Made by a program: the position numbers and the translations under genes. A stretch of 64,000 bases of DNA, taken from assembly GCA_002069725.1 (NCBI GenBank), contig MWBW01000010.1, forward strand, positions 1,046 to 65,045. The letters run 5' to 3'. Below, piece after piece: positions 1 to 64,000 of the stretch; positions within the stretch are counted from its first letter, which is position 1; each line of letters opens with the position of its first letter. The notes below the pieces were generated by a model. It made no database searches, was not told the DNA's origin, and was given only the letters and a program-made list of their open reading frames with translations. Source of the DNA: Firmicutes bacterium ADurb.Bin248 (GTDB lineage Bacteria > Bacillota > Clostridia > Christensenellales > CAG-138).

Positions 1-1599
1 GACGCCCTTGCCGCCGCGGTTCTGTGCCTTGTAGGTGTCGGGAGAAACGCGCTTGACGTACCCGAGGTGGGTCATGGTGACGGCCATGTCCTCCTCCTGG
101 ATGATGTCGTCGAGGTCGATGTCGTCGCTGGCGGGCTCTATGGCGGTGCGGCGCTCGTCCGCGAACTTGCGGCGGATCTCCAATATTTCCCCGCGGATGA
201 CGGCAAGCAGCTTGCTCTCGTCGGCGAGCACGCTCTCGTAGTAATCGACGATCTTTTTGAGCTCGTCCCGCTCCGCGAGGATTTTCTCGCGCTCGAGGCC
301 GGTCAGGCGCGCGAGGCGCATGTCGAGTATCGCCTGCGCCTGCTTCTCAGAGAGGCCGAAGCGCGCGCACAGAGCGGCCTTCGCGGCCGGCACGCTCTCG
401 GAGCGCTTGATGATGTCCACGACCTCGTCTATGTTGTCGAGCGCGATCAGAAGCCCTTCGAGTATGTGCAGGCGCTCCCTGGCGCGGTCGAGGTCGTACT
501 GCGTCCTTCTCGTGACGACCTGCTGCTGGAAGCGCAGGTAGTGATGGAGCATTTCGCGCAGGTTCAGCACCTTGGGTTCGCCGTCCACGAGGCAGAGCAT
601 GATCACGCCGAAGGTATCCTGCATCTGCGTGTGCTTGTAAAGCTGGTTTAATATGACGTTGGCGTTGACGTCGCGCTTGAGTTCGACGACGATGCGCATG
701 CCGTGGCGGTCCGTCTCGTCGCGCAGCGCAGATATGCCCTCGATGCGGCGGTCGTGCACGAGTTCGGCGATCTTCTCGACCAGACGCGCCTTGTTGACCT
801 GATACGGGATCTCCGTGACCACGATGCGGCTCCTGCCGCCGCCCATCTCCTCGATTTCAGCTTTCGCGCGGACGATCACCTTGCCGCGCCCCGTGCGGTA
901 GGCCTGGCGTATGCCCGCGTTGCCCATGATGATGCCTGCCGTGGGGAAATCCGGGCCGGGAATGTATGCCATGAGTTCCTCGACCGTGACGTCGCGGTTG
1001 TCGATCATGGCGACGTATGCGTCTATGACTTCGCCCAGGTTGTGCGGCGGTATGTTCGTCGCCATGCCCACGGCGATGCCGCCCGAGCCGTTGACCAGAA
1101 GGTTCGGATAGCGGCTCGGCAGCACGGTCGGCTGCATGAGCGTTTCGTCGAAGTTGGGGTAGAAATCGACGGTGTTTTTGCCGATGTCGGCCATCATCTC
1201 GTCGGAGAGCTTCGAGAGCCGCGCCTCGGTGTAACGCATGGCCGCGGCACTGTCGCCGTCGACTGAGCCGAAGTTGCCCTGCCCCTCGACGAGCATATAG
1301 CGCGTGTTGAAGTCCTGCGCGAGGCGCACCATGGCGTCGTAGACCGAGCTGTCGCCGTGCGGGTGGTATTTGCCCAGCACGTCGCCCACGATACGCGCGC
1401 TCTTGTGGAAGGGCTTGTCTGCGGTGAAGCCCTGCTCGTCCATCGAGTAGAGTATGCGCCGGTGCACGGGCTTGAGCCCGTCGCGCACGTCGGGCAGCGC
1501 CCGGTCCACGATGACCGCCATGGCGTAGGAAATGAAGCTGCGCTTCATTTCCGCTTCGATGTCAAGGGGGAGAATACGGGGACTTAATTTTTCGTCCAT
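1..1599 (-). CDS. gyrA: DNA gyrase subunit A, N-terminal 533 codons (3' part runs off the window start)
   Basis: Absent from the ORF track because there is no stop inside the window. My translation of the minus strand from ATG 1599..1597 gives [53 protein letters not shown]...[53 protein letters not shown]. This is the GyrA breakage-reunion domain with the AAMRYTE active-site motif. It lies immediately downstream of gyrB. Confidence 0.95.
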
Positions 1600-1612
1600 T
1601 TCATTACCTCTG

Positions 1613-3574
<1,962 letters not shown>

Positions 3575-4693
3575 TTATACGGCCGTCAATGTGCCGTTTT
3601 TGCACAAAAAGGCCGGTATATTGCTCATATCCATGCCCGCGCGTTTGAGCCCCTCGAGGCTCACGCAGGTCAAAAAGCTCTGGCAGTCGTGCATGGCCTC
3701 GAACAGCGCCCTCTGGCGGAGCTCGTCCAGCTCGCTGAGCACGTCGTCGAGCAGCAGCACGGGCGGCTCCCCGCGGTCCTCGCGCAAAAGCTCCAGCTCC
3801 GAAAGCTTCACGGAGAGCGCGGCGGTCCTCTGCTGCCCCTGCGAGCCGAAGGTGCGCACGCTGCCGCCCGAAAGCGATACGGCCACGTCGTCCCTGTGCG
3901 GGCCGGAGTTCGTGTAGCCGCGGCGGATGTCCTCCGCAACGCCGCCGTAGAGCGCGTCCGCGAACGCTTCCTCAAGCCCGCCGCCGTTCGGCTTCACGTT
4001 GGGGTCGTAGGCGAGCGCCAGGCTCTCGCGGCCGCCGGAAATTTCCCGGTGCAGGCGCGCGGCGATGGCTGCGAGCTTCCCAATGAACTCCGCGCGCCTT
4101 TGCATGATGTCCGCGCCCAGCGTGATGAGCTGCTCGTCCCAGACGTAGAGCTCGCGCCGCAGCGCCTCCCCCGTCCTCTCCTTGACGGCCTCGGGCCGGA
4201 GCAGGGCGTTTCGCTCGCGCAGCGCCTTGTTGTAGCGCTGCAGCGCGAAATAATAGGCCGGGCGGAACTGGCTCAGTTCCATGTCGAGGAAGCGACGCCG
4301 TTCGGCCGGGCCGCCCTTGACGAGCTCGAGGTCCTCAGGCGAGAACATCACAACGTTGAGCACGCCCATAAGCTCGCCGCTTCGCTCGCACGCGGCCTTG
4401 TCGATGAAGAGCTGCTTGCGCTCCCCGTCCCGCAGCTTGACCTCGACGGAGCGGCTGCCCGCGCGCGTCATGACGTCGAGCCCGACGTACGCGCCGCTCA
4501 TGCCGGAGGAAATCAGCTCGGCGTCGCGCGGCGTCCTGTGGGAGCGGCCGAAGGCGCATAAAAAAACCGCTTCGACAGCGTTGGTCTTGCCCTGCGCGTT
4601 CTCTCCGAAGATGACGTTGAGGCCGCCTCCGGGCGCGAGCCGGAGCGATTCGTAGTTGCGGAAATAATTCAATTTCAGCCGCTCAACCTGCAT
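3575..4693 (-). CDS. recF: DNA replication/repair protein RecF
   Basis: 372 aa. MQVERLKLNYFRNYESLRL...NVIFGENAQGKTNAVEAV (Walker A), SGGQQRTAALSVKL (signature) and PPVLLLDDVLSELD (Walker B). Classical recF-gyrB-gyrA order. Confidence 0.93.
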   Translation of the reverse strand: MQVERLKLNYFRNYESLRLAPGGGLNVIFGENAQGKTNAVEAVFLCAFGRSHRTPRDAELISSGMSGAYVGLDVMTRAGSRSVEVKLRDGERKQLFIDKAACERSGELMGVLNVVMFSPEDLELVKGGPAERRRFLDMELSQFRPAYYFALQRYNKALRERNALLRPEAVKERTGEALRRELYVWDEQLITLGADIMQRRAEFIGKLAAIAARLHREISGGRESLALAYDPNVKPNGGGLEEAFADALYGGVAEDIRRGYTNSGPHRDDVAVSLSGGSVRTFGSQGQQRTAALSVKLSELELLREDRGEPPVLLLDDVLSELDELRQRALFEAMHDCQSFLTCVSLEGLKRAGMDMSNIPAFLCKNGTLTAV

Positions 4694-4816
4694 TCCGCGC
4701 CCTTTCTTCCAAGCTTATTTTACCACGAAAACACGTGCTTAACAAGCTTTTGTTTATTATTATAAGAAGAAAGGGCATAAAAAACGCGTTTTGCGGTGCT
4801 TTGCGCGTCCGCGCGG

Positions 4817-4845
4817 TTGACATTTTCGCGAAGCGAGGAAATAAT
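4817..4845 (+). promoter_or_regulatory. Candidate sigma-A promoter for the cca-like gene (TTGACA-17-AATAAT)
   Basis: TTGACA at 4817-4822, 17-nt spacer, AATAAT at 4840-4845. The ATG at 4852 lies only 6 nt after the -10, so the mRNA could be leaderless. Alternatively GAGGAA at 4835-4840 serves as an RBS for a transcript starting further upstream. Confidence 0.35.
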
Positions 4846-4851
4846 AGGGCT

Positions 4852-6255
4852 ATGAAAAGCTTTCCGTTGAGCCAGAACCTGATGCGCCTCGCCCGTGCCT
4901 TTCGCGAAGCGGGCCATACGCTCTACGCCGTGGGCGGCATGGTGCGAAACCCGCTGCTCGGCCTGCCCGTGAGCGACGCGGACGTCTGCTCCGCCATGCG
5001 CCCGGACGGGGTCAAAGCTCTGTGCGAAAAAGAGGGCTTCGGCTGCTTCCCCAAGGGCGCGGCCTTCGGCACGCTCGACCTCGTCGCGGGCTGCGGCGCG
5101 GCGCGCGAGAAGTTCGAGTACGCGTGCTTTCGGAGCGAATCCTACGGCCGCGGCGGCGCGCACAGGCCGGAAAGGATCGCCTACTCCGACTCGCTCGAGC
5201 AGGACGCCTTCCGCCGCGACTTCACAATCAACGCAATCTACCTCGACATACTCGAAAGCCGCGTCGTAGACCCGACGGGCGGTATGGCCGACCTTCAAAG
5301 GAAACGTGTCCGCGCGACATCGCCCGACCCCGGCCTCATCATGGGGGACGACGCCCTGCGTATCCTTCGCATGGCGCGCTTCGCGGCGCAGCTCGGCTTT
5401 ACCATCGACCCCGCGACGATGGACGCCGCGCGCGCGCACGCCCGGGGCCTGCTGGATATTTCCCCCGAGCGGATCTGGGAGGAACTGACGAAGCTCCTGC
5501 TCGCGGACGCGCGCTACGGCGCGGGGCGGGAAAGCCTTCTGTACGGCCTCGAGGCGCTTCAGGCCTGCGGCGCGTATGAAACCATGCTGCCCGAGCTCGC
5601 GGCCTGCGCGGGCGTCGCGCAGAAGGCGCAGTACCACGCCTACGACGTGCTCGGCCACAGCCTGCGCGCAACGGCGGTCGCGCCCCCGGCGCTTTCGATC
5701 CGCCTCGCGATGCTGCTGCACGACGTGGGCAAGCCCGTTTCCCTCGCCCAAAGCGGCAGTATGCACGGACACGAGCTTTCCGGCGCGGAACTGGCGGACG
5801 CGGCGCTCCGCCGCCTGCGCTGCCCCAACGCGCTCCGGCGCGAGGTCATGACGCTCGTGCGCTGGCATATGTACGACCTCAAGGGCGAGGCGCGCGAATG
5901 CAAGGTGAGGCGCCGCTTCGTCGAGCTTGGCCGAGACATCGCGCACAAACTCTGCGACGTGCGCGAGGCGGACGTACACGGCAGCGGCCTGTGGGAAGGC
6001 CCCGTGCCCACGGCCGAGCGCTGGCGGGACATCCTCTCCCAAATGGAGCGCGAGGGCGCGCCGTTCACCGAGGGCGAGCTCGCCTGCACGGGCGACGACA
6101 TCGCCGCGTGGCTTTCCATCAGGCCCGGCGCGCGCATCGGGGAAATCAAGCGGGCGCTTCTGATGCACTGCGCCTGCAAACCCGGGGACAACACCGGGGA
6201 AAAGCTGCGCGCGCTCGCGCGCGACATGCAAAGGGGAAGCGCATGCGACAATTGA
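4852..6255 (+). CDS. tRNA nucleotidyltransferase / poly(A) polymerase family protein with HD domain (CCA-adding-enzyme-like)
   Basis: Internal ATG of track ORF 4735..6255. MKSFPLSQNLMRLARAFREAGHTLYAVGGMVRNPLLGLPVSDADVCS (GG-x-VRD/N, DxD nucleotidyltransferase core), RRDFTINAIY motif, and the later HDVGKP HD motif. Confidence 0.8.
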   Translation: MKSFPLSQNLMRLARAFREAGHTLYAVGGMVRNPLLGLPVSDADVCSAMRPDGVKALCEKEGFGCFPKGAAFGTLDLVAGCGAAREKFEYACFRSESYGRGGAHRPERIAYSDSLEQDAFRRDFTINAIYLDILESRVVDPTGGMADLQRKRVRATSPDPGLIMGDDALRILRMARFAAQLGFTIDPATMDAARAHARGLLDISPERIWEELTKLLLADARYGAGRESLLYGLEALQACGAYETMLPELAACAGVAQKAQYHAYDVLGHSLRATAVAPPALSIRLAMLLHDVGKPVSLAQSGSMHGHELSGAELADAALRRLRCPNALRREVMTLVRWHMYDLKGEARECKVRRRFVELGRDIAHKLCDVREADVHGSGLWEGPVPTAERWRDILSQMEREGAPFTEGELACTGDDIAAWLSIRPGARIGEIKRALLMHCACKPGDNTGEKLRALARDMQRGSACDN

Positions 6256-6313
6256 CGGACGGTACGAAAAAAACACGCGCGCCTTCTTGCGACATGCAAA
6301 GGGGAAATTCCGT

Positions 6314-7636
6314 ATGAGCGACACCATCTTCGCCCCCGCGACGCCTCTGGGCGGCGCCATCGCGGTATTGCGCATATCCGGGCCGGGCGCGCGCGCGGCG
6401 CTGGAAACCGTCTTTTTGTCGAAAGGCGCGCTCATTGCCCGGGAAATGAGGTTCGGCAGGCTCGTCGAGGGCGCGCAAGTCCTCGACGAATGCATGGCCT
6501 GCTTCTTCGCAGCGCCCGCGAGCTACACGGGCGAGGACATGGCGGAAGTTTACATCCACGGCTCCCAGGCGGTGGCGCGGCGCGCGCTGGCGCTGTTCTC
6601 CTCCCTTGGGCTTCGCCCCGCGGAGCCGGGCGAGTTCACCAGGCGCGCGTTCCTCAACGGAAAGATGTCCCTCTCGCGCGCGGAGGCCGTGATGGACCTC
6701 ATCAACGCGAGCACGGAGCGCGGCGCGAAAAGCGCCGTCGAACAGCTCGAGGGCAGCGTCGGCCGCATAGCCGGAGAGCTTGAGGAGGAGCTCCTCGACC
6801 TGCTCGCGGGCGCGGACGCGGCGCTCGATTATCCCGACGAGCTCGAGGAGGACACGCTTACGCTTATACCCGAGCGCGCGAGGGAGATCATGCTGCGGCT
6901 CGACGCGCTCATATCCGCGGGCGCGAAGGGAAGGCTTCTGCGCGAGGGGGCGGTCGTGGCGATACTCGGCATGCCCAACGCGGGCAAATCCTCGCTGTTC
7001 AACGCGCTCGTCGGGCACGCGCGCGCCATCGTGACGAGACTTCCCGGCACCACGCGCGACACGCTCGAGGAAACGGTTTCCATAGACGGCGTGCCCGTGC
7101 GCCTCGTGGATACGGCGGGGCTGCGCGAGGCGGCGGACGAGGCGGAGCAACTCGGCGTCGCACGCGCGCGGGCCGCGGCGGAGCGGGCGGACGCGCTCGT
7201 GCTCGCCTTCGACGCGGCCGGGGAGTTGGACGTCGAGGAAACGGATTTGCTCGAGGCGACGGCGGGCCGTCCCCGCGTGGCGGCGCTGTGCAAGGGCGAT
7301 TTGCCCCAGGTCCTCCGGCCGGACGCGCTCGCGCCGTACGCAATAGAAACCGTAACCGTCAGTTCCGTCACGGGCGAAGGGCTCGGCGCGCTCCGCCGCG
7401 CGCTCGCCGCGCGCCTTTTGCCCGAGGGGGAAAGCGCGCTCGTCACGAACGCCCGCCACATAGACGCGCTGATGCGCGCGCGCGACGCCCTCGCGGCCAT
7501 AGACCCGCGGGACGGCGCGGACTGCGCCGCCGTGCTGCTGCAAAGCGCCCTCTCGGCCCTTGGCGCCATCAGCGGGCGGGACGTGACCGAGGACGTCATC
7601 GAGCGCATCTTCGAGAAGTTCTGCGTGGGGAAGTAA
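6314..7636 (+). CDS. mnmE: tRNA modification GTPase MnmE
   Basis: MSDTIFAPATPLGGAIAVLRISGPGA N-terminus. G-domain VAILGMPNAGKSSLFNAL...TRDTLEE...LVDTAGLRE. Characteristic C-terminal FCVGK*. Start chosen at ATG 6314 (track ORF starts at 6287). Confidence 0.93.
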   Translation: MSDTIFAPATPLGGAIAVLRISGPGARAALETVFLSKGALIAREMRFGRLVEGAQVLDECMACFFAAPASYTGEDMAEVYIHGSQAVARRALALFSSLGLRPAEPGEFTRRAFLNGKMSLSRAEAVMDLINASTERGAKSAVEQLEGSVGRIAGELEEELLDLLAGADAALDYPDELEEDTLTLIPERAREIMLRLDALISAGAKGRLLREGAVVAILGMPNAGKSSLFNALVGHARAIVTRLPGTTRDTLEETVSIDGVPVRLVDTAGLREAADEAEQLGVARARAAAERADALVLAFDAAGELDVEETDLLEATAGRPRVAALCKGDLPQVLRPDALAPYAIETVTVSSVTGEGLGALRRALAARLLPEGESALVTNARHIDALMRARDALAAIDPRDGADCAAVLLQSALSALGAISGRDVTEDVIERIFEKFCVGK

Positions 7637-7830
7637 TAATTGACAATTGACAATTGACAATGGACAATTGACAATCAAAAACGCCGCCTGCGGGCGGGGA
7701 CGAGAGCAATTGACAATTGACAATGGACAATTGTCAATCAAAAACGCCGCCTGCGGACGGGGACGAGAGCAATTGACAATGGACAATTGACAATCAAAAA
7801 CGCCGCCACGGGCGCGATTTTTCTGTTTTC
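7637..7830 (+). repeat. Heptad-array + GC-hairpin composite repeat, array A (3 units)
   Basis: Tandem CAATTGA/CAATGGA heptads (8 exact TTGACA). Each block ends CAATCAAAAACGCCGCC-TGCG-GGCGGGGACGAGAG. The middle unit is exactly 63 bp. The third unit degenerates into a hairpin plus ATTTTTCTGTTTTC. The array starts 1 nt after the mnmE stop. Confidence 0.9.
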
Positions 7831-7941
7831 TTCATAAGCGTTGGGGATTCTGTGGAAGATGACCAAACGGAAGCCGCCGGGAACCGTCCCCACCCTTTCA
7901 AAAGGAAAATCCGCGGGCGGATGTCCTTCCCCGCCGAAGCT

Positions 7942-7976
7942 AAAAAAACGGCCTTCGCCTGTTAAAGCGAAGACCG
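7942..7976 (-). terminator. Rho-independent terminator downstream of the SH3b-sortase gene
   Basis: Minus strand reads CGGTCTTCGC-TTTAACAG-GCGAAGGCCG followed by TTTTTTT. Confidence 0.7.
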
Positions 7977-8006
7977 TTTGACTTATGCCCGATTGCCAAT
8001 TTTCAA

Positions 8007-9389
8007 TTATCCAACCGCCTTGAGCAGCATGTACATCCTTTGGTAGCTGTCGCCCGAGCTGTCCGCGCAGGTTACGATGACCATGACCTTGTCGTTCGAA
8101 GTCATGGAGCCGAGCGTCGCGCCCTTGTAGGAGGAGTTGCAGTAACCCATCATGTAGTTGATCCACTCCTGCAGCGCGGCGCCGGTGCGGTAGGACTGCA
8201 TGGCCGCCATAAGCTGGATGTTCTTGCGCGTGGTGGAGGAGCTGACGGTCGAGCTGGAGGCCTCGAAGAAGCCTACGAGCTGCCAGCGGGAAGAGCCGTT
8301 GTAGTTGATGTTGAACACGCTCGTCTTCGCGCCGGAGCAATCCTTGCCGCAGTATTCGCACTTGGCCTTGCCCAGCCACGCGTTCTGCACGTGGTGGAGC
8401 TGGTGCATGCCCGTGCCGGACTTGCGCATGTTGTGGCCGTAGATGACCGCGATGGGGTTGGTGAGGTAGCTCAGCGCGTAGAAGTAGTTGTAGCTCGAGG
8501 AGTACGCGTTGTAATAGAAGTTGCCCTTCTTGTCTATGGCGTTGCAGTAGATGGCCTGGCTGATGTTGGTGCCGTCCACCTGCATGTAGCCCCACTGGTC
8601 CGCCGAGGAACCCGTATAACTGGCATAGGAAAGCGTGCCGCCGGTCGTGCCGCTCGTGGCCCCGCCGGAAGTGCCGCCGGTGGTGCCGCCCGGCGCGCTT
8701 GAGATCTTGACGTACGGCCCGTAGATCCAGCCGGTGTAGGTCTTATAGTTGACCTTCCAGTATTTGCCGCCCGAGGTGTTGTCGAGTATGACCACGCTCG
8801 CGCCCTTGGGTATGGTGTTGCAGCCGGAAACCTTCGCGGACGAGGTGTCCGAGCCTATGCGGAAGTTGCACGTCGCGGTCGTCACGCCGTAGACGGTCGT
8901 GTTCGACGCGGTGCCGCCCGAGGTCGAGCCCGAGGTGGAGCCCGAGGAGCTTCCGCCGCCGAGGCTACCCGTGGTGCCGCCCGAGGTCGAGCCGGAAGTC
9001 GGGCCGCCGGAAGTGCCGCTTGGGGTGCCGCCGCTGAGCGAACCGCTCGTGGTACCGCCGGAAGCGCCGCCCGAAGTCGAACCCGAGGTCGAGCCCGAGC
9101 CGGAAGCGTTGAGCTTGACGTACGCGCCGTAGATCCAGCCGGTGTAGGTCTTATAGGCGACCTTCCAGTATTCGCCGCCGGTGGTGTTGTCCAGGACGGT
9201 CACGCTCGCGCCCTTGGGGATGGATTTGCATTCCGCAACCTGGGCGTAGGACTGGCCCGGTCCCGTGCGGAAGTTGCATTTCGTCGTGGTGACGCCGGTG
9301 ACCGTTTCGGCAAGCGTCGCCGCCGGCAGGAGCGTGAGCAGCACGGCCAGCGCGAGCGCGGCTGCAAGCATGCGGTGTGTTTTGTTCAT
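8007..9389 (-). CDS. Secreted protein: signal peptide + 2 x SH3b domains + C-terminal class B sortase-like domain
   Basis: Start taken at MNKTHRMLAAALALAVLLTLLPAATLAETV (RBS AGGAAAGGA upstream). There are two SH3_3-like modules (CNFR(T/I)G...IPKGASV.(V/I)LDNT.GG.YWKV.YKTYTGWIYG.YVK) separated by G/S/T linkers. The C-terminus aligns by eye to S. aureus SrtB: GYMQVDGTNISQAIY ~ GWIKLSGTSLNYPVL; VIYGHNMRKSGTGM ~ ILYGHHVGDNTM; VIVTCADSSGDSYQR ~ LSTCEDAYSETTKR, with Cys-to-Arg spacing +10 in both. Confidence 0.75.
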   Translation of the reverse strand: MNKTHRMLAAALALAVLLTLLPAATLAETVTGVTTTKCNFRTGPGQSYAQVAECKSIPKGASVTVLDNTTGGEYWKVAYKTYTGWIYGAYVKLNASGSGSTSGSTSGGASGGTTSGSLSGGTPSGTSGGPTSGSTSGGTTGSLGGGSSSGSTSGSTSGGTASNTTVYGVTTATCNFRIGSDTSSAKVSGCNTIPKGASVVILDNTSGGKYWKVNYKTYTGWIYGPYVKISSAPGGTTGGTSGGATSGTTGGTLSYASYTGSSADQWGYMQVDGTNISQAIYCNAIDKKGNFYYNAYSSSYNYFYALSYLTNPIAVIYGHNMRKSGTGMHQLHHVQNAWLGKAKCEYCGKDCSGAKTSVFNINYNGSSRWQLVGFFEASSSTVSSSTTRKNIQLMAAMQSYRTGAALQEWINYMMGYCNSSYKGATLGSMTSNDKVMVIVTCADSSGDSYQRMYMLLKAVG

Positions 9390-9426
9390 GTACGTATCCT
9401 TTCCTTTCGTGGGTGAGCTTTTCAGG

Positions 9427-9999
9427 TCATGCCTGATCGTTTGGGTTTCCTGCGTCCGCGGCGCCCTCGTCCGCGCCGGTTTTGCGCGTGAATTCACCCT
9501 GCGCTTCCTCCTCCTCGTCAAAGACGAACGCCGCGCGCAGGGGATCGCCCTTGCTGGCCCCGCGGCGTTCCTGATCCTGCCGCTTGCGCGCTTCCTCCAT
9601 GGCCTTGCGGTCGGTAAGCACGGCGTTGACCACGATCAGCGCGAGAAGCGCCACGAGGCCGACCGCCCAGAGCACGGTGTTGATGACGCCGTATTCTTCG
9701 AGCGTCAGCGCGAGGTAGGTCGTGCCCGAGAGGTACTCGAAGGCGCTGTTGGCGAGGATGACGAGCGCTGCGAACGCGCAGATGAGCCGCATCAAAAGCC
9801 GGTAGGTCTCGGGTTTGCACTTGGGGAACTGGTTGTCGATGAGCTTGCCTTTTCCGCGTATGGCGCCCGCGAGCAGGTACACCGCGATGACCACCTTGAA
9901 AAGCACCATCACGAGGCCCGGGTTACCGGTTGCGGCCGCCGGCTCGGACGACGTTGCCGCGTCGTCCATCAGGAGCGTTGCGAATCTCAGGTATTCCAT
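9427..9999 (-). CDS. Hypothetical integral membrane protein (about 3 TM segments, acidic C-terminal tail)
   Basis: 190-aa ORF with hydrophobic stretches VMVLFKVVIAVYLLAGAI, LICAFAALVILANSAF and VLWAVGLVALLALIVVNAVL. It is 37 bp upstream of, and co-directional with, the SH3b-sortase gene. Confidence 0.5.
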   Translation of the reverse strand: MEYLRFATLLMDDAATSSEPAAATGNPGLVMVLFKVVIAVYLLAGAIRGKGKLIDNQFPKCKPETYRLLMRLICAFAALVILANSAFEYLSGTTYLALTLEEYGVINTVLWAVGLVALLALIVVNAVLTDRKAMEEARKRQDQERRGASKGDPLRAAFVFDEEEEAQGEFTRKTGADEGAADAGNPNDQA

Positions 10000-10139
10000 A
10001 GAACATCTCCATTTCCAAGTAATTGATATGATACCATTCCGAAGGCGCGATTAAACCCCCGAAACATAAAGTTCAAACAATGTTAACCGATACGGCGCGC
10101 CGAAGCCCGCGGAGCTTGTCAGGGGGCCGCGCCCCCGGA

Positions 10140-11537
<1,398 letters not shown>

Positions 11538-11548
11538 ATAACCCTTTC

Positions 11549-12907
11549 CTAACGCCCCTTGAGGGCTTTATATCTGCTTGCGGCGGCCACGGCGGCGGTC
11601 ATGGTGAGCTTTTCCCTGGCGTCGACCTGGAGATCGACGCAGAGGTTCCTCACCTCCTGCCGGTCGAACGGCTCATCCTGCGTTTCCAGGAGCTCGCACA
11701 CGATGTCTATGAAATCCGCGATGCGCGGATATTTCATCTCGATCGCCAGCGGGAAAGTCCCCGGCGAGCCCGGCTCCCTCGATGTCGCGGCGAGCAGCAC
11801 GTTCTGCGGCAGCCCGCCGCGGCTACAGGCGCAAAGGAGCACCTTGGAGGCGTAGCCGTCCGCATCCACGCCGTCGAGCAGCAGCAAAAAGCGCAGCGGC
11901 TGGCGGCGGAGCCTTTCGATGAGGCCGAACACGTCGGTATGCCCGGGGTCGTCCACGACGGCGACGCGAAGCTCGGGCAGATCCTCCGCGAGGTTGAGCG
12001 CGAGCGCGGTCTTTCCGCAGCCCTCGGGGCCGTAGATCAGCGCGTGGGAGGCGGTCTCCCCGCGCATGAAGGCGATGACGCTTTCGGTGAGCCTGAGCCT
12101 CTGCGCGTCGCAGTACGACACGGGGCAGACCCACGGCGTGCTCTGTGCGGGCGCGAGAGAATCGCCCTTGGCGAAGAACACGCGCGTTTTAAGGAAATCC
12201 CCGCTGCCGTAGGCCGCGAACAAATTCCACAGGTCGTCGCACGCGCCGCGCCAGTCGGGCGACTTGAGCAGCCTCAGGTACACTTCCTCGAGCGCCTCGT
12301 CCGCGGCCCATTCGCCGGGGAAGGACTGCTCGCCGTAATGCCAGGGAAGCCATTCCTGCTCGGGGGGGAGCGCGACGAAAACGGGATGCCCGGAGTTCCC
12401 CTTCTGCTCCTGCTGGACGGCGCGCGGCGCGGAGCCGCTCCAGAGCGCGGTGGACATGGCGGAGATGTCGTCCTTGGGGTAGCGCGAGCGAAGCTGCAAT
12501 TCCCGGTGCCGCTCCTGCGCCATGCGCACGAGGTCCGTGCTCGCGAGCGTCGCAAGCTCGCCCAGCGCCGCGAGGTCCGCCTTCATGGCGAGCTGCTCGG
12601 GCGCCTCGAGGCGGCCCGAGGCCGCCATGCGCGCGAAGGCGTGCTCCCGCTCCAACACGAGCGAGAGGAGATAATCCATGAACAGGTCGCCGCTGACCCT
12701 GCGCGCGCCGCAGCCGAGCAGCGCGCGGGAGAGGTCGTGGTAGACGCGGTATGCGCCCGGCGTATCGCCGAGGCTCAGCGCCAGGGCGAATTCGCGCAAT
12801 ATGTCCAGAGGCCCCCCGGGTTCGTCCCGGAGCACCGTAAGCCTTGATGTGAGCGCCGCGATCCGCTCGGCCCCCTTGGCCGGGTCGCACTCCCTGAAAT
12901 CGCGCAT
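11549..12907 (-). CDS. AAA+/P-loop ATPase, DUF815-like
   Basis: 452 aa. FMRGETASHALIYGPEGCGKTALALNLA (Walker A) and FLLLLDGVD (Walker B). Only 11 bp upstream of cysS, so probably co-transcribed. Confidence 0.55.
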   Translation of the reverse strand: MRDFRECDPAKGAERIAALTSRLTVLRDEPGGPLDILREFALALSLGDTPGAYRVYHDLSRALLGCGARRVSGDLFMDYLLSLVLEREHAFARMAASGRLEAPEQLAMKADLAALGELATLASTDLVRMAQERHRELQLRSRYPKDDISAMSTALWSGSAPRAVQQEQKGNSGHPVFVALPPEQEWLPWHYGEQSFPGEWAADEALEEVYLRLLKSPDWRGACDDLWNLFAAYGSGDFLKTRVFFAKGDSLAPAQSTPWVCPVSYCDAQRLRLTESVIAFMRGETASHALIYGPEGCGKTALALNLAEDLPELRVAVVDDPGHTDVFGLIERLRRQPLRFLLLLDGVDADGYASKVLLCACSRGGLPQNVLLAATSREPGSPGTFPLAIEMKYPRIADFIDIVCELLETQDEPFDRQEVRNLCVDLQVDAREKLTMTAAVAAASRYKALKGR

Positions 12908-12983
12908 CCGTGGCCTCCCAAGTCCTGCCGCCGCTTTTTCCAGCGGATTCTATCATACTAATATAGCATAAAAGGGAACGAAG

Positions 12984-12992
12984 TGGTATAAT
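12984..12992 (+). promoter_or_regulatory. Extended -10 promoter element upstream of murG (TGgTATAAT)
   Basis: TG at 12984-12985 and TATAAT at 12987-12992, 50 nt upstream of the murG ATG. Confidence 0.45.
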
Positions 12993-13042
12993 TATTTCCG
13001 CTTTTATCAACCGGGGACGCGCCTCCCCACCGAAAGGCAAAC

Positions 13043-14161
13043 ATGAAGAAAAAGATCCTTTTCACCGGCGGAGGCACCGCCGGGCACGTCATGCCGAACC
13101 TCGCGCTCTTCCCGCAGCTTCTTGCCGAGGGGTGCGAGCTGCACTACGTCGGCACGAAGGACGGCATCGAGCGCGAACTGATCGAGGGGCGCGCGGGCAT
13201 AACCTACCACGCCATCCGCTCGGGAAAGCTGCGCCGCTATTTCGACTGGAAGAACTTCACCGATCCCTTCCGCGTCGTCGCGGGCGTCGCCGAGGCGGGC
13301 GCCGTCATGCGCAAGGTCAGGCCCGACGTCGTGTTCAGCAAGGGCGGCTTCGTGAGCGTGCCCGTCGTGCTCGCGGCCAGATCGCACGGCGTGCCCGTCG
13401 TGACGCACGAGTCGGACTATACGCCCGGCCTCGCCAACAGGATCAACGCCAGGTTCGCGGCCAAGGTCTGCGTCACCTTCGAGGATACGCTCGTTTACGC
13501 GGGCAACAAGGGCGTGCATACGGGCACGCCCATACGGCCTGAACTGTATCTCGGCAAGCGCGCCAAAGGGCTCGGCTTCCTCGGATTTTCCGGGGAGAAG
13601 CCCGTGCTGCTCGTCATGGGCGGCAGCCTCGGCGCCGCGGCCGTCAACGACGCGGTGCGCGGCGCGCTCGGCGCGCTCACGCAAAGCTTCGACGTCGCGC
13701 ACCTGTGCGGAAAAGATAAGCTTGACGCGAAGCTGCTGTGCGAAAGCTGCTACCGCCAGTTCGAGTTCGTCGGCCCCGAATTGCCCGACGTGTTCGCCGC
13801 GACGGACGTCATCGTTTCCCGCGCGGGCGCGAACGCGGTGTTCGAGTTCCTCGCGCTTGCGAAGCCCGCGCTGCTGATCCCGCTGCCGCTTTCGGCGAGC
13901 CGGGGCGACCAGATACTCAACGCGGGCTACTTCGCGCGAAAAGGCTATTCCATGGTGCTCGAGCAGGAGAAGCTGACGCCGCAAACGCTGCCCGACGCCG
14001 TCAACGACCTGTACGACCGCCGCCTCTCGTTCGTCGCGACCATGAGCGGCGAGGCGCTCGCAGACGGCACGGACGAGGTGCTCTCGGTCCTCCGCTGCGC
14101 GCTCTACGAGAGCAGGCGCAAGAAGCGCGCCTCAGGCAAGCACGGCGATCTTGCCGAGTGA
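13043..14161 (+). CDS. murG: Undecaprenyldiphospho-muramoylpentapeptide beta-N-acetylglucosaminyltransferase
   Basis: 372 aa. MKKKILFTGGGTAGHVMPNLAL (G-loop), LLVMGGSLGA, SRAGANAVFEFLALAKPALLIPLP. Its 3' end overlaps convergent selD by 30 bp. Confidence 0.93.
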   Translation: MKKKILFTGGGTAGHVMPNLALFPQLLAEGCELHYVGTKDGIERELIEGRAGITYHAIRSGKLRRYFDWKNFTDPFRVVAGVAEAGAVMRKVRPDVVFSKGGFVSVPVVLAARSHGVPVVTHESDYTPGLANRINARFAAKVCVTFEDTLVYAGNKGVHTGTPIRPELYLGKRAKGLGFLGFSGEKPVLLVMGGSLGAAAVNDAVRGALGALTQSFDVAHLCGKDKLDAKLLCESCYRQFEFVGPELPDVFAATDVIVSRAGANAVFEFLALAKPALLIPLPLSASRGDQILNAGYFARKGYSMVLEQEKLTPQTLPDAVNDLYDRRLSFVATMSGEALADGTDEVLSVLRCALYESRRKKRASGKHGDLAE

Positions 14162-15169
14162 AGCCTCCCGCACGAACCCCACGCGCCGCGCGAGCGGCGC
14201 TTTTTCTTTGAGCGCGGCCTCAAAAGCATCCGCGTCGGCGGGGTCCATCGCGACGAGCAGCCCGCCGGAGGTCTGCGGATCGAAGAGAAGGTCGGCAAAC
14301 GCCTGCTCCAACCCTTCGGCTTCCACATATGCTTCGGCGAACGCGCGGTTGCGGACCATCCCGCCGGGCAGGAGCCCTTGGCGGGCGAGCTCCAGCGCGC
14401 CGGGCAGCAGCGGGATCGCGGAAGCGGAAAACTCCAGCGCGGCGCCCGAAGCCTCGGCCATCTCGAGCGCATGGCCCATGAGCGAGAAGCCCGTCACGTC
14501 CGTGCAGGCGTGCGCGCGGAAATCCGCCATAACCTCGGCGGCGTATTTGTTGAGGCGCGTCATGCTCTCAACGGCGGCTTTGAGCGATTCCTCCGGGCAG
14601 CGCCCGGCCTTGGCGGCGGTCGTGACGACGCCGCAGCCGAGGGGCTTTGTGAGGAACAGCACGTCCCCGGCCTTCGCGCCCGCATTCGTGAGGATTCTGT
14701 CCGGATGCACGAAGCCCGTGACGCACATGCCGTATTTTGGCTCCTCGTCGAATATGCTGTGGCCGCCCGTGATGAGCGCGCCCGCCTCTCGCGCCGCGTC
14801 GAAGCCGCCGCGCAGGATTTCCTTGACGACCTCGCCCGGCATGTCCTCGGGGATGGCAAGTATGTTCTGCGCGAGTTTCGGCGTGCCGCCCATGGCGTAG
14901 ACGTCCGAGAGCGCGTTGGCCGCGGCGATGCGTCCGTAGGTATACGGGTCGTCCGCGATGGGCGGGAAGAAGTCGAGCGTCTGCACGAGCGCGAGCGTAT
15001 CCGTCACGCGGTAGACAGAGGCGTCGTCCGCGTGGTCGAACCCCACGAGCAGGTTCGGATCGGCCTCGGGCGGAAAATCGCCCAAAAGCTTCGCGAGCGT
15101 GCCCGCGCCGACCTTCGCGCCGCAGCCCGCGCAGTTGGCGAGCTTGGTCAGTTTGACTTCGGTTTCCAT
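14132..15169 (-). CDS. selD: Selenide, water dikinase (Cys-type)
   Basis: 345 aa. KLTKLANCAGCGAKVG N-terminal Cys/Lys active-site loop. DDASVY...QTLDFFPPIADDPYTYGRIAAANALSDVYAMGG is the PurM-like fold. Confidence 0.92.
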   Translation of the reverse strand: METEVKLTKLANCAGCGAKVGAGTLAKLLGDFPPEADPNLLVGFDHADDASVYRVTDTLALVQTLDFFPPIADDPYTYGRIAAANALSDVYAMGGTPKLAQNILAIPEDMPGEVVKEILRGGFDAAREAGALITGGHSIFDEEPKYGMCVTGFVHPDRILTNAGAKAGDVLFLTKPLGCGVVTTAAKAGRCPEESLKAAVESMTRLNKYAAEVMADFRAHACTDVTGFSLMGHALEMAEASGAALEFSASAIPLLPGALELARQGLLPGGMVRNRAFAEAYVEAEGLEQAFADLLFDPQTSGGLLVAMDPADADAFEAALKEKAPLARRVGFVREASLGKIAVLA

Positions 15170-15173
15170 CGAT

Positions 15174-15965
15174 CTATTTCCCTCCGTTCGTGAAATGCAA
15201 GATCGCCTCGAGCGCCGCGCCGCCCAGACTGCGCGCCTTGTCGGACACGGTGAAGCAGGCCTCCCTGTTGCCGCGCGGGTCGACGTCCCCGCTTTTCATG
15301 CCCGCCCGGACGCGGACGCCGTCGGGCAGCAAACCCCTGAGCACGCCCGAAAGCGCGGCTTTTACCGGCGCGCCGCCGACGAGCGCGACGGTTTCCCCGG
15401 CCTCGACCGCGTTGCCGATCTTTTTTATCCCCTTGAATACGCCGTTTGCGGGCGCGCGCAGCACCCGCGCCGCGCCCTGCCCGGCGATCTCCCCCGGCGT
15501 GCCGGTATCCGGTAAAGGCGAACCCTCATAGTATACCCGCCCGAGGTCGTGCCCGCGCATGGTTTCAATTGCGGCATGGCAGTCGAGCCCCGCCGTGAAG
15601 CCGGGGCCGAGGGCGATCACGACCGGCGCGTCTGAAATCCTTGTCCCCGTGTTGCGCTTGGCGAGTATGGCGTCGATGAGCGCGTGCGGGAGAAGCTGTT
15701 CGCGGCATTTCGCCTGTGGGTCGACGAGCACGGCGATATTCCCGCCCTGCGTGATCGCAAGCGCATCCGAAGCGTCCCGCGCGAGGCGCGCCGTCACGCC
15801 CTCGACCGTCGCCTGCCCGTGGCGCACGGCCTCGCTGAAGGCGACCGTCCTTCGTATGGCCGTAGGCGCGGCGATGTCGGTCATCGCGACGCAAAAGCCC
15901 GCGCGCAAAAGCCGTATGGCGACGCCCGTGGCGAGGTCGCCCGCCCCGCGGATCAATACCAGCAT
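15174..15965 (-). CDS. yqeB: Selenium-dependent molybdenum hydroxylase maturation protein, YqeB family (short form)
   Basis: 263 aa. MLVLIRGAGDLATGVAIRLLRAGF N-terminus is typical of the YqeB family as I recall it. It is sandwiched between selD and yqeC, the known conserved context. Confidence 0.72.
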   Translation of the reverse strand: MLVLIRGAGDLATGVAIRLLRAGFCVAMTDIAAPTAIRRTVAFSEAVRHGQATVEGVTARLARDASDALAITQGGNIAVLVDPQAKCREQLLPHALIDAILAKRNTGTRISDAPVVIALGPGFTAGLDCHAAIETMRGHDLGRVYYEGSPLPDTGTPGEIAGQGAARVLRAPANGVFKGIKKIGNAVEAGETVALVGGAPVKAALSGVLRGLLPDGVRVRAGMKSGDVDPRGNREACFTVSDKARSLGGAALEAILHFTNGGK

Positions 15966-15966
15966 G

Positions 15967-16671
15967 TCATTCCCTCCAAATTGCTTTTATGGCGCGCGGT
16001 TCGAGAAGCGCCGCGGCGAGCACCGCGCCCGTCGCGTAAGCCGCGGCGAAGCGCTCCGCCAGGGCGAGCGTTTTTCCATCGTCGACCTGATTGACGACCA
16101 CCGTGCCGCCCGGAAGATACGCCTGCACCGCCCGCGCCGCGAGTTCCGGCGTGACGGCCGCGTCCGGGCCGACGCCGAGCTTCGCGGCGTAAATCTCCGG
16201 CCTGTGCGCGGCCATCGAAATCGTTTTGCCGAAGCCGGACGCGCCCACGACGAAAATAACGCGCGCGCCGCCGGGTATGACGGGTTCGTGCGCCGCGTGC
16301 GCCTTGAGCGGCAGGCGCCGCGCGCCGTCCGCTTCGACGAGCACGTAGTCCGCGAGCCCTGCGAGCTCCCGAAACGGAACCGCGGGCGCGGACAGCTTGC
16401 CTTCCTGCGCAAACGATCCCGCGCAGACGAGCGGATTTTCCGCGAGCGCGGCCGCGATTTCCCCCGCGCCGCCCGTGACGAGCGGGATGCCCTCCGGCGG
16501 CCGTATGCGCGTGCTCGTCGCCACGACGACGCGCGCGCTTTTCGAAAGCTCCCGCGCGAGGCGCAGCATCAGCGTCGTCTTGCCGCCGGAGCCGACGAGG
16601 GCCGTCACGCCCGGCGCGATTTCGAGCGCGCGGGCGACGTTCGTGCGATTGAAAAAGAGGATACTTCTCAT
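15967..16671 (-). CDS. yqeC: Selenium cofactor biosynthesis protein YqeC
   Basis: Start at ATG 16671 (MRSILFF...; the track start at 16716 is a TTG). P-loop-like VTALVGSGGKTTLMLRLA, then YVLVEADGARRLPLKAH. Context is selD-yqeB-yqeC. Confidence 0.72.
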   Translation of the reverse strand: MRSILFFNRTNVARALEIAPGVTALVGSGGKTTLMLRLARELSKSARVVVATSTRIRPPEGIPLVTGGAGEIAAALAENPLVCAGSFAQEGKLSAPAVPFRELAGLADYVLVEADGARRLPLKAHAAHEPVIPGGARVIFVVGASGFGKTISMAAHRPEIYAAKLGVGPDAAVTPELAARAVQAYLPGGTVVVNQVDDGKTLALAERFAAAYATGAVLAAALLEPRAIKAIWRE

Positions 16672-16688
16672 AGCGTTATTCCAGCATG

Positions 16689-16738
16689 AGTATAACACAT
16701 GCGCGGGTCGTGTCAACCGCGCGGCGGTGTGTTATAAT
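16689..16738. promoter_or_regulatory. Back-to-back divergent extended -10 promoters embedded in a nested palindrome
   Basis: TATAACACA (16691-16699) and TGTGTTATA (16728-16736) are perfect reverse complements. An inner inverted repeat pairs GCGCGG (16701-06) with CCGCGC (16717-22). Plus strand reads TGtTATAAT (TATAAT 16733-38) toward the ModE-like gene. Minus strand reads TGtTATACT toward yqeC. Confidence 0.5.
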
Positions 16739-16758
16739 GAAAAAAAGGGAGGCGCATT

Positions 16759-17100
16759 ATGGAGGAAAAGCTCAGATATTCGCTGTGCGTCCGGCTGTTC
16801 CGGGGGGAGAAGTGCTTCGGCCCCGGCATCGCGGAATTGCTTCGCCGCGTGGACGGCGCGCGCAGCCTGCGCGCCGCGGCGGCGGAAATGGGCATGGCCT
16901 ACTCGAAGGCGTGGCGCATCATCAAGGAGTGCGAGGACGCGCTCGGTATGCGCCTGCTGCACTCGACCACGGGCGGGCACGGCGGCGGCGGCGCGGAACT
17001 GACCCCCGGGGGGCGGGACATGCTCGAAAAGTACGAAGCCTTTGCCGGCGGGATCGACGCCGAAGCCGGGAGGCTTATGGGGGAAATCTTTGGCGATTGA
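16759..17100 (+). CDS. ModE N-terminal-domain-like winged-helix regulator (no molybdate-binding domain)
   Basis: 113 aa. GMAYSKAWRIIKECEDALGMRLLHSTTGGHGGGGAELTPGG parallels E. coli ModE GISYKSAWDAINEMN...ERATGGKGGGGAVLTRYG. Confidence 0.7.
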   Translation: MEEKLRYSLCVRLFRGEKCFGPGIAELLRRVDGARSLRAAAAEMGMAYSKAWRIIKECEDALGMRLLHSTTGGHGGGGAELTPGGRDMLEKYEAFAGGIDAEAGRLMGEIFGD

Positions 17101-17229
17101 CGGAGACCAACGGAAATCCATCGCTTTGAACCGCGGATCTTTTTTATGACCGGATGACAGGACATCGTATTTTGAGACATGGCTCTGCGCGCCATGTTAT
17201 TGTAAACTATTCCCTGAAAGGAGGCGCCC

Positions 17230-18696
17230 GTGAACTGGATACAATGCCTGTCGAACGCCGTTCATTATATCGAAGAGCACCTGACCGACGATATCGGCAT
17301 AGACGAAATATCGAGCCGGGCTTATGCGTCAAGCTCGCATTTTCAGCTTATTTTTCATGTGGTGATGGGCATGACCGTCGGCGAGTACATTCGCAACAGG
17401 CGGCTGAGCCTGGCCGCTCAGGATTTATTGCAGCCAAACAGCAGAATCGCCGATGTGGCCGCGCGATACCGGTATGATACGCAGGAGAGCTTTTCCAAGG
17501 CGTTTACGCGGTTTCACGGCGTGCCGCCGTCGAAAGCGCGGCGCGGAAAGGTCAAGCTGTTTCATCCGCTGTCCATTCACGTTACCGTTCAAGGAGGGTT
17601 TGATATGTCCCGTAAACTGATTGACGAATTTTATTGGAGCGACATCGAAGGGCAAAAGGGAGAGAACCGGACGGATGCCGAGAAATACAAGAGGATTGCC
17701 GGCTGGGCGGCGAAAGCGAGGAGGCAAAATCCGGACGTTTTTGATGCGCTGACCGAATGGGTGATGGACGATTCCCAATGGAGCGACGAAAAGCTCGCTG
17801 AAAACGAGCAGATTTTGATGCAGGGCGTGTTTGCGCGGTTCAAAGAACAGAACGCGCGGCTTCGGGCATACCTGTCGGAGCTGGAGCCGTCCGGCGTGGT
17901 GAACGCGGCGGTGTTCAAGGCGTTGGACCGGTTTGACGACGAGCTGTCGGGGGCGGCTTATGACGAGCGGCTGCGGGAGGTGGTGGCCCGGGTGTTCGCC
18001 GACTTTTCCGCCATGCGGGAGCGCGGCGTACGGGAGCGGATCGCGGGGAATAAAACGGGTCCCGCGGGCGTCAACGGCGTGGATTTCTTTGGATATATCA
18101 ATTACCTGAAGGAGTGCGACGCGGGGGTACAGTGGGCGCTGTTTATGCCGGATATGGTCGAGAGGCAGCAAAAGGGCTTCAAAGTGGACAGCTTTGAATA
18201 CAAAAAAATGCCCGCCATGCGCTTTGTCGGGCGGGAAGGCGACGACTTGGCCGATATGGAGGTCCGCAAGGAGCTTTTCCGCGTTCTCGAGGCCATGGGC
18301 GAGTATCAATCGGGCTTTGACTATGATGTTTTGTTCATGCACCATTACGGGAAATGCGTCGACGTCGGCCCTTGGCATGGCTTTTGGGGGCGGTTTATGA
18401 AAGCTGACACGCCCGTGCCGGAAGGCTTTGTTCATTTCGACTTCGTGCCGGACGATACCGATACGCCGTATTTGACTTTCAGGCCGCAATTCGCATTCGC
18501 GAAATTTTCCGGTGACATGGATGCTATGCACAAACGCGAGGGCTATGACGTAGACGCCATGTACGACGTTACCAGAAATATTATACTTGGCCAAGGTGTA
18601 ACCATTCCATATCCTGAACGATACTGGACTGCGGAAGTGTTTCCCGACGGATGCGGCCAATACAGCACCGCTTATATGTTCAGCGCGGAACTGTAG
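17230..18696 (+). CDS. AraC-family transcriptional regulator with large (~370 aa) C-terminal domain of unknown function
   Basis: GTG start. N-terminal HTH_18-type region IDEISSRAYASSSHFQLIFHVVMGMTVGEYIRNRRLSLAAQDL...IADVAARYRYDTQESFSKAFTRFHGVPPS. G+C is visibly lower than the flanks. Confidence 0.7.
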   Translation: MNWIQCLSNAVHYIEEHLTDDIGIDEISSRAYASSSHFQLIFHVVMGMTVGEYIRNRRLSLAAQDLLQPNSRIADVAARYRYDTQESFSKAFTRFHGVPPSKARRGKVKLFHPLSIHVTVQGGFDMSRKLIDEFYWSDIEGQKGENRTDAEKYKRIAGWAAKARRQNPDVFDALTEWVMDDSQWSDEKLAENEQILMQGVFARFKEQNARLRAYLSELEPSGVVNAAVFKALDRFDDELSGAAYDERLREVVARVFADFSAMRERGVRERIAGNKTGPAGVNGVDFFGYINYLKECDAGVQWALFMPDMVERQQKGFKVDSFEYKKMPAMRFVGREGDDLADMEVRKELFRVLEAMGEYQSGFDYDVLFMHHYGKCVDVGPWHGFWGRFMKADTPVPEGFVHFDFVPDDTDTPYLTFRPQFAFAKFSGDMDAMHKREGYDVDAMYDVTRNIILGQGVTIPYPERYWTAEVFPDGCGQYSTAYMFSAEL

Positions 18697-18742
18697 AGGG
18701 CGCGCGGCGCGCGCAGAGAACAAGCAGAATACAAAGTTTTCG

Positions 18743-19510
18743 TCATTTGATCCCGTAGAGCCTCTTTCCGTTCTCCAATGTGACCCGCGCCACATGCTCC
18801 GCCGTCGTATTGCGGATCTCCGCGAGCCGCCGGATTGTGTGGACGATCTTCGAAGGGTCGTTGCGGCGGCCGCGAAACGGTACGGGCGTCAGGTACGGGC
18901 AGTCTGTCTCGACCAAAAGGCGGTCGTCCGGTATGTAGGCCGCGACCTCGAGCAGGCGGCGGGCGTTTTGGAACGTGACCGCGCCGCCGAGCGCGATGTA
19001 AAGGCCGAGCCCGAGGCATTCGCGCGCGGTTTCGACTGAGCCGGAGTAGCAGTGCATCTCGCCGCGAAGGCCGTCGCGGTGCGCGCGCAGGATCTCCATG
19101 CAGTCGCCGAACGCCTCGCGGATGTGGAGCTGCACGGGCAGGTCCAGTTCCCGCGCCAAATCGAGCTGACGGGCGAACATGCGTTTCTGATCCGGTTTTT
19201 CCGAAAGATCATAGTGGTAATCGAGGCCGATCTCGCCGAGGCTTACGGCTTTTTCGTCCGCGAGCGCGGCGCGGAGCTTATCCTCCCAATTTTCACCGGG
19301 GTTCGAGGCGACGTGCGGGTGTATGCCGTAGGCCCCGTAGAGGAAGGGATAGCGGCGCGTCAGTTCCGCGCAAGCGGAGAACTCGTCGGCTTCGCAGGCG
19401 ACGTTGACGCACAGCGCCACGCCCTGTTCGGGCAGGGAGGCGAGAAGCTCCGCGCGGTCCGTATCGAATTTTTCGTCGCACAGGTGCGCGTGCGTGTCGA
19501 AGCAGTTCAA
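18743..19510 (-). CDS. tatD: TatD-family metal-dependent hydrolase
   Basis: (L)NCFDTHAHLCDEKFDTDRAELL, then VQLHIREAF, GEMHCYSGS and LVETDCPYLTP motifs. I place the start at TTG 19510..19508, overlapping the GNAT TGA (TTGA), giving about 255 aa. The longer track ORF (to 19666) would overlap the GNAT gene by 160 nt. Confidence 0.8.
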   Translation of the reverse strand: MNCFDTHAHLCDEKFDTDRAELLASLPEQGVALCVNVACEADEFSACAELTRRYPFLYGAYGIHPHVASNPGENWEDKLRAALADEKAVSLGEIGLDYHYDLSEKPDQKRMFARQLDLARELDLPVQLHIREAFGDCMEILRAHRDGLRGEMHCYSGSVETARECLGLGLYIALGGAVTFQNARRLLEVAAYIPDDRLLVETDCPYLTPVPFRGRRNDPSKIVHTIRRLAEIRNTTAEHVARVTLENGKRLYGIK

Positions 19511-20040
19511 AGCATCAGCTCCATGAGTATTTCGTCGCAATACTGTCCGTTCACGAGTATGTGCTCGCGCCGCCTGCCGCATTCCGCGAAGCCGAAGCGG
19601 CGGTACAGCCCGAGCGCGCGCCCGTTTCCCGCGTGCGCCTCGAGGCAGAGCTTGTGGTAGCCCCACTCCCGCGCGCGGTCTATGGCGAGCGTCATAATGA
19701 TTGCGCCTATGCCAAGGCCCCAGCAGCCTTTGCGTACGGCGATGCCGAAAACGGCGTTCTGGCGAAGGCGCGGCCTGTCGCTGAGCGGATGAACGGAGAA
19801 CATGCCCGCGACTTCCCCGTCGACGAGCGCGAGGAACGCGCCCCGGTCGGGGGCGATCAGCGAGGCGGCGAGTATTTCCCGCTCCTCCTCGAGGCTCTGC
19901 CGCCAGCCGTTCTCATCCGTGCCGAGGAAGTCCGTTTCGCTTCCCATGACCTTTGAAAACGCGAGCAGCGCCGCGGCGTCGTCGGGCTCGGCCTCGCGTA
20001 TGATCAGGCTCTTCCCGTTTTTGATAGGGATCGCCTCCAT
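19507..20040 (-). CDS. GNAT-family N-acetyltransferase
   Basis: 177 aa. FGIAVRKGCWGLGIGAIIMTLAIDRAREWGYHKLCLEAHAGNGRALGLYRRFGF is the acetyl-CoA binding motif A region. Confidence 0.8.
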   Translation of the reverse strand: MEAIPIKNGKSLIIREAEPDDAAALLAFSKVMGSETDFLGTDENGWRQSLEEEREILAASLIAPDRGAFLALVDGEVAGMFSVHPLSDRPRLRQNAVFGIAVRKGCWGLGIGAIIMTLAIDRAREWGYHKLCLEAHAGNGRALGLYRRFGFAECGRRREHILVNGQYCDEILMELML

Positions 20041-22058
20041 CAGCAGACTTCGCTGCCGCCGGGCATGATTTCGTCCGCGGAAAGCAGGCGCAGCGTTTCA
20101 ACGCCGTTTTCCTCGGTCACGGCGCAGAGGAGCATGCCTCGGCTTTCGACGCCGCACATCTTCCTCGGCTTGAGGTTGACGCAGGCGACGAGGCGGCGGC
20201 CGACGAGCGCCTGCGGCTCGGGATACCATTTGCGTATGCCCGAGAGGATCACGCGCTCCGCGCCGTCCCCTGTGTCGAGCGTGAATTTCAGCAGCTTGTC
20301 GCTCTTTGGCACGAATTCGCAGCCCGTCACGACCGCGACGCGCAGCTTCACCTTTTCGAATTCGGAAAAGTCGATGCAGTCCGGCTCCGCAGGCGCTTGC
20401 GCAGCCTCCTGCGCGGGCGCTTCCGGCGCGGGCTTCGCCGCGCAAGCTTCCGCGGGCGTCTCTGCGACCCCTGCCTTAGCCTCGCGCAGCGCCTCGAGCG
20501 CGGCGAGCTCCTTCTTGAGGTCGATGCGCGGGAAAAGCGCCTCGCCTTTATACACCTTCGCGTCCGCGGGCATAACGCCCCACTCGCCCGCCTTCTCCCA
20601 CGAGGTCAAATCTTTGCCCGCGCCGATCTGCGCGAAGGCCTTTTCGCAGCTTCCGGGCATGAAGGGCAAAAGCAGCGTCAGCGACACGCGCAATGTTTCG
20701 ATTAGGTTATAGAGCACGCTCGCGAGGCGCGGCAGATTGGCTTCGTCCCGGGCGAGCACCCAGGGCGCGGTTTCGTCGATGTATTTGTTCGCGCGCGAAA
20801 CGGCGCGCATGATCTCCTCGAGCGCGGCCTGCGTGCCGAAGGAATCCATGAGCGCCTCGTATTTCCCCTTGAGGGAGGATACGATGCCTATGAGCTCGCC
20901 GTCGAGCGGCTCGGGCCTGCGCGCCTCGACCAGCGCGCCGCCGAAGTATTTTTCGACCATCGCGACCGTGCGCGAGAGCAGATTCCCGAGGTCGTTGGCG
21001 AGATCGGTGTTGATGCGCGAGATCAGAAGCTCGTTGGAGAACGCGCCGTCCGAGCCGAGCGGGAACTCGCGCATGAGATAGAAGCGCAGCGCGTCCACGC
21101 CGTAGCGGTTGGCGAGCACGACGGGATCGACGACGTTGCCCTTCGACTTGCTCATCTTGCCGCCGCCCAGCAGAAGCCAGCCGTGGCCGAACACCTTCCT
21201 GGGTATGGGCTCGTTGAGGCTCATCAGCATCGCGGGCCATATGATCGAGTGGAAGCGCACGATCTCCTTGCCCACCATGTGCACGTCCGCGGGCCAGTAT
21301 CTGGCGTAATCGTCATAGCGGCCGTTCTCGAAGCCGAGCGCGGTTGCGTAGTTGAACAGCGCGTCGATCCACACGTACACCACGTGGCCGGGGTCGAAGT
21401 CGACGGGCACGCCCCAGGTAAAGGACGTGCGCGACACGCACAGATCCTCGAGGCCGGGGTCGATGAAGTTTTTGACCATCTCGTTGACGCGGCTCGCGGG
21501 CTCGAGGAACTCCCCGCCCAGCAGAAGCTCGCGCACGCGCCGCGCGTACTTCGAGAGGCGGAAGAAATACGCCTCCTCCTCGGCGTAGCGCACCTCGCGC
21601 CCGCAGTCGGGGCACTTGCCCTCGACGAGCTGGCTCTCGGTCCAGAAGCTCTCGCAGGGCGTGCAGTACATGCCCGCGTATTTTCCTTTATAGATATCGC
21701 CGTTCTCGTACATCCTCTTGAAGATGCGCTGTATGGCGGCGACGTGGTAGGGGTCGGTCGTGCGGATGAACCTGTCGTTCGAAATGTCCATCAGCTTCCA
21801 TAAATCGCGTATGCCGCCCTCGCCCTCGACGATGGCGTCGACGAACGCCTGAGGCGTGACGCCCGCGGCCCTCGCCTTTTCCTCTATCTTCTGGCCGTGC
21901 TCGTCCGTTCCCGTGAGGAACATGACCTCGCAGCCGCACAGCCTTTTGTAGCGCGCGATGACGTCGCTCGCGACCGTGCAGTACGTGTGGCCGATGTGCA
22001 GCTTATCGCTCGGGTAATAGATCGGCGTCGTGATGTAGAACGTTTTTTTCTCCTGCAT
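20040..22058 (-). CDS. metG: Methionine--tRNA ligase with C-terminal tRNA-binding (EMAP/Trbp111-like) domain
   Basis: Start at ATG 22058 (MQEKKTFYITTPIYYPSDKLHIGHTY = HIGH; RBS GAGGAG). KMSKSKGNVV present. C-terminal LKFTLDTGDG...RQILSGIRKWY-type domain. The track ORF start at 22190 runs into the repeat and was rejected. Confidence 0.95.
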   Translation of the reverse strand: MQEKKTFYITTPIYYPSDKLHIGHTYCTVASDVIARYKRLCGCEVMFLTGTDEHGQKIEEKARAAGVTPQAFVDAIVEGEGGIRDLWKLMDISNDRFIRTTDPYHVAAIQRIFKRMYENGDIYKGKYAGMYCTPCESFWTESQLVEGKCPDCGREVRYAEEEAYFFRLSKYARRVRELLLGGEFLEPASRVNEMVKNFIDPGLEDLCVSRTSFTWGVPVDFDPGHVVYVWIDALFNYATALGFENGRYDDYARYWPADVHMVGKEIVRFHSIIWPAMLMSLNEPIPRKVFGHGWLLLGGGKMSKSKGNVVDPVVLANRYGVDALRFYLMREFPLGSDGAFSNELLISRINTDLANDLGNLLSRTVAMVEKYFGGALVEARRPEPLDGELIGIVSSLKGKYEALMDSFGTQAALEEIMRAVSRANKYIDETAPWVLARDEANLPRLASVLYNLIETLRVSLTLLLPFMPGSCEKAFAQIGAGKDLTSWEKAGEWGVMPADAKVYKGEALFPRIDLKKELAALEALREAKAGVAETPAEACAAKPAPEAPAQEAAQAPAEPDCIDFSEFEKVKLRVAVVTGCEFVPKSDKLLKFTLDTGDGAERVILSGIRKWYPEPQALVGRRLVACVNLKPRKMCGVESRGMLLCAVTEENGVETLRLLSADEIMPGGSEVC

Positions 22059-22101
22059 GTGCTTCTCCTCAGGGGCCTTCCCCTCCAGTTTAATACTAGA
22101 A

Positions 22102-22130
22102 AGTGTACGTTCAGGGGGTGTTTTTGTCAA
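22102..22130 (-). promoter_or_regulatory. Candidate sigma-A promoter of metG (TTGACA-17-TACACT)
   Basis: On the minus strand, TTGACA is at 22130..22125, followed by a 17-nt spacer and TACACT at 22107..22102. Confidence 0.4.
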
Positions 22131-22158
22131 CAAGGGAATGTGGTAGAATAGACGAGGG

Positions 22159-22295
22159 GCAATTGATAATTGACAATTGGCAATGGACAATTGTCAATCA
22201 GGGAACGCCGCCGCGGGCGGGAACGGGACGCTTGAGAATTGACAATGGACAATGGACAATTGACAATCGGGGGAACGCCGCCGCGGGCGGGATTG
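22159..22295 (+). repeat. Heptad-array + GC-hairpin composite repeat, array B (2 units)
   Basis: GCAATTGATAATTGACAATTGGCAATGGACAATTGTCAATCAGGGAACGCCGCC-GCG-GGCGGGAACGGGACGCTTGAG, then AATTGACAATGGACAATGGACAATTGACAATCGGGGGAACGCCGCC-GCG-GGCGGGATTGCAGGG. Lies between divergent metG and the methyltransferase gene. Confidence 0.9.
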
Positions 22296-22340
22296 CAGGG
22301 ACGGCCCGCCGACGGATAAAACCCCGCGCCGAGGATTGAT

Positions 22341-23012
22341 ATGCCCGTTGTTGTAGACGACCTTCAATATAAGGGACTCACGCTCCTGCGCGACACGGAG
22401 CGCTTTTCCTACGGGCACGACGCCGTGCTTCTGGCGAACTTCGTGCGCGCGAAGGCGGGCGGGCGCATGATCGACCTGGGCACGGGCACGGGCGTCATCG
22501 CGATACTCGCGCACGCGAAGACCGGCGCAAGCGTGCTCGCCGTGGACATCGACCCGGATTGCTGCGCTCTCGCGCGGCAAAGCGTTGCGATGAACGGGCT
22601 CGAGGGCGCCATCGAGGTGATGCAGGCCGACATGCGGGAACTAACGGTAGCAAAGGCCGGCTCGTTCGACCTGGCGGCGTGCAACCCGCCGTATTTCTCC
22701 GGGGGGACCGAAAGCCCGAATCCCTCCAGAAGAAGGAGCATGTTCCAGGATGACTGCGCGCTCGGGGACGCGGTAAAATGCGCTTCGCGGCTCTTGAAAA
22801 ACGGCGGGCGCTTCTTCATCTGCTATCCCGCGCGCCTGCTCGCGCCGCTGTGCGCGGAACTCGCGGCGGCACGCCTGCCGCCCAAGCGCATCCGCCTCGT
22901 GCGCGCCGGACAGGGCAAGCCCCCCTATCTCGTTTTGATCGAGGCCAAGAAAGGCGCGCGCGACGGCGCGATCGTCGAAGAAATCACGCTGGAGGGAACC
23001 TATGGAACCTGA
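22341..23012 (+). CDS. SAM-dependent methyltransferase, YabB/TrmN6-like (tRNA adenine-N6 type)
   Basis: 223 aa. MIDLGTGTGVIAILAH (motif I) and FDLAACNPPYF (NPPY motif IV). Sits upstream of rsmI, as in the B. subtilis yabB-yabC arrangement. Confidence 0.75.
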   Translation: MPVVVDDLQYKGLTLLRDTERFSYGHDAVLLANFVRAKAGGRMIDLGTGTGVIAILAHAKTGASVLAVDIDPDCCALARQSVAMNGLEGAIEVMQADMRELTVAKAGSFDLAACNPPYFSGGTESPNPSRRRSMFQDDCALGDAVKCASRLLKNGGRFFICYPARLLAPLCAELAAARLPPKRIRLVRAGQGKPPYLVLIEAKKGARDGAIVEEITLEGTYGT

Positions 23013-23859
23013 AGCAACGTCCCTCGCGCCCATGCTCTACCTGTGCGCGACGCCCATAGGCAACATGGAGGACATCACGCTGCGCGCCATACGCGTGCTC
23101 GGCGCGGTCGCCGCGGTCTATTGCGAGGACACGCGGCGCACGGGCGCGCTTCTTACCAAACTCAACATCAAAAAGCCGCTCGCGAGCTGCCGCAGGGAAA
23201 ACGAGGCCGCGCGCGCGCAGGAGATCGTCGCGCGCGTGCTTGCGGGCGAGGCCGTGGCCTACGTCAGCGACGCGGGCATGCCCGGCGTCAGCGATCCGGG
23301 AGAGCGGCTCGTTTCGGCCTGCGTCGCGGCGGGCGCGCCGTTCACGGTGATACCGGGGGCGAGCGCCATGACGGCGGCGCTCGTGCTCTCGGGGCTTCCC
23401 GCGGCGAACGCGTGCTTCGTGGGCTTCCTGCCGCGCGAAACCGGGGCGCGGCGCGCGGCGCTCGGGAGCATCGCGCCCCATAAAGGCACGCTCGTTTTCT
23501 ACGAAAGCCCGCTTCGCGTATCCGCCACGGCGCGGGAGCTTGCCGAAAAACTCGGCGATCGGAGCGCCGCGCTGTGCCGGGAGCTGACCAAGCTGCACGA
23601 AGAGGTCGCGCGCGGCACGCTCGGGGGCATCGCGGAGCAATACGCGCAAACGCCGCCCAAGGGCGAGTGCGTGCTCGTCGTCGCGGGCGCGCCCGAGGAT
23701 GCGGGCATGCCCGAGCAGGACGCGCGCTCTCTCGCAGCGCAACTCGCCGCCTCCGGCCTTCGCGCCAAAGAAGCCGCGGCGGAACTCGCCGGGCGCGCGG
23801 GCATTTCGAAAAACGAAGCGTATTCCCTGATTCGGCAAATAAAACGCGGGGAGGGATAA
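23002..23859 (+). CDS. rsmI: 16S rRNA (cytidine1402-2'-O)-methyltransferase
   Basis: 285 aa. LYLCATPIGNMEDITLRAIRVLGAVAAVYCEDTRRTGALL and AYVSDAGMPGVSDPGERLV. The start could instead be the internal Met 10 codons downstream. Confidence 0.9.
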   Translation: MEPEATSLAPMLYLCATPIGNMEDITLRAIRVLGAVAAVYCEDTRRTGALLTKLNIKKPLASCRRENEAARAQEIVARVLAGEAVAYVSDAGMPGVSDPGERLVSACVAAGAPFTVIPGASAMTAALVLSGLPAANACFVGFLPRETGARRAALGSIAPHKGTLVFYESPLRVSATARELAEKLGDRSAALCRELTKLHEEVARGTLGGIAEQYAQTPPKGECVLVVAGAPEDAGMPEQDARSLAAQLAASGLRAKEAAAELAGRAGISKNEAYSLIRQIKRGEG

Positions 23860-23861
23860 CC

Positions 23862-24926
23862 GTGGAAGAACGACGCGCGCCGGCCATGCGCGAAATTCTC
23901 GCCGGGCACGCGGAAAAGCACCCGTCCCTGCGGCCGCAGGACGCCGTGAAGCTCGCCTTTCAGGCGGCGTACGGCGCGGAGCACCTCGTTTCGGACGAGG
24001 CTTGCGCGCGCGCGCACTTCATGGAGGAGTTCGTGTCCGCAGAGCCGCGCGGGGCCCCGCTGCGCGAGGAGGTATCCCCCGCGCTCTGCCGCGCCGACAT
24101 CGGCGCGTGGAAGGCGCGCAGGCTTCCGCCCGAATGGCTGCTGCGCGCGTTCCTGCTTTCCCTTTCGCCCCCGCCGGAAGGCGCCGAGGAAACCTTCCTC
24201 GGATACCTCGCCGAGGCGCGGGCGCTCGCGAACGGGGGCGCGCTGCCGTTTTCCGGGGAGGAATTCGGGGTATTCGCGGAGGAATACCTTGCGGGGGGCG
24301 TGCGGCCCGTCCGTCACAGCGCCGGGTACCGCGCGGCGGAGAAGCCAGCCTACCGGATCATAGACAAGCGCGTCGCGCGGCTCTTCCCGCTGCTCGGGCG
24401 GATGAACGCGCTCGAAGGGGATGCGAAGGCCGTCGCGCTCGACGGGCGCTGCGCCTCGGGCAAGAGCTCTATGGCGCGCGATCTGGCGGTCATCGCGGGC
24501 GCTGGCGTCGTCCACATGGACGATTTTTTCCTGCCGCCGGAGCTTCGCACGGCGGAACGTCTCGCAGCGCCCGGCGGCAACGCGCATTTCGAGCGCTTCC
24601 GGGAGGAAGTCCTCTCCCGCCTGAATTCACACGAAGCGTTCTCCTACCGGATATTCGACTGCGGAACAATGGATTACGCAGGTCTGCGCGAGGTCGCGGC
24701 TTCCCCTTACCGCGTGGTCGAGGGCGCGTACTGCTGCCATCCCGCGCTCGGCGATTATATGGCGCTTCGCGCGTTTTCGGATGTCGATCCCGCGGCGCAG
24801 CTCGCGCGCATCGGCGAACGCGACGGCGCAAACGCGGCCCGAACGTTTGCCCAACGCTGGATCCCGATGGAGGAAGCGTATTTCGCGGCCTTTCGCATCC
24901 GCGAACGGGCGGACGTCGTGCTGTGA
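23862..24926 (+). CDS. Two-domain protein: unknown N-terminal domain + uridine-kinase-like P-loop NTPase
   Basis: GTG 23862 is preceded by GGGGAGGGA. P-loop VALDGRCASGKSSMARDL, then VVHMDDFF. The longer track ORF (from 23574) overlaps rsmI in another frame. Confidence 0.55.
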   Translation: MEERRAPAMREILAGHAEKHPSLRPQDAVKLAFQAAYGAEHLVSDEACARAHFMEEFVSAEPRGAPLREEVSPALCRADIGAWKARRLPPEWLLRAFLLSLSPPPEGAEETFLGYLAEARALANGGALPFSGEEFGVFAEEYLAGGVRPVRHSAGYRAAEKPAYRIIDKRVARLFPLLGRMNALEGDAKAVALDGRCASGKSSMARDLAVIAGAGVVHMDDFFLPPELRTAERLAAPGGNAHFERFREEVLSRLNSHEAFSYRIFDCGTMDYAGLREVAASPYRVVEGAYCCHPALGDYMALRAFSDVDPAAQLARIGERDGANAARTFAQRWIPMEEAYFAAFRIRERADVVL

Positions 24927-24971
24927 ATCCCGCTTGAAGCGCGCGCGGCGCTCCCGTATAATAAAGGCGCT

Positions 24972-25763
24972 ATGATCTACCTCACCCGCTTCGAAAAACT
25001 CCATACGCCGGAGAATCCGGGCTACCCCTTCACGGTGCCGCTCGTGGCCGCGCTCGAAGGGATCGAATTCGCCTCGCCCGTGACGGTTTTCGCGGGGGAC
25101 AACGGCAGCGGCAAGACGACGCTCCTCGAGCTGATGGCGGCCAAGCTTTCGAGCGTGCGCATCGGCGCGGGCAACCGGGGCGAGCGGCGCGCGCTGCTCG
25201 AGGGCGCGGCCAGGCATTTTCGCGTCACGCGGACGCGGACGCAGAGGCTCTGCTTCTACTTCACGGCGGAGGATTTCTCCCGCGAGCTCGAGGCGCGCAC
25301 GGAGATCCGGCGGGACGCCGAAGCGGCGCTTCGCGAGATCGAGGAGGGCTACGGCGGCCGTTCGGCCTACGCCAGGGGCCTCGCCTCGATGCCGTTCGCG
25401 CGCACCATAGGCGAGATGGACGCGCAATACCGCTCGGATCTGACCGAGCGGAGCCACGGCGAGGGTTTCCTCGATTTTTTCGGGAAACGGCTCGTGCGCG
25501 GCGGGCTGTACCTGCTCGACGAGCCCGAGGCCGCGCTGACATACTTCAACCAGCTCGTGCTGCTCAACATGATCCGCGACGCAATCGCGCAGGATTGCCA
25601 GTTCATACTCTCGACCCACTCGCCGGTGCTCTGCGCGTGCCCCGGCGCTGAGATTTATGAGCTTCAGCCGGAGGGGCCGGTCAAAACGGATTACGATTCG
25701 CTCGCCAACGTGCGCTTCCTTCGCATGTTCCTCGCCGAGCGGGAGAAGCTTTTAAGGCTGTGA
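24972..25763 (+). CDS. Stand-alone ABC/SMC-like AAA ATPase
   Basis: 263 aa. FAGDNGSGKTTLLELM (Walker A), LYLLDEPEAAL (Walker B), LSTHSP (H-loop). Confidence 0.65.
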   Translation: MIYLTRFEKLHTPENPGYPFTVPLVAALEGIEFASPVTVFAGDNGSGKTTLLELMAAKLSSVRIGAGNRGERRALLEGAARHFRVTRTRTQRLCFYFTAEDFSRELEARTEIRRDAEAALREIEEGYGGRSAYARGLASMPFARTIGEMDAQYRSDLTERSHGEGFLDFFGKRLVRGGLYLLDEPEAALTYFNQLVLLNMIRDAIAQDCQFILSTHSPVLCACPGAEIYELQPEGPVKTDYDSLANVRFLRMFLAEREKLLRL

Positions 25764-25795
25764 GCGCCGCGCCTTCGGGCGCACAGGAGGGAACT

Positions 25796-26734
25796 ATGGG
25801 CTACGTCGCGGGCGTCGGCGCGCTCAACGCCGACTTCATCGGGAAAAGCCGCGCCGATCCCGTGCTCAGGGACTCGAACCCCGGGTACGTGCGCATCAAC
25901 GCGGGCGGCGTCACGCGCAACATACTCGAGAACCTCGCGCGCATGGGGCTCGATTGCAGGCTGCTCACGGCCGTGGGGCGCGACGCGCTCGGCGACATGG
26001 CGCTCGACGCGACGCGCGAGGCCGGCGTGGACGTATCCCGCGCGCTTCGCGTATCCGGCGAGCCGACCTCAACCTACTGCGCGTTGCTCGAGCCTTCCGG
26101 GGAGATGTTCGCGGCGCTCTCCGACATGCGCATACTCGAACGGCTCGACGACGCGTATCTCGACGCGCACGCGGCCCTGTTATCCGGCGCGGACGTCGTG
26201 GCGCTCGACACGAGCCTGCCGGAGCGCGCCATAGACCGGGTGCTCGAGCTCGCCCGGGGCGCGCCTGTTTTCGCCGATCCGGTTTCGACGGCGTACGCGA
26301 AAAAGCTCCTCGGCCGCGTCGGGCGTTTCTCCATGCTCAAGCCCAACCGCATGGAGCTCGAAGTTCTCTCGCGCATGCGCGCGGACACGGAGGCCGCGCT
26401 TCGCGCGTCTGCGGAAAAGCTTGTCGCCGAAGGCTGCCGCGCGGTCTATGTCACGCTCGGCGCGGACGGCTGCGCCTTTGCGGATGCGCGGGGGCGCTAT
26501 CTGCGCATGAAGATGCGCCCGGTCGAGCACATGCAAAACGCCACAGGCGCGGGGGATGCGTTCGCGGCGGGCGCGCTTTACGGCTTTGTGAAACGATACG
26601 CGCCGGAGCGGACGCTCGCGCTCGCGCTGGCGGCCGGCCGCGCGGCGATACTTTCCCCCGGGACCGTGGAGCCGCGCGTCGGCGAATCGTTCCTCGATTC
26701 CATTTTGGCCGAAAACCCGGTCGCATCATGTTGA
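25796..26734 (+). CDS. PfkB-family carbohydrate/nucleoside kinase (pseudouridine-kinase-like)
   Basis: ATG 25796 after AGGAGGG. GVGALNADFIG...GGVTRNILENLARMG, and C-terminal NATGAGDAFAAGALYG (the PfkB signature). Confidence 0.75.
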   Translation: MGYVAGVGALNADFIGKSRADPVLRDSNPGYVRINAGGVTRNILENLARMGLDCRLLTAVGRDALGDMALDATREAGVDVSRALRVSGEPTSTYCALLEPSGEMFAALSDMRILERLDDAYLDAHAALLSGADVVALDTSLPERAIDRVLELARGAPVFADPVSTAYAKKLLGRVGRFSMLKPNRMELEVLSRMRADTEAALRASAEKLVAEGCRAVYVTLGADGCAFADARGRYLRMKMRPVEHMQNATGAGDAFAAGALYGFVKRYAPERTLALALAAGRAAILSPGTVEPRVGESFLDSILAENPVASC

Positions 26735-26785
26735 CATCCGGTTGAACTTGCGTTAAAATAACGAAGCGTCTTTAAAAAGACGCGT

Positions 26786-26861
26786 GCGCCCATAGCTCAG
26801 CGGATAGAGTGCCCGGCTACGAACCGGTAGGTCGCAGGTTCAAATCCTGCTGGGCGCGCCA
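26786..26861 (+). tRNA. tRNA-Arg (anticodon ACG)
   Basis: Hand-folded cloverleaf. Acceptor GCGCCCA/TGGGCGC. D arm GCTC-AGCGGATA-GAGT. Anticodon arm CCCGG-CTACGAA-CCGGT. T arm GCAGG-TTCAAAT-CCTGC. Discriminator G plus an encoded CCA. Confidence 0.9.
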
Positions 26862-26873
26862 GCAACCTGTTAA

Positions 26874-26908
26874 AAGAAGTCAACCCCAAAGGGATTGATT
26901 TCTTTTTT
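26874..26908 (+). terminator. Rho-independent terminator after tRNA-Arg
   Basis: AAGAAGTCAACCCC-AAA-GGGATTGATTTCTT followed by a T-run. Confidence 0.7.
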
Positions 26909-26968
26909 ATTGTGATATAATCTTCCTGAAACGGCGGATGCGGGCTGCACAATTAAGCGAGGTCAAAC

Positions 26969-27604
26969 ATGATATTATACATTTCTTCGTATAAGCTGGG
27001 GAATAAAACGGACGTGCTTACACAATGGATCGGCGAAAACAGCAATCAAATCGCGCTGATACCCAATTCCAGGGACGCTTACCCGGATGGGGAGAGAAAA
27101 GATCGGGGGCTTGCGGGCGACGTCAGGTCCCTGGAGGAATTGGGCTTTGATGTGACGGTTCTTTCACTAAAGAATTATTTTGGCAAACAGGAACGACTGC
27201 GGGCCGAATTAAGGGCGTTCAGCGCTTTTTTCGCCGTCGGAGGGAACACGTTTGTGTTAAGGCGGGCAATGAAACGCAGCGGCTTTGACGCGTGCCTAAA
27301 AGAGCTCTCGGGCTCCGATCATTATCTGTATGGAGGATATAGCGCGGGTATTTGCTTGCTTGCCCCAAACATGCATGGGATAGAATTGGCAGACGATCCG
27401 GCGGCGGACCCTTACGGCTGCGAAGCAATTTATGAGGGGCTCGGATTAATAGATTATTTGCCTGTTCCGCATTATCGGTCCGATCATCCTGAGTCCGAAG
27501 CCATGGAGGGCGTTGTGGAATACTTAAATAACAACGGGATAAAGTATGTCACACTGCGTGACGGCGATGTAATCATTGAGAACACGTGTTCGTTAGGCAA
27601 GTGA
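26969..27604 (+). CDS. Peptidase S51 (dipeptidase E)-like / class-I glutamine-amidotransferase-like protein
   Basis: 211 aa. AFFAVGGNTFVLRRAM and YGGYSAGICLLAP (G-x-S-A-G nucleophile elbow). A low-GC gene: 45% counted over 27001-27060. Confidence 0.6.
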   Translation: MILYISSYKLGNKTDVLTQWIGENSNQIALIPNSRDAYPDGERKDRGLAGDVRSLEELGFDVTVLSLKNYFGKQERLRAELRAFSAFFAVGGNTFVLRRAMKRSGFDACLKELSGSDHYLYGGYSAGICLLAPNMHGIELADDPAADPYGCEAIYEGLGLIDYLPVPHYRSDHPESEAMEGVVEYLNNNGIKYVTLRDGDVIIENTCSLGK

Positions 27605-27653
27605 CATTGGTGTTTTTTTGGACCGGATCTTTCGGCAAACAAAAGGAGACGCG

Positions 27654-28271
27654 ATGCTTCGATTATCGGATTGGCCCGAAATTAAGGAGGTTCCGTTTTC
27701 CGGCGACCTCGAAACGGACGCCGTCGCCCTGCTCGCGGCGAACGGCAAAACCGTCACGGCGGCGCACACCCCCGCCGTCGCGCGCAAAAGCGAGGCGCTG
27801 GCAAGGCGCTTCGGCCTCGACCAAGTCCGCGCGTCCCGCGCCGCGCTGCTGCACGACGTTTCCGGCGTGCTCAAACCGCGGGAAATGCTCGATTACGCCC
27901 TCCTTCGCGGCTGGAGCCTCGACGAAGCCGAGCGCAGGCACCCCGTGCTGCTGCACCAGCGCATATCGGCCGATTTTGCCAAAGACCTGTTCGGCGTAAA
28001 TGATGCGATCATTCTCTCGGCCATCGCGTGCCATACGACGCTCAGGGTAAATCCTTCCGATTACGACATGCTGCTCTTCCTCGCGGACAAGCTCGCCTGG
28101 GACCGCGCGGGCGTCCCCCCGTTCGAGGCGGCGGTAACGAAGGCGCTGGACCGCTCGCTCGCGCGGGCCTCGCTCGTCTATATCGATTACGCGCTCAACA
28201 ACGGCATGCTCCTTTTTCCACACGGGCAGCTCAATCAGGCGAAAGCCTGGCTGGAGACGGCGTGCTCTTAA
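27654..28271 (+). CDS. HD-domain phosphohydrolase, YqeK-like
   Basis: ATG 27654 after AAAGGAGA. AALLHDVSG (HD), AIACHTT, LLFLADKLAWDR. Confidence 0.6.
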   Translation: MLRLSDWPEIKEVPFSGDLETDAVALLAANGKTVTAAHTPAVARKSEALARRFGLDQVRASRAALLHDVSGVLKPREMLDYALLRGWSLDEAERRHPVLLHQRISADFAKDLFGVNDAIILSAIACHTTLRVNPSDYDMLLFLADKLAWDRAGVPPFEAAVTKALDRSLARASLVYIDYALNNGMLLFPHGQLNQAKAWLETACS

Positions 28272-28391
28272 ATCGCGTAGAACGCACTTAGAATCGGAGG
28301 ACGGAACGGGCAGCCGTCGCCCTTGTTAGGGGATGCGGGAACTGTCGCCCCGCCTGATTCTTAAACGCAGAACAGACGCTTCGGCGCCCGT

Positions 28392-29291
28392 TCAACAGTT
28401 TCCCCCGCCGCTTCCCACGCGCCCCGCGTCCTTCTTTTCAAGCAGCATGTTGATGATTGAGCCTGCGGAGACAAGCAGGCCGCCCGCGAGAAGGCGCGGC
28501 GTGAAGGCGGCGAGAAAAACCGCGTCTATGACGAGCCCCGCGAACACCTGGCCGATGAACAGGAACAGCGACATGTTGAGCGCGGACACCCTGGTCACGG
28601 TGCGGTTGAGCAGCAGCACGACGCACATGCCCAACGGGCCGCCCAGATAGATCCACGCTTTGGGCGAGAGCGCGAAGGCTGCGAACATGGGTTCGCCGCG
28701 GCCCAGAAGCAGGCAAACGGGAAGCGCCACCGCGAGGCCGACGGCGTAGTTGCAGAACGTGCTCGCGTGCAGGCTCGTGCGCTCCGCCAGGCGCGCGTTG
28801 AGCGTGCGCGCGGCGAGCAGTATGACGCCTGCGGCCAGCGAGGCGAGCACGGCGATCAGGTCGAATGTCTCTGTCATCGCGGCGACGCCCGCGAGCGTGA
28901 GCGCGAGGCCGGCGAGCGACTTCGCGCGGAATTTGCGTTTTGGCATGCCCAAAAGCCCGTATTGATCCACGAATATGCCCGCGACGCCCTGCGCGAACAG
29001 GCCGAGCGCCAGCATGGAGGAGACCCCGATGCGCGCGAAGGCGACGTTGTTGCACACGGTGAGCGGCACGCCCAGAGCGCCCCCCAGGAAAAGGTAAAGC
29101 GGGATTCCGCGGCAAACGAGCCTTTCCCTCCGGATCAGGCACAGCGGCGTGATCGCGAACAGGCCGATCAGATGGATCATCGCCGTCGAGGAATATACGC
29201 CGTATTGCGCCGAGAGGCCGCCGTTGAGCGCGACCATAACGGCGATCAGCGCGCCGGTGAGCAGCGCCAACGTTTCGTACAAGCTTTCCAC
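28392..29291 (-). CDS. DMT-superfamily membrane protein (duplicated DUF606/YdcZ-like halves)
   Basis: About 10 hydrophobic segments arranged as two similar halves. The start is uncertain: GTG 29291, TTG 29282, or the track start at 29333. Confidence 0.55.
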   Translation of the reverse strand: MESLYETLALLTGALIAVMVALNGGLSAQYGVYSSTAMIHLIGLFAITPLCLIRRERLVCRGIPLYLFLGGALGVPLTVCNNVAFARIGVSSMLALGLFAQGVAGIFVDQYGLLGMPKRKFRAKSLAGLALTLAGVAAMTETFDLIAVLASLAAGVILLAARTLNARLAERTSLHASTFCNYAVGLAVALPVCLLLGRGEPMFAAFALSPKAWIYLGGPLGMCVVLLLNRTVTRVSALNMSLFLFIGQVFAGLVIDAVFLAAFTPRLLAGGLLVSAGSIINMLLEKKDAGRVGSGGGNC

Positions 29292-29430
29292 CCCCTCCCC
29301 GCCTATTGTAACCGGGCCGGGGCGGCTTGGCAACCGCGCACGGGGCGGCGGCGGAAGGATCGCGAAACGGACGGCGAAAAAGCCCTCCGCATTTCGGGCG
29401 AAGGGCGCTTGAAAAGATTCCGGCCGGCGA

Positions 29431-29898
29431 TTATTGGATGATCTTGATCCCGCCGATCAGAGGCAGGGGTTTCATCTCGCCCTTGCACACCGCGATCAAA
29501 GCGATGATCCAGAACACGAACTCCGCGATGCCGATGATGATGCCGATGATGATGGCCGCGGTGATGCTGGCGACGATGCCAAGCAGGAACAGCAGAAGCG
29601 CCTGATTCGCCCAGAACTTGCCGAATTCGTCCTTATTGCCCGCGACGAGCGGCAGGAAGAACAGGATCGGGAAAACCACCGCGAGTATCGCCATGGTCTT
29701 ATCGCCCGCGTAGGCGGCGCCCGCCTGCTGGTATGGCGGCTGCTGGTAGACCGGCTGCTGGTAGTTCTGCTGCTGGTAGTTCTGCTGATAGGCGCCCTGG
29801 TCGGCGTTCGCCTGCGCCTGCTGGGCGGGTGAACCGCAGGCCGGGCAGAAGCGCACGCCCTCGTCGAACTGCTGGCCGCAACTGGTGCAGATTGGCAT
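29431..29898 (-). CDS. Zinc-ribbon protein with Q/Y-rich linker and C-terminal multi-TM (DUF4870-like) domain
   Basis: MPICTSCGQQFDEGVRFCPACG (CxxC...CxxC), then QGAYQQNYQQQNYQQPVYQQPPYQQ, then 3-4 hydrophobic helices. Confidence 0.65.
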   Translation of the reverse strand: MPICTSCGQQFDEGVRFCPACGSPAQQAQANADQGAYQQNYQQQNYQQPVYQQPPYQQAGAAYAGDKTMAILAVVFPILFFLPLVAGNKDEFGKFWANQALLLFLLGIVASITAAIIIGIIIGIAEFVFWIIALIAVCKGEMKPLPLIGGIKIIQ

Positions 29899-30079
29899 GG
29901 TGAAAACCTCCTGTCAATATGGATGTTTGCATGGGAATGCACAGCTTCATTATACACGCGGGCGGACGAGTTCGCAATGCGCACGTGGAAAAGGCCGAAA
30001 AAATTCGCAGCAATGCGTGCGAAAGGGGTTCGCTCCCCGCGCGCCCGAGCCCGAACCGCGGATTTTGCCCGTCCGGCGC

Positions 30080-30988
30080 TCAGACGCTCTCGTGCGGCGT
30101 GTAATAGCGCTCGTTCATGAAGCAGCGCGAGAAGCGGGAGGCCGTTTTGTTCCCCTTGCAGACCGCAAGCGTCAAATCGACCGTATACCATTTTTCGGTT
30201 TTGGAATCGTACGCGCTGTTCCAGGCGTGGTAGCCGTTGATCTTGGTGCTGTAGCCCTTGACAAGCTTGCACGGGATGCCCTGGCTGCGGCACATCGCGG
30301 CGAAAAGGGAGGCGAAATCGTAGCACACGCCTTTTTTGTTCGAAAGTATGCTCTCGGGGTTCGGCGTGTAGGCCGTGATCTGCCCGGAGATGACCTTGTT
30401 GGCGAAGTCGTAATCGTATTTGAAATTTTTTGCGATGTAATTGTAGATGGCGAGTATCTTCGCCTGATCGCCCTTGAGATCCTTGCACAGGGCGGCCGCC
30501 TTCCTGGCGATGGAGTCGTTCGCCGAGAAGGCGATTTCGGAAACGCTCCTGAGATACTGCGCATACTGCGGCGCAGCCGCGTTCGCCGCGCCCGCGGGTA
30601 CGGCGGAATCGCCCACGAGCGCCGTGAAGCTCTTCTGCGCGACGGTCACGTAGCTCGCGCCGACCTTCTTGAACAGCGCCGCGGAATAGCTGCCGCTGCC
30701 GCCGGTGAGCGCGAGCGAGAGGGTCATGCCCATTTTATAATCGTAGTAGGACCAGCTTCCGCCGTTAAAGCCCAGCCCCGCCTTCATCGCGGCGGAGGAG
30801 CCGTCGTCGTGAAAAAGGACGATGTACCCGAGCGAGGCCGTGGATGCGTCTATGCCCGCGCTCCGGCCCGCCGTCGAGAGCGAGCCGGAGGTGAGCGGCT
30901 CTCCCGCGGCGGCCGCGGGGGACGCAAGGGCGCTCAGCGCCAGGATCAGCGCGAGGGCAAGCGCGCCATGCCGGAACTGCTTTTTCAC
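30080..30988 (-). CDS. Secreted transglutaminase-like (Cys-His-Asp) protein
   Basis: GTG 30988 start (VKKQFRHGALALALILALSALASPAAAA signal peptide). Core KGVCYDFASLFAAMCRSQGIPCKLVKGY...GYHAWNSAY...WYTVDLT. Confidence 0.75.
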   Translation of the reverse strand: MKKQFRHGALALALILALSALASPAAAAGEPLTSGSLSTAGRSAGIDASTASLGYIVLFHDDGSSAAMKAGLGFNGGSWSYYDYKMGMTLSLALTGGSGSYSAALFKKVGASYVTVAQKSFTALVGDSAVPAGAANAAAPQYAQYLRSVSEIAFSANDSIARKAAALCKDLKGDQAKILAIYNYIAKNFKYDYDFANKVISGQITAYTPNPESILSNKKGVCYDFASLFAAMCRSQGIPCKLVKGYSTKINGYHAWNSAYDSKTEKWYTVDLTLAVCKGNKTASRFSRCFMNERYYTPHESV

Positions 30989-31434
30989 GTTTTCCGTCCT
31001 TTCTTTTCGCGAGGCGGCGCGCCGGGACCGGCCTATGCCTCTCAACTGCCCGAAAACGAAGAAAAAGCTCTCGTTTCGGCAACTGGCTGCCATGCGCTTT
31101 CGCGTTTAGGCCCTCTAGCTTTGCGGCCCCGCCTTTGGACGGGTGTGCCGGTTCGTCGGGATCTTCCGAACGGATATTCGATTCCGGCAACATTATAATT
31201 ACATCTACATAATATTGTCAAGTATAAAATTGTAACCGGGACGAAACGCGCCGTTTCCTGCCGAAAGCGCAGCCCCTGCGGCCGCGGCGCGGTTGCTCCG
31301 AGGTTGCGCGAGGGATGAAGCAAGGCGTCATGCGGCGCAACATTCGGCACAGGCCGTGCAATTCCACGCATTTCCGGAGGCGGAAGCCCAATTAGTTTAC
31401 AGAATATAGAAAAAAGGCGTCGAAAACGGCCTTT

Positions 31435-31467
31435 TGTAACCGCGCTGTAACTCCCTGTTGTTATAAT
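31435..31467 (+). promoter_or_regulatory. Promoter of the giant B-repeat gene: TGTAAC-N5-TGTAAC-N10-TATAAT
   Basis: TGTAAC at 31435-40 and 31446-51 (11-bp phasing), TATAAT at 31462-67. There is no TTGACA-like hexamer at the 17-bp position (ACCGCG). The same architecture occurs at 40722-40754. Confidence 0.55.
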
Positions 31468-31544
31468 TTCATCACAGAATCAGCCGAAACAGGCATATAT
31501 GCCCATAACGGGGCGCAAGCGCAAATACGTCGAGGGGGAAAACG

Positions 31545-34500
31545 ATGATGAAGAGGATCGGCTTGGCCAAGCTCCTGGCGCTCGCCATGACGCTGGTGAT
31601 GGTGTTTTCGGCGGTGAGCCCGGCGCTCGCCTGCGACATCAGCCAGACGACTATTTACTATTATAGAACCGCTGCGGAGAGCGCTTATGCCTCTTACGAT
31701 GTGGCTGCGGGCACCGGCACGAGCACAACGGTCAAGCACACGCTCAAGTCCGCGCCCACGCGCAACGGCTACACGTTCACCGGCTTCAACGTGTATGTCG
31801 GCAGCAAGACGGGTACGCTCATCAAGAGCAACGCCGCACCGGGCACATCGGTGAGCATACCGCTCACGCGCACGAGCACGGGCAAGAGCTGGCCCACGAT
31901 ACATGTGGTGGCCCAGTGGAGATCCAACTGCGTCACCTACGACGTGATCTTCAAGACCGTGCTCGTGGACGGCAAGGGCGGGCAGATCGGCAAGACGGGC
32001 TCCACGCTCGGCTATGCCGACATCGAGTACCTCAACAAGCAGCCCGACACCACGTTCCCGGCGATCCCGGTGACCGATCCCGACCCGGGCTATGTTTTCC
32101 TCGGCTGGTACACCTACAACGGTGCCACCTATACGAAGGTGACGTCGTTCCCGACCAAGATCGACAAGGATTACACCTTCTATGCCCGCTGGGAGGCCAA
32201 GCCCTACGTCGAGCGCAGCGTCTACACCCTCCATTATATAGGTAAGCCTTCCGACACGACCGGCGTCGTGTGGCCCGCGGACGTCGAGAAGCAGGCGTCC
32301 CCCGTCACAACGCTGGGCGTTGCCAGCAAGGTGGGCGCGACGTTCAACGGATGGAAGCTCAACGGCACGGGCGCGAACCGGACGACCCTCGCCGCTTCGG
32401 ACTACACAAAGAGTACGGCCGCGCCCGTCATCACCTACGACGCCGCCACGGACTCCTTCATCCGCACGACCGAGTACATCGCCAACGTCCACGGCGCGTT
32501 CGTCGCGCTCGAGGACGTGATTGAAAAATACTTCTCCGTTACTTACAAAATCGACCTCAACGGCGACGGCGACTATGCCGACGCGGGGGAGACGACGCTC
32601 GCCTTCGTCGACGCCCCGGTTATGCCCACCGCGGTCAATGCCGACGTTTCGGTGCCGGGCTACACCTTCGCGGGCTGGTATAAGAACGGCTCGGCCCCGA
32701 AGCTCACGACGCTCGCCTTCTCGAACTACGATCTCGACGCCTCCCGCACGCAGACCATCCCCGCGGGCCCCGGCACCGCCAAACGCATCAAGAATTACTA
32801 TTCGATCACGCTCGTGGGCACGCTGACCAAGAAGACCTGCCAGAAGAATCTCTACAACGTGACCTACACCGGCGATAAGGCCGGGGCCACCACCTGGCCC
32901 AACGACGTTGCCAACGCCACGAGCGCGCCCTCTCTCGCCGCGGACGCGACGAAGAACGGCTATACCTTCAACGGCTGGAAGATCGGCGGCAGCTCCGTCG
33001 GCTCCATCAACTGGAGCGCGAGCTACGTCACCGTCGCGAGCCGCGAATACTACGACCCGGCGCTCGGAAAGTTCGTCACGGAGACCACGCGCTCGGTCAC
33101 GGTGGTCGGCACCTTCACCAAGTGCGCCGACATCGAGCAGAAATACTACACGGTCGTCTACAAGATCGACCTCAACCTCGACGGCGTCGCCGAGGAAGTC
33201 GCCATGCCCGGCTATACCGTGAACAACGTCACCCCGATGCCCACGGGCGTCGCGGGCGCGCCCTCCGGCATCCCCGCCGGGTACAGCTTCATCGGATGGA
33301 GCGAGTCCGCGCCGCTCGCGCAGAGCGACTTCTCCTTCGTATCCGAAGAGACGGTCCCCAGCGGCACGCCCGGCGTGGGCGCTGTGCACAAGGTCTACTA
33401 TAAGCTGGCCATTACCGGCACGCTGAACAAGCTGACCTGCCAGAAGGACCTCTACAACGTGACTTACACCGGCGACAAGGCCGGGGCCACCACCTGGCCC
33501 AACGACGTCGCCAACGCCGCGAGCGCGCCTTCCCTCGCCGCGGACGCGACGCGGAACGGCTATACCTTCAGCGGCTGGAAGATCAACGGCAGCTCCGTCG
33601 GCTCCATCAACTGGAGCGCGAGCTACGTCACCGTCGCGAGCCGCGAATACTACGATCCGACGCTCGGAAAGTTCGTCACGGAGACCACGCGCTCGGTCAC
33701 GGTGGTCGGCACCTTCACCAAGTGCGCGGACATCGAGCAGAAATATTACACCGTCGTCTACAAGATCGACCTCAACCTCGACGGCGTCGCCGAGGAAGTC
33801 GCCATGCCCGGCTACACCGTGAACAACGTCACCCCGATGCCCACGGGCGTCGCGGGCGCGCCCTCCGGCATCCCCGCCGGATACAGCTTCATCGGATGGA
33901 GCGAGTCCGCGCCGCTCACGCAGAGCGACTTCTCCTTCGTATCCGAGGAGACGGTCCCCAGCGGCACGCCCGGCGTGGGCGCTGTGCACAAGGTCTACTA
34001 CAAGCTGGCCATTACCGGCACGCTGAACAAGCTGACCTGCCAGACGACGCTCTACAACGTGACTTACATCGGCGACAAGGCCGGGGCCACCACATGGCCC
34101 AACGACGTCGCCAACGCCGCGAGCGCGCCCTCCCTCGCCGCGGACGCGACGAGGAACGGCTACACGTTCAGCGGCTGGAAGATCGGCGGCAGCCCCGTCG
34201 GTTCCATCAGCTGGAACGCGAGCTACGTCACCGTCACGAGCCGCGAGTATTACGACGTTTCTCTCGGCAGATTCGTCACGGAGACCACGCGCTCGGTCAC
34301 GGTGGTCGGCACCTTCACCAAGTGCGCCGACATCGAGCAGAAATACTACACGGTCGTCTACAAGATCGACCTCAACCTCGACGGCGTCGCCGAGGAAGTC
34401 GCCATGCCCGGCTATACCGTGAACAACGTCACCCCGATGCCCACGGGCGTCGCGGGCGCGCCCTCCGGCATCCCCGCCGGGTACAGCTTCATCGGATGGA

Positions 34501-37500
34501 GCGAGTCCGCGCCGCTCGCGCAGAGCGACTTCTCCTTCGTATCCGAAGAGACGGTCCCCAGCGGCACGCCCGGCGTGGGCGCTGTGCACAAGGTCTACTA
34601 TAAGCTGGCCATTACCGGCACGCTGAACAAGCTGACCTGCCAGAAGGACCTCTACAACGTGACTTACACCGGCGACAAGGCCGGGGCCACCACCTGGCCC
34701 AACGACGTCGCCAACGCCGCGAGCGCGCCTTCCCTCGCCGCGGACGCGACGCGGAACGGCTATACCTTCAGCGGCTGGAAGATCAACGGCAGCTCCGTCG
34801 GCTCCATCAACTGGAGCGCGAGCTACGTCACCGTCGCGAGCCGCGAATACTACGATCCGACGCTCGGAAAGTTCGTCACGGAGACCACGCGCTCGGTCAC
34901 GGTGGTCGGCACCTTCACCAAGTGCGCGGACATCGAGCAGAAATATTACACCGTCGTCTACAAGATCGACCTCAACCTCGACGGCGTCGCCGAGGAAGTC
35001 GCCATGCCCGGCTACACCGTGAACAACGTCACCCCGATGCCCACGGGCGTCGCGGGCGCGCCCTCCGGCATCCCCGCCGGATACAGCTTCATCGGATGGA
35101 GCGAATCCGCGCCGCTCGCGCAGAGCGACTTTTCCTTCGTATCCGAGGAGACGGTCCCCAGCGGTACGCCCGGCGTGGGCGCGGTGCGCAAGGTCTACTA
35201 TAAGCTCGCCGTCACCGGCACGCTGAACAAGCTGACCTGCCAGACGACGCTCTACAACGTGACCTACACCGGCGACAAGGCCGGGGCCACCACCTGGCCC
35301 AACGACGTCGCCAACGCCACGAGCGCGCCCTCCCTCGCCGCGGACGCGACGCGGAACGGCTACACCTTCAGCGGCTGGAAGATCGGCGGCAGCCCCATCG
35401 GCTCCATCAACTGGAACGCGAGCTACGTCACCGTCACGAGCCGCGAGTACTACGACGTTTCTCTCGGCAAATTCGTCACGGAGACCACGCGCTCGGTCAC
35501 GGTGGTCGGCACCTTCACCAAGTGCGCCGACATCGAGAAGGAATACTACACCGTCGTTTACCGGATCGACCTCAACCGGGACGGCGTCGACGAGATCGTC
35601 AACATGATGGGCTACAGCGTCAGCGAAGTCGAAACCATGCCCACGGGCGTGGCGGGTTCGCCCATCATCCCCAACGGCTATACCTTCGGCGGGTGGGACA
35701 AGGACGCGCCTCTGGCGAAGGGCGACTTCACCGTTGAGCGCCAGGGAACGACCCCGAGCACGCAGCCCGGCGTGGGCGCGGTGCACAGCGTGTATTATAC
35801 GCTCACCATCAAAGGCACGCTGGACAAGCAGACCCTTGCCAAGACCGTCTACACCGTTCTTTACACCGGCGAGAAAGCCGGAGCGACCACCTGGCCCAGC
35901 GACGTGGTCGACGCCGAGACCCCGCCGACCCTCGCCGCAGACGCGACGAAGAACGGCTATACCTTCAACGGCTGGAAGATCAACGGCAACTCCGCCGGCT
36001 CGCTCAACTGGAGCGCGGGCTACGTCGTGAGCACGACCGACGCGGAGTACTACGACGCGGGCCTCAAGAAGTTCGTGACGGTGACGCACAAGACCATCAC
36101 GGTCACGGGCGCGTTCACCAAGTGCGAGGACGTCGAGGAGAAATACTTCTCCGTCACCTATAAGATCGACCTCAACGGCGACGGCGACTATGCCGACGAG
36201 AACGAGACCGTCAACGCCTACGTCGAGGCATCCCCCATGCCCACCGCGGTCAGCGCCGAGCTCGCGCTCGACGGTTATACCTTCGCGGGCTGGTTCAAGC
36301 AGGGCACGGACACGAAGCTCACCGCGCTCGCCTTCACGGATTACACTTTCGACCGGACGGTGACCGTACCCGGCGGCGTGGGCACGCCCAAGACCATCAA
36401 GAACTACTACGTCATCACGCTGACGGGCACGCTGAGCAAGCAAACGCTCGCCAAGACCGACTACTCGGTGACCTACACGGGCGACAAGGCCGGCGCGACC
36501 TTCTGGCCGGCGGACGTCGTGCGGGCCGCGAGCGCGCCCTCCATCGCCGCAGACGCGACGAAGAACGGCTATACCTTCAGCGGCTGGAGCCCCGCCTCGC
36601 TCGACTGGAACGCGGGCTACGTCGACGTGCAGACCGATTCCGAGTATTATGATGCGAGCCTCAAGAAGTTCGTGACGGTGACGCACAAGACCATCACGGT
36701 CACGGGCGCGTTCGTCAAGTGCGAGGACGTCGAGGAGAAGTATTTCTCCGTCACCTACGAGATCGACCTCAACGGCGACGGCGACTATGCCGACGCGGGC
36801 GAAACCGATCCCGCATACGTCGAGACGTTCCCCATGCCTGCCTCCGTCAGGCCGGACGTTTCCAAGGACGGCTATACCTTCCACGGCTGGTATAAGAAGG
36901 GCACGTCGGAGAAGCTCAGCGCGCTCGCCTTCGCGAACTACGATTACGTGCGCACCGTCACCGTGCCGGCAGGCGCGGGCACGCCGCAGATCACCAAGCA
37001 CTATTACGCCGTCACGCTCAGGGGTTCGCTCGTCAAGAGAGTCTGCCAGCAGACCTATTACAGCGTGAGCTACACCGGCGACAAGGAAGGCGCCGCCACC
37101 TGGCCCAACGACGTTGTGAACGCAGCGAGCGCCCCGTCCCTCGCCGCCGACGCGACGAAGAACGGCTTCGACTTCACCGGCTGGAAGATCAACGGCAGCC
37201 CGGTATCCTCGCTCAACTGGTATGCGAGCTACGTGACGGTGACGAGCCTGCCCGAGGAATACGACCCCGAGAGCGGCATGTTCATCACGAAGATCCACCG
37301 CTCCATCACCGTCGAGGGCCGCTTCGTCAAGTGTCCGGATATCGAGCAGGCCTTCTACTCGGTCATTTATAAGATCGACCTCAATCTGGACGGCGTCGCC
37401 GAAGAGGTCAACATGCTCGGCTACACCGTCACGAACGTCACCAAGATGCCCACGGGCGTCGCGGGCTCGCCCGACATCCCCGCCGGCTACAGCTTCAACG

Positions 37501-40460
37501 GGTGGGATCAGGCGCCGCCGCTCGAACTGGGCGATTTCTCCGTGACCTCCGAGGGCACGACGCCCAGCACGCTGCCCGGCGTGGGCGCGATCCACACGGT
37601 GCATTACCTGTGCAGCATCAAGGGCGCCATGACCAAGAACGAGCTGAACGTGGATGTGTACACCGCGCGCTATAACGTGCGCAACGACACCGCCGCGACG
37701 GTCGGCACGTACGACGCGGAGCAGACGGGCTCGGCCCCGCTGAGCGCGCAGGCGCTGCCCTCCGTGACGAAGGGCTACTCGATCCACGGCTGGTACGTGC
37801 AGCTCGACGAGAGCAACACGCCTTACGGCGGGGGCGACGCGCTCCCCTGGGGCTTTGCGAGCGTCAGCGTCGATGAAAAGCTCGAGAAGCACGGCAGCGC
37901 CTGGTACTGGGTGACCTACCACTACTATGCGCTCGGCCTTTCCGCGGTTGTCAGCGAGAACGAGCACGGCCGGGCGGAAGAATACAACCTCAGCTACAGC
38001 ATCGCGGGCGGCCCGTACACCGATCCGACCAGCGGCGCCGCGCTCAGCGCAAGCGGCATACCCGGCGACGTCTTTGCCTCGCCGACCATGCCCGCGCTCG
38101 GAGGCAATCCCTCGATGAAGGGTCACTCGTTCCAAGGCTGGATGCAGGGCGGCGCCGCGATCGGCTCGAGCGCGGACATCGACTGGACCCAAACCACGCG
38201 GCAGGACTACGACGAAGCAAACGACCGCATCATCGACGTGACCATCTATACCGCTGCGGTTTCGGGCGGCTTTACGATGAACCAGGGCGAGCGGACGAGC
38301 TACAACCTCGCCTACTCCTTCGCCAACGAGCCTTATCAGACGCCCGACGGCCTGAACCTCACCATCGGCAACAGGCCGGCCGACGTGAACGGCGCTTCAA
38401 CCCCGCCCGCCCTCGCGGGCGCGCCCTCGGCGCAGGGCCATACCTTCACCGGCTGGACGCAGAACGGCGCCGCCGTGAGCGACGCGACGCTCGCCTGGGG
38501 CAGCGCGGCCGTCAGCTACGAATACGACGCGGACAACGACAGATTCGTTCGGGTCTCGACCTACAGCGCGGCGGTCGTCGGCGACTTCACGCGCAACACC
38601 GGCGAGGAAACCCTGTATAACCTGACTTACACCATCGACGGCGAGCCGTATACGGACCCCGAGGGCAGGACGCTCAGCATAGGCAACCTCCCCGCGAACG
38701 TGAACGACTCCACGACCCGGCCGGGCCTCGCGGGCGCGCCGACGCTCGACGGCCACTCCTTCTCGGGCTGGAAGCAGGCGGGCAATCCCGTGGACGACGC
38801 GAGCCTCGACTTCGGCACGCCGGGCGTCGGCTACCGCTACGACGAAGCAGGCGACCGCTACGTCATGGTCTACAACTACTCCGCGGCCGTCTCCGGCTCC
38901 TTCACGCTCAACGAGATCGTCGAGAAGGAGATCTGGAACCTCACCTACACCGGCGACAAGGATCTCGCCGACCCGGGCACTTGGCCCGACGACCTCACCA
39001 ACCAGGCCAGCGAGCCCGCGCTGACCGGCCTGACGCCGGCCAAACGCGGCTACACCTTCGGCGGCTGGAAGCAGGGCGGCGCGTCCGTGACGGACATCGC
39101 CTGGTCCGCGACGCTGAGCTACGCGCTGGGCGCGGGCAACCGCTTCGTAAAGACCACCACGTATGAGGCGGCCATCGAAGGCAGGCTCACCATGAAGGGC
39201 GGCGTCGACGAGTATGTCTACATCGTGGACTACACCGTGCACGGCGGCTCGAACGATTACAGCCACCTCGACGTCAACGTCACGAATCCTCCCGCGCTCC
39301 CGACCATCGAACCCGAGCCCAGCGAGAGCGGCAAGGTGTTCGGCGGCTGGAACCCCGGTTCGCTCGACTGGGACGGCACCCCGGCCGTGCCGGGTGAACC
39401 GCGCTTCGACGAGACGCTCGACAAGTGGGTCACGCCCTACACCAAGAAGATCGACGTCACGGGCAGCTTCGGAGAGGTCGGGCATGTGTACGTCTACGAG
39501 CTGAGCTTCACCGGCCCCTCCGGCGCGACGTTGCCCGGCATGAAGAGCGGCACCTCCGTGCAGACCATAGAGGGCGAGACCGCCTCGCTCGACGGCCAGC
39601 GCTTCACGGGCTGGAGCCCCTCGAGCATCGGCGAGAGCGACTACACGGAGAACGAATCCCGCAAGACCGTTTCGGGCGACGGCCTGACCGTTACGCATTA
39701 CATGGAGGCCAGCACGCAGGCGCAGTTCGTCCCGACGGAAGGCCGCGAGCACTATACGCTGCATTATGAGATCGTGGGCAGCGTGCCCGGCCAGCCCGCC
39801 AACCCGCCGGACGAGACGGGCACAAGCCCCATCACGCCCAGCGCGCCGGTGAGCCTCGAGGGCTACAACTTCTCCGGCTGGTCCACCCCGGCGTGGGGCG
39901 TCGTGAACGTCACCAGCGAGATCGTCGACGGCGTCGATGTTTCCACGACCTGGTACGAAGCCACGGTCATCGGCTCCTTCACCGACATGCAGATCGTCGA
40001 GGACATCCGCTATTCGCTGCTCTATCAGGGCTACGTCAGCGGCGTCACCAACTGGCCCGGCGACGTGATCGACTCGACCATACCGCCCGCGCTCTCGGGC
40101 AGCCCGTACCTGTCCGGCTATCAGTTCAACGGCTGGGCGCCCGGTACGCTCGACTGGTCGAAGGCGAGCGCCAGCGTCGGCACGCAGGTCGTCACGCCCG
40201 AGGGGGGCGCGCCCTACATACTCAGGACCACGACCTACACGCTGATCGTCACGGCCAGCTTCTCGGGCTACTACCCGCCGCCGACGTCCTATCCCACGTA
40301 CGGCCCCGTGCCCACGCCGACCAAGCCGCCTCTGGGCACGCCGCAAACTGGCAACACCGGCCTGATCATCTTCTTCGCGGTGTTCTCGCTGATCACGGTC
40401 ATCTTCACGGCGAGCCTGTTCATCCGCAAGAAGATGCGCGCCATCGAGGAAGAGGATTGA
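31545..40460 (+). CDS. Giant (2971 aa) cell-surface protein built of InlB B-repeat / Listeria-Bacteroides-repeat modules with a C-terminal xPQTG sorting signal
   Basis: RBS GAGGGGG. Signal peptide MMKRIGLAKLLALAMTLVMVFSAVSPALA. Dozens of (P)x(K/R)xGY(T/S)FxGW motifs. The C-terminus is PLGTPQTGNTGLIIFFAVFSLITVIFTASLFIRKKMR. Confidence 0.9.
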   Translation: MMKRIGLAKLLALAMTLVMVFSAVSPALACDISQTTIYYYRTAAESAYASYDVAAGTGTSTTVKHTLKSAPTRNGYTFTGFNVYVGSKTGTLIKSNAAPGTSVSIPLTRTSTGKSWPTIHVVAQWRSNCVTYDVIFKTVLVDGKGGQIGKTGSTLGYADIEYLNKQPDTTFPAIPVTDPDPGYVFLGWYTYNGATYTKVTSFPTKIDKDYTFYARWEAKPYVERSVYTLHYIGKPSDTTGVVWPADVEKQASPVTTLGVASKVGATFNGWKLNGTGANRTTLAASDYTKSTAAPVITYDAATDSFIRTTEYIANVHGAFVALEDVIEKYFSVTYKIDLNGDGDYADAGETTLAFVDAPVMPTAVNADVSVPGYTFAGWYKNGSAPKLTTLAFSNYDLDASRTQTIPAGPGTAKRIKNYYSITLVGTLTKKTCQKNLYNVTYTGDKAGATTWPNDVANATSAPSLAADATKNGYTFNGWKIGGSSVGSINWSASYVTVASREYYDPALGKFVTETTRSVTVVGTFTKCADIEQKYYTVVYKIDLNLDGVAEEVAMPGYTVNNVTPMPTGVAGAPSGIPAGYSFIGWSESAPLAQSDFSFVSEETVPSGTPGVGAVHKVYYKLAITGTLNKLTCQKDLYNVTYTGDKAGATTWPNDVANAASAPSLAADATRNGYTFSGWKINGSSVGSINWSASYVTVASREYYDPTLGKFVTETTRSVTVVGTFTKCADIEQKYYTVVYKIDLNLDGVAEEVAMPGYTVNNVTPMPTGVAGAPSGIPAGYSFIGWSESAPLTQSDFSFVSEETVPSGTPGVGAVHKVYYKLAITGTLNKLTCQTTLYNVTYIGDKAGATTWPNDVANAASAPSLAADATRNGYTFSGWKIGGSPVGSISWNASYVTVTSREYYDVSLGRFVTETTRSVTVVGTFTKCADIEQKYYTVVYKIDLNLDGVAEEVAMPGYTVNNVTPMPTGVAGAPSGIPAGYSFIGWSESAPLAQSDFSFVSEETVPSGTPGVGAVHKVYYKLAITGTLNKLTCQKDLYNVTYTGDKAGATTWPNDVANAASAPSLAADATRNGYTFSGWKINGSSVGSINWSASYVTVASREYYDPTLGKFVTETTRSVTVVGTFTKCADIEQKYYTVVYKIDLNLDGVAEEVAMPGYTVNNVTPMPTGVAGAPSGIPAGYSFIGWSESAPLAQSDFSFVSEETVPSGTPGVGAVRKVYYKLAVTGTLNKLTCQTTLYNVTYTGDKAGATTWPNDVANATSAPSLAADATRNGYTFSGWKIGGSPIGSINWNASYVTVTSREYYDVSLGKFVTETTRSVTVVGTFTKCADIEKEYYTVVYRIDLNRDGVDEIVNMMGYSVSEVETMPTGVAGSPIIPNGYTFGGWDKDAPLAKGDFTVERQGTTPSTQPGVGAVHSVYYTLTIKGTLDKQTLAKTVYTVLYTGEKAGATTWPSDVVDAETPPTLAADATKNGYTFNGWKINGNSAGSLNWSAGYVVSTTDAEYYDAGLKKFVTVTHKTITVTGAFTKCEDVEEKYFSVTYKIDLNGDGDYADENETVNAYVEASPMPTAVSAELALDGYTFAGWFKQGTDTKLTALAFTDYTFDRTVTVPGGVGTPKTIKNYYVITLTGTLSKQTLAKTDYSVTYTGDKAGATFWPADVVRAASAPSIAADATKNGYTFSGWSPASLDWNAGYVDVQTDSEYYDASLKKFVTVTHKTITVTGAFVKCEDVEEKYFSVTYEIDLNGDGDYADAGETDPAYVETFPMPASVRPDVSKDGYTFHGWYKKGTSEKLSALAFANYDYVRTVTVPAGAGTPQITKHYYAVTLRGSLVKRVCQQTYYSVSYTGDKEGAATWPNDVVNAASAPSLAADATKNGFDFTGWKINGSPVSSLNWYASYVTVTSLPEEYDPESGMFITKIHRSITVEGRFVKCPDIEQAFYSVIYKIDLNLDGVAEEVNMLGYTVTNVTKMPTGVAGSPDIPAGYSFNGWDQAPPLELGDFSVTSEGTTPSTLPGVGAIHTVHYLCSIKGAMTKNELNVDVYTARYNVRNDTAATVGTYDAEQTGSAPLSAQALPSVTKGYSIHGWYVQLDESNTPYGGGDALPWGFASVSVDEKLEKHGSAWYWVTYHYYALGLSAVVSENEHGRAEEYNLSYSIAGGPYTDPTSGAALSASGIPGDVFASPTMPALGGNPSMKGHSFQGWMQGGAAIGSSADIDWTQTTRQDYDEANDRIIDVTIYTAAVSGGFTMNQGERTSYNLAYSFANEPYQTPDGLNLTIGNRPADVNGASTPPALAGAPSAQGHTFTGWTQNGAAVSDATLAWGSAAVSYEYDADNDRFVRVSTYSAAVVGDFTRNTGEETLYNLTYTIDGEPYTDPEGRTLSIGNLPANVNDSTTRPGLAGAPTLDGHSFSGWKQAGNPVDDASLDFGTPGVGYRYDEAGDRYVMVYNYSAAVSGSFTLNEIVEKEIWNLTYTGDKDLADPGTWPDDLTNQASEPALTGLTPAKRGYTFGGWKQGGASVTDIAWSATLSYALGAGNRFVKTTTYEAAIEGRLTMKGGVDEYVYIVDYTVHGGSNDYSHLDVNVTNPPALPTIEPEPSESGKVFGGWNPGSLDWDGTPAVPGEPRFDETLDKWVTPYTKKIDVTGSFGEVGHVYVYELSFTGPSGATLPGMKSGTSVQTIEGETASLDGQRFTGWSPSSIGESDYTENESRKTVSGDGLTVTHYMEASTQAQFVPTEGREHYTLHYEIVGSVPGQPANPPDETGTSPITPSAPVSLEGYNFSGWSTPAWGVVNVTSEIVDGVDVSTTWYEATVIGSFTDMQIVEDIRYSLLYQGYVSGVTNWPGDVIDSTIPPALSGSPYLSGYQFNGWAPGTLDWSKASASVGTQVVTPEGGAPYILRTTTYTLIVTASFSGYYPPPTSYPTYGPVPTPTKPPLGTPQTGNTGLIIFFAVFSLITVIFTASLFIRKKMRAIEEED
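32838..35837 (+). repeat. Five in-frame ~600-bp tandem copies (200-aa double B-repeat supermodule) inside the giant gene
   Basis: The C-Q-(K/T)-x-LYNVTY(T/I)GDKAGATTWPNDVANA module restarts at 32838, 33438, 34038, 34638 and 35238. More diverged copies follow at about 35838, 36447 and 37043. Segment 33072-33904 is base-for-base identical to 34272-35104. Confidence 0.95.
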
Positions 40461-40551
40461 TCCAAACCTCTATTACAGCCAATTCAGGAGCGGCCGAAAG
40501 GCCGCTCCCCCTCTAAACAGGATCGATCCGACGCCCAACACACCAGCCAAC

Positions 40552-40587
40552 ACGGGGGCGGCCGCAAGGCCGCCCCCGTCTCTTTTT
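40552..40587 (+). terminator. Rho-independent terminator after the giant gene
   Basis: ACGGGGGCGGCC-GCAA-GGCCGCCCCCGT followed by CTCTTTTT. It is preceded by a second hairpin, GGAGCGGCC-GAAA-GGCCGCTCC, at 40487-40508. Confidence 0.75.
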
Positions 40588-40721
40588 GGCCGCGCGGCAG
40601 GACGCGGCGCGAAAAACTTCGCGTCGACGTTTTTTTCAGCTTCCCTCGAGTTATGGGAACATTAATAATTTACCGTCATTATATGTCGAATGGGTAAATT
40701 ATAGAATGTTTTTTACGATTT

Positions 40722-40754
40722 TGTAACCGTGGCGTAACTGGGCGCGGTTATAAT
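40722..40754 (+). promoter_or_regulatory. Promoter of the small B-repeat gene: TGTAAC-N5-CGTAAC-N10-TATAAT
   Basis: TGTAAC at 40722-27, CGTAAC at 40733-38, TATAAT at 40749-54. The block TTTTGTAACCG...GTAACT...GTTATAATTTCA is shared with 31432-31471 (31 of 40 positions). Confidence 0.55.
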
Positions 40755-40836
40755 TTCAGGCGATAGGTGCCAATATAACCATGGAAAACTAATTTGGCCC
40801 ACAGGGCATAATAAAATCAAATGAGGGGGATCAATC

Positions 40837-41853
40837 ATGAAAACCAAAAGCATCTTCAAAAAGTTGGCGGCGCTCGCCGTCGTCCTCGCGCTCGTGCTGA
40901 GTCTCGGGGGCGCCGCACTGGCCGCGCCGGCGACGGTGACGGTTAACTTTAACGCGAACGGCGGCTCTCCGACACCGGCGTCGATAGAGGTTCCCGTGAC
41001 CGGAAGCGGCTGGACAGCAAGAATTACATTCAGCTTACCCACCGAGGCGGAATGCTCCAGGCCCGGGTATGCGCTGCTTTACTGGAATCACGGCGTCCTG
41101 CCCGGCGAGCCTGGCGATACGATGACCATTTTTCTGTTTGACAACTATTCCGCGCGGACCGTTACCGCACAGTGGATCGCCGCGGAGGATCATTACATCC
41201 TCAAATATGACATCACGTCCACGATCGACGGTCAGCCTGCCGATCCCCCGGATGAGCATTCTGACGCTCCCATCGTACCCGACGCCGAGGCATCCATGCC
41301 GGGTTATTATTTCTCCGGTTGGGCGCCTAATCCTCCCGACTGGAAGCTCATCAGCAGGGAACTTGTGGGCAGGGGAGACGACACCCACATGGTGCGCTTC
41401 TACGAGGCCACCGTCGAAGGCTTATTCACCGAGCTGGAGCCTGTTTACAGGACGACGTACACCCTCATCTTCGAGAACAAGCAGCCCGGCGTCGTATTCT
41501 GGCCGAATGATACCATAGGCTCCGAAACCATACCCTCGTATCCGGGAGACCCGGTGCTGGCGGGCTATCGGTTCGTCGGTTGGGACCCCGCTACGCTCAA
41601 GTGGGACAAAGCCAAGGTGACGGTCACCTACGATGTCATAACTCCGGAGGGGGATGACGCTCCGTATTTGCTGATCACCACGAATCGTGCGCTGACGCTC
41701 ACAGCCGTGTTCGAGGGCATTCCGACGCCGGCGACCCCGATTGAAGCGCCGCAGACGGGCGACGTCAACTATCTGGGCTACGCCATGCTGCTGCTCGGGC
41801 TCTCCGCGGGCCTCGCAGGCTTCGTGTTCGTGCGCAGCCGCAGGAAGAATTGA
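40837..41853 (+). CDS. Cell-surface InlB B-repeat protein (338 aa) with APQTGD sorting signal
   Basis: Signal peptide MKTKSIFKKLAALAVVLALVLSLGGAALA. PGYYFSGW and AGYRFVGW modules. C-terminus IEAPQTGDVNYLGYAMLLLGLSAGLAGFVFVRSRRKN. Its C-terminal third parallels the end of the giant protein (HY(T/I)L.Y(E/D)I...GQPA(N/D)PPDE...). Confidence 0.88.
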   Translation: MKTKSIFKKLAALAVVLALVLSLGGAALAAPATVTVNFNANGGSPTPASIEVPVTGSGWTARITFSLPTEAECSRPGYALLYWNHGVLPGEPGDTMTIFLFDNYSARTVTAQWIAAEDHYILKYDITSTIDGQPADPPDEHSDAPIVPDAEASMPGYYFSGWAPNPPDWKLISRELVGRGDDTHMVRFYEATVEGLFTELEPVYRTTYTLIFENKQPGVVFWPNDTIGSETIPSYPGDPVLAGYRFVGWDPATLKWDKAKVTVTYDVITPEGDDAPYLLITTNRALTLTAVFEGIPTPATPIEAPQTGDVNYLGYAMLLLGLSAGLAGFVFVRSRRKN

Positions 41854-41875
41854 CGATCGGCGATTGAATGAAATC

Positions 41876-41920
41876 CGAAGAGGCCGATCCCATATCGGCC
41901 TCTTCGAAGAATGTTTTTTG
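41876..41920 (+). terminator. Rho-independent terminator after the small B-repeat gene
   Basis: CGAAGAGGCCGAT-CCCAT-ATCGGCCTCTTCG followed by AAGAATGTTTTTT. Confidence 0.75.
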
Positions 41921-42014
41921 GAAAAAGTATAGCGGGCGGAAAGTCCGCCGCTGCGACGGCCCGAAACGGCCTTCGTTCTTAGCGAAGGCCGCTCGAATCA
42001 AATTCAATTGTCCA

Positions 42015-43001
42015 TTACTCCGTTTTCTCCCCCGGATACCACAACCCCCAGCTATGCCGTATGCCGTCCATCAGCTCCATGATGCGGATGGTCTCCGCGT
42101 GCGGCATGTCGGGACACTCGGACGCGCCCGAGAGTATGGCCTCGGTTATGGCGCGCACCTCGTATTCGTAGCCCGTGACCTGCGGCGGCCGCTCGACGCG
42201 CTCGATGAGATTGTAATCATCGTCGTAGGCGCGAAGGGACTCGAAGTTGTTGATGTTCTCTACGAGCGCGTAGCCCTTTTCTCCGTAGATGACGCCCAGG
42301 CGGTCCGTCGTGCCGAGCACGGAATAGAGGAGCGTCGCCATGCGCCCGTCCGAGTAGGTCAGGGCGATGGAGCCCTGCGTATCCACGCCAAGCTCGTTCT
42401 TGACGGCCGAACTCGTGAAGCCCGTGACCTCGCCGCCCAGTACGAGGGCCGCGAAGTTGAGCGTGTAGACGCCGACGTCCAGCAGCGCGCCGCCCGCGAG
42501 CTCCGGCTCCCTCAGGCGCGGCACGCCGGCTACCGGGTAGCCGAGGTTGCAGTATACCGCGTACACGCGCCCGATTCTGTCGCTCGCGCAGAAATCGCGG
42601 ATGGTTTTGGCCATGGGCATGTAGCGCGGCCAGATCGCCTCCGCGACGACGCGCTTCTTCTCGCGCGCGCGGGCGAGAACCTCTCTCGCCTGCTTCGCCG
42701 TGACGGTGAACGCCTTCTCGCACAGTATGTGCTTGCCCGCATCGAGGCAGGCGAGCATCTGTTCGGCGTGGCGGGAATGCGGCGATGCGACATACACGAC
42801 GTCCACGTCCGGGTCGGCGAGCAGTTCCGCGTCCGAGCCGTACGCTTTTCGTATGCCGTAGCGCGCGGCGAAGGCCTTCGCCCGCGCCGTTTCGCGCGAG
42901 GCGACGGCGTAAAGGTTTGCGTCGCCGGAGCGCGCGAGGGTATCCGCCATTTCGTTGGCGATCCAGCCCGTGCCGAGTATCCCGAAGTTCAGTTTTTTCA
43001 T
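42015..43001 (-). CDS. Gfo/Idh/MocA-family NAD(P)-dependent oxidoreductase
   Basis: 328 aa. MKKLNFGILGTGWIANEMADTL Rossmann N-terminus and HILCEKAF motif. Confidence 0.85.
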   Translation of the reverse strand: MKKLNFGILGTGWIANEMADTLARSGDANLYAVASRETARAKAFAARYGIRKAYGSDAELLADPDVDVVYVASPHSRHAEQMLACLDAGKHILCEKAFTVTAKQAREVLARAREKKRVVAEAIWPRYMPMAKTIRDFCASDRIGRVYAVYCNLGYPVAGVPRLREPELAGGALLDVGVYTLNFAALVLGGEVTGFTSSAVKNELGVDTQGSIALTYSDGRMATLLYSVLGTTDRLGVIYGEKGYALVENINNFESLRAYDDDYNLIERVERPPQVTGYEYEVRAITEAILSGASECPDMPHAETIRIMELMDGIRHSWGLWYPGEKTE

Positions 43002-43102
43002 GCCCGTTCTCCTTATAAGGCGTCGCCGGGCGCGCCCGCCCTTCGGGCGCGGTTTCCAGGCGCCTGTTTCGCTGCCCGGCGGAAATCGCCGGTTTCCAGG
43101 CG

Positions 43103-44170
43103 TCAGCCGGCGTAGTTTCGGTCGATTCTTCTTGTCATGGAGTCCGGATCGGAGGCGAAGTTGACCGCGTTGTCGTAGCTGATGCGCCCCTTGCGGTAGA
43201 GCTGCGTGATGCTCGCGCCCATGGAGATCATGGTTTCCGGGTTCGCGTAGATCACGTTGTCGATCTGGTGCGCTTTGCCCTCGCGGATGAGGTTCCGGAC
43301 GGCCGGGTTCGCGATCATGACCTCGAACGCGGGCGTCACGCCGCCGTCCACGGTGGGGATGAGCTGCTGGGATACGACCGCGTTGAGCGTCATCGAGAGC
43401 TGCACGCGCACCTGCTGCTGCTGGCCCGTCGGGAACACGTCTATGATCCTGTCCACGGTTTTGGCGGCGCCTATGGTGTGCAGCGTGGAGAGCACGAGCT
43501 GCCCGGTTTCCGCCGCGGTCATGGCGATGCTGATGGTCTCGTAATCCCGCATCTCGCCGACGAGTATCACGTTGGGCGCCTGGCGCAGCGCGTAGCGCAG
43601 CGCGCTCTTGAAGTCCTCGGTATCCAGGCCGACCTCGCGCTGGCTCACGATGCTCCTGTCGTTCTTGTAGAGGTACTCGATGGGGTCCTCAATCGTGATG
43701 ACGTGGCTGGGCAATGTCCTGTTGATGCGGTCCACGATGCAGGAGAGCGTCGTGGATTTGCCGCTGCCCGCGGGACCGGTGATCAGCACGAGGCCCTTCT
43801 TGGCGCTGTAAAGGTTGATCACGCCCGCCGGGATGCTGAGCAGCGCGGGGTCGGGCAGTTCGTGGCGCACGACCCGGATCACGGCCGCGCAGGAGCCCCG
43901 CTGGCGGTACACCGCCGTGCGGAACCTGCCCACGCCCGGTATGGAGAGGGAAAAGTCGTCGTCGCCCGTGCTCTGGAAGCGTTCCAGGCTGCGGTTCCCG
44001 GCGAGCTGGTAGATCTCGCGCACGAGCGCCTCGGTCTTGGCTGAGGTCATCGGCGCGTCCCCGCGGGGGGTGACCACGCCCGCGATTTTGAACGCGAGCG
44101 GGGAGCCCGGCGCGATGATCACATCGGATACGTTGAGGCTGATGGCCTCGATGAGCGTTTTTTCAATCAT
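43103..44170 (-). CDS. pilT: PilT-family type IV pilus retraction-type ATPase
   Basis: 355 aa. LITGPAGSGKSTTL (Walker A), VILVGEMRD (Walker B), TGQLVLSTLHT, and the PilT signature NPAVRNLIREGKAHQIDN. Confidence 0.85.
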   Translation of the reverse strand: MIEKTLIEAISLNVSDVIIAPGSPLAFKIAGVVTPRGDAPMTSAKTEALVREIYQLAGNRSLERFQSTGDDDFSLSIPGVGRFRTAVYRQRGSCAAVIRVVRHELPDPALLSIPAGVINLYSAKKGLVLITGPAGSGKSTTLSCIVDRINRTLPSHVITIEDPIEYLYKNDRSIVSQREVGLDTEDFKSALRYALRQAPNVILVGEMRDYETISIAMTAAETGQLVLSTLHTIGAAKTVDRIIDVFPTGQQQQVRVQLSMTLNAVVSQQLIPTVDGGVTPAFEVMIANPAVRNLIREGKAHQIDNVIYANPETMISMGASITQLYRKGRISYDNAVNFASDPDSMTRRIDRNYAG

Positions 44171-44672
44171 ACATTGTCACCCCGTCCCATAGAAATGGCA
44201 GTTGAGTATATTCCAGATCCCCGGTGACGACCGTGGCGTTGCGAACGAGCGTATAGCCGCCGCCGTCGAGCCGCACCCGGGTTTCCAGCGCCGTGTAGTC
44301 CGAAACCGCCGTGAAGAACGTTATGGTCGCCTCGCTTTGCGCCTTCTCATAAACGTACTTTTCGGCGGCGAGCGCCCCCTCCGCGTCCGGCCCGTCGAGT
44401 ATGCCCCCGGCGAGCAGCGCGTCGAGCCGGGCGAGACGCCGCTGCGCTTCGGCGTCCGCCTCATACCAGCGCACCGTGTTGTCGCCCATGCGCGAGGCGA
44501 GGCGCATCTCCGCGTTCGCGCTCACGAGCGAGAGCGCCGCGAAGCACACGAGGCAGAGCATCACGAACAGTATGATGACGCTCGGCGCGCCCACCGCGGC
44601 GAAGCCGCGCGCCGCGCGCCCGGGCGGGAGGCGCCGCGCGCTCACGCGCCGCCTCCCATAAAGCGCGCGCAT
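44163..44672 (-). CDS. Small membrane-anchored protein of the type IV filament-like operon
   Basis: 169 aa. Arg-rich N-terminus, then a single TM segment SVIILFVMLCLVCFAALSLV. Overlaps both neighbours, suggesting translational coupling. Confidence 0.5.
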   Translation of the reverse strand: MRALYGRRRVSARRLPPGRAARGFAAVGAPSVIILFVMLCLVCFAALSLVSANAEMRLASRMGDNTVRWYEADAEAQRRLARLDALLAGGILDGPDAEGALAAEKYVYEKAQSEATITFFTAVSDYTALETRVRLDGGGYTLVRNATVVTGDLEYTQLPFLWDGVTMYD

Positions 44673-45055
44673 GAAAGAGAATAGATCGCTTCCCCGTCCT
44701 TCTCGCGGACGGACACCGTCATTTCACACATGCCGCCGGCCCGCTCGCACTCGAGCCGGAGTATGTACTCCTGCAGCCCGCCCGGCAAAAAGCTCGGATC
44801 GAGCCACGCCTCGTATCCGCCCTCGGCCTCAACCGCGCCGTAACGCACGGTGAAATCCGCCTCGGGGGAAATTGACGTGCGAACGAGCTCCGCCGCGGAG
44901 CTCGCCGCGAGTATCGCGCCGGAGAGCTCCGCGGCCTCTCCGGCGCGCTTGTCCGCGCCGACGAAGAGCGTGATCACCGCCGTCGCCGCGAGCGCGAAGA
45001 ACAGTATGACCGCAGTCATCTCCACGAGAAAGGCGTAGCCACCGCGCGCGTTCAC
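44642..45055 (-). CDS. Pseudopilin-like protein (degenerate prepilin leader)
   Basis: 137 aa. MNARGGYAFLVEMTAVILFFALAATAVITL resembles the (K/R)G-FTLxEM class III leader but has one extra residue before the Glu. Confidence 0.5.
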   Translation of the reverse strand: MNARGGYAFLVEMTAVILFFALAATAVITLFVGADKRAGEAAELSGAILAASSAAELVRTSISPEADFTVRYGAVEAEGGYEAWLDPSFLPGGLQEYILRLECERAGGMCEMTVSVREKDGEAIYSLSCARFMGGGA

Positions 45056-45543
45056 GGGGAGGCCTCCCCGGCGCGGAGCCGCACATCGAGCGCGCGCATG
45101 GTCCCCTCGAAGGTGTAGGCCGTGAAGGCGTAGCCGCCCTCGATCTCGCGTATGGTGAAATCCGCGAGCTCGGCGATCCTCTGCCCCGCGCCGGGATCGA
45201 AGCGCGCGGCGGCCTCGACGGTCTGCTCCATCAGCGCGCCGTCGAAGAAATAGACCAAAGTCACGCTTTCCCGCTCCTCGTCCCGCAGGCGGAGCACGGG
45301 GAGCCCTTCCGCCTGCTCGATGTCCACGCCGCCAGCGCCGTCGTGCGCGTGGAGCTTGTTGGCGACGTACGAGAGGGACGCGCGCAGGTTGTACCCGTCG
45401 TCCATGCGTCCGGCCACGCGCTCATATACGGCCGCGCCGTAGAGCGCCTGCAGCAGGCTCAGCAAAGCGAATGCCGTGAACAGCAGCAGCATCGCCGCCG
45501 TCGCAGTGATGCCGCGCCCCGCGTCCCGAAGCATGCGCGTCAC
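45052..45543 (-). CDS. Small N-terminally anchored protein (possibly DUF4860-like) of the filament operon
   Basis: 163 aa. MTRMLRDAGRGITATAAMLLLFTAFALLSLL. 4-nt overlaps with both neighbours. Confidence 0.45.
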   Translation of the reverse strand: MTRMLRDAGRGITATAAMLLLFTAFALLSLLQALYGAAVYERVAGRMDDGYNLRASLSYVANKLHAHDGAGGVDIEQAEGLPVLRLRDEERESVTLVYFFDGALMEQTVEAAARFDPGAGQRIAELADFTIREIEGGYAFTAYTFEGTMRALDVRLRAGEASP

Positions 45544-45869
45544 CTCCTCGCGACCCAGATGGTCGGGTAGACGTTCGAGGCGAAGGCCTCGTGGTGGATG
45601 TAATACTTGCTCTGGTCGACCTCGAGGCCGTAGTTTTCAATGAGATAATCGATGCCGGGCGGATAGAAGCCCTCCATGGCGTAGCAGGAAACCACCGCGC
45701 GGTTGACCGCGCGCTCGACGAGCGCAAGCTCCTTTTGCTCCACGCCCAGCCGCGTGCGCTCTATGCCGCGGAGCATCAGCGTCAGGCAGGCCAGGAAAAC
45801 CGCCGCCGTGACGAGAAGCCCGCCCCACCACGGAAAGCCCGCGTTCCGTTTTCCGATGCGCCGCGCCAT
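45540..45869 (-). CDS. Small N-terminally anchored protein of the filament operon
   Basis: 109 aa. MARRIGKRNAGFPWWGGLLVTAAVFLACLTLML. A G-F junction is present but there is no Glu5. Confidence 0.45.
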   Translation of the reverse strand: MARRIGKRNAGFPWWGGLLVTAAVFLACLTLMLRGIERTRLGVEQKELALVERAVNRAVVSCYAMEGFYPPGIDYLIENYGLEVDQSKYYIHHEAFASNVYPTIWVARR

Positions 45870-45879
45870 ACCGCCCCGC

Positions 45880-46923
45880 TCAGCCGATGCCCGCCATGAT
45901 GTCCATCAGCGGCAGCGTCACCGAGAGCAGTATCGCCCCGATGATGAGGCACAGCAGCGCCACGAGCGCGGGCTCTATGACGCCCACGAGCCGGGCGATC
46001 GAGCGGTCGATCTCATCCTCGTAGAGGGCGGCGACCTTGGCGCTCACGCGCTCGAGCGCGCCCGCGCGAAAGCCCACGCCGAGTATGTGCGCGTACATGC
46101 CCGGGAAGAGACCGCTTTCCTCGACGGCTTTGGAAAAGGACGCGCCCTGGGCTATGGCCTCGCGGCAGGCGAGTATCTGCGCGGCCGCCCTGTCGCTGTC
46201 TACGACGAGGGGCAGTTTCGCGAGCGCGTCGTCGAGCGCGTACCCGCTTTCGAGCAGCATCGAGAGCGCGAAGGCGAAACGTCCCGCGGCGATTTTTTCG
46301 GCGAGCCTTCGCGTGAAGCCGAGGCGCGCCAGGCCGCGCATGAGCGCGGCGTAGCCCGAGGCGGAGCGTAGCCTCGCAAAGAGATGGATGCACAGGACGA
46401 GCATCAGCGCCGCGAGCGCGAGCGCGAGGTAGCCCGCGATCTCGCCGAACGACGCGATCTCCGGAGAAACCGCGCCCGCCGCGCCCCCGAGGTCCGCGAA
46501 CACATCCGCGAAAACGGGCAGCACCCGGATGAGCAGCACCGCGATCACGACGATCATGATCGCCACGAGCGCCATCGGGTAGAACACCGCGGATTTGATC
46601 TGGTTTCTGACGGCGTGCTCGCGCTCGTAGTAGAGGCCGAGCGCCTCCATGACCTGCTCGAGCTTGCCCGCGGCTTCGCCCAGATCCACCATGCCCAGCA
46701 TATAATCCGGGAAGGCGTCCGTTGCGCGCATCGCGGGTGCGAGTCCGGCGCCGCCCTGCAAGGCGGTATGGAGCCTCGCGACGACGGGGTCGCCGCTTTC
46801 CTTGGCCATGGCCGCCATGCCGTCGGGCAAAAACATGCCGGTGCGCAGCACCAGCGCAAGCTCCGCGCAAAACGCGGAAAGCTCCTGCGCCGTATAGGGC
46901 CGGACGCCGTTTTTGTTCGCCAT
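45880..46923 (-). CDS. Type II secretion system F-family (PilC/ComGB-like) platform protein
   Basis: 347 aa. Two T2SSF-like halves with conserved TM helices (AVFYPMALVAIMIVVIAVLLIRVLPVF... and ...ALVALLCLIIGAILLSVTLPLMDIM). Confidence 0.8.
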   Translation of the reverse strand: MANKNGVRPYTAQELSAFCAELALVLRTGMFLPDGMAAMAKESGDPVVARLHTALQGGAGLAPAMRATDAFPDYMLGMVDLGEAAGKLEQVMEALGLYYEREHAVRNQIKSAVFYPMALVAIMIVVIAVLLIRVLPVFADVFADLGGAAGAVSPEIASFGEIAGYLALALAALMLVLCIHLFARLRSASGYAALMRGLARLGFTRRLAEKIAAGRFAFALSMLLESGYALDDALAKLPLVVDSDRAAAQILACREAIAQGASFSKAVEESGLFPGMYAHILGVGFRAGALERVSAKVAALYEDEIDRSIARLVGVIEPALVALLCLIIGAILLSVTLPLMDIMAGIG

Positions 46924-46972
46924 ATGCCGCCTCCCTTCGCGGAACGGTCGGTTTACGGTAGGTCTGTTTACT

Positions 46973-47001
46973 ATTCTATAATAACATTCTTCCCCTTACA
47001 A
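46973..47001 (-). promoter_or_regulatory. Candidate sigma-A promoter of the filament operon (TTGTAA-17-TAGAAT)
   Basis: On the minus strand, TTGTAA is at 47001..46996, followed by a 17-nt spacer and TAGAAT at 46978..46973. RBS GAAGGGAGG precedes the ATG at 46923. Confidence 0.45.
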
Positions 47002-47033
47002 GAGATGTTGTGATGTAATGTTTCATTTTTGCC

Positions 47034-47390
47034 TCATCGCACGTTCGCCGTGGCGACGAAGTTCGCACAGGTGCCGCATACGTTCGCAAGTACAACCTCG
47101 CCGATGCGGATCGGCGGCTGCACGGTTACATGGCCGAGCGCCGCGAGCGCGTCGAAAATGAGATCCTTATCGATGGGGCGGTCGGTTTTGACAGGCAGGG
47201 GCTGAGCGCGCCCTTTGACCCGTACGAGCGCCGTCACCATGCGGACCGGGCGCGTGAGCTCCTCGCGCGCGTAGGTTTCGCCGCGCTTGCAGGTGAAGCC
47301 CGTGACGGATGTGATGGTTCCCCCTTCGAGCGTCGCCTTCATGCGGCAGCCCATGGGGCAGTTGATGCAGATGAGTTCCCTCTCCTCCAT
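47034..47390 (-). CDS. DUF1667-domain protein (third subunit of the clostridial glycerol-3-phosphate oxidoreductase-type cluster)
   Basis: 118 aa. MEERELICINCPMGCRMKATLEGG...GFTCKRGETYAREE. Confidence 0.8.
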   Translation of the reverse strand: MEERELICINCPMGCRMKATLEGGTITSVTGFTCKRGETYAREELTRPVRMVTALVRVKGRAQPLPVKTDRPIDKDLIFDALAALGHVTVQPPIRIGEVVLANVCGTCANFVATANVR

Positions 47391-47391
47391 G

Positions 47392-48645
47392 CTATACCTC
47401 TATGCGCACGCGCACAGGCTCGCGCCCCGAGCCGAGCGCGTCCTTTTTGAGCGTGACGCCGACCATTTCGCCCGGCACGAGTATCATTTCCCTTTTGGAA
47501 TAGATTTCGCGCCCGCCCCGCTCGGCGACCACGCGCGCCTTTTTATAGATCCCGCGCGTCCGGAACATCAGCTTCACGTCGCCCTCGATCTGCTCGCCGA
47601 GGAATTGCGGCACGATTCCGCCCACGCCCGAGCCCGCCTCGACCGGCACCGTCCCGCGCGGCCGCGTTTCTCCCGCGGCGTAGCGCGCGGCGGCTTTGCC
47701 CGCGCGCGCGGCTTCCTCGGAGACGAAGTCCACGAGGTCGTGCACGTGCAATACGTTCCCGCAGGAGAACACGCCGGGCACCGCGGTCTGAAGGTTCTCG
47801 TCCACCTCAGCGCCGCCCGTCGCGGGGGACAGCCGCACGCCCGCCGTCGAACTGAGTTCGTTTTCCGGCAGCAAGCCTACGGAAAGAAGCAGCGTGTCGC
47901 ACGCAAGCTCCCGCTCCGTGCCGGGAATGGGAGAAAGCGTTTCGTCGACCGCCGCGACGCTCACGCCCTCGAGCCGCTCGCGGCCCTTGATGTCCACGAC
48001 CGTGTGCGAGAGCAGGAGCGGTATGCCGAAATCGTCGAGGCACTGAACGATGTTGCGCGTAAGCCCCGCCGAGTAGGGCATCAGCTCCACGCAGGCGAGC
48101 ACCCGCGCGCCCATGAAGGTCATGCGCCGCGCCATGATGAGGCCGATGTCGCCTGAGCCGAGTATGACCACGCGCTTCCCGGGCATGAGTCCTTTCATGT
48201 TGACGAGTTTTTGCGCGTTGCCCGCCGTGTAAACGCCCGCGCAGCGGCTGCCCGGCGTCGCGAGCGCGCCGCGCGGCCGCTCCCGGCAGCCCATCGCGAG
48301 CACGACCGCGCCCGCGCGGACGGTTTCGAGCCCGCGCGCCCGGCTCACGATCGTGGCGACTCTGCCGCCCGTAAGATCGATCGCCATCGTCCCGCATGCG
48401 ACCTCGACACCCGCGGCGAAAGCCTTTTCGATATACCGCTCCGCGTACTCGGTACCGGTCAGCTCCTCGCCGAACGCCTGCAGGCCGAAGCCGTTGTGTA
48501 TGCACTGCTTGAGTATGCCTCCGGGCGCGTCCTCGCGATCCACGACGAGCACGCGCGCGCACCCCGCCTCTTTCGCGGCGATGCCCGCGGCGAGCCCCGC
48601 CGGGCCGCCGCCGATGACGAGCACGCCGACCTCCCTCTCCCTCAT
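47392..48645 (-). CDS. NAD(P)/FAD-dependent pyridine-nucleotide-disulfide-type oxidoreductase
   Basis: Start at ATG 48645 (MREREVGVLVIGGGPAGLAAGIAAKE). A second dinucleotide fold, VVILGSGDIGLIMARR. ATGA overlap with the upstream gene. Confidence 0.8.
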   Translation of the reverse strand: MREREVGVLVIGGGPAGLAAGIAAKEAGCARVLVVDREDAPGGILKQCIHNGFGLQAFGEELTGTEYAERYIEKAFAAGVEVACGTMAIDLTGGRVATIVSRARGLETVRAGAVVLAMGCRERPRGALATPGSRCAGVYTAGNAQKLVNMKGLMPGKRVVILGSGDIGLIMARRMTFMGARVLACVELMPYSAGLTRNIVQCLDDFGIPLLLSHTVVDIKGRERLEGVSVAAVDETLSPIPGTERELACDTLLLSVGLLPENELSSTAGVRLSPATGGAEVDENLQTAVPGVFSCGNVLHVHDLVDFVSEEAARAGKAAARYAAGETRPRGTVPVEAGSGVGGIVPQFLGEQIEGDVKLMFRTRGIYKKARVVAERGGREIYSKREMILVPGEMVGVTLKKDALGSGREPVRVRIEV

Positions 48646-50102
48646 GCGCGCCCGCCCTCCTCCTCGCCGAATATGCGCCCGCTCACGAGGTATGAGCCGC
48701 CGCCCGATTTCGTGATTTCCGTTTCCGGCACGCCCAGTTCCTCCGCGAGTATCTCCATGACCCGCGTGAGGCAGAAGCCGCTCTGGCAGCGCCCCATGCC
48801 CGCCCGCGCGCGGAACTTGACCCCGTCCACGCTGCGCGCGCCGACCGGCCTTCGGATGCATTCGCGTATTTCCGCTTCGCTCACGTTCTCGCAGCGGCAG
48901 ACGATTTTGGCGTAATCCGGGTTTTTCGCGATGGCCGCCGCGCGCTCGTCCGCGTCCATCGTGCGAAACGCGGGTATGGCTTTTCGCACCGGGTCGAACG
49001 CGGGGTTTTCCGCCGCGCGAAGCCGCTGCGCGACGCTCTCGGCGAGGTATACCGCGATCGCGGGCGCGGCAGTGAGCCCCGGCGACTCGATGCCCGCCGC
49101 GTTGAAAAAGAGCGGCGCGTCCCCGGGTTCGCCGAGCACGAAATCATCCTTATCGCAGTGCGCGCGTATGCCCGAAAACGTCGTGATGAAGCCGCGGCGC
49201 GGGATATCCTCCCAGGTGAGCGCGGCGCGCTCGAGCACTTTCGCGAGGCCCCCGGCCGTGGTGGACTTATCCTCCCGGTCGGGAATATCCTCGGCCGTCG
49301 GGCCGAGCAATATCGTATCCTCCACCGTGCGCGCGACGAGCACGCCCTTGCCCATGGCGGTCGGAAGCTGAAAGATCGCGCTTTTGAACAGCTTTCCGTA
49401 GCTCTTGTCGACGATGTGGTATTCGCCGCGGCGCGGCGTGATGCCGATCCTCTCCGCGCTCACGCGGTTGTTGATTTCGTCCGCATGGACGCCCGCGCAG
49501 TTGACCACGGCGCGCGCGGCGCACTCCCGCCCGCCCGCGCGCACGAGATAGCCGCCCCTGCCGTCGCGCCGCACATCCGTAACGGGCGCTTCGCGGAAGA
49601 CCGCCGCGCCGTTTTTAACGGCGTTCTCGGCATAGGCGAAGGTCAGCTCGTACGGGCTGACGATGCCGCCCGAGGGCGCAAACAGCGCGGCGACCGCCTT
49701 CGCGCTCACGTTCGGCTCCAGGTTGCGCAGTTCCTCCGCGCGGATCACGCGGAGCCCTTTTACGCCGTTGGCCACGCCGCGCCAGACGAGCTTCTCGAGC
49801 TCCGGGATGCCCTCGTCCGAAAACGCGAGCACGATTGAGCCGTTGCGCTCGAAGTGCACGTCCAACTCCCGCGCGAGCGTATCGAACATGGCGTTGCCGA
49901 TGACGTTGAAGCGCGCCTTGTCGGTGCCGGGCTTGGCGTCGAAGCCCGCGTGGACGATGGCGGTGTTGGCCTTGCTCTGGCCGGAGCAGATGTCCGGCGC
50001 GCCTTCGAAAAGCGCGACGCGAAGCTTATAGCGCGTCAGCTCCCTTGCCGTGGCGCAGCCCACCACGCCGCCGCCGATGATTACGACATCGTATTTCTGC
50101 AT
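48642..50102 (-). CDS. FAD-dependent glycerol-3-phosphate dehydrogenase/oxidase-like protein with C-terminal BFD-like [2Fe-2S] motif
   Basis: Start at ATG 50102 (MQKYDVVIIGGGVVGCATAREL). C-terminal IVCRCENVSEAEIRECI...GMGRCQSGFC. Confidence 0.8.
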   Translation of the reverse strand: MQKYDVVIIGGGVVGCATARELTRYKLRVALFEGAPDICSGQSKANTAIVHAGFDAKPGTDKARFNVIGNAMFDTLARELDVHFERNGSIVLAFSDEGIPELEKLVWRGVANGVKGLRVIRAEELRNLEPNVSAKAVAALFAPSGGIVSPYELTFAYAENAVKNGAAVFREAPVTDVRRDGRGGYLVRAGGRECAARAVVNCAGVHADEINNRVSAERIGITPRRGEYHIVDKSYGKLFKSAIFQLPTAMGKGVLVARTVEDTILLGPTAEDIPDREDKSTTAGGLAKVLERAALTWEDIPRRGFITTFSGIRAHCDKDDFVLGEPGDAPLFFNAAGIESPGLTAAPAIAVYLAESVAQRLRAAENPAFDPVRKAIPAFRTMDADERAAAIAKNPDYAKIVCRCENVSEAEIRECIRRPVGARSVDGVKFRARAGMGRCQSGFCLTRVMEILAEELGVPETEITKSGGGSYLVSGRIFGEEEGGRA

Positions 50103-50118
50103 CCAAAAGTTCCCCTTT

Positions 50119-50192
50119 GGGCAATTGACAATTGACAATTGACAATTGACAATTAAATTTATCCGCAGGGGCCGATTCCATATCGGCCCGCG
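50119..50192 (+). repeat. Heptad block C (5 x CAATTGA) plus a different hairpin, between glpK and the GlpA-like gene
   Basis: GGGCAATTGACAATTGACAATTGACAATTGACAATTAAATTTATCCGCAGGGGCCGAT-TCCAT-ATCGGCCC. The heptads are antisense relative to the operon. Confidence 0.85.
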
Positions 50193-50197
50193 CCGTC

Positions 50198-51691
50198 TTA
50201 TTCCTCGCCCCACGCCCGCGCCGAGCGGACCGCCTTCTTCCATCCAGCGAGCTTCTCCGCGCGCGCGGCCTCGTCCATGTTCGGCTCGAACCGGTCCGGT
50301 TCGGGCACGCGGCGGCCAAGCTCCTCGCGGTCCTTCCAGAAGCCGCAGGCGAGCCCCGCGAGGTACGCGGCGCCCAGCGCGGTCGTCTCGACGCATTGCG
50401 GGCGCAGCACCGGCGCGTCGATGACGTCCGCCTGGAACTGCATGAGCAAATCGTTCGCGCTCGCGCCGCCGTCGGCCTTGAGCGCGGCGAGGCGTATGCC
50501 CGAATCCTCCTGCATGGCGCGCAGCACGTCGCTGGTCTGATACGCGAGGGATTCGAGCGTCGCGCGCACGATGTGGCTTTTGTTGACGCCGCGCGTGACG
50601 CCCACGATCGCCCCGCGCGCGTAGGGGTCCCAGTACGGCGCGCCGAGGCCGACGAACGCGGGCACGACGTAGCAGCCGTTCGTGTCCGGAACCTCGCGGG
50701 CGAGCTTCTCGCTCTCGGCGGCGGAGGAGATCAGGCGCACCTCGTCGCGCAGCCACTGTATGGCCGCGCCCGCGATGAAAACCGAGCCCTCGAGCGCGTA
50801 CTCGACCTTTCCCGCGTAGCCCCACGCGATGGTCGTGATCAGGCCGTTCGCGCTCGCGACCGGCGCGCCGCCCGTGTTCATCAGCAGGAAGCACCCCGTG
50901 CCGTAGGTGTTCTTCGCCTCGCCCGGCGAAAAGCACCTCTGCCCGAACAGCGCCGCCTGCTGGTCGCCCGCCGCGCCGCAGATGGGGATGGCCGCGCCGA
51001 AATGCGCGGGGTCTGTTTGGGCGAAGACATGGCTCGAGGGAAGCGCTTTGGGCAACATTTCCCGGGGAATGTCGAACTCCGCGAGGATCTCGTCGTCCCA
51101 GTCGAGCGTGTGGATGTTGAACAGCAGCGTGCGCGAGGCGTTGGAGTAGTCCGTCACGTGCGCGCGGCCGCCCGTGAGTTTATAGATGAGCCATGTGTCC
51201 ACCGTGCCGAACAGAAGCTCGCCGCGCTTCGCGCGCGCTCTCGCGTCGGGAACGTTGTCGAGTATCCACTTGAGCTTGGTGCCGGAAAAATACGCGTCGA
51301 TCATCAGGCCGGTCTTGTCGCGGAACCATTCCGCGAGGCCGCGCGCCTTGAGCGAATCGCAATATTTGGCCGTGCGGCGGCACTGCCAGACGATGGCGCG
51401 GCACACAGGCTCGCCCGTGCGCTTATCCCACACGACGGTCGTTTCGCGCTGATTCGCGATGCCGATGGCCGCGATGTCCCCGGCGGCCGCGTCCACGCGC
51501 GCCATGGCCTCGCGCGCCGCGCCAAGCTGAGCCGCCCAGATTCCCATCGCGTCGTGCTCGACCCAGCCGGGCCGCGGGTAGATCTGCGGGAACTCGTTCT
51601 GCGCGCTGCTTTCGACATGGCCGTTCGCGTTGAAGAGCATCGCACGGCTGCTGGTCGTGCTCGCGTCCAAAGCCATGACGTATTTCGCCAT
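50198..51691 (-). CDS. glpK: Glycerol kinase
   Basis: Start at ATG 51691 ([21 protein letters not shown]...[17 protein letters not shown]). RETTVVWDK and [11 protein letters not shown] motifs. Confidence 0.95.
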
Positions 51692-51780
51692 AAAACCCTC
51701 CGATATCGGGCGGATATAGAATCCGCCCCTGCTGCGCCCGTCGGAATCCGTCCTGCGAAATCCCGTCGCGGCGCGGTTTT

Positions 51781-52130
51781 TAATTGTCAATGATCCCGTC
51801 CCGCCCGCGGCGGCGTTCTTTGATTGTCAATTATCAATTGTCAATTGTCAATTATCAATTATCAATGATCCCATCCCGCCCGCAGGCGGCGTTCCCCGAT
51901 TGTCAATTGTCAATTATCAATTATCAATTATCCCATCCCGCCCGCGGCGGCGTTCCCCGATTGTCAATTGTCAATTATCAATTATCAATTATCCCGTCCC
52001 GCCCGCGGCGGCGTTCCCCGATTGTCAATTGTCAATTGTCAATTATCAATTATCAATTATCCCATCCCGCCCGCAGGCGGCGTTCCCCGATTGTCAATTG
52101 TCAATTGTCAATTGTCAATTATCAATTGCC
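51781..52130 (-). repeat. Heptad-array + GC-hairpin composite repeat, array D (5 units; largest)
   Basis: Five CCC(G/A)TCCCGCCCGC(A)GGCGGCGTTC hairpin cores centred near 51808, 51883, 51945, 52006 and 52074 (spacings 75, 62, 61, 68 bp). They are separated by CAATTGT/CAATTAT heptad runs. This is the reverse complement of arrays A and B, so it is co-oriented with glgA. Confidence 0.92.
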
Positions 52131-53574
52131 CATACAGCTCCTCGTAGTCCTTTGCGCGTTCGTCCCACGAGAAGTTCTCCCGCATCGCGCGCGCGACGAG
52201 CCGCGCCCAGAGCGCGGGGTCGTCGCAAAAGTAATCGACGGCGCGCTGCACGGTGTAGAGAAGCTCGTGCGCGTTGTAGTTCAGGAACGAGAAACCCGTG
52301 CCCGTATCCTCGTATCGATTATAGGATTTGACGCTGTCCCTGAGGCCGCCGGTTTCGCGCACGACCGGGATCGTGCCGTAGCGCATGGCGATCATCTGCG
52401 CGAGGCCGCAGGGTTCGAACAGCGAGGGCATCAGGAACAGGTCCGCGCCCGCGTAGATGCGCCGCGCGAGGCCCTCGTTGTATTCGATGCGCGCGGCGGC
52501 GCGCCCGGGGAAGCGCTTCTGCACCCAGTTGAAGAAGCCCTCGTAATGCGCCTCCCCCGTGCCGAGCACGGCGAGCTGCACGGGCTTTTCCATCATTTCG
52601 AACAGCACGCGCTCGACGAGGTCGAAGCCCTTCTGCGAGGTCAGGCGGGAAACGATGGCGAGGATGGGCGCGCCCGGGTCTTCCCCGAGTCCGAGCTCCT
52701 TTTGAAGCGCGGCCTTGCATAGAGCCTTTCCCGCCATGTCGTCGACGGAAAAGTTCGCGGGAAGCGCCTTGTCCACCGCGGGATCGAACTCCCTGGTGTC
52801 GATGCCGTTGAGTATGCCCGTGAGCCTGCCCGCGCGCGCGCGCAGGATGCCGTCGAGCGTTTCGCCGAAGAAGCTGGTCTGTATCTCCGAGGCGTAGGTC
52901 GGGCTCACGGTATTGATGGCGTCGGCAAAGGCGAGGCCGCCCTTCATGTAGCTGACGCACCCGCAGTATTCAAGCGCGTTGGGGTCGAACGCGATGGGGC
53001 CGAGGGTGAGCAGCTCGTCCGTGAAGCCGCGGTCGAACACGCCCTGGAAGCGCAGGTTGTGGATCGTGAAAAGCGACCTGACCCGCGCGTATTCGGGTAT
53101 GTGCGCGTACTGCGTCTTGAGGAGCGCCGCGGCCATGCCCGTCTGCCAGTCGTTGAGGTGCAATACGTCGGGATAGAAATCGAGCCGCGCCATGAGTTCG
53201 ACGAGCGCCTTTGAGAAAAAGCCGAAGCGCTCGGCCTCGTCGCAGTTGAACACGCCGTAGATGTTGTCCCGTCCGAAGTAGAACTCGTTGTCCACGAAAT
53301 AGTAGGCGACGCCGTCGCGCGCCATGCCCTCCACGCCGAGGAACTGCTCGCGCCAGCCCAGGCGGATGTTGCCGTCGTAGAGGTGGACGAGCTCCTCGCC
53401 GTACGCGCGGCGGATCTGCTTATACAAAGGCAGCGCGACGCGCACGTCGTAGCCGCGCCTTGCGAGCGCTGCGGGCAGCGCGCCCGCGACATCCGCGAGG
53501 CCGCCGGTTTTGACGAAGGGCGCGCACTCGCTGGCTGCGAAGAGTATGCTCGGCTTTTTCGCGGTTTGGCTCAT
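52108..53574 (-). CDS. glgA: Glycogen synthase (ADP-glucose type)
   Basis: 488 aa. ILFAASECAPFVKTGGLADVAGALP N-terminus and EPCGLAQMIAMRYGTIPVVRETGGLRDS. The last codons (..GQLIIDN*) and the TGA lie inside the heptad repeat. Confidence 0.95.
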   Translation of the reverse strand: MSQTAKKPSILFAASECAPFVKTGGLADVAGALPAALARRGYDVRVALPLYKQIRRAYGEELVHLYDGNIRLGWREQFLGVEGMARDGVAYYFVDNEFYFGRDNIYGVFNCDEAERFGFFSKALVELMARLDFYPDVLHLNDWQTGMAAALLKTQYAHIPEYARVRSLFTIHNLRFQGVFDRGFTDELLTLGPIAFDPNALEYCGCVSYMKGGLAFADAINTVSPTYASEIQTSFFGETLDGILRARAGRLTGILNGIDTREFDPAVDKALPANFSVDDMAGKALCKAALQKELGLGEDPGAPILAIVSRLTSQKGFDLVERVLFEMMEKPVQLAVLGTGEAHYEGFFNWVQKRFPGRAAARIEYNEGLARRIYAGADLFLMPSLFEPCGLAQMIAMRYGTIPVVRETGGLRDSVKSYNRYEDTGTGFSFLNYNAHELLYTVQRAVDYFCDDPALWARLVARAMRENFSWDERAKDYEELYGQLIIDN

Positions 53575-54684
53575 ATGGTGCTGCCCTTTCGGATGATGAC
53601 GGGGAAGCTCTCGTACCCCGCGAGCCTGCGCCCCGCGCGCACGGTCACGCCCTTGTCGAGTATCACATGCTCGAGCGAGCAGTTTTCACGCACGTCGCTC
53701 GCCTGCATGAGTATGCAATCCTTTAGGATGCTGCCCACGCCGATGTGCACGCCGCGAAAGAGCACGCAGTTCTCTATGCTGCCCTCGACGATGCATCCGT
53801 CCGCCACGAGCGAATTCGCGACATGCGCGTCCGGCCCGTAGGTCGCGGGCGCCTCGTCCTTGACCTTGGTGTAGATCGGGTGCTGCGGGTTGAACAGGTC
53901 GCTTCGCACGCCCCGGTCGAGCACGGCCATGTTGTGCTTGAAATAGCTCGAGAGCGAATTCATGCGCGCGACGTAGCCGTCGTAGCGGTAGCCGTAGAGC
54001 TTGAGCGTCGAAACGTTCTTGACGAGTACGTCGCGCACGAAGTCGGTCAGCGCGTGCGAGGCCGCTTCCTCGACGAGGTATTCGAGCAGCGTCTTTTCCA
54101 TGATGTACAGATCGCAGCTCTGGCTCGGCGTCATGGGGCGGTAGGGGTCGATTTGCAAATCGTAGACGCGGCCCTTCTCGTCGAGCATCAGCCGCAGGTC
54201 GTCATACTGGTCGTCCCGGTCGAAGGCGGTCACGTCGTTGTAGAGTATGGTGATGTCCGCGCAGGTTTTGATGTGCTGCGCGAGCATATCCGAATAGGTC
54301 GTGTTGTAGATGGTATGGCTGCCCGTAAGCAGCACATAGCGCTGGCTGCTTCGCCGCACGTAGCCCAATACGGAGCGGATGGCGTCCACCGTGCCGTTGT
54401 AGATGCCCGTGTTGTCGCGCGTGACAAAAGGCGGCAGTATGAACAGGCCGTCGCGCTTCCTGTGCAGATCCCATTCCTTGCCCGAACCGAGATGGTCCAT
54501 GAGCGAGTGGTAGTTTTTCTGCGTGATGACGCCTACGTTGGAGATGCCCGTGTTGACGAGATTGCTCAGGATGAAGTCGATGCAGCGATAGCGCCCCGCG
54601 AAGGGCACCGCCGCGACCGAGCGCGAATAGGTCAATTCCCGAAGCTGGAGGTTGGCTTCCCCCGTATAGATGAGGCCAAATGCG

Positions 54685-54695
<11 letters not shown>
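53571..54695 (-). CDS. glgD: Glucose-1-phosphate adenylyltransferase regulatory subunit GlgD
   Basis: 374 aa. [27 protein letters not shown]. Lacks the GGxGxRL loop of GlgC. Positioned between glgC and glgA. Confidence 0.88.
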
Positions 54696-55923
<1,228 letters not shown>

Positions 55924-55953
55924 ACTTGCTCCGCCTCCTTCTACTAATAGGAT

Positions 55954-57807
55954 TCAGGGAAGTAAATCGATTTTATACCAAGCGGCCTCATATCCCGCGA
56001 GCGGGATGCGCGCCGTGCAGCCGCCCGCGTCCTCCGCAACGGAAACGGGCGCTTCCGGCCCCTCGACGCTCGACATCGCGCGGCGAAGCTTCGCGCGGTA
56101 CGGCAGGCGGATCGGATACGCGCCGTGCGGCACGGGCGTGAAGTTGAATATGCACAAAAGCTCTCTCCCCGCGTCGTCCCTGCGGCAGAAGGCGAGCACG
56201 CTGTGGGCGGAATCGTCCGCGCTTCGCCATTCGAAGCCCTCCCAGCCGTCGTCCCGCTCGTAGAGCGCGGGCTCGCTTTTATAAAACAGGTTCAGCGCCT
56301 TGACGAACTCGCGGAGCGCCGCGTGCTGCGGAAAATCGAGCAGCATCCAGTCGAGCGAGCGGCGGAAGTTCCACTCCGCGAACTGGCCGAACTCGCCCCC
56401 CATAAAGAGCAGCTTCTTGCCCGGGTGCGCGTACTGGTACATATAAAGCAGGCGAAGCTGCGCGAACATCTCGTCATACGTGCCGGGGAAGCGGCCGATC
56501 AGCGAATTTTTCATGTGCACGACCTCGTCGTGCGAGAAGGGCAGTATATAGTTTTCCGAGAATGCGTAGCACATGGAGAAGGTCAGCTTGTCGTGGTTGA
56601 ACTTGCGAAAATAGCTGTCCAGCTTGCAGTAGGAGAGCGTGTCGTTCATCCAGCCCATGTTCCATTTGAAGTTGAAGCCGAGGCCGCCGTCCTCCGGCGG
56701 GGCGGTCACGAGCGGGAAGGCCGTGCTCTCCTCGGCGATGAGCAGACTGCCGGGGCACTCGCGCCCCACGGCGCGCGAGAGCGCGCGGAAGAACTCCACG
56801 GCGGCGAGGTTCTCGTGCCCGCCCTCGGCGTTGGGGACCCACTCCCCCTCGCGCCTGCCGTAGTCGAGGTAGAGCATGCAGCTCACCGCATCCACGCGAA
56901 GCCCGTCTATGTGGAATTCCTTGAAGAAATAGACCGCGTTGGAGATGAGAAAGCTGCGCACCTCGCTCTTTTCGAGATCGAAGAGCATGGTGCCCCAGTC
57001 CGGCTGCTCACCGCGGCGCGGGTCGGGATGCTCGTAGAGCGCGCTGCCGTCGAAGCGGCGAAGGCCGTGCGCGTCCTTTGTGAAGTGCGCGGGCACCCAA
57101 TCGAGCAGCACGCCTATGCCAGCCCTGTGGAAGGCGTTGACCAACAGCTTGAACTGCTCCGGCGTGCCGTAGCGCGAGGTGACGGCGTAATAGCCCGTGA
57201 CCTGGTAGCCCCAACTGTCGTCCAAAGGATATTCGCACACGGGCATGAACTCGACGTGCGTGTAGCCGAGATCCGCGACGTAATCGACGAGCTCGGCGGC
57301 GAGCTGCGCGTAATCCCGTCCCTCCCGCCACGAGCCCAGGTGCACCTCGTAGATGCTCATGGGGGCCTCGCGGGGCGGCCTTGCGGGACGGCGGCGCGCG
57401 GCCATATGCGCGTCGTCCGTCCATTTGAAGGGGATCGGGTCCCAGACGACGGAGGCCGTTTCAGGCCTCGGCTCGCTGAAAAACGCGTAAGGGTCGGCCT
57501 TGTAGATCAACTCGCCCTTTTTCGTCATGATCGCGTATTTGTAAAGATTCCCGTGCCGGGCGATGCCCACGTGCGCCTGCCACACGCCCGTGGTGCCGCA
57601 GGGGGTCATCGGGTCGGCGCGCGGGTTCCAGCCGTTGAAGCTGCCCACGACGCTCACCGCCCGCGCGTCCGGCGCCCAGACGGCGAAGCGGAAGGCTTCG
57701 TATCCCTCGGGCATGGCCACGCGATGACAGCCGAGCGCCCGGTAGGCGTACGCGCTTTTTCCCGTGTTGAACAGGTAGAGCTCGTTGTCGTCAAGGTATG
57801 GATTCAT
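55954..57807 (-). CDS. glgB: 1,4-alpha-glucan branching enzyme
   Basis: 617 aa. FAVWAPDARAVSVVGSFNGWN (CBM48), GVLLDWVPAHF, DGLRVDAV, IAEEST (GH13 catalytic motifs). Confidence 0.95.
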   Translation of the reverse strand: MNPYLDDNELYLFNTGKSAYAYRALGCHRVAMPEGYEAFRFAVWAPDARAVSVVGSFNGWNPRADPMTPCGTTGVWQAHVGIARHGNLYKYAIMTKKGELIYKADPYAFFSEPRPETASVVWDPIPFKWTDDAHMAARRRPARPPREAPMSIYEVHLGSWREGRDYAQLAAELVDYVADLGYTHVEFMPVCEYPLDDSWGYQVTGYYAVTSRYGTPEQFKLLVNAFHRAGIGVLLDWVPAHFTKDAHGLRRFDGSALYEHPDPRRGEQPDWGTMLFDLEKSEVRSFLISNAVYFFKEFHIDGLRVDAVSCMLYLDYGRREGEWVPNAEGGHENLAAVEFFRALSRAVGRECPGSLLIAEESTAFPLVTAPPEDGGLGFNFKWNMGWMNDTLSYCKLDSYFRKFNHDKLTFSMCYAFSENYILPFSHDEVVHMKNSLIGRFPGTYDEMFAQLRLLYMYQYAHPGKKLLFMGGEFGQFAEWNFRRSLDWMLLDFPQHAALREFVKALNLFYKSEPALYERDDGWEGFEWRSADDSAHSVLAFCRRDDAGRELLCIFNFTPVPHGAYPIRLPYRAKLRRAMSSVEGPEAPVSVAEDAGGCTARIPLAGYEAAWYKIDLLP

Positions 57808-57890
57808 GCGAACCTCCCGCGCGCGCCGCGCGCCTGCGTATCCTTATTTTAACGCATCCGCCGCCCAATTGGTAGAAGAATCTTGCAGCG

Positions 57891-57937
57891 AAAAAGGGAT
57901 GAACCCCCGGCGGAACGGTCTTGCCGGGGATTCATCC
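57891..57937 (-). terminator. Rho-independent terminator after the aldo/keto reductase gene
   Basis: Minus strand reads GGATGAATCCCC-(17 nt)-GGGGGTTCATCC followed by CTTTTT. Confidence 0.55.
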
Positions 57938-58005
57938 GGGGAGGGCCGCGAACGGCAGTCAGGCTCTTGCCGCCCGCGCGCGCGGCGGGAACCGCGGGAC
58001 GCCTT

Positions 58006-59034
58006 CTATCTTTCCCCGCGCGCGAGGTAGACCGCGTCGTAGTCTGAGAGCATTTCCTTTAGCAGGTTCGGCGTGTCCAGGCCGTACGGGCAGCGGGAAG
58101 CGCAGGCGCGGCAGCCGGTGCAAGCGTCTATCCTGTGCATGAGCACGCGGTATTCTTTCGAGAGCAGCTTCCCCGTCGGCGCGCGGCGCAGCATGCAGTT
58201 CATGCGCGCTGCCGTGGGGATGTCGATCCCGGCCGGGCAGGGCAGGCAGTAGCCGCAGCCGCGGCAGAAGTTGCCGGAAAGCTCCCGGCGGTCCCGTTCG
58301 ATCAGGGCGGCCAGTTCCGGCGTGAGCGCCAGGTCGTCCCGCGCGGCGAGGGCGAGGAATTCGTCGAGCTCGCTCTCGCGCTGTATGCCCCAGATGGGCG
58401 CGACCGTGGAGTGCGCGCGCATGAAGGCGGCGCAGGCCTCGGCGTTGGTCAGCAGGCCTCCCGCGAGCGCCTTCATGGCGATGAAGCCCATGTCCGCATC
58501 CCGGCAGAGCGCGACGAGTTCCGTTTCCTCTTTGGAGGCGAGGTAGCTGAACGGGAACTGCAGCGTGTCGTAAAGGCCGGAGGCGATCGCCTCGCGCGCG
58601 ACGGCGAGCCTGTGGTTGGTGACGCCGATGTGGCGCACGTATCCCCGGCGCTTGGCTTCAAGCGCGGCCGCGAGCGCGCTGTCGGGATCGTCCGGATCGG
58701 GGAGCGACTCCGGGTTGTGGAGCTGGAAAAGGTCTATGTAATCCGTCCCGAGCGCGCGAAGGCTCTGCTCGATGTGCGAAAGCACGGTCTTTTTATCCTT
58801 GGCCATGGACTTGGTCGAGAGGATCACCTCGCGCCGCACGCCCGAGAGCGCGAGGCCGAGCTTCTGCTCGCTGTCGGTATAGGCGTTGGCGGTGTCGAAA
58901 TAGTTGACGCCGCCCTCATAGGCGCGGCGGATGAGCCGCACGGCTTCGCCGCGCGGGACGCGCTGCACGGGCAGCGCCCCGAAGGATACCTCCGTGACCG
59001 TCAGCTCCGTGCGCCCGAGGCGGATTTTTCGCAT
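58006..59034 (-). CDS. Aldo/keto reductase with C-terminal 4Fe-4S-type Cys cluster
   Basis: Start at ATG 59034 after GGAGGAG (MRKIRLGRTELTVTEVSFGALP). YFDTANAY and DLFQLHNP motifs. C-terminal CRGCGYCLPCPAGI...CTGCRACASRCPYG. Confidence 0.85.
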   Translation of the reverse strand: MRKIRLGRTELTVTEVSFGALPVQRVPRGEAVRLIRRAYEGGVNYFDTANAYTDSEQKLGLALSGVRREVILSTKSMAKDKKTVLSHIEQSLRALGTDYIDLFQLHNPESLPDPDDPDSALAAALEAKRRGYVRHIGVTNHRLAVAREAIASGLYDTLQFPFSYLASKEETELVALCRDADMGFIAMKALAGGLLTNAEACAAFMRAHSTVAPIWGIQRESELDEFLALAARDDLALTPELAALIERDRRELSGNFCRGCGYCLPCPAGIDIPTAARMNCMLRRAPTGKLLSKEYRVLMHRIDACTGCRACASRCPYGLDTPNLLKEMLSDYDAVYLARGER

Positions 59035-59099
59035 GGTGCTCCTCCAAAAGAGAATTCCCGGGCGCGAAAGCGCCCGGGAATGATTATACCACGCTTCTC

Positions 59100-60803
59100 T
59101 CAGTTGCTGAAGCCCGTAATGCCCAGCGGCGTCGCCATGTCGCAGTCGACCACGAAGCAGGGGCCGGAGCCGTCGCCCCACGGGTCCTGGAGATAGGCGA
59201 GCCACTGCTCGTCGTCGAAATAGCGCACGAAGCTGTCCCAGTCGCTCTCGCCGTCGAAGGGGAGCATCGTGGTTTCGATAAGCCAGTAATCCCCGCTCTG
59301 GTTCCAGTCCTCGACGGCGACCTGCGCGTGCCCCGGCGGCAGTATGATCATGGCGTGCATGTTGGCGCTCTGTATGGCGCTGGCCATAATCAGGGCGGTT
59401 TCGATGCAAACGCCGCTGCCCGCGTAGAGGCTGGCGTCCGGCAGCAGCACGCGCTGGTTCGCGCCCTCGGTCATGGAGAACGCGCCCATGTTGTAGCGCA
59501 TGCCCAGCTCGCTCATGGCGGCCTGTACGCCGATCACCTGCCAGATGACGTTGAGATAATATTCATCCTCGCCGAAAAGCGCGAGCTGGTAGCCCGGCAG
59601 GGAATTGAGCTGCCCGTCGGTGTAATACTCCAGCCACGAGATCGCGGTGCGGCGCAGCGTCAGTATCCCCTCGGACTCCGGCGTGAGCCACGCGAGCAGG
59701 TCGTAGTCGCTGTACACGCCGAACTCGTCGCTCCAGAGGCAGAAGTCGTATATGCTCATCAGCTTGACCTTGCGCGATTCCCGCGCGTAGACCTTGCCCG
59801 TGTTCACGTCGGACACGGCGATGCTGATCTGCGCGTCCTTGGAGGAGGTCAGATCGATGTTGCCGGGGAGCAGCGCGGGCTTGGCGTAGATCTTGGTGAT
59901 TTGGGAACTGAGCGTCACTTTCTGCTCGTACGGCTGCGTGAAGCCGGGGATCTCCACGCGAACGAGCACCTCCGTGTCGCCCCCCTCGCTCGTGGCGGTG
60001 AGGTTGACCACGCTGTCCATCGTGGAGTAAAGGTTGGGATAGATGGTCTCGCACGTGACGAAATCCACCTCGACCGAGTTTTCCCTGGCGGCGTAGGAAT
60101 AGGATATGCCGGGCAGATCCGCGTCGGAAAGCACTTTGTCCGCGAGCGAGCCCGACGGCGTGTTGAGCGCCTCGCCCCCCTTGCCGCCCGTGTTCCGCTT
60201 ATCGCCCGGGGAGAGCGCGAGCACGAGCACCACGGCGAGCACCGCGACGCCCACGAGTATGCCGCCGATGATAAACCCCGTTTTCGCGCCTTTGCCGCCT
60301 TTTTTGGCGGGCGGCGGCGCGCCGTATTGATATGCCGGAGCCTGATACGCGCCGGGCTGCTGCGGCGGCGCCTGATACGGGGACGCGGGCGGCGCGGGCC
60401 GGTACGCGGGGGCCTGCGGCGCGGCGGGCGCCTGGTACGCCGGGGCCTGCGGCGGCGCCTGATATGCGCCGGTTTGCGGCGCGGCGGGGGCCCGGTACGC
60501 CGGCGCCTGATACGCGCCGGGTTGCGGCGCGGCGGGGGTCTGATACGCCGGGGCCTGCGGCGGCGCCTGATACGCGCCGGTTTGCGGCGCGGCGGGGGCC
60601 CGATACGTCGGGCCCTGCGGCGGCGCCTGATATGCGCCTGCTTGCGGCGCGGCGGGCTGGGACGGAAAAACGGGCTGCGCGGCGGGCGCCTGCGCGGCCC
60701 CGCCCGCGGGAACGCGCCCCGCGTCGGCGGCGTTGCCGCACGAGGGACAGAAGGCTTCGCCCTCCCTGATCGGGGAGCCGCAGTTTACGCAAAATTTCGC
60801 CAT
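59100..60803 (-). CDS. Zinc-ribbon / P-A-Q-Y repeat linker / single TM / extracellular transglutaminase-like-core protein
   Basis: 567 aa. MAKFCVNCGSPIREGEAFCPSCG. About 140 aa of (GAYQAPPQAPAYQAPAAPQ)-like repeats. TM segment FIIGGILVGVAVLAVVLVLAL. C-terminal GSGVCIETALIMASAIQSANMHAMIILPPGHAQVAVE...YWLIETT follows a Cys-His-Glu pattern like papain-fold transglutaminase-like domains. Confidence 0.65.
   Translation of the reverse strand: MAKFCVNCGSPIREGEAFCPSCGNAADAGRVPAGGAAQAPAAQPVFPSQPAAPQAGAYQAPPQGPTYRAPAAPQTGAYQAPPQAPAYQTPAAPQPGAYQAPAYRAPAAPQTGAYQAPPQAPAYQAPAAPQAPAYRPAPPASPYQAPPQQPGAYQAPAYQYGAPPPAKKGGKGAKTGFIIGGILVGVAVLAVVLVLALSPGDKRNTGGKGGEALNTPSGSLADKVLSDADLPGISYSYAARENSVEVDFVTCETIYPNLYSTMDSVVNLTATSEGGDTEVLVRVEIPGFTQPYEQKVTLSSQITKIYAKPALLPGNIDLTSSKDAQISIAVSDVNTGKVYARESRKVKLMSIYDFCLWSDEFGVYSDYDLLAWLTPESEGILTLRRTAISWLEYYTDGQLNSLPGYQLALFGEDEYYLNVIWQVIGVQAAMSELGMRYNMGAFSMTEGANQRVLLPDASLYAGSGVCIETALIMASAIQSANMHAMIILPPGHAQVAVEDWNQSGDYWLIETTMLPFDGESDWDSFVRYFDDEQWLAYLQDPWGDGSGPCFVVDCDMATPLGITGFSN
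60308..60728 (-). repeat. Imperfect ~48-60-bp tandem DNA repeats encoding the P/A/Q/Y linker
   Basis: Recurrent CCTGATA(C/T)GCGCCGG(T/G)TTGCGGCGCGGCGGGGG(C/T)C... units are visible on the plus strand between about 60330 and 60700. Confidence 0.8.
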
Positions 60804-60816
60804 ACTCGTTCCTCCC

Positions 60817-61683
60817 TTACAGCGCGCCGAGCAGCGCCTGGCAGTTGGCGTCCAGTTCCGACTTGAGCGTGCCGATGTTGCCGTCCAGGCGGTTGCGCAC
60901 CTTTTCGTACTGGAGGTTGAACAGCTCCGTCAGCTCGATCTCGCAATAGCCGACCTCGATCTGCATCCTGCCGAGCAGATAGTTCGCGGAGGCGCTGCGC
61001 AGCACGTCCTCGATCTGGATGGCGGTGTACATGGTTTCGAGCACGGCCAGGTACTTGCGCGTCGCGCGGATGTACTTGTCGAAGCATTCCTGCATGAACG
61101 CGGGGCAGTCTATGACTTCCATCGCGTCGGTCATATCCTGTATGACGTAGTAAAGCTCGGCGATGGCTTCCGACATGTCGGAATACTGCTCGATGTCGTA
61201 CGCTGCGAGGCCCTCGGCCGCCTCATACTCCGCGAAGTAGAAGTCGAAAATGCTCATCAAATCGCGCAGCGCGTCCTCGAGCCACGCGAAATACGTTTTG
61301 GCGGCGGCGACGGTTTCGTCCACGCTTTCGAGTCCCGTCACGCGCAGCGCGTCCACCTGGGCCCGCAGCGCCACAACGCTGCTGATGGAGGCGTCGAGTT
61401 CGTCCGCCTTGGCGCGGACCTCGTCGTAGTTGTCCTCGGACTCATACTCCTCGCCGTTGCGCAGCGCTTCCCGGTAAGCCTCGAGCTCCGCCGCGGAGTC
61501 CTCGAGCTGCCAGTCGATGAGCGCCCGCGCGGAGGACAGTATGCCGTCCGTCTGCGCGACGCAGGCGCCGATCGTTTCGAGTATGGCCCGCACGTCCGCC
61601 CCCGTGTAACCGGACGCGGCCGAAGGCGCGCCCAAAGCGGCGAGCAGCGCTAACACCATGCAAATGCTTATGGCGCGTTTCAT
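60817..61683 (-). CDS. Hypothetical secreted, acidic, predominantly helical protein
   Basis: 288 aa. Signal peptide MKRAISICMVLALLAALGAPSAASG. Lies 14 bp upstream of, and co-directional with, the zinc-ribbon/TGase-like gene. Confidence 0.5.
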   Translation of the reverse strand: MKRAISICMVLALLAALGAPSAASGYTGADVRAILETIGACVAQTDGILSSARALIDWQLEDSAAELEAYREALRNGEEYESEDNYDEVRAKADELDASISSVVALRAQVDALRVTGLESVDETVAAAKTYFAWLEDALRDLMSIFDFYFAEYEAAEGLAAYDIEQYSDMSEAIAELYYVIQDMTDAMEVIDCPAFMQECFDKYIRATRKYLAVLETMYTAIQIEDVLRSASANYLLGRMQIEVGYCEIELTELFNLQYEKVRNRLDGNIGTLKSELDANCQALLGAL

Positions 61684-61849
61684 GTTTATGACGATACCCC
61701 CCTTATTCGATTTGAAAACGTGAGCCTGTTTCTGTAATTATACCATATCGCGGCCGCTGCACAATATCTCGACGCAAACCGCGCCGATGAGTTTTTATGC
61801 GCGAGCGCCGCCGATTATGCATTGAAAAAGCCGCCCTGCGTCGCATTTG

Positions 61850-61879
61850 TTGACTCCGGCATATGTATAATGCTATAAT
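61850..61879 (+). promoter_or_regulatory. Candidate strong sigma-A promoter (TTGACT-18-TGcTATAAT) preceding a ~260-nt leader of ldcA
   Basis: TTGACT at 61850-55, TG at 61871-72, TATAAT at 61874-79. Confidence 0.5.
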
Positions 61880-62145
61880 ATATACCGGCCGGAGGCGCTT
61901 ACCGCTGTCGGGCGAACCGAATTTTCACGGCAAAGCCGCCGCGCGCGCTCGCGCGGAACTGAAATTTCTGCCCAACAAATCTTCGAAAAGCGATTTTTCG
62001 CGGAATCCCCCGGGGACGCGGAACAGGTTATGATCGTCTTGGGCTTGCCATAATTCGCCGCGTTTCGCGACGGGTTGATCGCGTTTTGCTTATTGGGGAT
62101 AAGGCCGGACATATCCGAATGAAACGGACGAAGGAGGGCGACGTC

Positions 62146-63093
62146 ATGATCAAGGCGAAAAAGCTGAGCAAAGGAGACACCATAGGCATCATATCGCCCG
62201 CGAGCGCCTCCTTCCACAGGAGCGACGTGCTCAGGGCGCAGGAGATGCTCGAGTCGATGGGCTTCAACGTGCTGCTGGGCAGGCACGTCAACGAGACCAA
62301 GGGCTTCTTCGCGGCGAGCGAGGAGCACCGCGTCAGGGATTTCAACGATATGTTCTATAACGACGCGGTGGACGCCGTGTTCGTCACGCAGGGCGGCTAC
62401 GGCAGCGCGCAGATACTCGGCAAAATCGACTACGAGGCCATACGCGCGAACCCCAAGATCTTCACGGGCTTCTCCGACATCACCTCCATCCATCTGGCCA
62501 TCTACCGCAGGGCGGGCGTCATGACCTTCCACGGACCGGGCATGACGCGCTTTACGACCGAGGACCTCACCGAATACACGAGAAAGCAGTTCTTCAAGGC
62601 CATCAGCACGCCGGAGCCGCTCGGTGAAATCGAGCTTGCGGACAAGCGCAAGTGGCTCTATTCCATCGCGCCCGGCGCCTGCGAGGGCGAGCTTGTCGGC
62701 GGCAACCTCACGCTCGTGTGCGCCACGCTCGGCACGCCCTACGAGATCGACACGCGGGGCAAAATCCTCTTCCTCGAGGAGGTCGATTCCGAGCCGTGGG
62801 TCATGGACCACTGCCTCTCGCACCTTCGAAACGCGGGCAAGCTCGCCGACCTCGCGGGCATCGTCATAGGCGAGTGCAACAACTGCGACCCGCGTATCTT
62901 CGACCCGGGCTATTACAGCGACACGGACATCGAGGATGTGTTCAATTATTACTTCGCGGATCTCGGCGTGCCCGTGCTCTACGGGCTGCCTCTGGGTCAC
63001 ACCGAGGACACGGCGACCATCCCCATGGGCGCGCGCGCGCGGCTCGACGCCGACGAAAAGAAGCTCGTCGTACTCGAGAGCGGGGTCGTATGA
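62146..63093 (+). CDS. ldcA: LD-carboxypeptidase (peptidase S66, muramoyltetrapeptide carboxypeptidase-like)
   Basis: ATG 62146 after AAGGAGGG. GDTIGIISPASA, GFSDITSIHLA (Ser nucleophile), and GHTEDTATIPMG near the C-terminus. Confidence 0.85.
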   Translation: MIKAKKLSKGDTIGIISPASASFHRSDVLRAQEMLESMGFNVLLGRHVNETKGFFAASEEHRVRDFNDMFYNDAVDAVFVTQGGYGSAQILGKIDYEAIRANPKIFTGFSDITSIHLAIYRRAGVMTFHGPGMTRFTTEDLTEYTRKQFFKAISTPEPLGEIELADKRKWLYSIAPGACEGELVGGNLTLVCATLGTPYEIDTRGKILFLEEVDSEPWVMDHCLSHLRNAGKLADLAGIVIGECNNCDPRIFDPGYYSDTDIEDVFNYYFADLGVPVLYGLPLGHTEDTATIPMGARARLDADEKKLVVLESGVV

Positions 63094-63191
63094 ACGGCCC
63101 GGATTCGATGTAGCATTTTTTTGTCCTTTGGTATACAATACAGCCGGAAGCGATCAACACCTCCAATCGTCATATTGAAAGGATGGAAAAG

Positions 63192-64000
63192 ATGAAACCG
63201 GCAAAAAGAATCATCGCGCTGCTGCTTGCGCTCGCATTGGCCGTGCCTCTCGCGGCGTGCGGGGGGAACGAGGACGACACGGCTTACTTCCGGTTCGGCT
63301 TCGGCGAGGAGCCGGATTCGCTCAACCCGTATCTGGGAACGCATACCATCTCCTACTATGTGAACAACTCCATCTACGACTCGCTCTTCGCGCGCGGCGC
63401 GGACTACGAGCTCTCGGGAAGCCTCTGCGCCGCGTATGAAACCGCGCTCAACGACGACGGAAGCTGCGTCTACACCATGACCATACGGGACGGCGTGAAG
63501 TGGCAGGACGGCGAGGCGCTCACGGCCGGCGACGTCGCCTTCACGCTCTACACGACCTACTACTGGTCGGCTTCGCATTCCTACGACCTGCTCTTCCTCG
63601 ATCCGGATTCGATCGAGGTCGCAAACGACACCACGCTCAGCTTTACGGTCGAGGCCGATTATCCCTACATACTCGAATACCTCGCGTACTGCCCGATACT
63701 GCCCGAGCACGTCTGGAAGCAGTGTTTCACGGACGACGCGGGGAACTGGCTCTCGCCCGACGACGAAACGGTTTACGACAAGCTGCAGCTCGATCTCACG
63801 GCCGAGAACATGACGGGCTCCGGCCCGTTCAAGTGGCACGGCGCGGACGAGACCGCCTGCACGCTCGTGCGAAACGACGGCTACTGGAACGGTAAAAGCG
63901 GCATAGACGCGCTCGTGTACGTCTACCACGTGTCCGAGCCGCTGACCGCGCTTCAGAACGGCGAGCTCGACGCCTGCGAGTACATGACCGCCAGCGCGCT
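63192..64000 (+). CDS. ABC transporter substrate-binding lipoprotein, family 5 (peptide/nickel type), 5' part (runs off the window end)
   Basis: Not in the ORF track (no stop). My translation from ATG 63192 gives MKPAKRIIALLLALALAVPLAACGGNEDD (lipobox LAAC), ...FGFGEEPDSLNPY...TIRDGVKWQDGEALTAGDVAFT...TGSGPFKW. Confidence 0.8.
   Translation, partial: MKPAKRIIALLLALALAVPLAACGGNEDDTAYFRFGFGEEPDSLNPYLGTHTISYYVNNSIYDSLFARGADYELSGSLCAAYETALNDDGSCVYTMTIRDGVKWQDGEALTAGDVAFTLYTTYYWSASHSYDLLFLDPDSIEVANDTTLSFTVEADYPYILEYLAYCPILPEHVWKQCFTDDAGNWLSPDDETVYDKLQLDLTAENMTGSGPFKWHGADETACTLVRNDGYWNGKSGIDALVYVYHVSEPLTALQNGELDACEYMTASA

Follow-up and report, generated by a model that had tools for sequence, protein, structure and literature searches.

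A conserved six-gene cassette of Clostridia with a PilT-family ATPase as its only ATPase is probably an undescribed subtype of type IV filament machine

The window analyzed here is a 64,000-nt stretch of contig MWBW01000010.1 from Firmicutes bacterium ADurb.Bin248, and all coordinates are window positions. Its minus strand carries, from 46923 to 43103, six coupled genes encoding a platform protein (F), four small N-terminally anchored proteins (s1 to s4) and a PilT-family ATPase (T). All six ORFs that an earlier note had placed between 43103 and 46923 were found there, on this strand, and they show a coding-type codon bias (GC3 of 0.81-0.91 versus GC2 of 0.44-0.51). A GGGAGG ribosome-binding site lies 6 nt before the platform-gene ATG at 46923. 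The σ70-like promoter proposed upstream of the operon, TTGTAA-17-TAGAAT, exists as a site (47001..46973, minus strand) and is the only such site within 42800-47500, but it matches 9/12 positions and, taken alone, is weak evidence for a promoter because chance would yield ∼0.7 such sites in this region. Neither a riboswitch nor a regulator adjoins the six-gene operon in the window. The tight coupling of the genes, previously described as 4-31-nt overlaps, holds with two amendments: a 10-nt gap separates the platform gene from the 109-aa gene, and the 31-nt overlap disappears with a different start for s4. This start is probably GTG 44645 rather than ATG 44672, as judged from a GGGAGG sequence 6 nt upstream, a 4-nt overlap with the preceding stop and the same start in orthologues. 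Thus, although all four anchored proteins listed earlier (109, 163, 137 and 169 aa) are present, the last is probably 160 aa.

The sole ATPase of the cassette, T (355 aa; 43103..44170, minus strand), is a hexameric ATPase and belongs to the PilT family, as previously noted. It scored 398.8 bits against the PilT/PilU family model TIGR01420, for which the curated cutoff is 319.1 bits, and aligned to model positions 2-342 of 343; the protein carries AVRNLIREGKAHQI and the motif AVRNLIRE. In contrast, profiles of extension ATPases gave 123.6 bits (ComGA), 123 bits (GspE) and 112 bits (PilB). Scores against PDB chains had the same pattern, with 309 bits for PilT (2gsz/2ewv; 255-309 bits across PilT chains) and 230 bits for PilU, versus ∼91 bits for PilB and ∼82 bits for GspE (80-91 bits across PilB/GspE chains). 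A grouping of T with the extension ATPases, which would have counted against the earlier assignment, was thus not observed. Among the cassette ATPases, the His-box pattern was present in 44/44 and the Walker B pattern in 42/44. The platform F (347 aa; 45880..46923, minus strand) is of the GspF/PilC type and contains two T2SSF stretches (PF00482, E 3e-34). Its NCBIfam scores were 171.5 bits for GspF, 141.7 bits for PilC and 96.1 bits for ComGB, each below the respective equivalog cutoff. Residues 13-344 aligned onto residues 78-414 of the M. xanthus PilC structure in the PDB (122.9 bits), and F lacks an N-terminal stretch of roughly 60-75 residues that PilC/GspF have; it is of ComGB-like length and covers the ComGB model from end to end (positions 5-331 of 332).

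The same six genes occur in the same order in 43/43 independent (non-duplicate) loci that contain both F and T, with median intergenic gaps of −4 to +15 nt; the conservation on which the earlier proposal depended is therefore present. The earlier description of the operon as minimal undersells the system, to which a seventh partner and, in most lineages, a dedicated regulator also belong. Beyond the Christensenellales clade, a gene for a secreted transglutaminase-like protein (TG) adjoins the cassette nearly always, and a SARP regulator that carries a degenerate GGDEF domain, with an intact and invariant RxxD site, often does so. TG lies directly upstream of F in 31/41 loci elsewhere. In the window, a gene for a secreted transglutaminase-like protein of 302 aa (30080..30988, minus strand; Transglut_core E 4.8e-22, plus DUF553) lies 12 kb from the operon, and its product matched a profile of 36 cassette-linked TG proteins over nearly its full length (162 bits, E 1.9e-51); the other TG-domain ORF of the window gave no match to this profile. 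On the strength of the profile match, this protein is the displaced seventh cassette member in this genome. Its leader contains a predicted c-di-GMP-I riboswitch aptamer (31075..31159, minus strand), which matched RF01051 over the full model (1-87) with 67.1 bits (E 5.8e-11; gathering score 35), and a consensus σ70 promoter, TTGACA-18-TATAAT (12/12 positions; 31192..31221, minus strand), precedes the riboswitch and TG gene and would drive both. This riboswitch was found in the window only and in none of 21 other loci searched. Two independent links to c-di-GMP are thus evident at the level of sequence, the riboswitch on TG here and the SARP-GGDEF regulator in other lineages.

Among the small proteins, the closest to a pilin is s3 (137 aa; 44642..45055, minus strand), with a short basic leader, a hydrophobic α1N and Glu at +5. 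Its N-terminus, RGGYAFLVEM, had been read as having a Glu displaced by one residue, but the family alignment places this Glu at the conserved +5 position (161/164 members) and shows that the non-canonical residue is that at −1, Tyr in the s3 of the window. In the family sample, which is biased toward the termite gut, position −1 is T90/G22/S17/Y13/N8/A5/D4 (n = 164), such that only ∼13% have Gly. Gly at −1 is needed for processing in known systems, and known type IV filaments (T4F) polymerize processed pilins only, which counts against the filament reading proposed below; to our knowledge, classical prepilin peptidases should not cleave after Thr, Ser, Tyr, Asn or Asp. With the s3 family profile, 13 of 16 PDB matches were type IV pilins (best E 0.005), with Glu5 in register, and some s3 homologues are labelled ‘pseudopilin PulG’ by JGI. 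The AlphaFold2 model of s3 (pLDDT 90.2; helix 4-60 plus five strands) confidently predicts a pilin-like “lollipop” of a long helix and a β-sheet. A comparable lollipop, with a long N-terminal helix and a β-sheet head, is confidently predicted for s2 (163 aa; 45052..45543, minus strand), a DUF4860 protein (PF16152, E 1.4e-17) whose model (pLDDT 88.0, pTM 0.71) has a 62-residue helix (5-66) and eight β-strands. In Foldseek searches, both full models matched minor pseudopilins with TM below 0.5 and an E of about 0.08, which is not significant: the top match of s3 was XcpV (GspI; E 0.087; 5vtm_V TMt 0.63), and that of s2 was 5bw0_A from the XcpV/XcpW minor pseudopilin complex (probability 0.99, TM 0.44-0.47, E 0.078), probably the XcpW (GspJ) chain, with 152 residues.

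Of the four small proteins, s2 and s3 thus have a predicted architecture like that of pilins. For s1 and s4, homology to pilins was sought and none was detectable. The cassette-specific s1 (109 aa; 45540..45869, minus strand) has an invariant core, C-Y-A-x-E-G-x-Y-P ... Y-G ... N..P, and a Pfam search assigned it to no family. The s4 protein (about 160 aa; 44163..44645, minus strand) has no sequence match in Pfam or the PDB; in its family G28 and Y70 are invariant, and a conserved G-[AST]-[PS]-S motif leads into a V-L-C-L transmembrane helix. The N-termini of s1, s2 and s4 are plain signal anchors without Glu+5. Profile-profile similarity among s1-s4 was weak (hhalign probability 35-56%), and pairwise similarity of s2, s3 and s4 was limited to the N-terminal transmembrane helix and its continuation.

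The restriction of a pilin-type N-terminus to s3, the non-significant Foldseek matches and the lack of a major pilin in the cassette and its flanks would fit a system that builds no filament, in which s1-s4 are bitopic scaffolds like PilN/PilO or GspL/GspM and the PilT-platform pair powers another membrane task, such as pulling out or inserting anchored proteins or exporting TG. However, the s2 and s3 models combine an N-terminal helix of 57-62 residues with an all-β or mostly β head, as in pilins, whereas PilN and PilO have α/β ferredoxin-like cores, and the top PDB matches of both proteins are minor pseudopilins that belong to one T2SS tip complex. Although PilT-type motors are thought to extract subunits from an assembly rather than build one, the nearly invariant Glu+5 of s3 corresponds to a residue that in pilins serves docking between subunits (PMC10191384). 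Taken jointly, we consider these non-filament functions improbable.

Consistent with the earlier observation that none of the four small proteins has a canonical prepilin leader, a search of every frame of the 64-kb window, and of the ORFs of ≥70 aa at 96 loci, found no such motif. A GxGD[..]K-type prepilin-peptidase motif was likewise absent from the 96 loci, and two matches in short frames of the window look spurious. The previously reported lack of a prepilin peptidase and major pilin also extends to the surroundings, in that no pilB, pilD, pilMNO or canonical pilin gene was found in the window or within about 5-10 kb of the cassette at the other loci, and none of the loci showed a second ATPase. 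Apart from the regulator, the flanking genes that recur are all housekeeping genes specific to particular lineages.

The genome could contain genes for PilB, PilD and a major pilin at other sites, whose products would serve the cassette in trans. One explanation is then that the cassette is an accessory module of an ordinary T4aP, providing a second platform, minor pilins and a retraction motor, with PilMNO also encoded at a distance. Retraction of T4aP is canonically powered by PilT, and T is a full-length PilT by every profile; the PilC/GspF-type platform and a subunit with a pilin-like α1N and Glu5 are further resemblances to T4aP (PilB-PilC-PilD-PilMNO-PilT, including those of monoderm Clostridium and Streptococcus sanguinis). 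[quoted passage not shown] The near-constant partner, a transglutaminase-like exoprotein, is not known as a T4aP component, and the fact that the cassette has its own platform and regulator argues for a separate machine. On the other hand, T4aP genes commonly lie dispersed, one prepilin peptidase can serve several systems (PMC6668835), minor pilins show poor conservation between systems (PMC6916266), and the minority of s3 proteins with Gly at −1 would suit such a module. On balance, we regard an accessory T4aP role as unlikely.

The earlier note had left a choice between a degenerate Com-like pseudopilus and a distinct PilT-driven machine. In the former case, the operon would be a divergent comG-like system for DNA uptake in which a PilT-type motor has replaced ComGA and the pseudopilins have drifted. 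Like comGA-GG, it is a compact operon of a monoderm host, with a ComGB-sized platform, one ∼350-aa ATPase and several small pilin-like proteins, and the N-terminus of s4 is non-canonical, as is that of at least one Com minor pilin, ComGG. However, the gene order, platform first and ATPase last, is the reverse of that of com operons, as the note had observed; neither a ComGC-type major pilin nor ComC is present in the cassette; none of the small proteins matches a Pfam ComG family; and neither comEA nor comEC recurs among the flanking genes. We favor a distinct machine because T and F fall far below the equivalog cutoffs for ComGA (300 bits) and ComGB (240 bits) and because the TG partner is conserved; we know of no Com system with a transglutaminase-like partner, and the c-di-GMP links are not known from Com either. 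Even though diderms take up DNA by PilT-powered retraction (PMC6916266), a Com origin seems to us very doubtful.

We conclude, with moderate confidence, that the cassette encodes a self-contained T4F-superfamily machine, known from genes alone, that falls outside the described bacterial subtypes T4aP, T4bP, Tad, Com, MSHA and T2SS. It is probably an undescribed subtype of type IV filament machine, and we found no description of it in the open-access full-text literature. In the mechanism that we propose for this machine, a PilT-type hexamer would dock beneath the platform, and ATP-driven platform rotation would shift pilin-like subunits from the membrane to a short, wall-spanning helical assembly and back. 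Because the four small genes are translationally coupled and the cassette and flanks have no separate major-pilin gene, the product would probably be a short pseudopilus of fixed composition, or a tip-like complex similar to GspH-I-J-K, and not a long fibre. The T2SS tip (XcpU-V-W-X) also comprises four small co-encoded pilin-like proteins, it includes the best, if non-significant, structural matches of s3 and s2 (XcpV/XcpW(/XcpX) complexes), and it is capped by a subunit without Glu5 (PMC10191384), so that not every member has this residue. It differs in that the cassette has Glu5 in only one of its four proteins, lacks GspE, GspG, GspC/L/M and a secretin, and resides in a monoderm host.

PilT would be the sole motor of this machine and would probably be bidirectional. 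We know of no described system that has PilT as its only motor. Precedents for one ATPase, or PilT, supporting both extension and retraction are the Tad ATPase CpaF, which is reported to be bifunctional (PMC11300603), and the V. cholerae MSHA pilus, whose extension requires PilT (PMC9815625), although CpaF belongs to another ATPase clade and MSHA keeps its own extension ATPase, MshE. Since Gly-1 is not conserved, the subunits may remain uncleaved by a classical prepilin peptidase or be processed differently. The target of the TG exoprotein would lie outside the membrane and could be the wall, the subunits or a substrate. The system would be switched on by c-di-GMP, which suggests that it serves surface attachment or secretion and not housekeeping.

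The cassette is widespread in gut and digester Clostridia and spans three orders of this class (NCBI taxonomy). In addition to Christensenellales MAGs, it is present in Caproiciproducens sp. R2, Hungatella effluvii, Ca. Soleaferrea massiliensis and a further ENA/NCBI metagenome contig (L097), all of which were found via ATPases 56-64% identical to T of the window. In metagenomes, >439 relatives of s1 were confirmed by tblastn; counted as 50%-identity clusters, s1 relatives numbered 962 at E≤1e-3 and 337 at E≤1e-10.

Six consecutive ORFs occupy the minus strand from 46923 to 43103 in translation of the window: F, encoding a GspF/PilC-type platform protein (46923..45880, 347 aa); s1 (45869..45540, 109 aa), s2 (45543..45052, 163 aa), s3 (45055..44642, 137 aa) and s4 (44672 or 44645..44163, 169 or 160 aa depending on the start), encoding four small N-terminally anchored proteins; and T, encoding a PilT-family ATPase (44170..43103, 355 aa). 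Codon-position GC was 0.81-0.91 at the third position versus 0.44-0.51 at the second in all six ORFs, which therefore look like real genes of a GC-rich genome. The genes had been described as coupled by overlaps of 4-31 nt, and overlaps were indeed found at the s1/s2 and s2/s3 junctions (4 nt each) and at the s4/T junction (8 nt). However, F and s1 are separated by a 10-nt gap, and the 31-nt overlap between s3 and s4 vanishes if s4 begins at the GTG at 44645, which has GGGAGG 6 nt upstream and agrees with the starts of its orthologues. A GGGAGG ribosome-binding site also precedes the first ATG of the operon, and the deposited ORF of the window's DUF4860 protein (s2) begins three residues later; s2 shares 100% identity with the DUF4860 protein of the MAG 'Firmicutes bacterium ADurb.Bin248'. 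The promoter proposed for the operon, TTGTAA-17-TAGAAT, is present at 47001..46973, but only 9 of its 12 positions agree with the consensus, and chance alone would give about 0.7 sites of this quality in the region.

Conservation of this cassette was found at several phylogenetic distances. In close relatives, Christensenellales MAGs, the same six genes always lie behind a glpK/glpA/DUF1667 block, and a contig search with the DUF4860 alignment and narrow patterns returned only six close Christensenellales relatives. More distant ATPases, 56-64% identical to T, were surrounded by the cassette in all five cases checked (Caproiciproducens sp. R2, Hungatella effluvii, Ca. Soleaferrea massiliensis and two metagenome contigs). 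Starting from the s1 alignment, a scan of metagenomes gave more than 439 confirmed relatives, from which the best 80 loci were taken for analysis. Both F and T were present in 43 of 84 non-duplicate loci, and all 43 of these carry the six genes in one order, with median intergenic gaps of -4 to +15 nt; the cassette is thus conserved in relatives of the window. Named hosts belong to the Lachnospirales, Eubacteriales (Acutalibacteraceae) and Christensenellales. A phmmer search with s1 against 1.84 billion representatives matched 962 clusters when the limit was set at E≤1e-3 and 337 when it was set at E≤1e-10, and 150 relatives among the matches listed were all 80-147 aa in length, mostly 100-115.

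The earlier note had read the ATPase as PilT-type rather than extension-type, and every comparison agreed with this reading. By its profile match, T is a full-length member of the PilT/PilU family TIGR01420 (398.8 bits against a cutoff of 319.1, covering model positions 2-342 of 343), in contrast to 123.6, 123.4 and 111.7 bits against the ComGA, GspE and PilB profiles, respectively. Among PDB chains, T scored 255-309 bits with PilT (309 with Aquifex PilT) and 230 with PilU, compared with about 80-91 for PilB, PilF and GspE. In translation we read a Walker A motif (GPAGSGKST), a Walker B motif (ILVGEMRD), a His box (TLHT) and the PilT signature AVRNLIREGKAHQI. Because the profile, PDB and motif evidence all point to PilT, T does not cluster with extension ATPases. 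Of 44 cassette ATPases, all have the His-box pattern, 42 have the Walker B pattern and 29 have an AIRNLIRE-like pattern in its strict form. The family assignment of T led us to reject a SpoIIIA-like sporulation channel, and an origin in a defence system or a phage was rejected because PADLOC and PHROGs searches returned nothing beyond generic P-loop or secretion-ATPase matches. The cassette ATPase of Hungatella effluvii (L015:10001-11350) is 449 aa long, and its residues 288-447 give a further alignment to the C-terminal part of T, which suggests a partial internal duplication.

F contains two T2SSF domains in one protein (PF00482, E 3e-34, in two stretches) and aligns to Myxococcus xanthus PilC over residues 13-344. 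It is as long as ComGB and lacks about 60-75 N-terminal residues of PilC and GspF. We compared it with the equivalogs GspF, PilC, HofC, XpsF and ComGB, and it reached no named cutoff (171.5 versus 424 for GspF, 141.7 versus 700 for PilC, 96.1 versus 240 for ComGB). On these scores F is inside the GspF/PilC/ComGB superfamily and outside every named subfamily tried. The same comparison bears on the idea that the cassette is a divergent Com pseudopilus, as the monoderm host and the size of the operon would allow. T falls short of the ComGA cutoff (123.6 bits versus 300), as F does of that for ComGB, and s1-s4 have no ComG-family match in Pfam or NCBIfam, the ComGC-type major pilin included, which separates the cassette from the comG operon and makes this origin improbable.

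In each of the four small proteins a short basic N-terminus leads into a single transmembrane helix, and in s3 this region is of the pilin type. In a class III signal peptide a leader that is short and hydrophilic precedes the hydrophobic α1N segment (PMC10191384), and s3 has this layout: its leader, which in most members is 7-9 residues long and contains much Arg, Lys and Ser, runs into the hydrophobic L-F-L-[IM]-E-x-L-I-V-I, within a family consensus of M-N-x-R-S-[RK]-S-[T/G/S]-L-F-L-[IM]-E-x-L-I-V-I. Glu+5 was found in 161 of 164 family sequences, a sample biased towards termite-gut sequences, and the residues counted at position -1 among 161 sequences were Thr (90), Gly (22), Ser (17), Tyr (13), Asn (8), Ala (5) and Asp (4). 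The window protein has Tyr at this position, so that the Glu of its RGGYAFLVEM, which the earlier note had taken to be displaced by one residue, is in the normal register. The oddity is instead at -1, where prepilin peptidase cleaves: the Gly expected there is absent from the window protein and from most of the family. s3 also has no PF07963 (N_methyl) match in Pfam searches, and the accompanying statement that the small proteins have no canonical prepilin leader held. When the s3 family profile was searched against the PDB, 13 of 16 matches were type IV pilins, the best being Geobacter PilA-N (E 0.005) and M. xanthus PilA (E 0.006), and the family Glu aligned on pilin Glu5, in register with the Geobacter, Myxococcus, Thermus and Neisseria pilins. 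Some s3 homologues have been named 'pseudopilin PulG' by JGI.

s2 belongs to the DUF4860 family (PF16152; 63.9 bits versus a gathering threshold of 25), and the domain was found on the s2 orthologue in every locus listed for it, in Christensenellales MAGs and distant-ATPase loci alike. AlphaFold2 models of s3 (from 121 sequences; pLDDT 90.2, pTM 0.73; helix 4-60, a short helix and five strands) and s2 (pLDDT 88.0; helix 5-66 and eight strands) both have the form of a lollipop, taken here as an antiparallel β-sheet against which a long N-terminal helix (some 50 residues or more) packs, and this architecture is confidently predicted. The structural check suggested earlier gave predicted pilin-like architectures for s2 and s3 and a significant PDB match for neither. 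The top Foldseek match of s3 was XcpV/GspI (6utu_A; E 0.087, not significant), with a TMt of 0.63 to 5vtm_V, and that of s2 was 5bw0_A of the XcpV/XcpW complex (probability 0.99, TM 0.44-0.47, E 0.078, not significant), a chain that is probably XcpW/GspJ because it is 152 residues long. For s1 and s4 we found no Pfam, NCBIfam or PDB sequence match; NCBIfam had nothing for any of the four, the Pfam matches of wide s1, s3 and s4 alignments were few, scattered and of the chance kind, and no meaningful PDB sequence match came from the s1, s2 and s4 profiles. Profile-profile similarity among s1-s4 was weak (probability 35-56%) and, in the s2/s3/s4 pairs, confined to the N-terminal helix region. The missing major pilin would be expected if the cassette encoded a membrane complex that forms no filament; however, the pilin-like architectures predicted for s2 and s3 fit such a complex poorly, as does the invariant Glu5 of s3, and we regard it as quite unlikely.

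According to reviews, the core of a type IV filament (T4F) consists of pilins, a prepilin peptidase, an extension ATPase and a platform protein (PMC10191384; PMC6668835). A canonical prepilin motif was found neither in any frame of the window nor, among 96 loci, in any ORF with a length of 70 aa or more. The peptidase-type GxGD[..]K motif was likewise absent from the 96 loci, and its two matches in short frames of the window are read as spurious. No A24 prepilin peptidase occurs among the recurrent flanking genes of the loci, which are limited to a regulator, sortases (three loci) and lineage-specific housekeeping genes. The claim that no prepilin peptidase is present thus stands for the window and for the cassette neighbourhoods. 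We detected no second secretion-type ATPase in the cassette neighbourhood of any locus examined, and none of PilB, GspE, ComGA or TadA type in the 43 complete cassettes, where T is the sole ATPase.

The cassette has a seventh partner, a transglutaminase-like exoprotein (TG) with Transglut_core and DUF553 domains that is secreted or a lipoprotein, as indicated by a signal peptide or lipobox. Outside the Christensenellales clade the TG gene adjoins the cassette. Of the 41 loci with sufficient upstream sequence, 31 have it immediately upstream of F; it is divergent in two loci and follows T in one. A profile of 36 cassette-linked TG proteins identified the counterpart in the window at 30988..30080 on the minus strand (162 bits, E 1.9e-51), 12 kb from the operon and separated from it by two sortase-substrate-like surface protein genes and an oxidoreductase gene. 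TG was considered as a substitute for the prepilin peptidase and rejected, because its signal peptide or lipobox puts it outside the membrane whereas prepilin leaders are cut on the cytoplasmic face (PMC10191384). One explanation for the cassette as a whole is that it is an accessory module of an ordinary type IVa pilus (T4aP). Such a module would not be expected to have a separate platform protein, a non-Gly residue at position -1 of s3 or a TG partner, and no T4aP genes were found near any locus; we consider this explanation unlikely, if less so than a Com origin or a complex that forms no filament.

Two elements link the cassette to c-di-GMP. A full-length c-di-GMP-I riboswitch (RF01051; 31159..31075, minus strand; 67.1 bits versus a gathering threshold of 35, E 5.8e-11) sits in the leader of the window's TG gene, between the start codon and a σ70 promoter on the same strand (TTGACA-18-TATAAT, 31192-31221) that matches the consensus at 12 of 12 positions, and it probably controls that gene. 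A hairpin, GCCGAAACGA...TCGTTTTCGGC, lies downstream of the aptamer with no clear T-run behind it. No c-di-GMP riboswitch was found in the 21 other cassette loci searched. In at least seven other loci (L014:4609-5823, L016:4129-5337, L022:3222-4427, L041:9356-10576, L053:1810-3126 on the minus strand, L079:9332-10528 and L098:4644-5888) the gene next to the cassette encodes a regulator in which a SARP module (wHTH and BTAD; E 2.8e-9 versus AfsR) is joined to a C-terminal GGDEF-like domain (E 2.7e-6 versus the diguanylate cyclase 4urg in a PDB profile search), the latter undetected by Pfam at E≤0.01. Its GGDEF motif is degenerate (S-x-x-Q-[YF]), and an R-x-x-D five residues upstream is invariant. 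Comparison with known GGDEF I-sites suggests that the regulator is a c-di-GMP receptor, and because the RxxD is invariant it may act as a c-di-GMP-sensing transcription activator.

The best-supported reading of the cassette is a self-contained machine of the T4F superfamily, in which PilT-clade T is the sole motor and s1-s4 form a short pseudopilus-like assembly. In such a machine s1-s4 would assemble through their N-terminal helices, T would work in both directions, leader cleavage would be absent or non-classical, and the output would be a surface function controlled by c-di-GMP. There is precedent for one ATPase doing both jobs: extension of the Vibrio cholerae MSHA pilus needs PilT (PMC9815625), and the Tad ATPase CpaF is reported to be bifunctional (PMC11300603). 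Reviews recognise the bacterial T4F subtypes T4aP, T4bP, Tad, Com, MSHA and T2SS (PMC10191384; PMC6668835), none of which the cassette matches, and we found no description of it in the open-access full-text literature. We tentatively propose, as a reading we hold at somewhat less than even confidence, an unnamed T4F subtype that is specific to monoderm Clostridia and common in the gut, in which the PilT-clade motor alone assembles and disassembles a short pseudopilus of four pilin-like proteins independent of a classical prepilin peptidase and works with the secreted TG under c-di-GMP control. Possible purposes are attachment, or the passage or anchoring of large surface proteins through the thick wall.

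In current models PilT is a retraction-only accessory, and a PilB-type ATPase, a prepilin peptidase and pilins with Gly-1 and Glu5 form a universal T4F core. As a widespread set of genes with PilT, a platform and non-canonical pilin-like subunits only, the cassette would test whether a PilT-clade motor can run a machine alone and whether leader cleavage is obligatory. It would also provide DUF4860, along with three unannotated families abundant in Clostridia of the human gut, termite gut and digesters, with a function, and add a new output of c-di-GMP signalling in these organisms. Because the cassette is present in cultured strains (Hungatella effluvii and Caproiciproducens sp. R2), it is open to experiment.

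Several other elements were recorded in the window and the loci. By raw count, roughly 8 of about 30 long loci have sortase or sortase-substrate genes close to the cassette, with sortase-type neighbours noted in the window and in L004, L009, L016, L020, L022, L051, L097, L035 and L084. Those of the window, on the plus strand, encode a highly repetitive surface protein of 2971 aa with a C-terminal TPQTG, a TM helix and a basic tail (31545-40460) and a second surface protein of 338 aa with a C-terminal APQTGD (40837-41853). Other loci carry giant SLH/Flg_new proteins, and L097 has a complete SpaA-type pilus cluster, in which a borderline HDV-like ribozyme of the F. prausnitzii type (RF02682; L097:19905-19972, plus strand; 45.8 bits versus a gathering threshold of 44) has the SpaA-type pilin gene on one side and the sortase gene on the other. 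ORFs resembling gyrA, gyrB and recF open the window (1-4700, minus strand, by eye), so the replication origin region may be no more than about 45 kb from the cassette. The window also contains a structured skipping-rope RNA (RF02924; 28290-28361, plus strand, 58.7 bits), with a tRNA nearby at 26786-26858, and a dispersed intergenic repeat (51822-52129, 7636-7795, 22159-22268 and 50121-50154). In each repeat unit, about 60-70 nt long, the heptamer AATTGTC/AATTATC occurs in runs and a palindromic, GC-rich stretch, CCCGCCCGCGGCGGCGTTCCCCG, comes after them; five tandem copies lie between glpK and the glycogen synthase gene, and the heptamer-run pattern has 45 matches versus 0.01 expected by chance.

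Follow-up and report, generated by a model that had tools for sequence, protein, structure and literature searches.

The heptad and GC-hairpin array between glgA and glpK is an amplified copy of a composite repeat that recurs across the lineage between stop codon and terminator

Introduction

Between glgA and glpK, the 64-kb stretch of clostridial DNA analysed here (the window) carries a 350-bp run of tandem repeats that we call array D. What kind of element is this, how did it come to hold the last codons of a housekeeping gene, and does it control transcription of the gene that follows? An earlier reading made from the letters alone (the sequence-only reading) described a noncoding series of five hairpin cores, proposed that the element had inserted or expanded right at the 3' end of glgA, and suggested that glpK is transcribed either through the array or from promoter-like TTGACA boxes within it. 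We find that array D is an amplified representative of a composite repeat present throughout the lineage, in which a heptad simple sequence repeat (SSR) is combined with a GC hairpin and which lies between a stop codon and a terminator.

Results

Array D consists of heptad runs and short hairpins and supplies the end of glgA

The genes and repeat features at this locus, given with their coordinates in the window, are as follows.

50198..51691, minus strand: glpK, glycerol kinase of the FGGY family, 497 aa, RBS GGAGGG, ATG at 51691
51692..51780, minus strand: glpK leader, unique sequence, without a sigma-70-like promoter
51708-51728: H2 hairpin in the glpK leader, REP-like, GGGCGGAT-tctat-ATCCGCCC
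51753-51777: second hairpin in the glpK leader, with a T5 run on the plus strand only
51781..52130, minus strand: array D, five tandem units plus a partial sixth heptad run at the glpK side
51801..51815, plus strand: H1 core 1, CCGCC-CGC-GGCGG, then TTCTTTG; the sole array D unit flagged as terminator-like, on the plus strand (antisense to the genes) only
51876..51891, plus strand: H1 core 2, loop CGCA, linker TTCCCCG
51938..51952, plus strand: H1 core 3, loop CGC, linker TTCCCCG
51999..52013, plus strand: H1 core 4, loop CGC, linker TTCCCCG
52067..52082, plus strand: H1 core 5, loop CGCA, linker TTCCCCG
52108..53574, minus strand: glgA, glycogen synthase, 488 aa; Pfam Glyco_transf_5/Glycos_transf_1 recorded for an identical protein, PDB GlgA E=2.5e-90
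52108..52128, minus strand: heptad-encoded GlgA tail, CAA TTG ATA ATT GAC AAT TGA, QLIIDN-stop

Five copies of the H1 core, CCGCCCGC(A)GGCGGCG, start on the plus strand at 51801, 51876, 51938, 51999 and 52067, coordinates that reproduce exactly the spacings of 75, 62, 61 and 68 bp first read from the letters, and shuffles predict about 0.4 matches in the window. The gaps from core to core are filled by runs of ATTGTCA and ATTATCA heptads. Read on the plus strand, a unit comprises TCCC(A/G)T, H1, CGTT plus a pyrimidine linker (CCCCG), two to four copies of ATTGTCA and two to three of ATTATCA; read in the glgA sense, it becomes GATAATT (x2-3) and GACAATT (x2-4), then AATCGGGGAA, then the H1 hairpin CGCCGCC(T)GCGGGCGGG. 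H1 itself is a hairpin of 14-17 nt with a 5-bp stem, in which CCGCC and GGCGG enclose a loop of CGC or CGCA. Tandem Repeats Finder (TRF) describes array D at two levels, with a period of 62 (4.5 copies, 90% match) for the whole array and a period of 7 (4.9-6.9 copies per run) for the heptad runs, and a search for three consecutive heptads returns 39 matches against 0.00 expected. Array D is thus a heptanucleotide SSR, with head-to-tail 7-nt units above chance, as well as a tandem array of larger units.

The gene caller, a codon log-odds model trained on Pfam-confirmed genes, finds no gene in 51692-52107, in agreement with the earlier view that the array is noncoding; nor does any gene model fit, and the spacings do not keep to multiples of 3. 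Plus-strand open reading frames at 51784-52722, 51900-52331 and 51968-52147 are antisense artefacts. A CRISPR-like array is rejected, as the would-be spacers are heptad runs and not unique sequence. Downstream of the array lies glpK, with its ATG at 51691 and not at 51692.

On the other side of array D lies glgA, last in the gene order glgB-glgC-glgD-glgA of the source genome; together with the nearest named relatives, this gene order points to an uncultured, Christensenellales-like clostridial host. Its stop codon (52108-52110) falls inside the fifth heptad run, and the last six codons and stop in GGG CAA TTG ATA ATT GAC AAT TGA are heptad sequence, so glgA does run into the array as had been noted. 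E. coli GlgA ends in ELYYRLK where the protein here ends in ELYGQLIIDN, and thus the repeat replaces about three non-conserved residues and adds four.

The cassette recurs at gene ends and follows a position and orientation rule

At least six sites of the same heptad/hairpin family are found within the window; those beyond array D are listed here.

7634..7817, plus strand: array A, three units with linker TTTTTG, beginning exactly at the TAA of mnmE (6287-7636, plus strand)
7950..8010, minus strand: degenerate heptads (GATAATTGAAAATTGGCAATC), at 7990-8010 over the stop of an SH3-domain gene (8007-9521, minus strand), then a canonical terminator hairpin and U7
22158..22296, minus strand: array B, two units between the divergent metG (minus) and a methyltransferase gene (plus)
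42007..42020, plus strand: two-heptad remnant over the stop of the gene at 42015-43001 (minus strand), beside a strong hairpin
50122..50189, minus strand: array C, in the class II arrangement defined below, between glpK and a glpD-like gene

Array A is oriented to mnmE as array D is to glgA, as the sequence-only reading had it, and in the mnmE sense it carries a U-rich tail after its last hairpin. Array B ends about 25 nt upstream of the TTGACA -35 box of metG. Array C, read in the gene sense, runs from the glpK stop through H2 (50169-50189), TAAATTT, 4.7 copies of ATTGTCA (50122-50155) and an RBS to the ATG of the glpD-like gene. A replication-oriented signal is discounted: the AATTGAC reading lies on the plus strand in arrays A, B and C and on the minus strand in array D.

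A metagenome scan for H1, linker and heptad returned 50 loci, of which roughly thirty carry the H1-plus-heptad cassette, and these have a GC content of 0.61-0.66 and come mostly from anaerobic digesters. Arrays from the window and from contigs of related high-GC Clostridia (Christensenellales-like), with genes called by the codon model, gave a survey set of 72 distinct arrays that are phylogenetically non-independent. Nearly all 72 have a GC hairpin and a pyrimidine linker before the heptads (in the ATTGTCA reading), an adjacency that is partly built in at the many loci fetched by a pattern requiring H1 beside heptads and is not built in for the extra arrays in those loci; adjacency to gene boundaries was never built in. 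In about three isolated two-heptad matches the predicted fold is weak. Besides H1, the hairpins belong to other types, some of them canonical terminators such as CGGCCTTCGC..GCGAAGGCCG. Across the family the H1 stem is nearly invariant and its loop variable, and a register-shifted variant retains 5 bp, while H2 has the consensus GTAG-GGGCSGAT-N5-ATCSGCCC with an 8-bp stem and is found at 50169-50189 and 51708-51728 in the window and at many other loci. The unrelated character of those many loci speaks against H2 as a glp-specific regulatory hairpin (a GlpP-type antiterminator target), and a CsrA site in the H2 loop is rejected since its GGA is not conserved. The heptads themselves are uniform, with ATTGTCA making up 52% of 380 and positions 1-3 and 6 conserved at 93-98%, and their arrays form AT-rich islands at the gene boundaries of a 64% GC genome.

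Two arrangements account for most of the set. In class I (50 of 72 arrays), the free end of the heptads lies between -24 and +24 nt from the stop of the gene that reads AATTGAC, and offsets of -3, -10, -17 and -24 correspond to stops supplied by the TGA of a heptad. In class II (9 of 72), heptads in the ATTGTCA reading come to an end 15-42 nt ahead of a start codon, immediately before the RBS; array C and the sites upstream of glpK in two related contigs (L128 and L181) are of this kind. Orientation follows the stops that the repeat contains: every frame of an AATTGAC/ATAATTG repeat meets a TGA or TAA within 21 nt, ATTGTCA repeats contain no stop, and none of the 72 surveyed arrays has the stop-free orientation directly after a stop. 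This holds for arrays beside native stops (offset 0 to +24), all of which are in the stop-rich orientation. The gene on the hairpin side of class I arrays, called in 47 cases, is convergent in 22 and co-directional in 25, and several of these arrays lie directly upstream of the convergent gene's own terminator.

A scan of a genome collection for three heptads finds at least 120 loci in many phyla. The matches listed include Prevotella/Bacteroidales, cyanobacteria, Saccharibacteria, Oscillospiraceae and Planctomycetes and are mostly intergenic by the printed context; among them are near-identical heptad arrays at gene boundaries in other phyla, and a rough count gives 66 stops joined to AATTGAC versus 23 joined to ATTGTCA among these matches.

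An old repeat at glgA with a variable number of units

Contigs that encode an identical GlgA are more than 99% identical to the window in DNA, and the comparison of unit number that had been proposed as a check on the array reveals strain variation. Array D has five units in L002 and L003 (as far as the L003 contig reaches), four in L001, two in L006 and one in the metagenome contig L173, where the GlgA tail is QLTIDN; the counts of two and one rest on metagenomes assembled from short reads, a procedure in which tandem repeats can collapse. L001 has fewer array D units and an extra, sequence-distinct unit in array C, which there has two, and with a shorter D yet a longer C the variation is therefore not merely assembly collapse. 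The number of heptads also differs among these >99% identical contigs (short-read assemblies), a length polymorphism of the kind that marks SSRs. Linkers and other unit features are private to each array, such as TTCCCCG in array D or TTTTTG and a fixed ATTGTCC heptad in array A, and the arrays therefore grew by local tandem duplication and not by repeated insertion. In L127, a tandem unit after glpK takes in the last codons of glpK itself.

Alignment of GlgA C-termini, also suggested at the outset, shows a tail that is lineage-specific and repeat-derived. QLTIDN is found in P0003-P0005, and among species with 79-83% identical GlgA, L127, L128 and L181 have heptads at the end of glgA and a tail of LY(G/R)QLTIDN followed by the stop. 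In the same group of species, point mutation has left decayed heptad remnants in L183 (QLTTDNR) and L184 (QLTAGD), L185 has 1.5 heptads running into H2, and L130 has no heptad trace at glgA, with a repeat-free tail of ADITES and a glgA-glpK spacer of 49 bp. Other genes share this pattern: the GlpK tail of L127 is repeat-encoded (..WGEEAIDN-stop), and mnmE in a related Christensenellales MAG (L074) has heptads at the same position beside a different hairpin.

The repeat is old at glgA, because it is common to several species with 79-83% identical GlgA, and its five-fold amplification is recent and strain-variable. The idea of a special insertion or expansion at the 3' end of glgA holds as far as the tail is repeat-derived, but the placement is a family-wide rule (50 of 72 arrays) and only the amplification is recent. 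The element is dispensable at glgA, since it has decayed in two related species and is missing in one, which fits neutrality as well as function.

Folding favours the gene sense across the family

The array D RNA has a predicted folding energy of -156 kcal/mol in the sense direction (z = -5.5; antisense z = -8.3), with the heptad runs paired across each H1 into long imperfect stems; neighbouring runs are complementary at six of seven positions because CAATTG is palindromic. Across the survey, the 45 nt beside the heptads fold better in the gene sense (mean -15.6 vs -13.2 kcal/mol, 51 vs 21 arrays, Wilcoxon p=5e-6), a gap that could partly reflect base composition, given the G-rich sense strand and G-U pairing. 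U-rich tails, defined as 5 or more T among the 8 nt after the hairpin, occur at 12 of 50 class I sites in the gene sense and at 4 of 50 in the antisense, and the clearest sense terminator in the window is that of the SH3-domain gene, in which stop, degenerate heptads, hairpin and U7 succeed one another. From the better sense fold and the sense U-tails we therefore take the basic order to be stop codon, heptads and the gene's own 3' hairpin. In L128 and L181, two inverted cassettes allow the entire spacer to fold as a single giant hairpin (-81.6 kcal/mol, z=-5.5, and -149 kcal/mol, z=-13.9, respectively).

No terminator-like site is found on the minus (gene-sense) strand within array D, and only unit 1 and the hairpin at 51753-51777 score, both on the plus strand. 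An efficient stack of sense terminators is rejected, as no H1 copy is followed by a U-tract in the glgA sense. Rfam returns no match at the gathering score, with only chance-level hits over 49900-52300 (E >= 0.24). The definition of a MITE fails, as no terminal inverted repeats flank array D. There is no inverted repeat across the region, and the array ends are themselves tandem repeats, which would mask a target-site duplication.

Promoter-like pairs follow from the heptad period

A promoter scan finds no sigma-70-like pair on the minus strand in 51692-51780, in line with the sequence-only reading. Over 49900-52400 the same scan finds 11 pairs against 0.6 expected, nine of them gene-sense in array D and two on the plus strand in array C, all of the form TTGAYA-N17-GAYAAT (one array C match has N16) with 9-10 of 12 consensus matches. 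The best, TTGATA-N17-GATAAT at 51858-51830, is in the unit nearest glpK. TTGACA or TTGATA with GATAAT or GACAAT 17 bp downstream could then constitute a promoter for glpK, perhaps a phase-variable one, whose output would be tuned by the number of units, which does differ between strains. The pairs, however, follow arithmetically from the 7-bp period: since 23 = 3x7+2, TTGAYA-N17-GAYAAT arises in every run of at least four heptads. Most units have their stronger -35 (TTGACA) downstream of their better -10 (GATAAT), the 22 of 47 class I arrays that face a convergent gene, several immediately upstream of a sense terminator, would make no sense as promoters, and RNA initiated in the array would still need to get past H1 hairpins. 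The suggestion that TTGACA boxes contribute promoter function is thus not supported, nor is a general promoter role for the heptad family, as the family context argues against it; a start inside the unit nearest glpK is conceivable but unlikely.

In L130, L183 and L184, the glgA-glpK spacer is 49-94 bp long and has no obvious terminator or promoter, which suggests that glpK was ancestrally co-transcribed with glgA in an operon. Judged by sequence, read-through from glgA is a more likely source of glpK transcription than an array promoter.

Discussion

Our preferred reading, to which we assign a rough probability of 0.45 and which is therefore tentative, is that array D is transcribed with glgA and behaves like the REP/BIME stem-loops of a 3'-UTR/terminator zone. 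The module, in the sense of the upstream gene, consists of a stop codon, (A/G)ATAATT/GACAATT heptads, a purine-rich linker and a short GC hairpin, which is H1 or, at other loci, the gene's own intrinsic terminator, and it resides in the 3'-UTR/terminator zone. With TGA or TAA in all three frames within 21 nt, such a module can therefore overlap dispensable last codons and supply the stop, which is the origin of the QLIIDN tail of GlgA. Array length would change by replication slippage and by unequal recombination between units, giving five here and 4, 2 or 1 elsewhere. The array D RNA would form the glgA 3'-UTR, or glgA-glpK intercistronic region, in which heptad runs would pair across each H1 into long imperfect stem-loops free of sense U-tracts; we infer from this that the stem-loops are probably barriers to 3' exonucleases and weak attenuators rather than efficient terminators, and that glpK is probably read through from the glg operon. 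The comparisons show how the array is built, that it belongs to the family, the rule of position and orientation, that the GlgA tail comes from the repeat, and that units duplicate locally and vary between strains; transcription through array D, and any effect on mRNA stability or attenuation, are inferred. What this reading does not account for is the recurrence of this particular heptad at many loci and in other phyla.

REP/BIME elements stabilise the mRNA that precedes them, and those very near a stop codon interfere with ribosomes as they terminate. Those of Enterobacteria and Pseudomonas are short GC-rich extragenic palindromes, mostly just after stops within transcription units, and form mosaic clusters with strain-variable copy number. 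The family described here likewise occurs in many copies after stops (at least six sites in 64 kb; 50 of 72 arrays at stops), its H2 has a REP-like GTAG head and 8-bp stem, and the inverted cassette pair of L181 makes a giant hairpin like that of a REPIN. The likeness is incomplete: H1 lacks a GTAG/GTGG head and, at 14-17 nt with a 5-bp stem, is smaller than the roughly 20-40 nt REP palindrome, array D units are direct and not alternately inverted (although inverted pairs do occur in L128 and L181), BIMEs have nothing like the AT-rich heptad SSR linking the hairpins here, and the host belongs to a Clostridia lineage.

Intrinsic terminators, including bidirectional ones, resemble the family in that a GC stem-loop follows the stop at a distance of a few tens of nucleotides, with a U-tract at 12 of 50 class I sites and TTTTTG on one strand of the array A units. 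Array D differs in that its H1 copies have no glgA-sense U-tract, with a weak antisense one in unit 1, and neither five tandem copies nor heptad runs of 20-45 nt are terminator features.

Cyanobacterial STRR sequences are heptanucleotide-type repeats. Array D shares with these and other long SSRs its head-to-tail 7-nt intergenic units and slippage length polymorphism; it is unlike them in that the SSR is half of a fixed hairpin cassette with strict orientation and position relative to stops and RBSs, and the unit of amplification is the whole cassette of 61-75 bp.

The closest precedent for the heptads is the TAACTGA heptamer repeats of Beggiatoaceae, which are direct repeats found in marine Beggiatoaceae, some cyanobacteria and Bacteroidetes (MacGregor 2015, PMC4679880). 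These are intergenic, occur in two to six copies at gene boundaries and have stops in all frames in the forward orientation; they overlap 13 ORF ends or stop codons, where they encode LITDN-stop, and their function is unknown, with translational regulation proposed (PMC4679880). The heptads here, TAATTGA and CAATTGA, are one base from TAACTGA and not the exact unit, and they too carry all-frame stops and overlap ORF ends (QLIIDN-stop in GlgA, ..EEAIDN-stop in the GlpK of L127). Most of the Beggiatoaceae repeats, in contrast, precede a start codon by a few nucleotides and do so in the stop-containing orientation; these repeats are predicted to lack structure, have no reported GC-hairpin association or composite tandem units, and occur in other phyla with AT-richer genomes. 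In the searchable literature, the exact heptad dimer occurs only in a lacO primer.

The strongest competitor, which we regard as somewhat unlikely, is a mutational by-product or selfish DNA: a slippage-prone SSR tolerated only in the few selection-free AT-rich nucleotides beside the terminator hairpins of a compact GC-rich genome, with no function for the cell. The orientation rule would then arise because the opposite orientation would lengthen proteins. Copy number that varies between near-identical strains, decayed remnants in L183 and L184, the absence of the repeat from L130, and array-specific, locally duplicated units, including the L127 duplication that dragged along the 3' end of glpK, all fit this view, and in many bacteria heptanucleotide units are reported to be the most frequent type of long SSR (Mrazek 2007, as cited in PMC4679880). 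It explains less well why the same heptad consensus is found at dozens of loci that are unrelated, invariably on the same side of the hairpin, why arrays beside native stops are still all in the stop-rich orientation, and why heptads are kept at orthologous glgA and mnmE sites in ~80% identical species, even with a different hairpin type, and reappear nearly identical at gene boundaries in other phyla among the scan matches listed. A strict order, either stop, stop-rich heptads and hairpin or hairpin, stop-free heptads and RBS, that is kept at orthologous sites and echoed in other phyla goes beyond what slippage alone would give.

Binding of a protein at the level of DNA is improbable. Here, the CAATTG palindromes spaced every 7 bp and the GC palindromes would bind a nucleoid or topology protein, or extrude cruciforms, and so mark the boundaries of transcription units. 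BIMEs bind IHF and gyrase, the CAATTG core is palindromic with heptad positions 1-3 and 6 highly conserved, the arrays stand out as AT-rich islands, and the inverted cassettes make giant palindromes of the L128 and L181 spacers. For a dimer on CAATTG the seventh base would be irrelevant, whereas the arrays keep a strict orientation to hairpin and gene, and both the stop-codon logic and the better sense-strand folding point to the level of RNA or translation; we know of no candidate heptad-binding protein.

A still longer shot is that (Y)AAYTGA-type heptad arrays are a cross-phylum punctuation of gene boundaries, and that some conserved factor acting in trans, for example the ribosome or S1, an RNase or a protein associated with terminators, reads them. 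The CAATTGA/TAATTGA heptads of this family, the TAACTGA repeats of Beggiatoaceae and the near-identical arrays in Prevotella/Bacteroidales, cyanobacteria, Saccharibacteria and Oscillospiraceae may form one such set, which would act on 3'-end formation, mRNA processing or translational coupling; in L128 and L181, the inverted cassettes would bring the glgA stop beside the glpK RBS in one giant stem, and the GC-hairpin cassette of Christensenellales would be the most elaborate form. Least probable of all is the glpK promoter, whose eleven pairs are explained by the heptad period.

For annotation of this lineage, these findings mean that the repeat routinely provides housekeeping genes (glgA, glpK in a relative, and others) with their last codons and stops, and that C-termini such as QLTIDN are repeat artefacts and not conserved motifs. 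Assemblies are affected as well, since contigs break or collapse at heptad/hairpin arrays, and L003-L005 end in or at array D. The heptad family joins the unexplained 2015 observation of TAACTGA repeats, and that link, together with the position rule, is the part worth following up. If a reader of the heptads exists, the family would represent a new post-transcriptional or boundary signal; if none exists, it would be a clean natural example of an all-frame-stop repeat colonising the ends of genes.

Heptad arrays across phyla

CAATT(G/A)T heptad arrays nearly identical to those of the window occur in many phyla among the matches listed from the genome-collection search (loci L007-L126). Among these matches, the arrays at several Prevotella/Bacteroidales loci stop exactly at a TAnnTTTG -7 promoter box or at a start codon, and four high-GC Oscillospiraceae loci (L072, L118, L026 and L090) carry a GC hairpin followed by heptads, as in the window. 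By a rough count, again among the matches listed, a stop codon adjoins AATTGAC in 66 of 184 arrays versus ATTGTCA in 23 of 184.

Additional dispersed hairpins

We find a second dispersed hairpin family, H2, with the consensus GTAG-GGGC(C/G)GAT-N5-ATC(C/G)GCCC and an 8-bp stem, which is present in both orientations and frequently lies 5-10 nt away from H1, the short GC hairpin beside the heptads. A third repeat, H3, is a long inverted repeat of ~70 nt, GGGGACGGTTCTG...CAGAACCGTCCCC; several loci have a copy of it ~25 nt away from H1.

Copies of H2 and H3 in the window and at compared loci (L-handles)
Window 50169-50189, H2
Window 51708-51728, H2
Window 41881-41901, H2
L127 13150-13450, H2 copies
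L181 3480-3640, H2 copies
L132, L135, L144, L145 and L178, H2
L143 ~2560-2650, H3
L166 ~9200-9290, H3
L162 and L175, H3
Window ~7870-7895, H3 fragment

REP elements, which RAYT transposases recognise, are typified by a GTAG head and a GC palindrome, and H2 resembles these elements in both features; in L181, a pair of inverted H2 copies forms a REPIN-like structure. To our knowledge, no REP/REPIN-like element has been described from a Clostridia lineage.

Repeat units downstream of glpK

In a Christensenellales MAG (L127, JAXGNN010000001), three tandem copies of a ~134-bp unit lie after glpK (13090-13450); besides a heptad run and the hairpins H1 and H2, the unit includes the end of the glpK coding region (~23 nt). 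The heptads supply the stop and last four codons of this GlpK, which ends in ..WGEEAIDN*. The spacer between glpK and the glpD-like gene holds two H2 plus heptad units in strain L001, >99% identical to the window, (6316-6511) and one in the window (50103-50197); array D of L001 is one unit shorter.

Other features of the window

Three RNAs score above the Rfam gathering score.
31075-31159, minus strand, c-di-GMP-I riboswitch (67 bits)
28290-28361, plus strand, skipping-rope RNA (59 bits)
26786-26858, plus strand, tRNA

A single ORF of 2971 aa with a very high coding score (31545-40460, plus strand) coincides with marked shifts in GC skew (negative) and AT skew (positive) against its surroundings. 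Nested tandem repeats of 24-168 nt (60334-60684; TRF score ≤435) within the minus-strand gene at 59100-60803 are coding, and specify a Pro/Ala/Gln/Tyr-rich protein repeat (..APAYQAPPQ..) also found at the start of L173.

Possible pairing around the glpK ribosome-binding site

At 51691-51718 in the window, the H2 3' arm plus a GATATC palindrome is a potential alternative pairing partner of the Shine-Dalgarno region of glpK, the two arms being 17 nt long and 76% complementary; H2 folding could therefore free or occlude the glpK RBS. Inverted cassettes bracket the glgA-glpK spacer in two related species (L128, 6275-6500; L181, 3420-3705), with AATTGAC heptads located at the stop codon of glgA and heptads reading ATTGTCA 15-16 nt upstream of the glpK ATG. 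These spacers are predicted to fold into a single giant stem (z = -5.5 for L128 and -13.9 for L181), which would bring the glgA stop codon beside the glpK RBS, and this modelled stem is possibly a device for long-range translational coupling.
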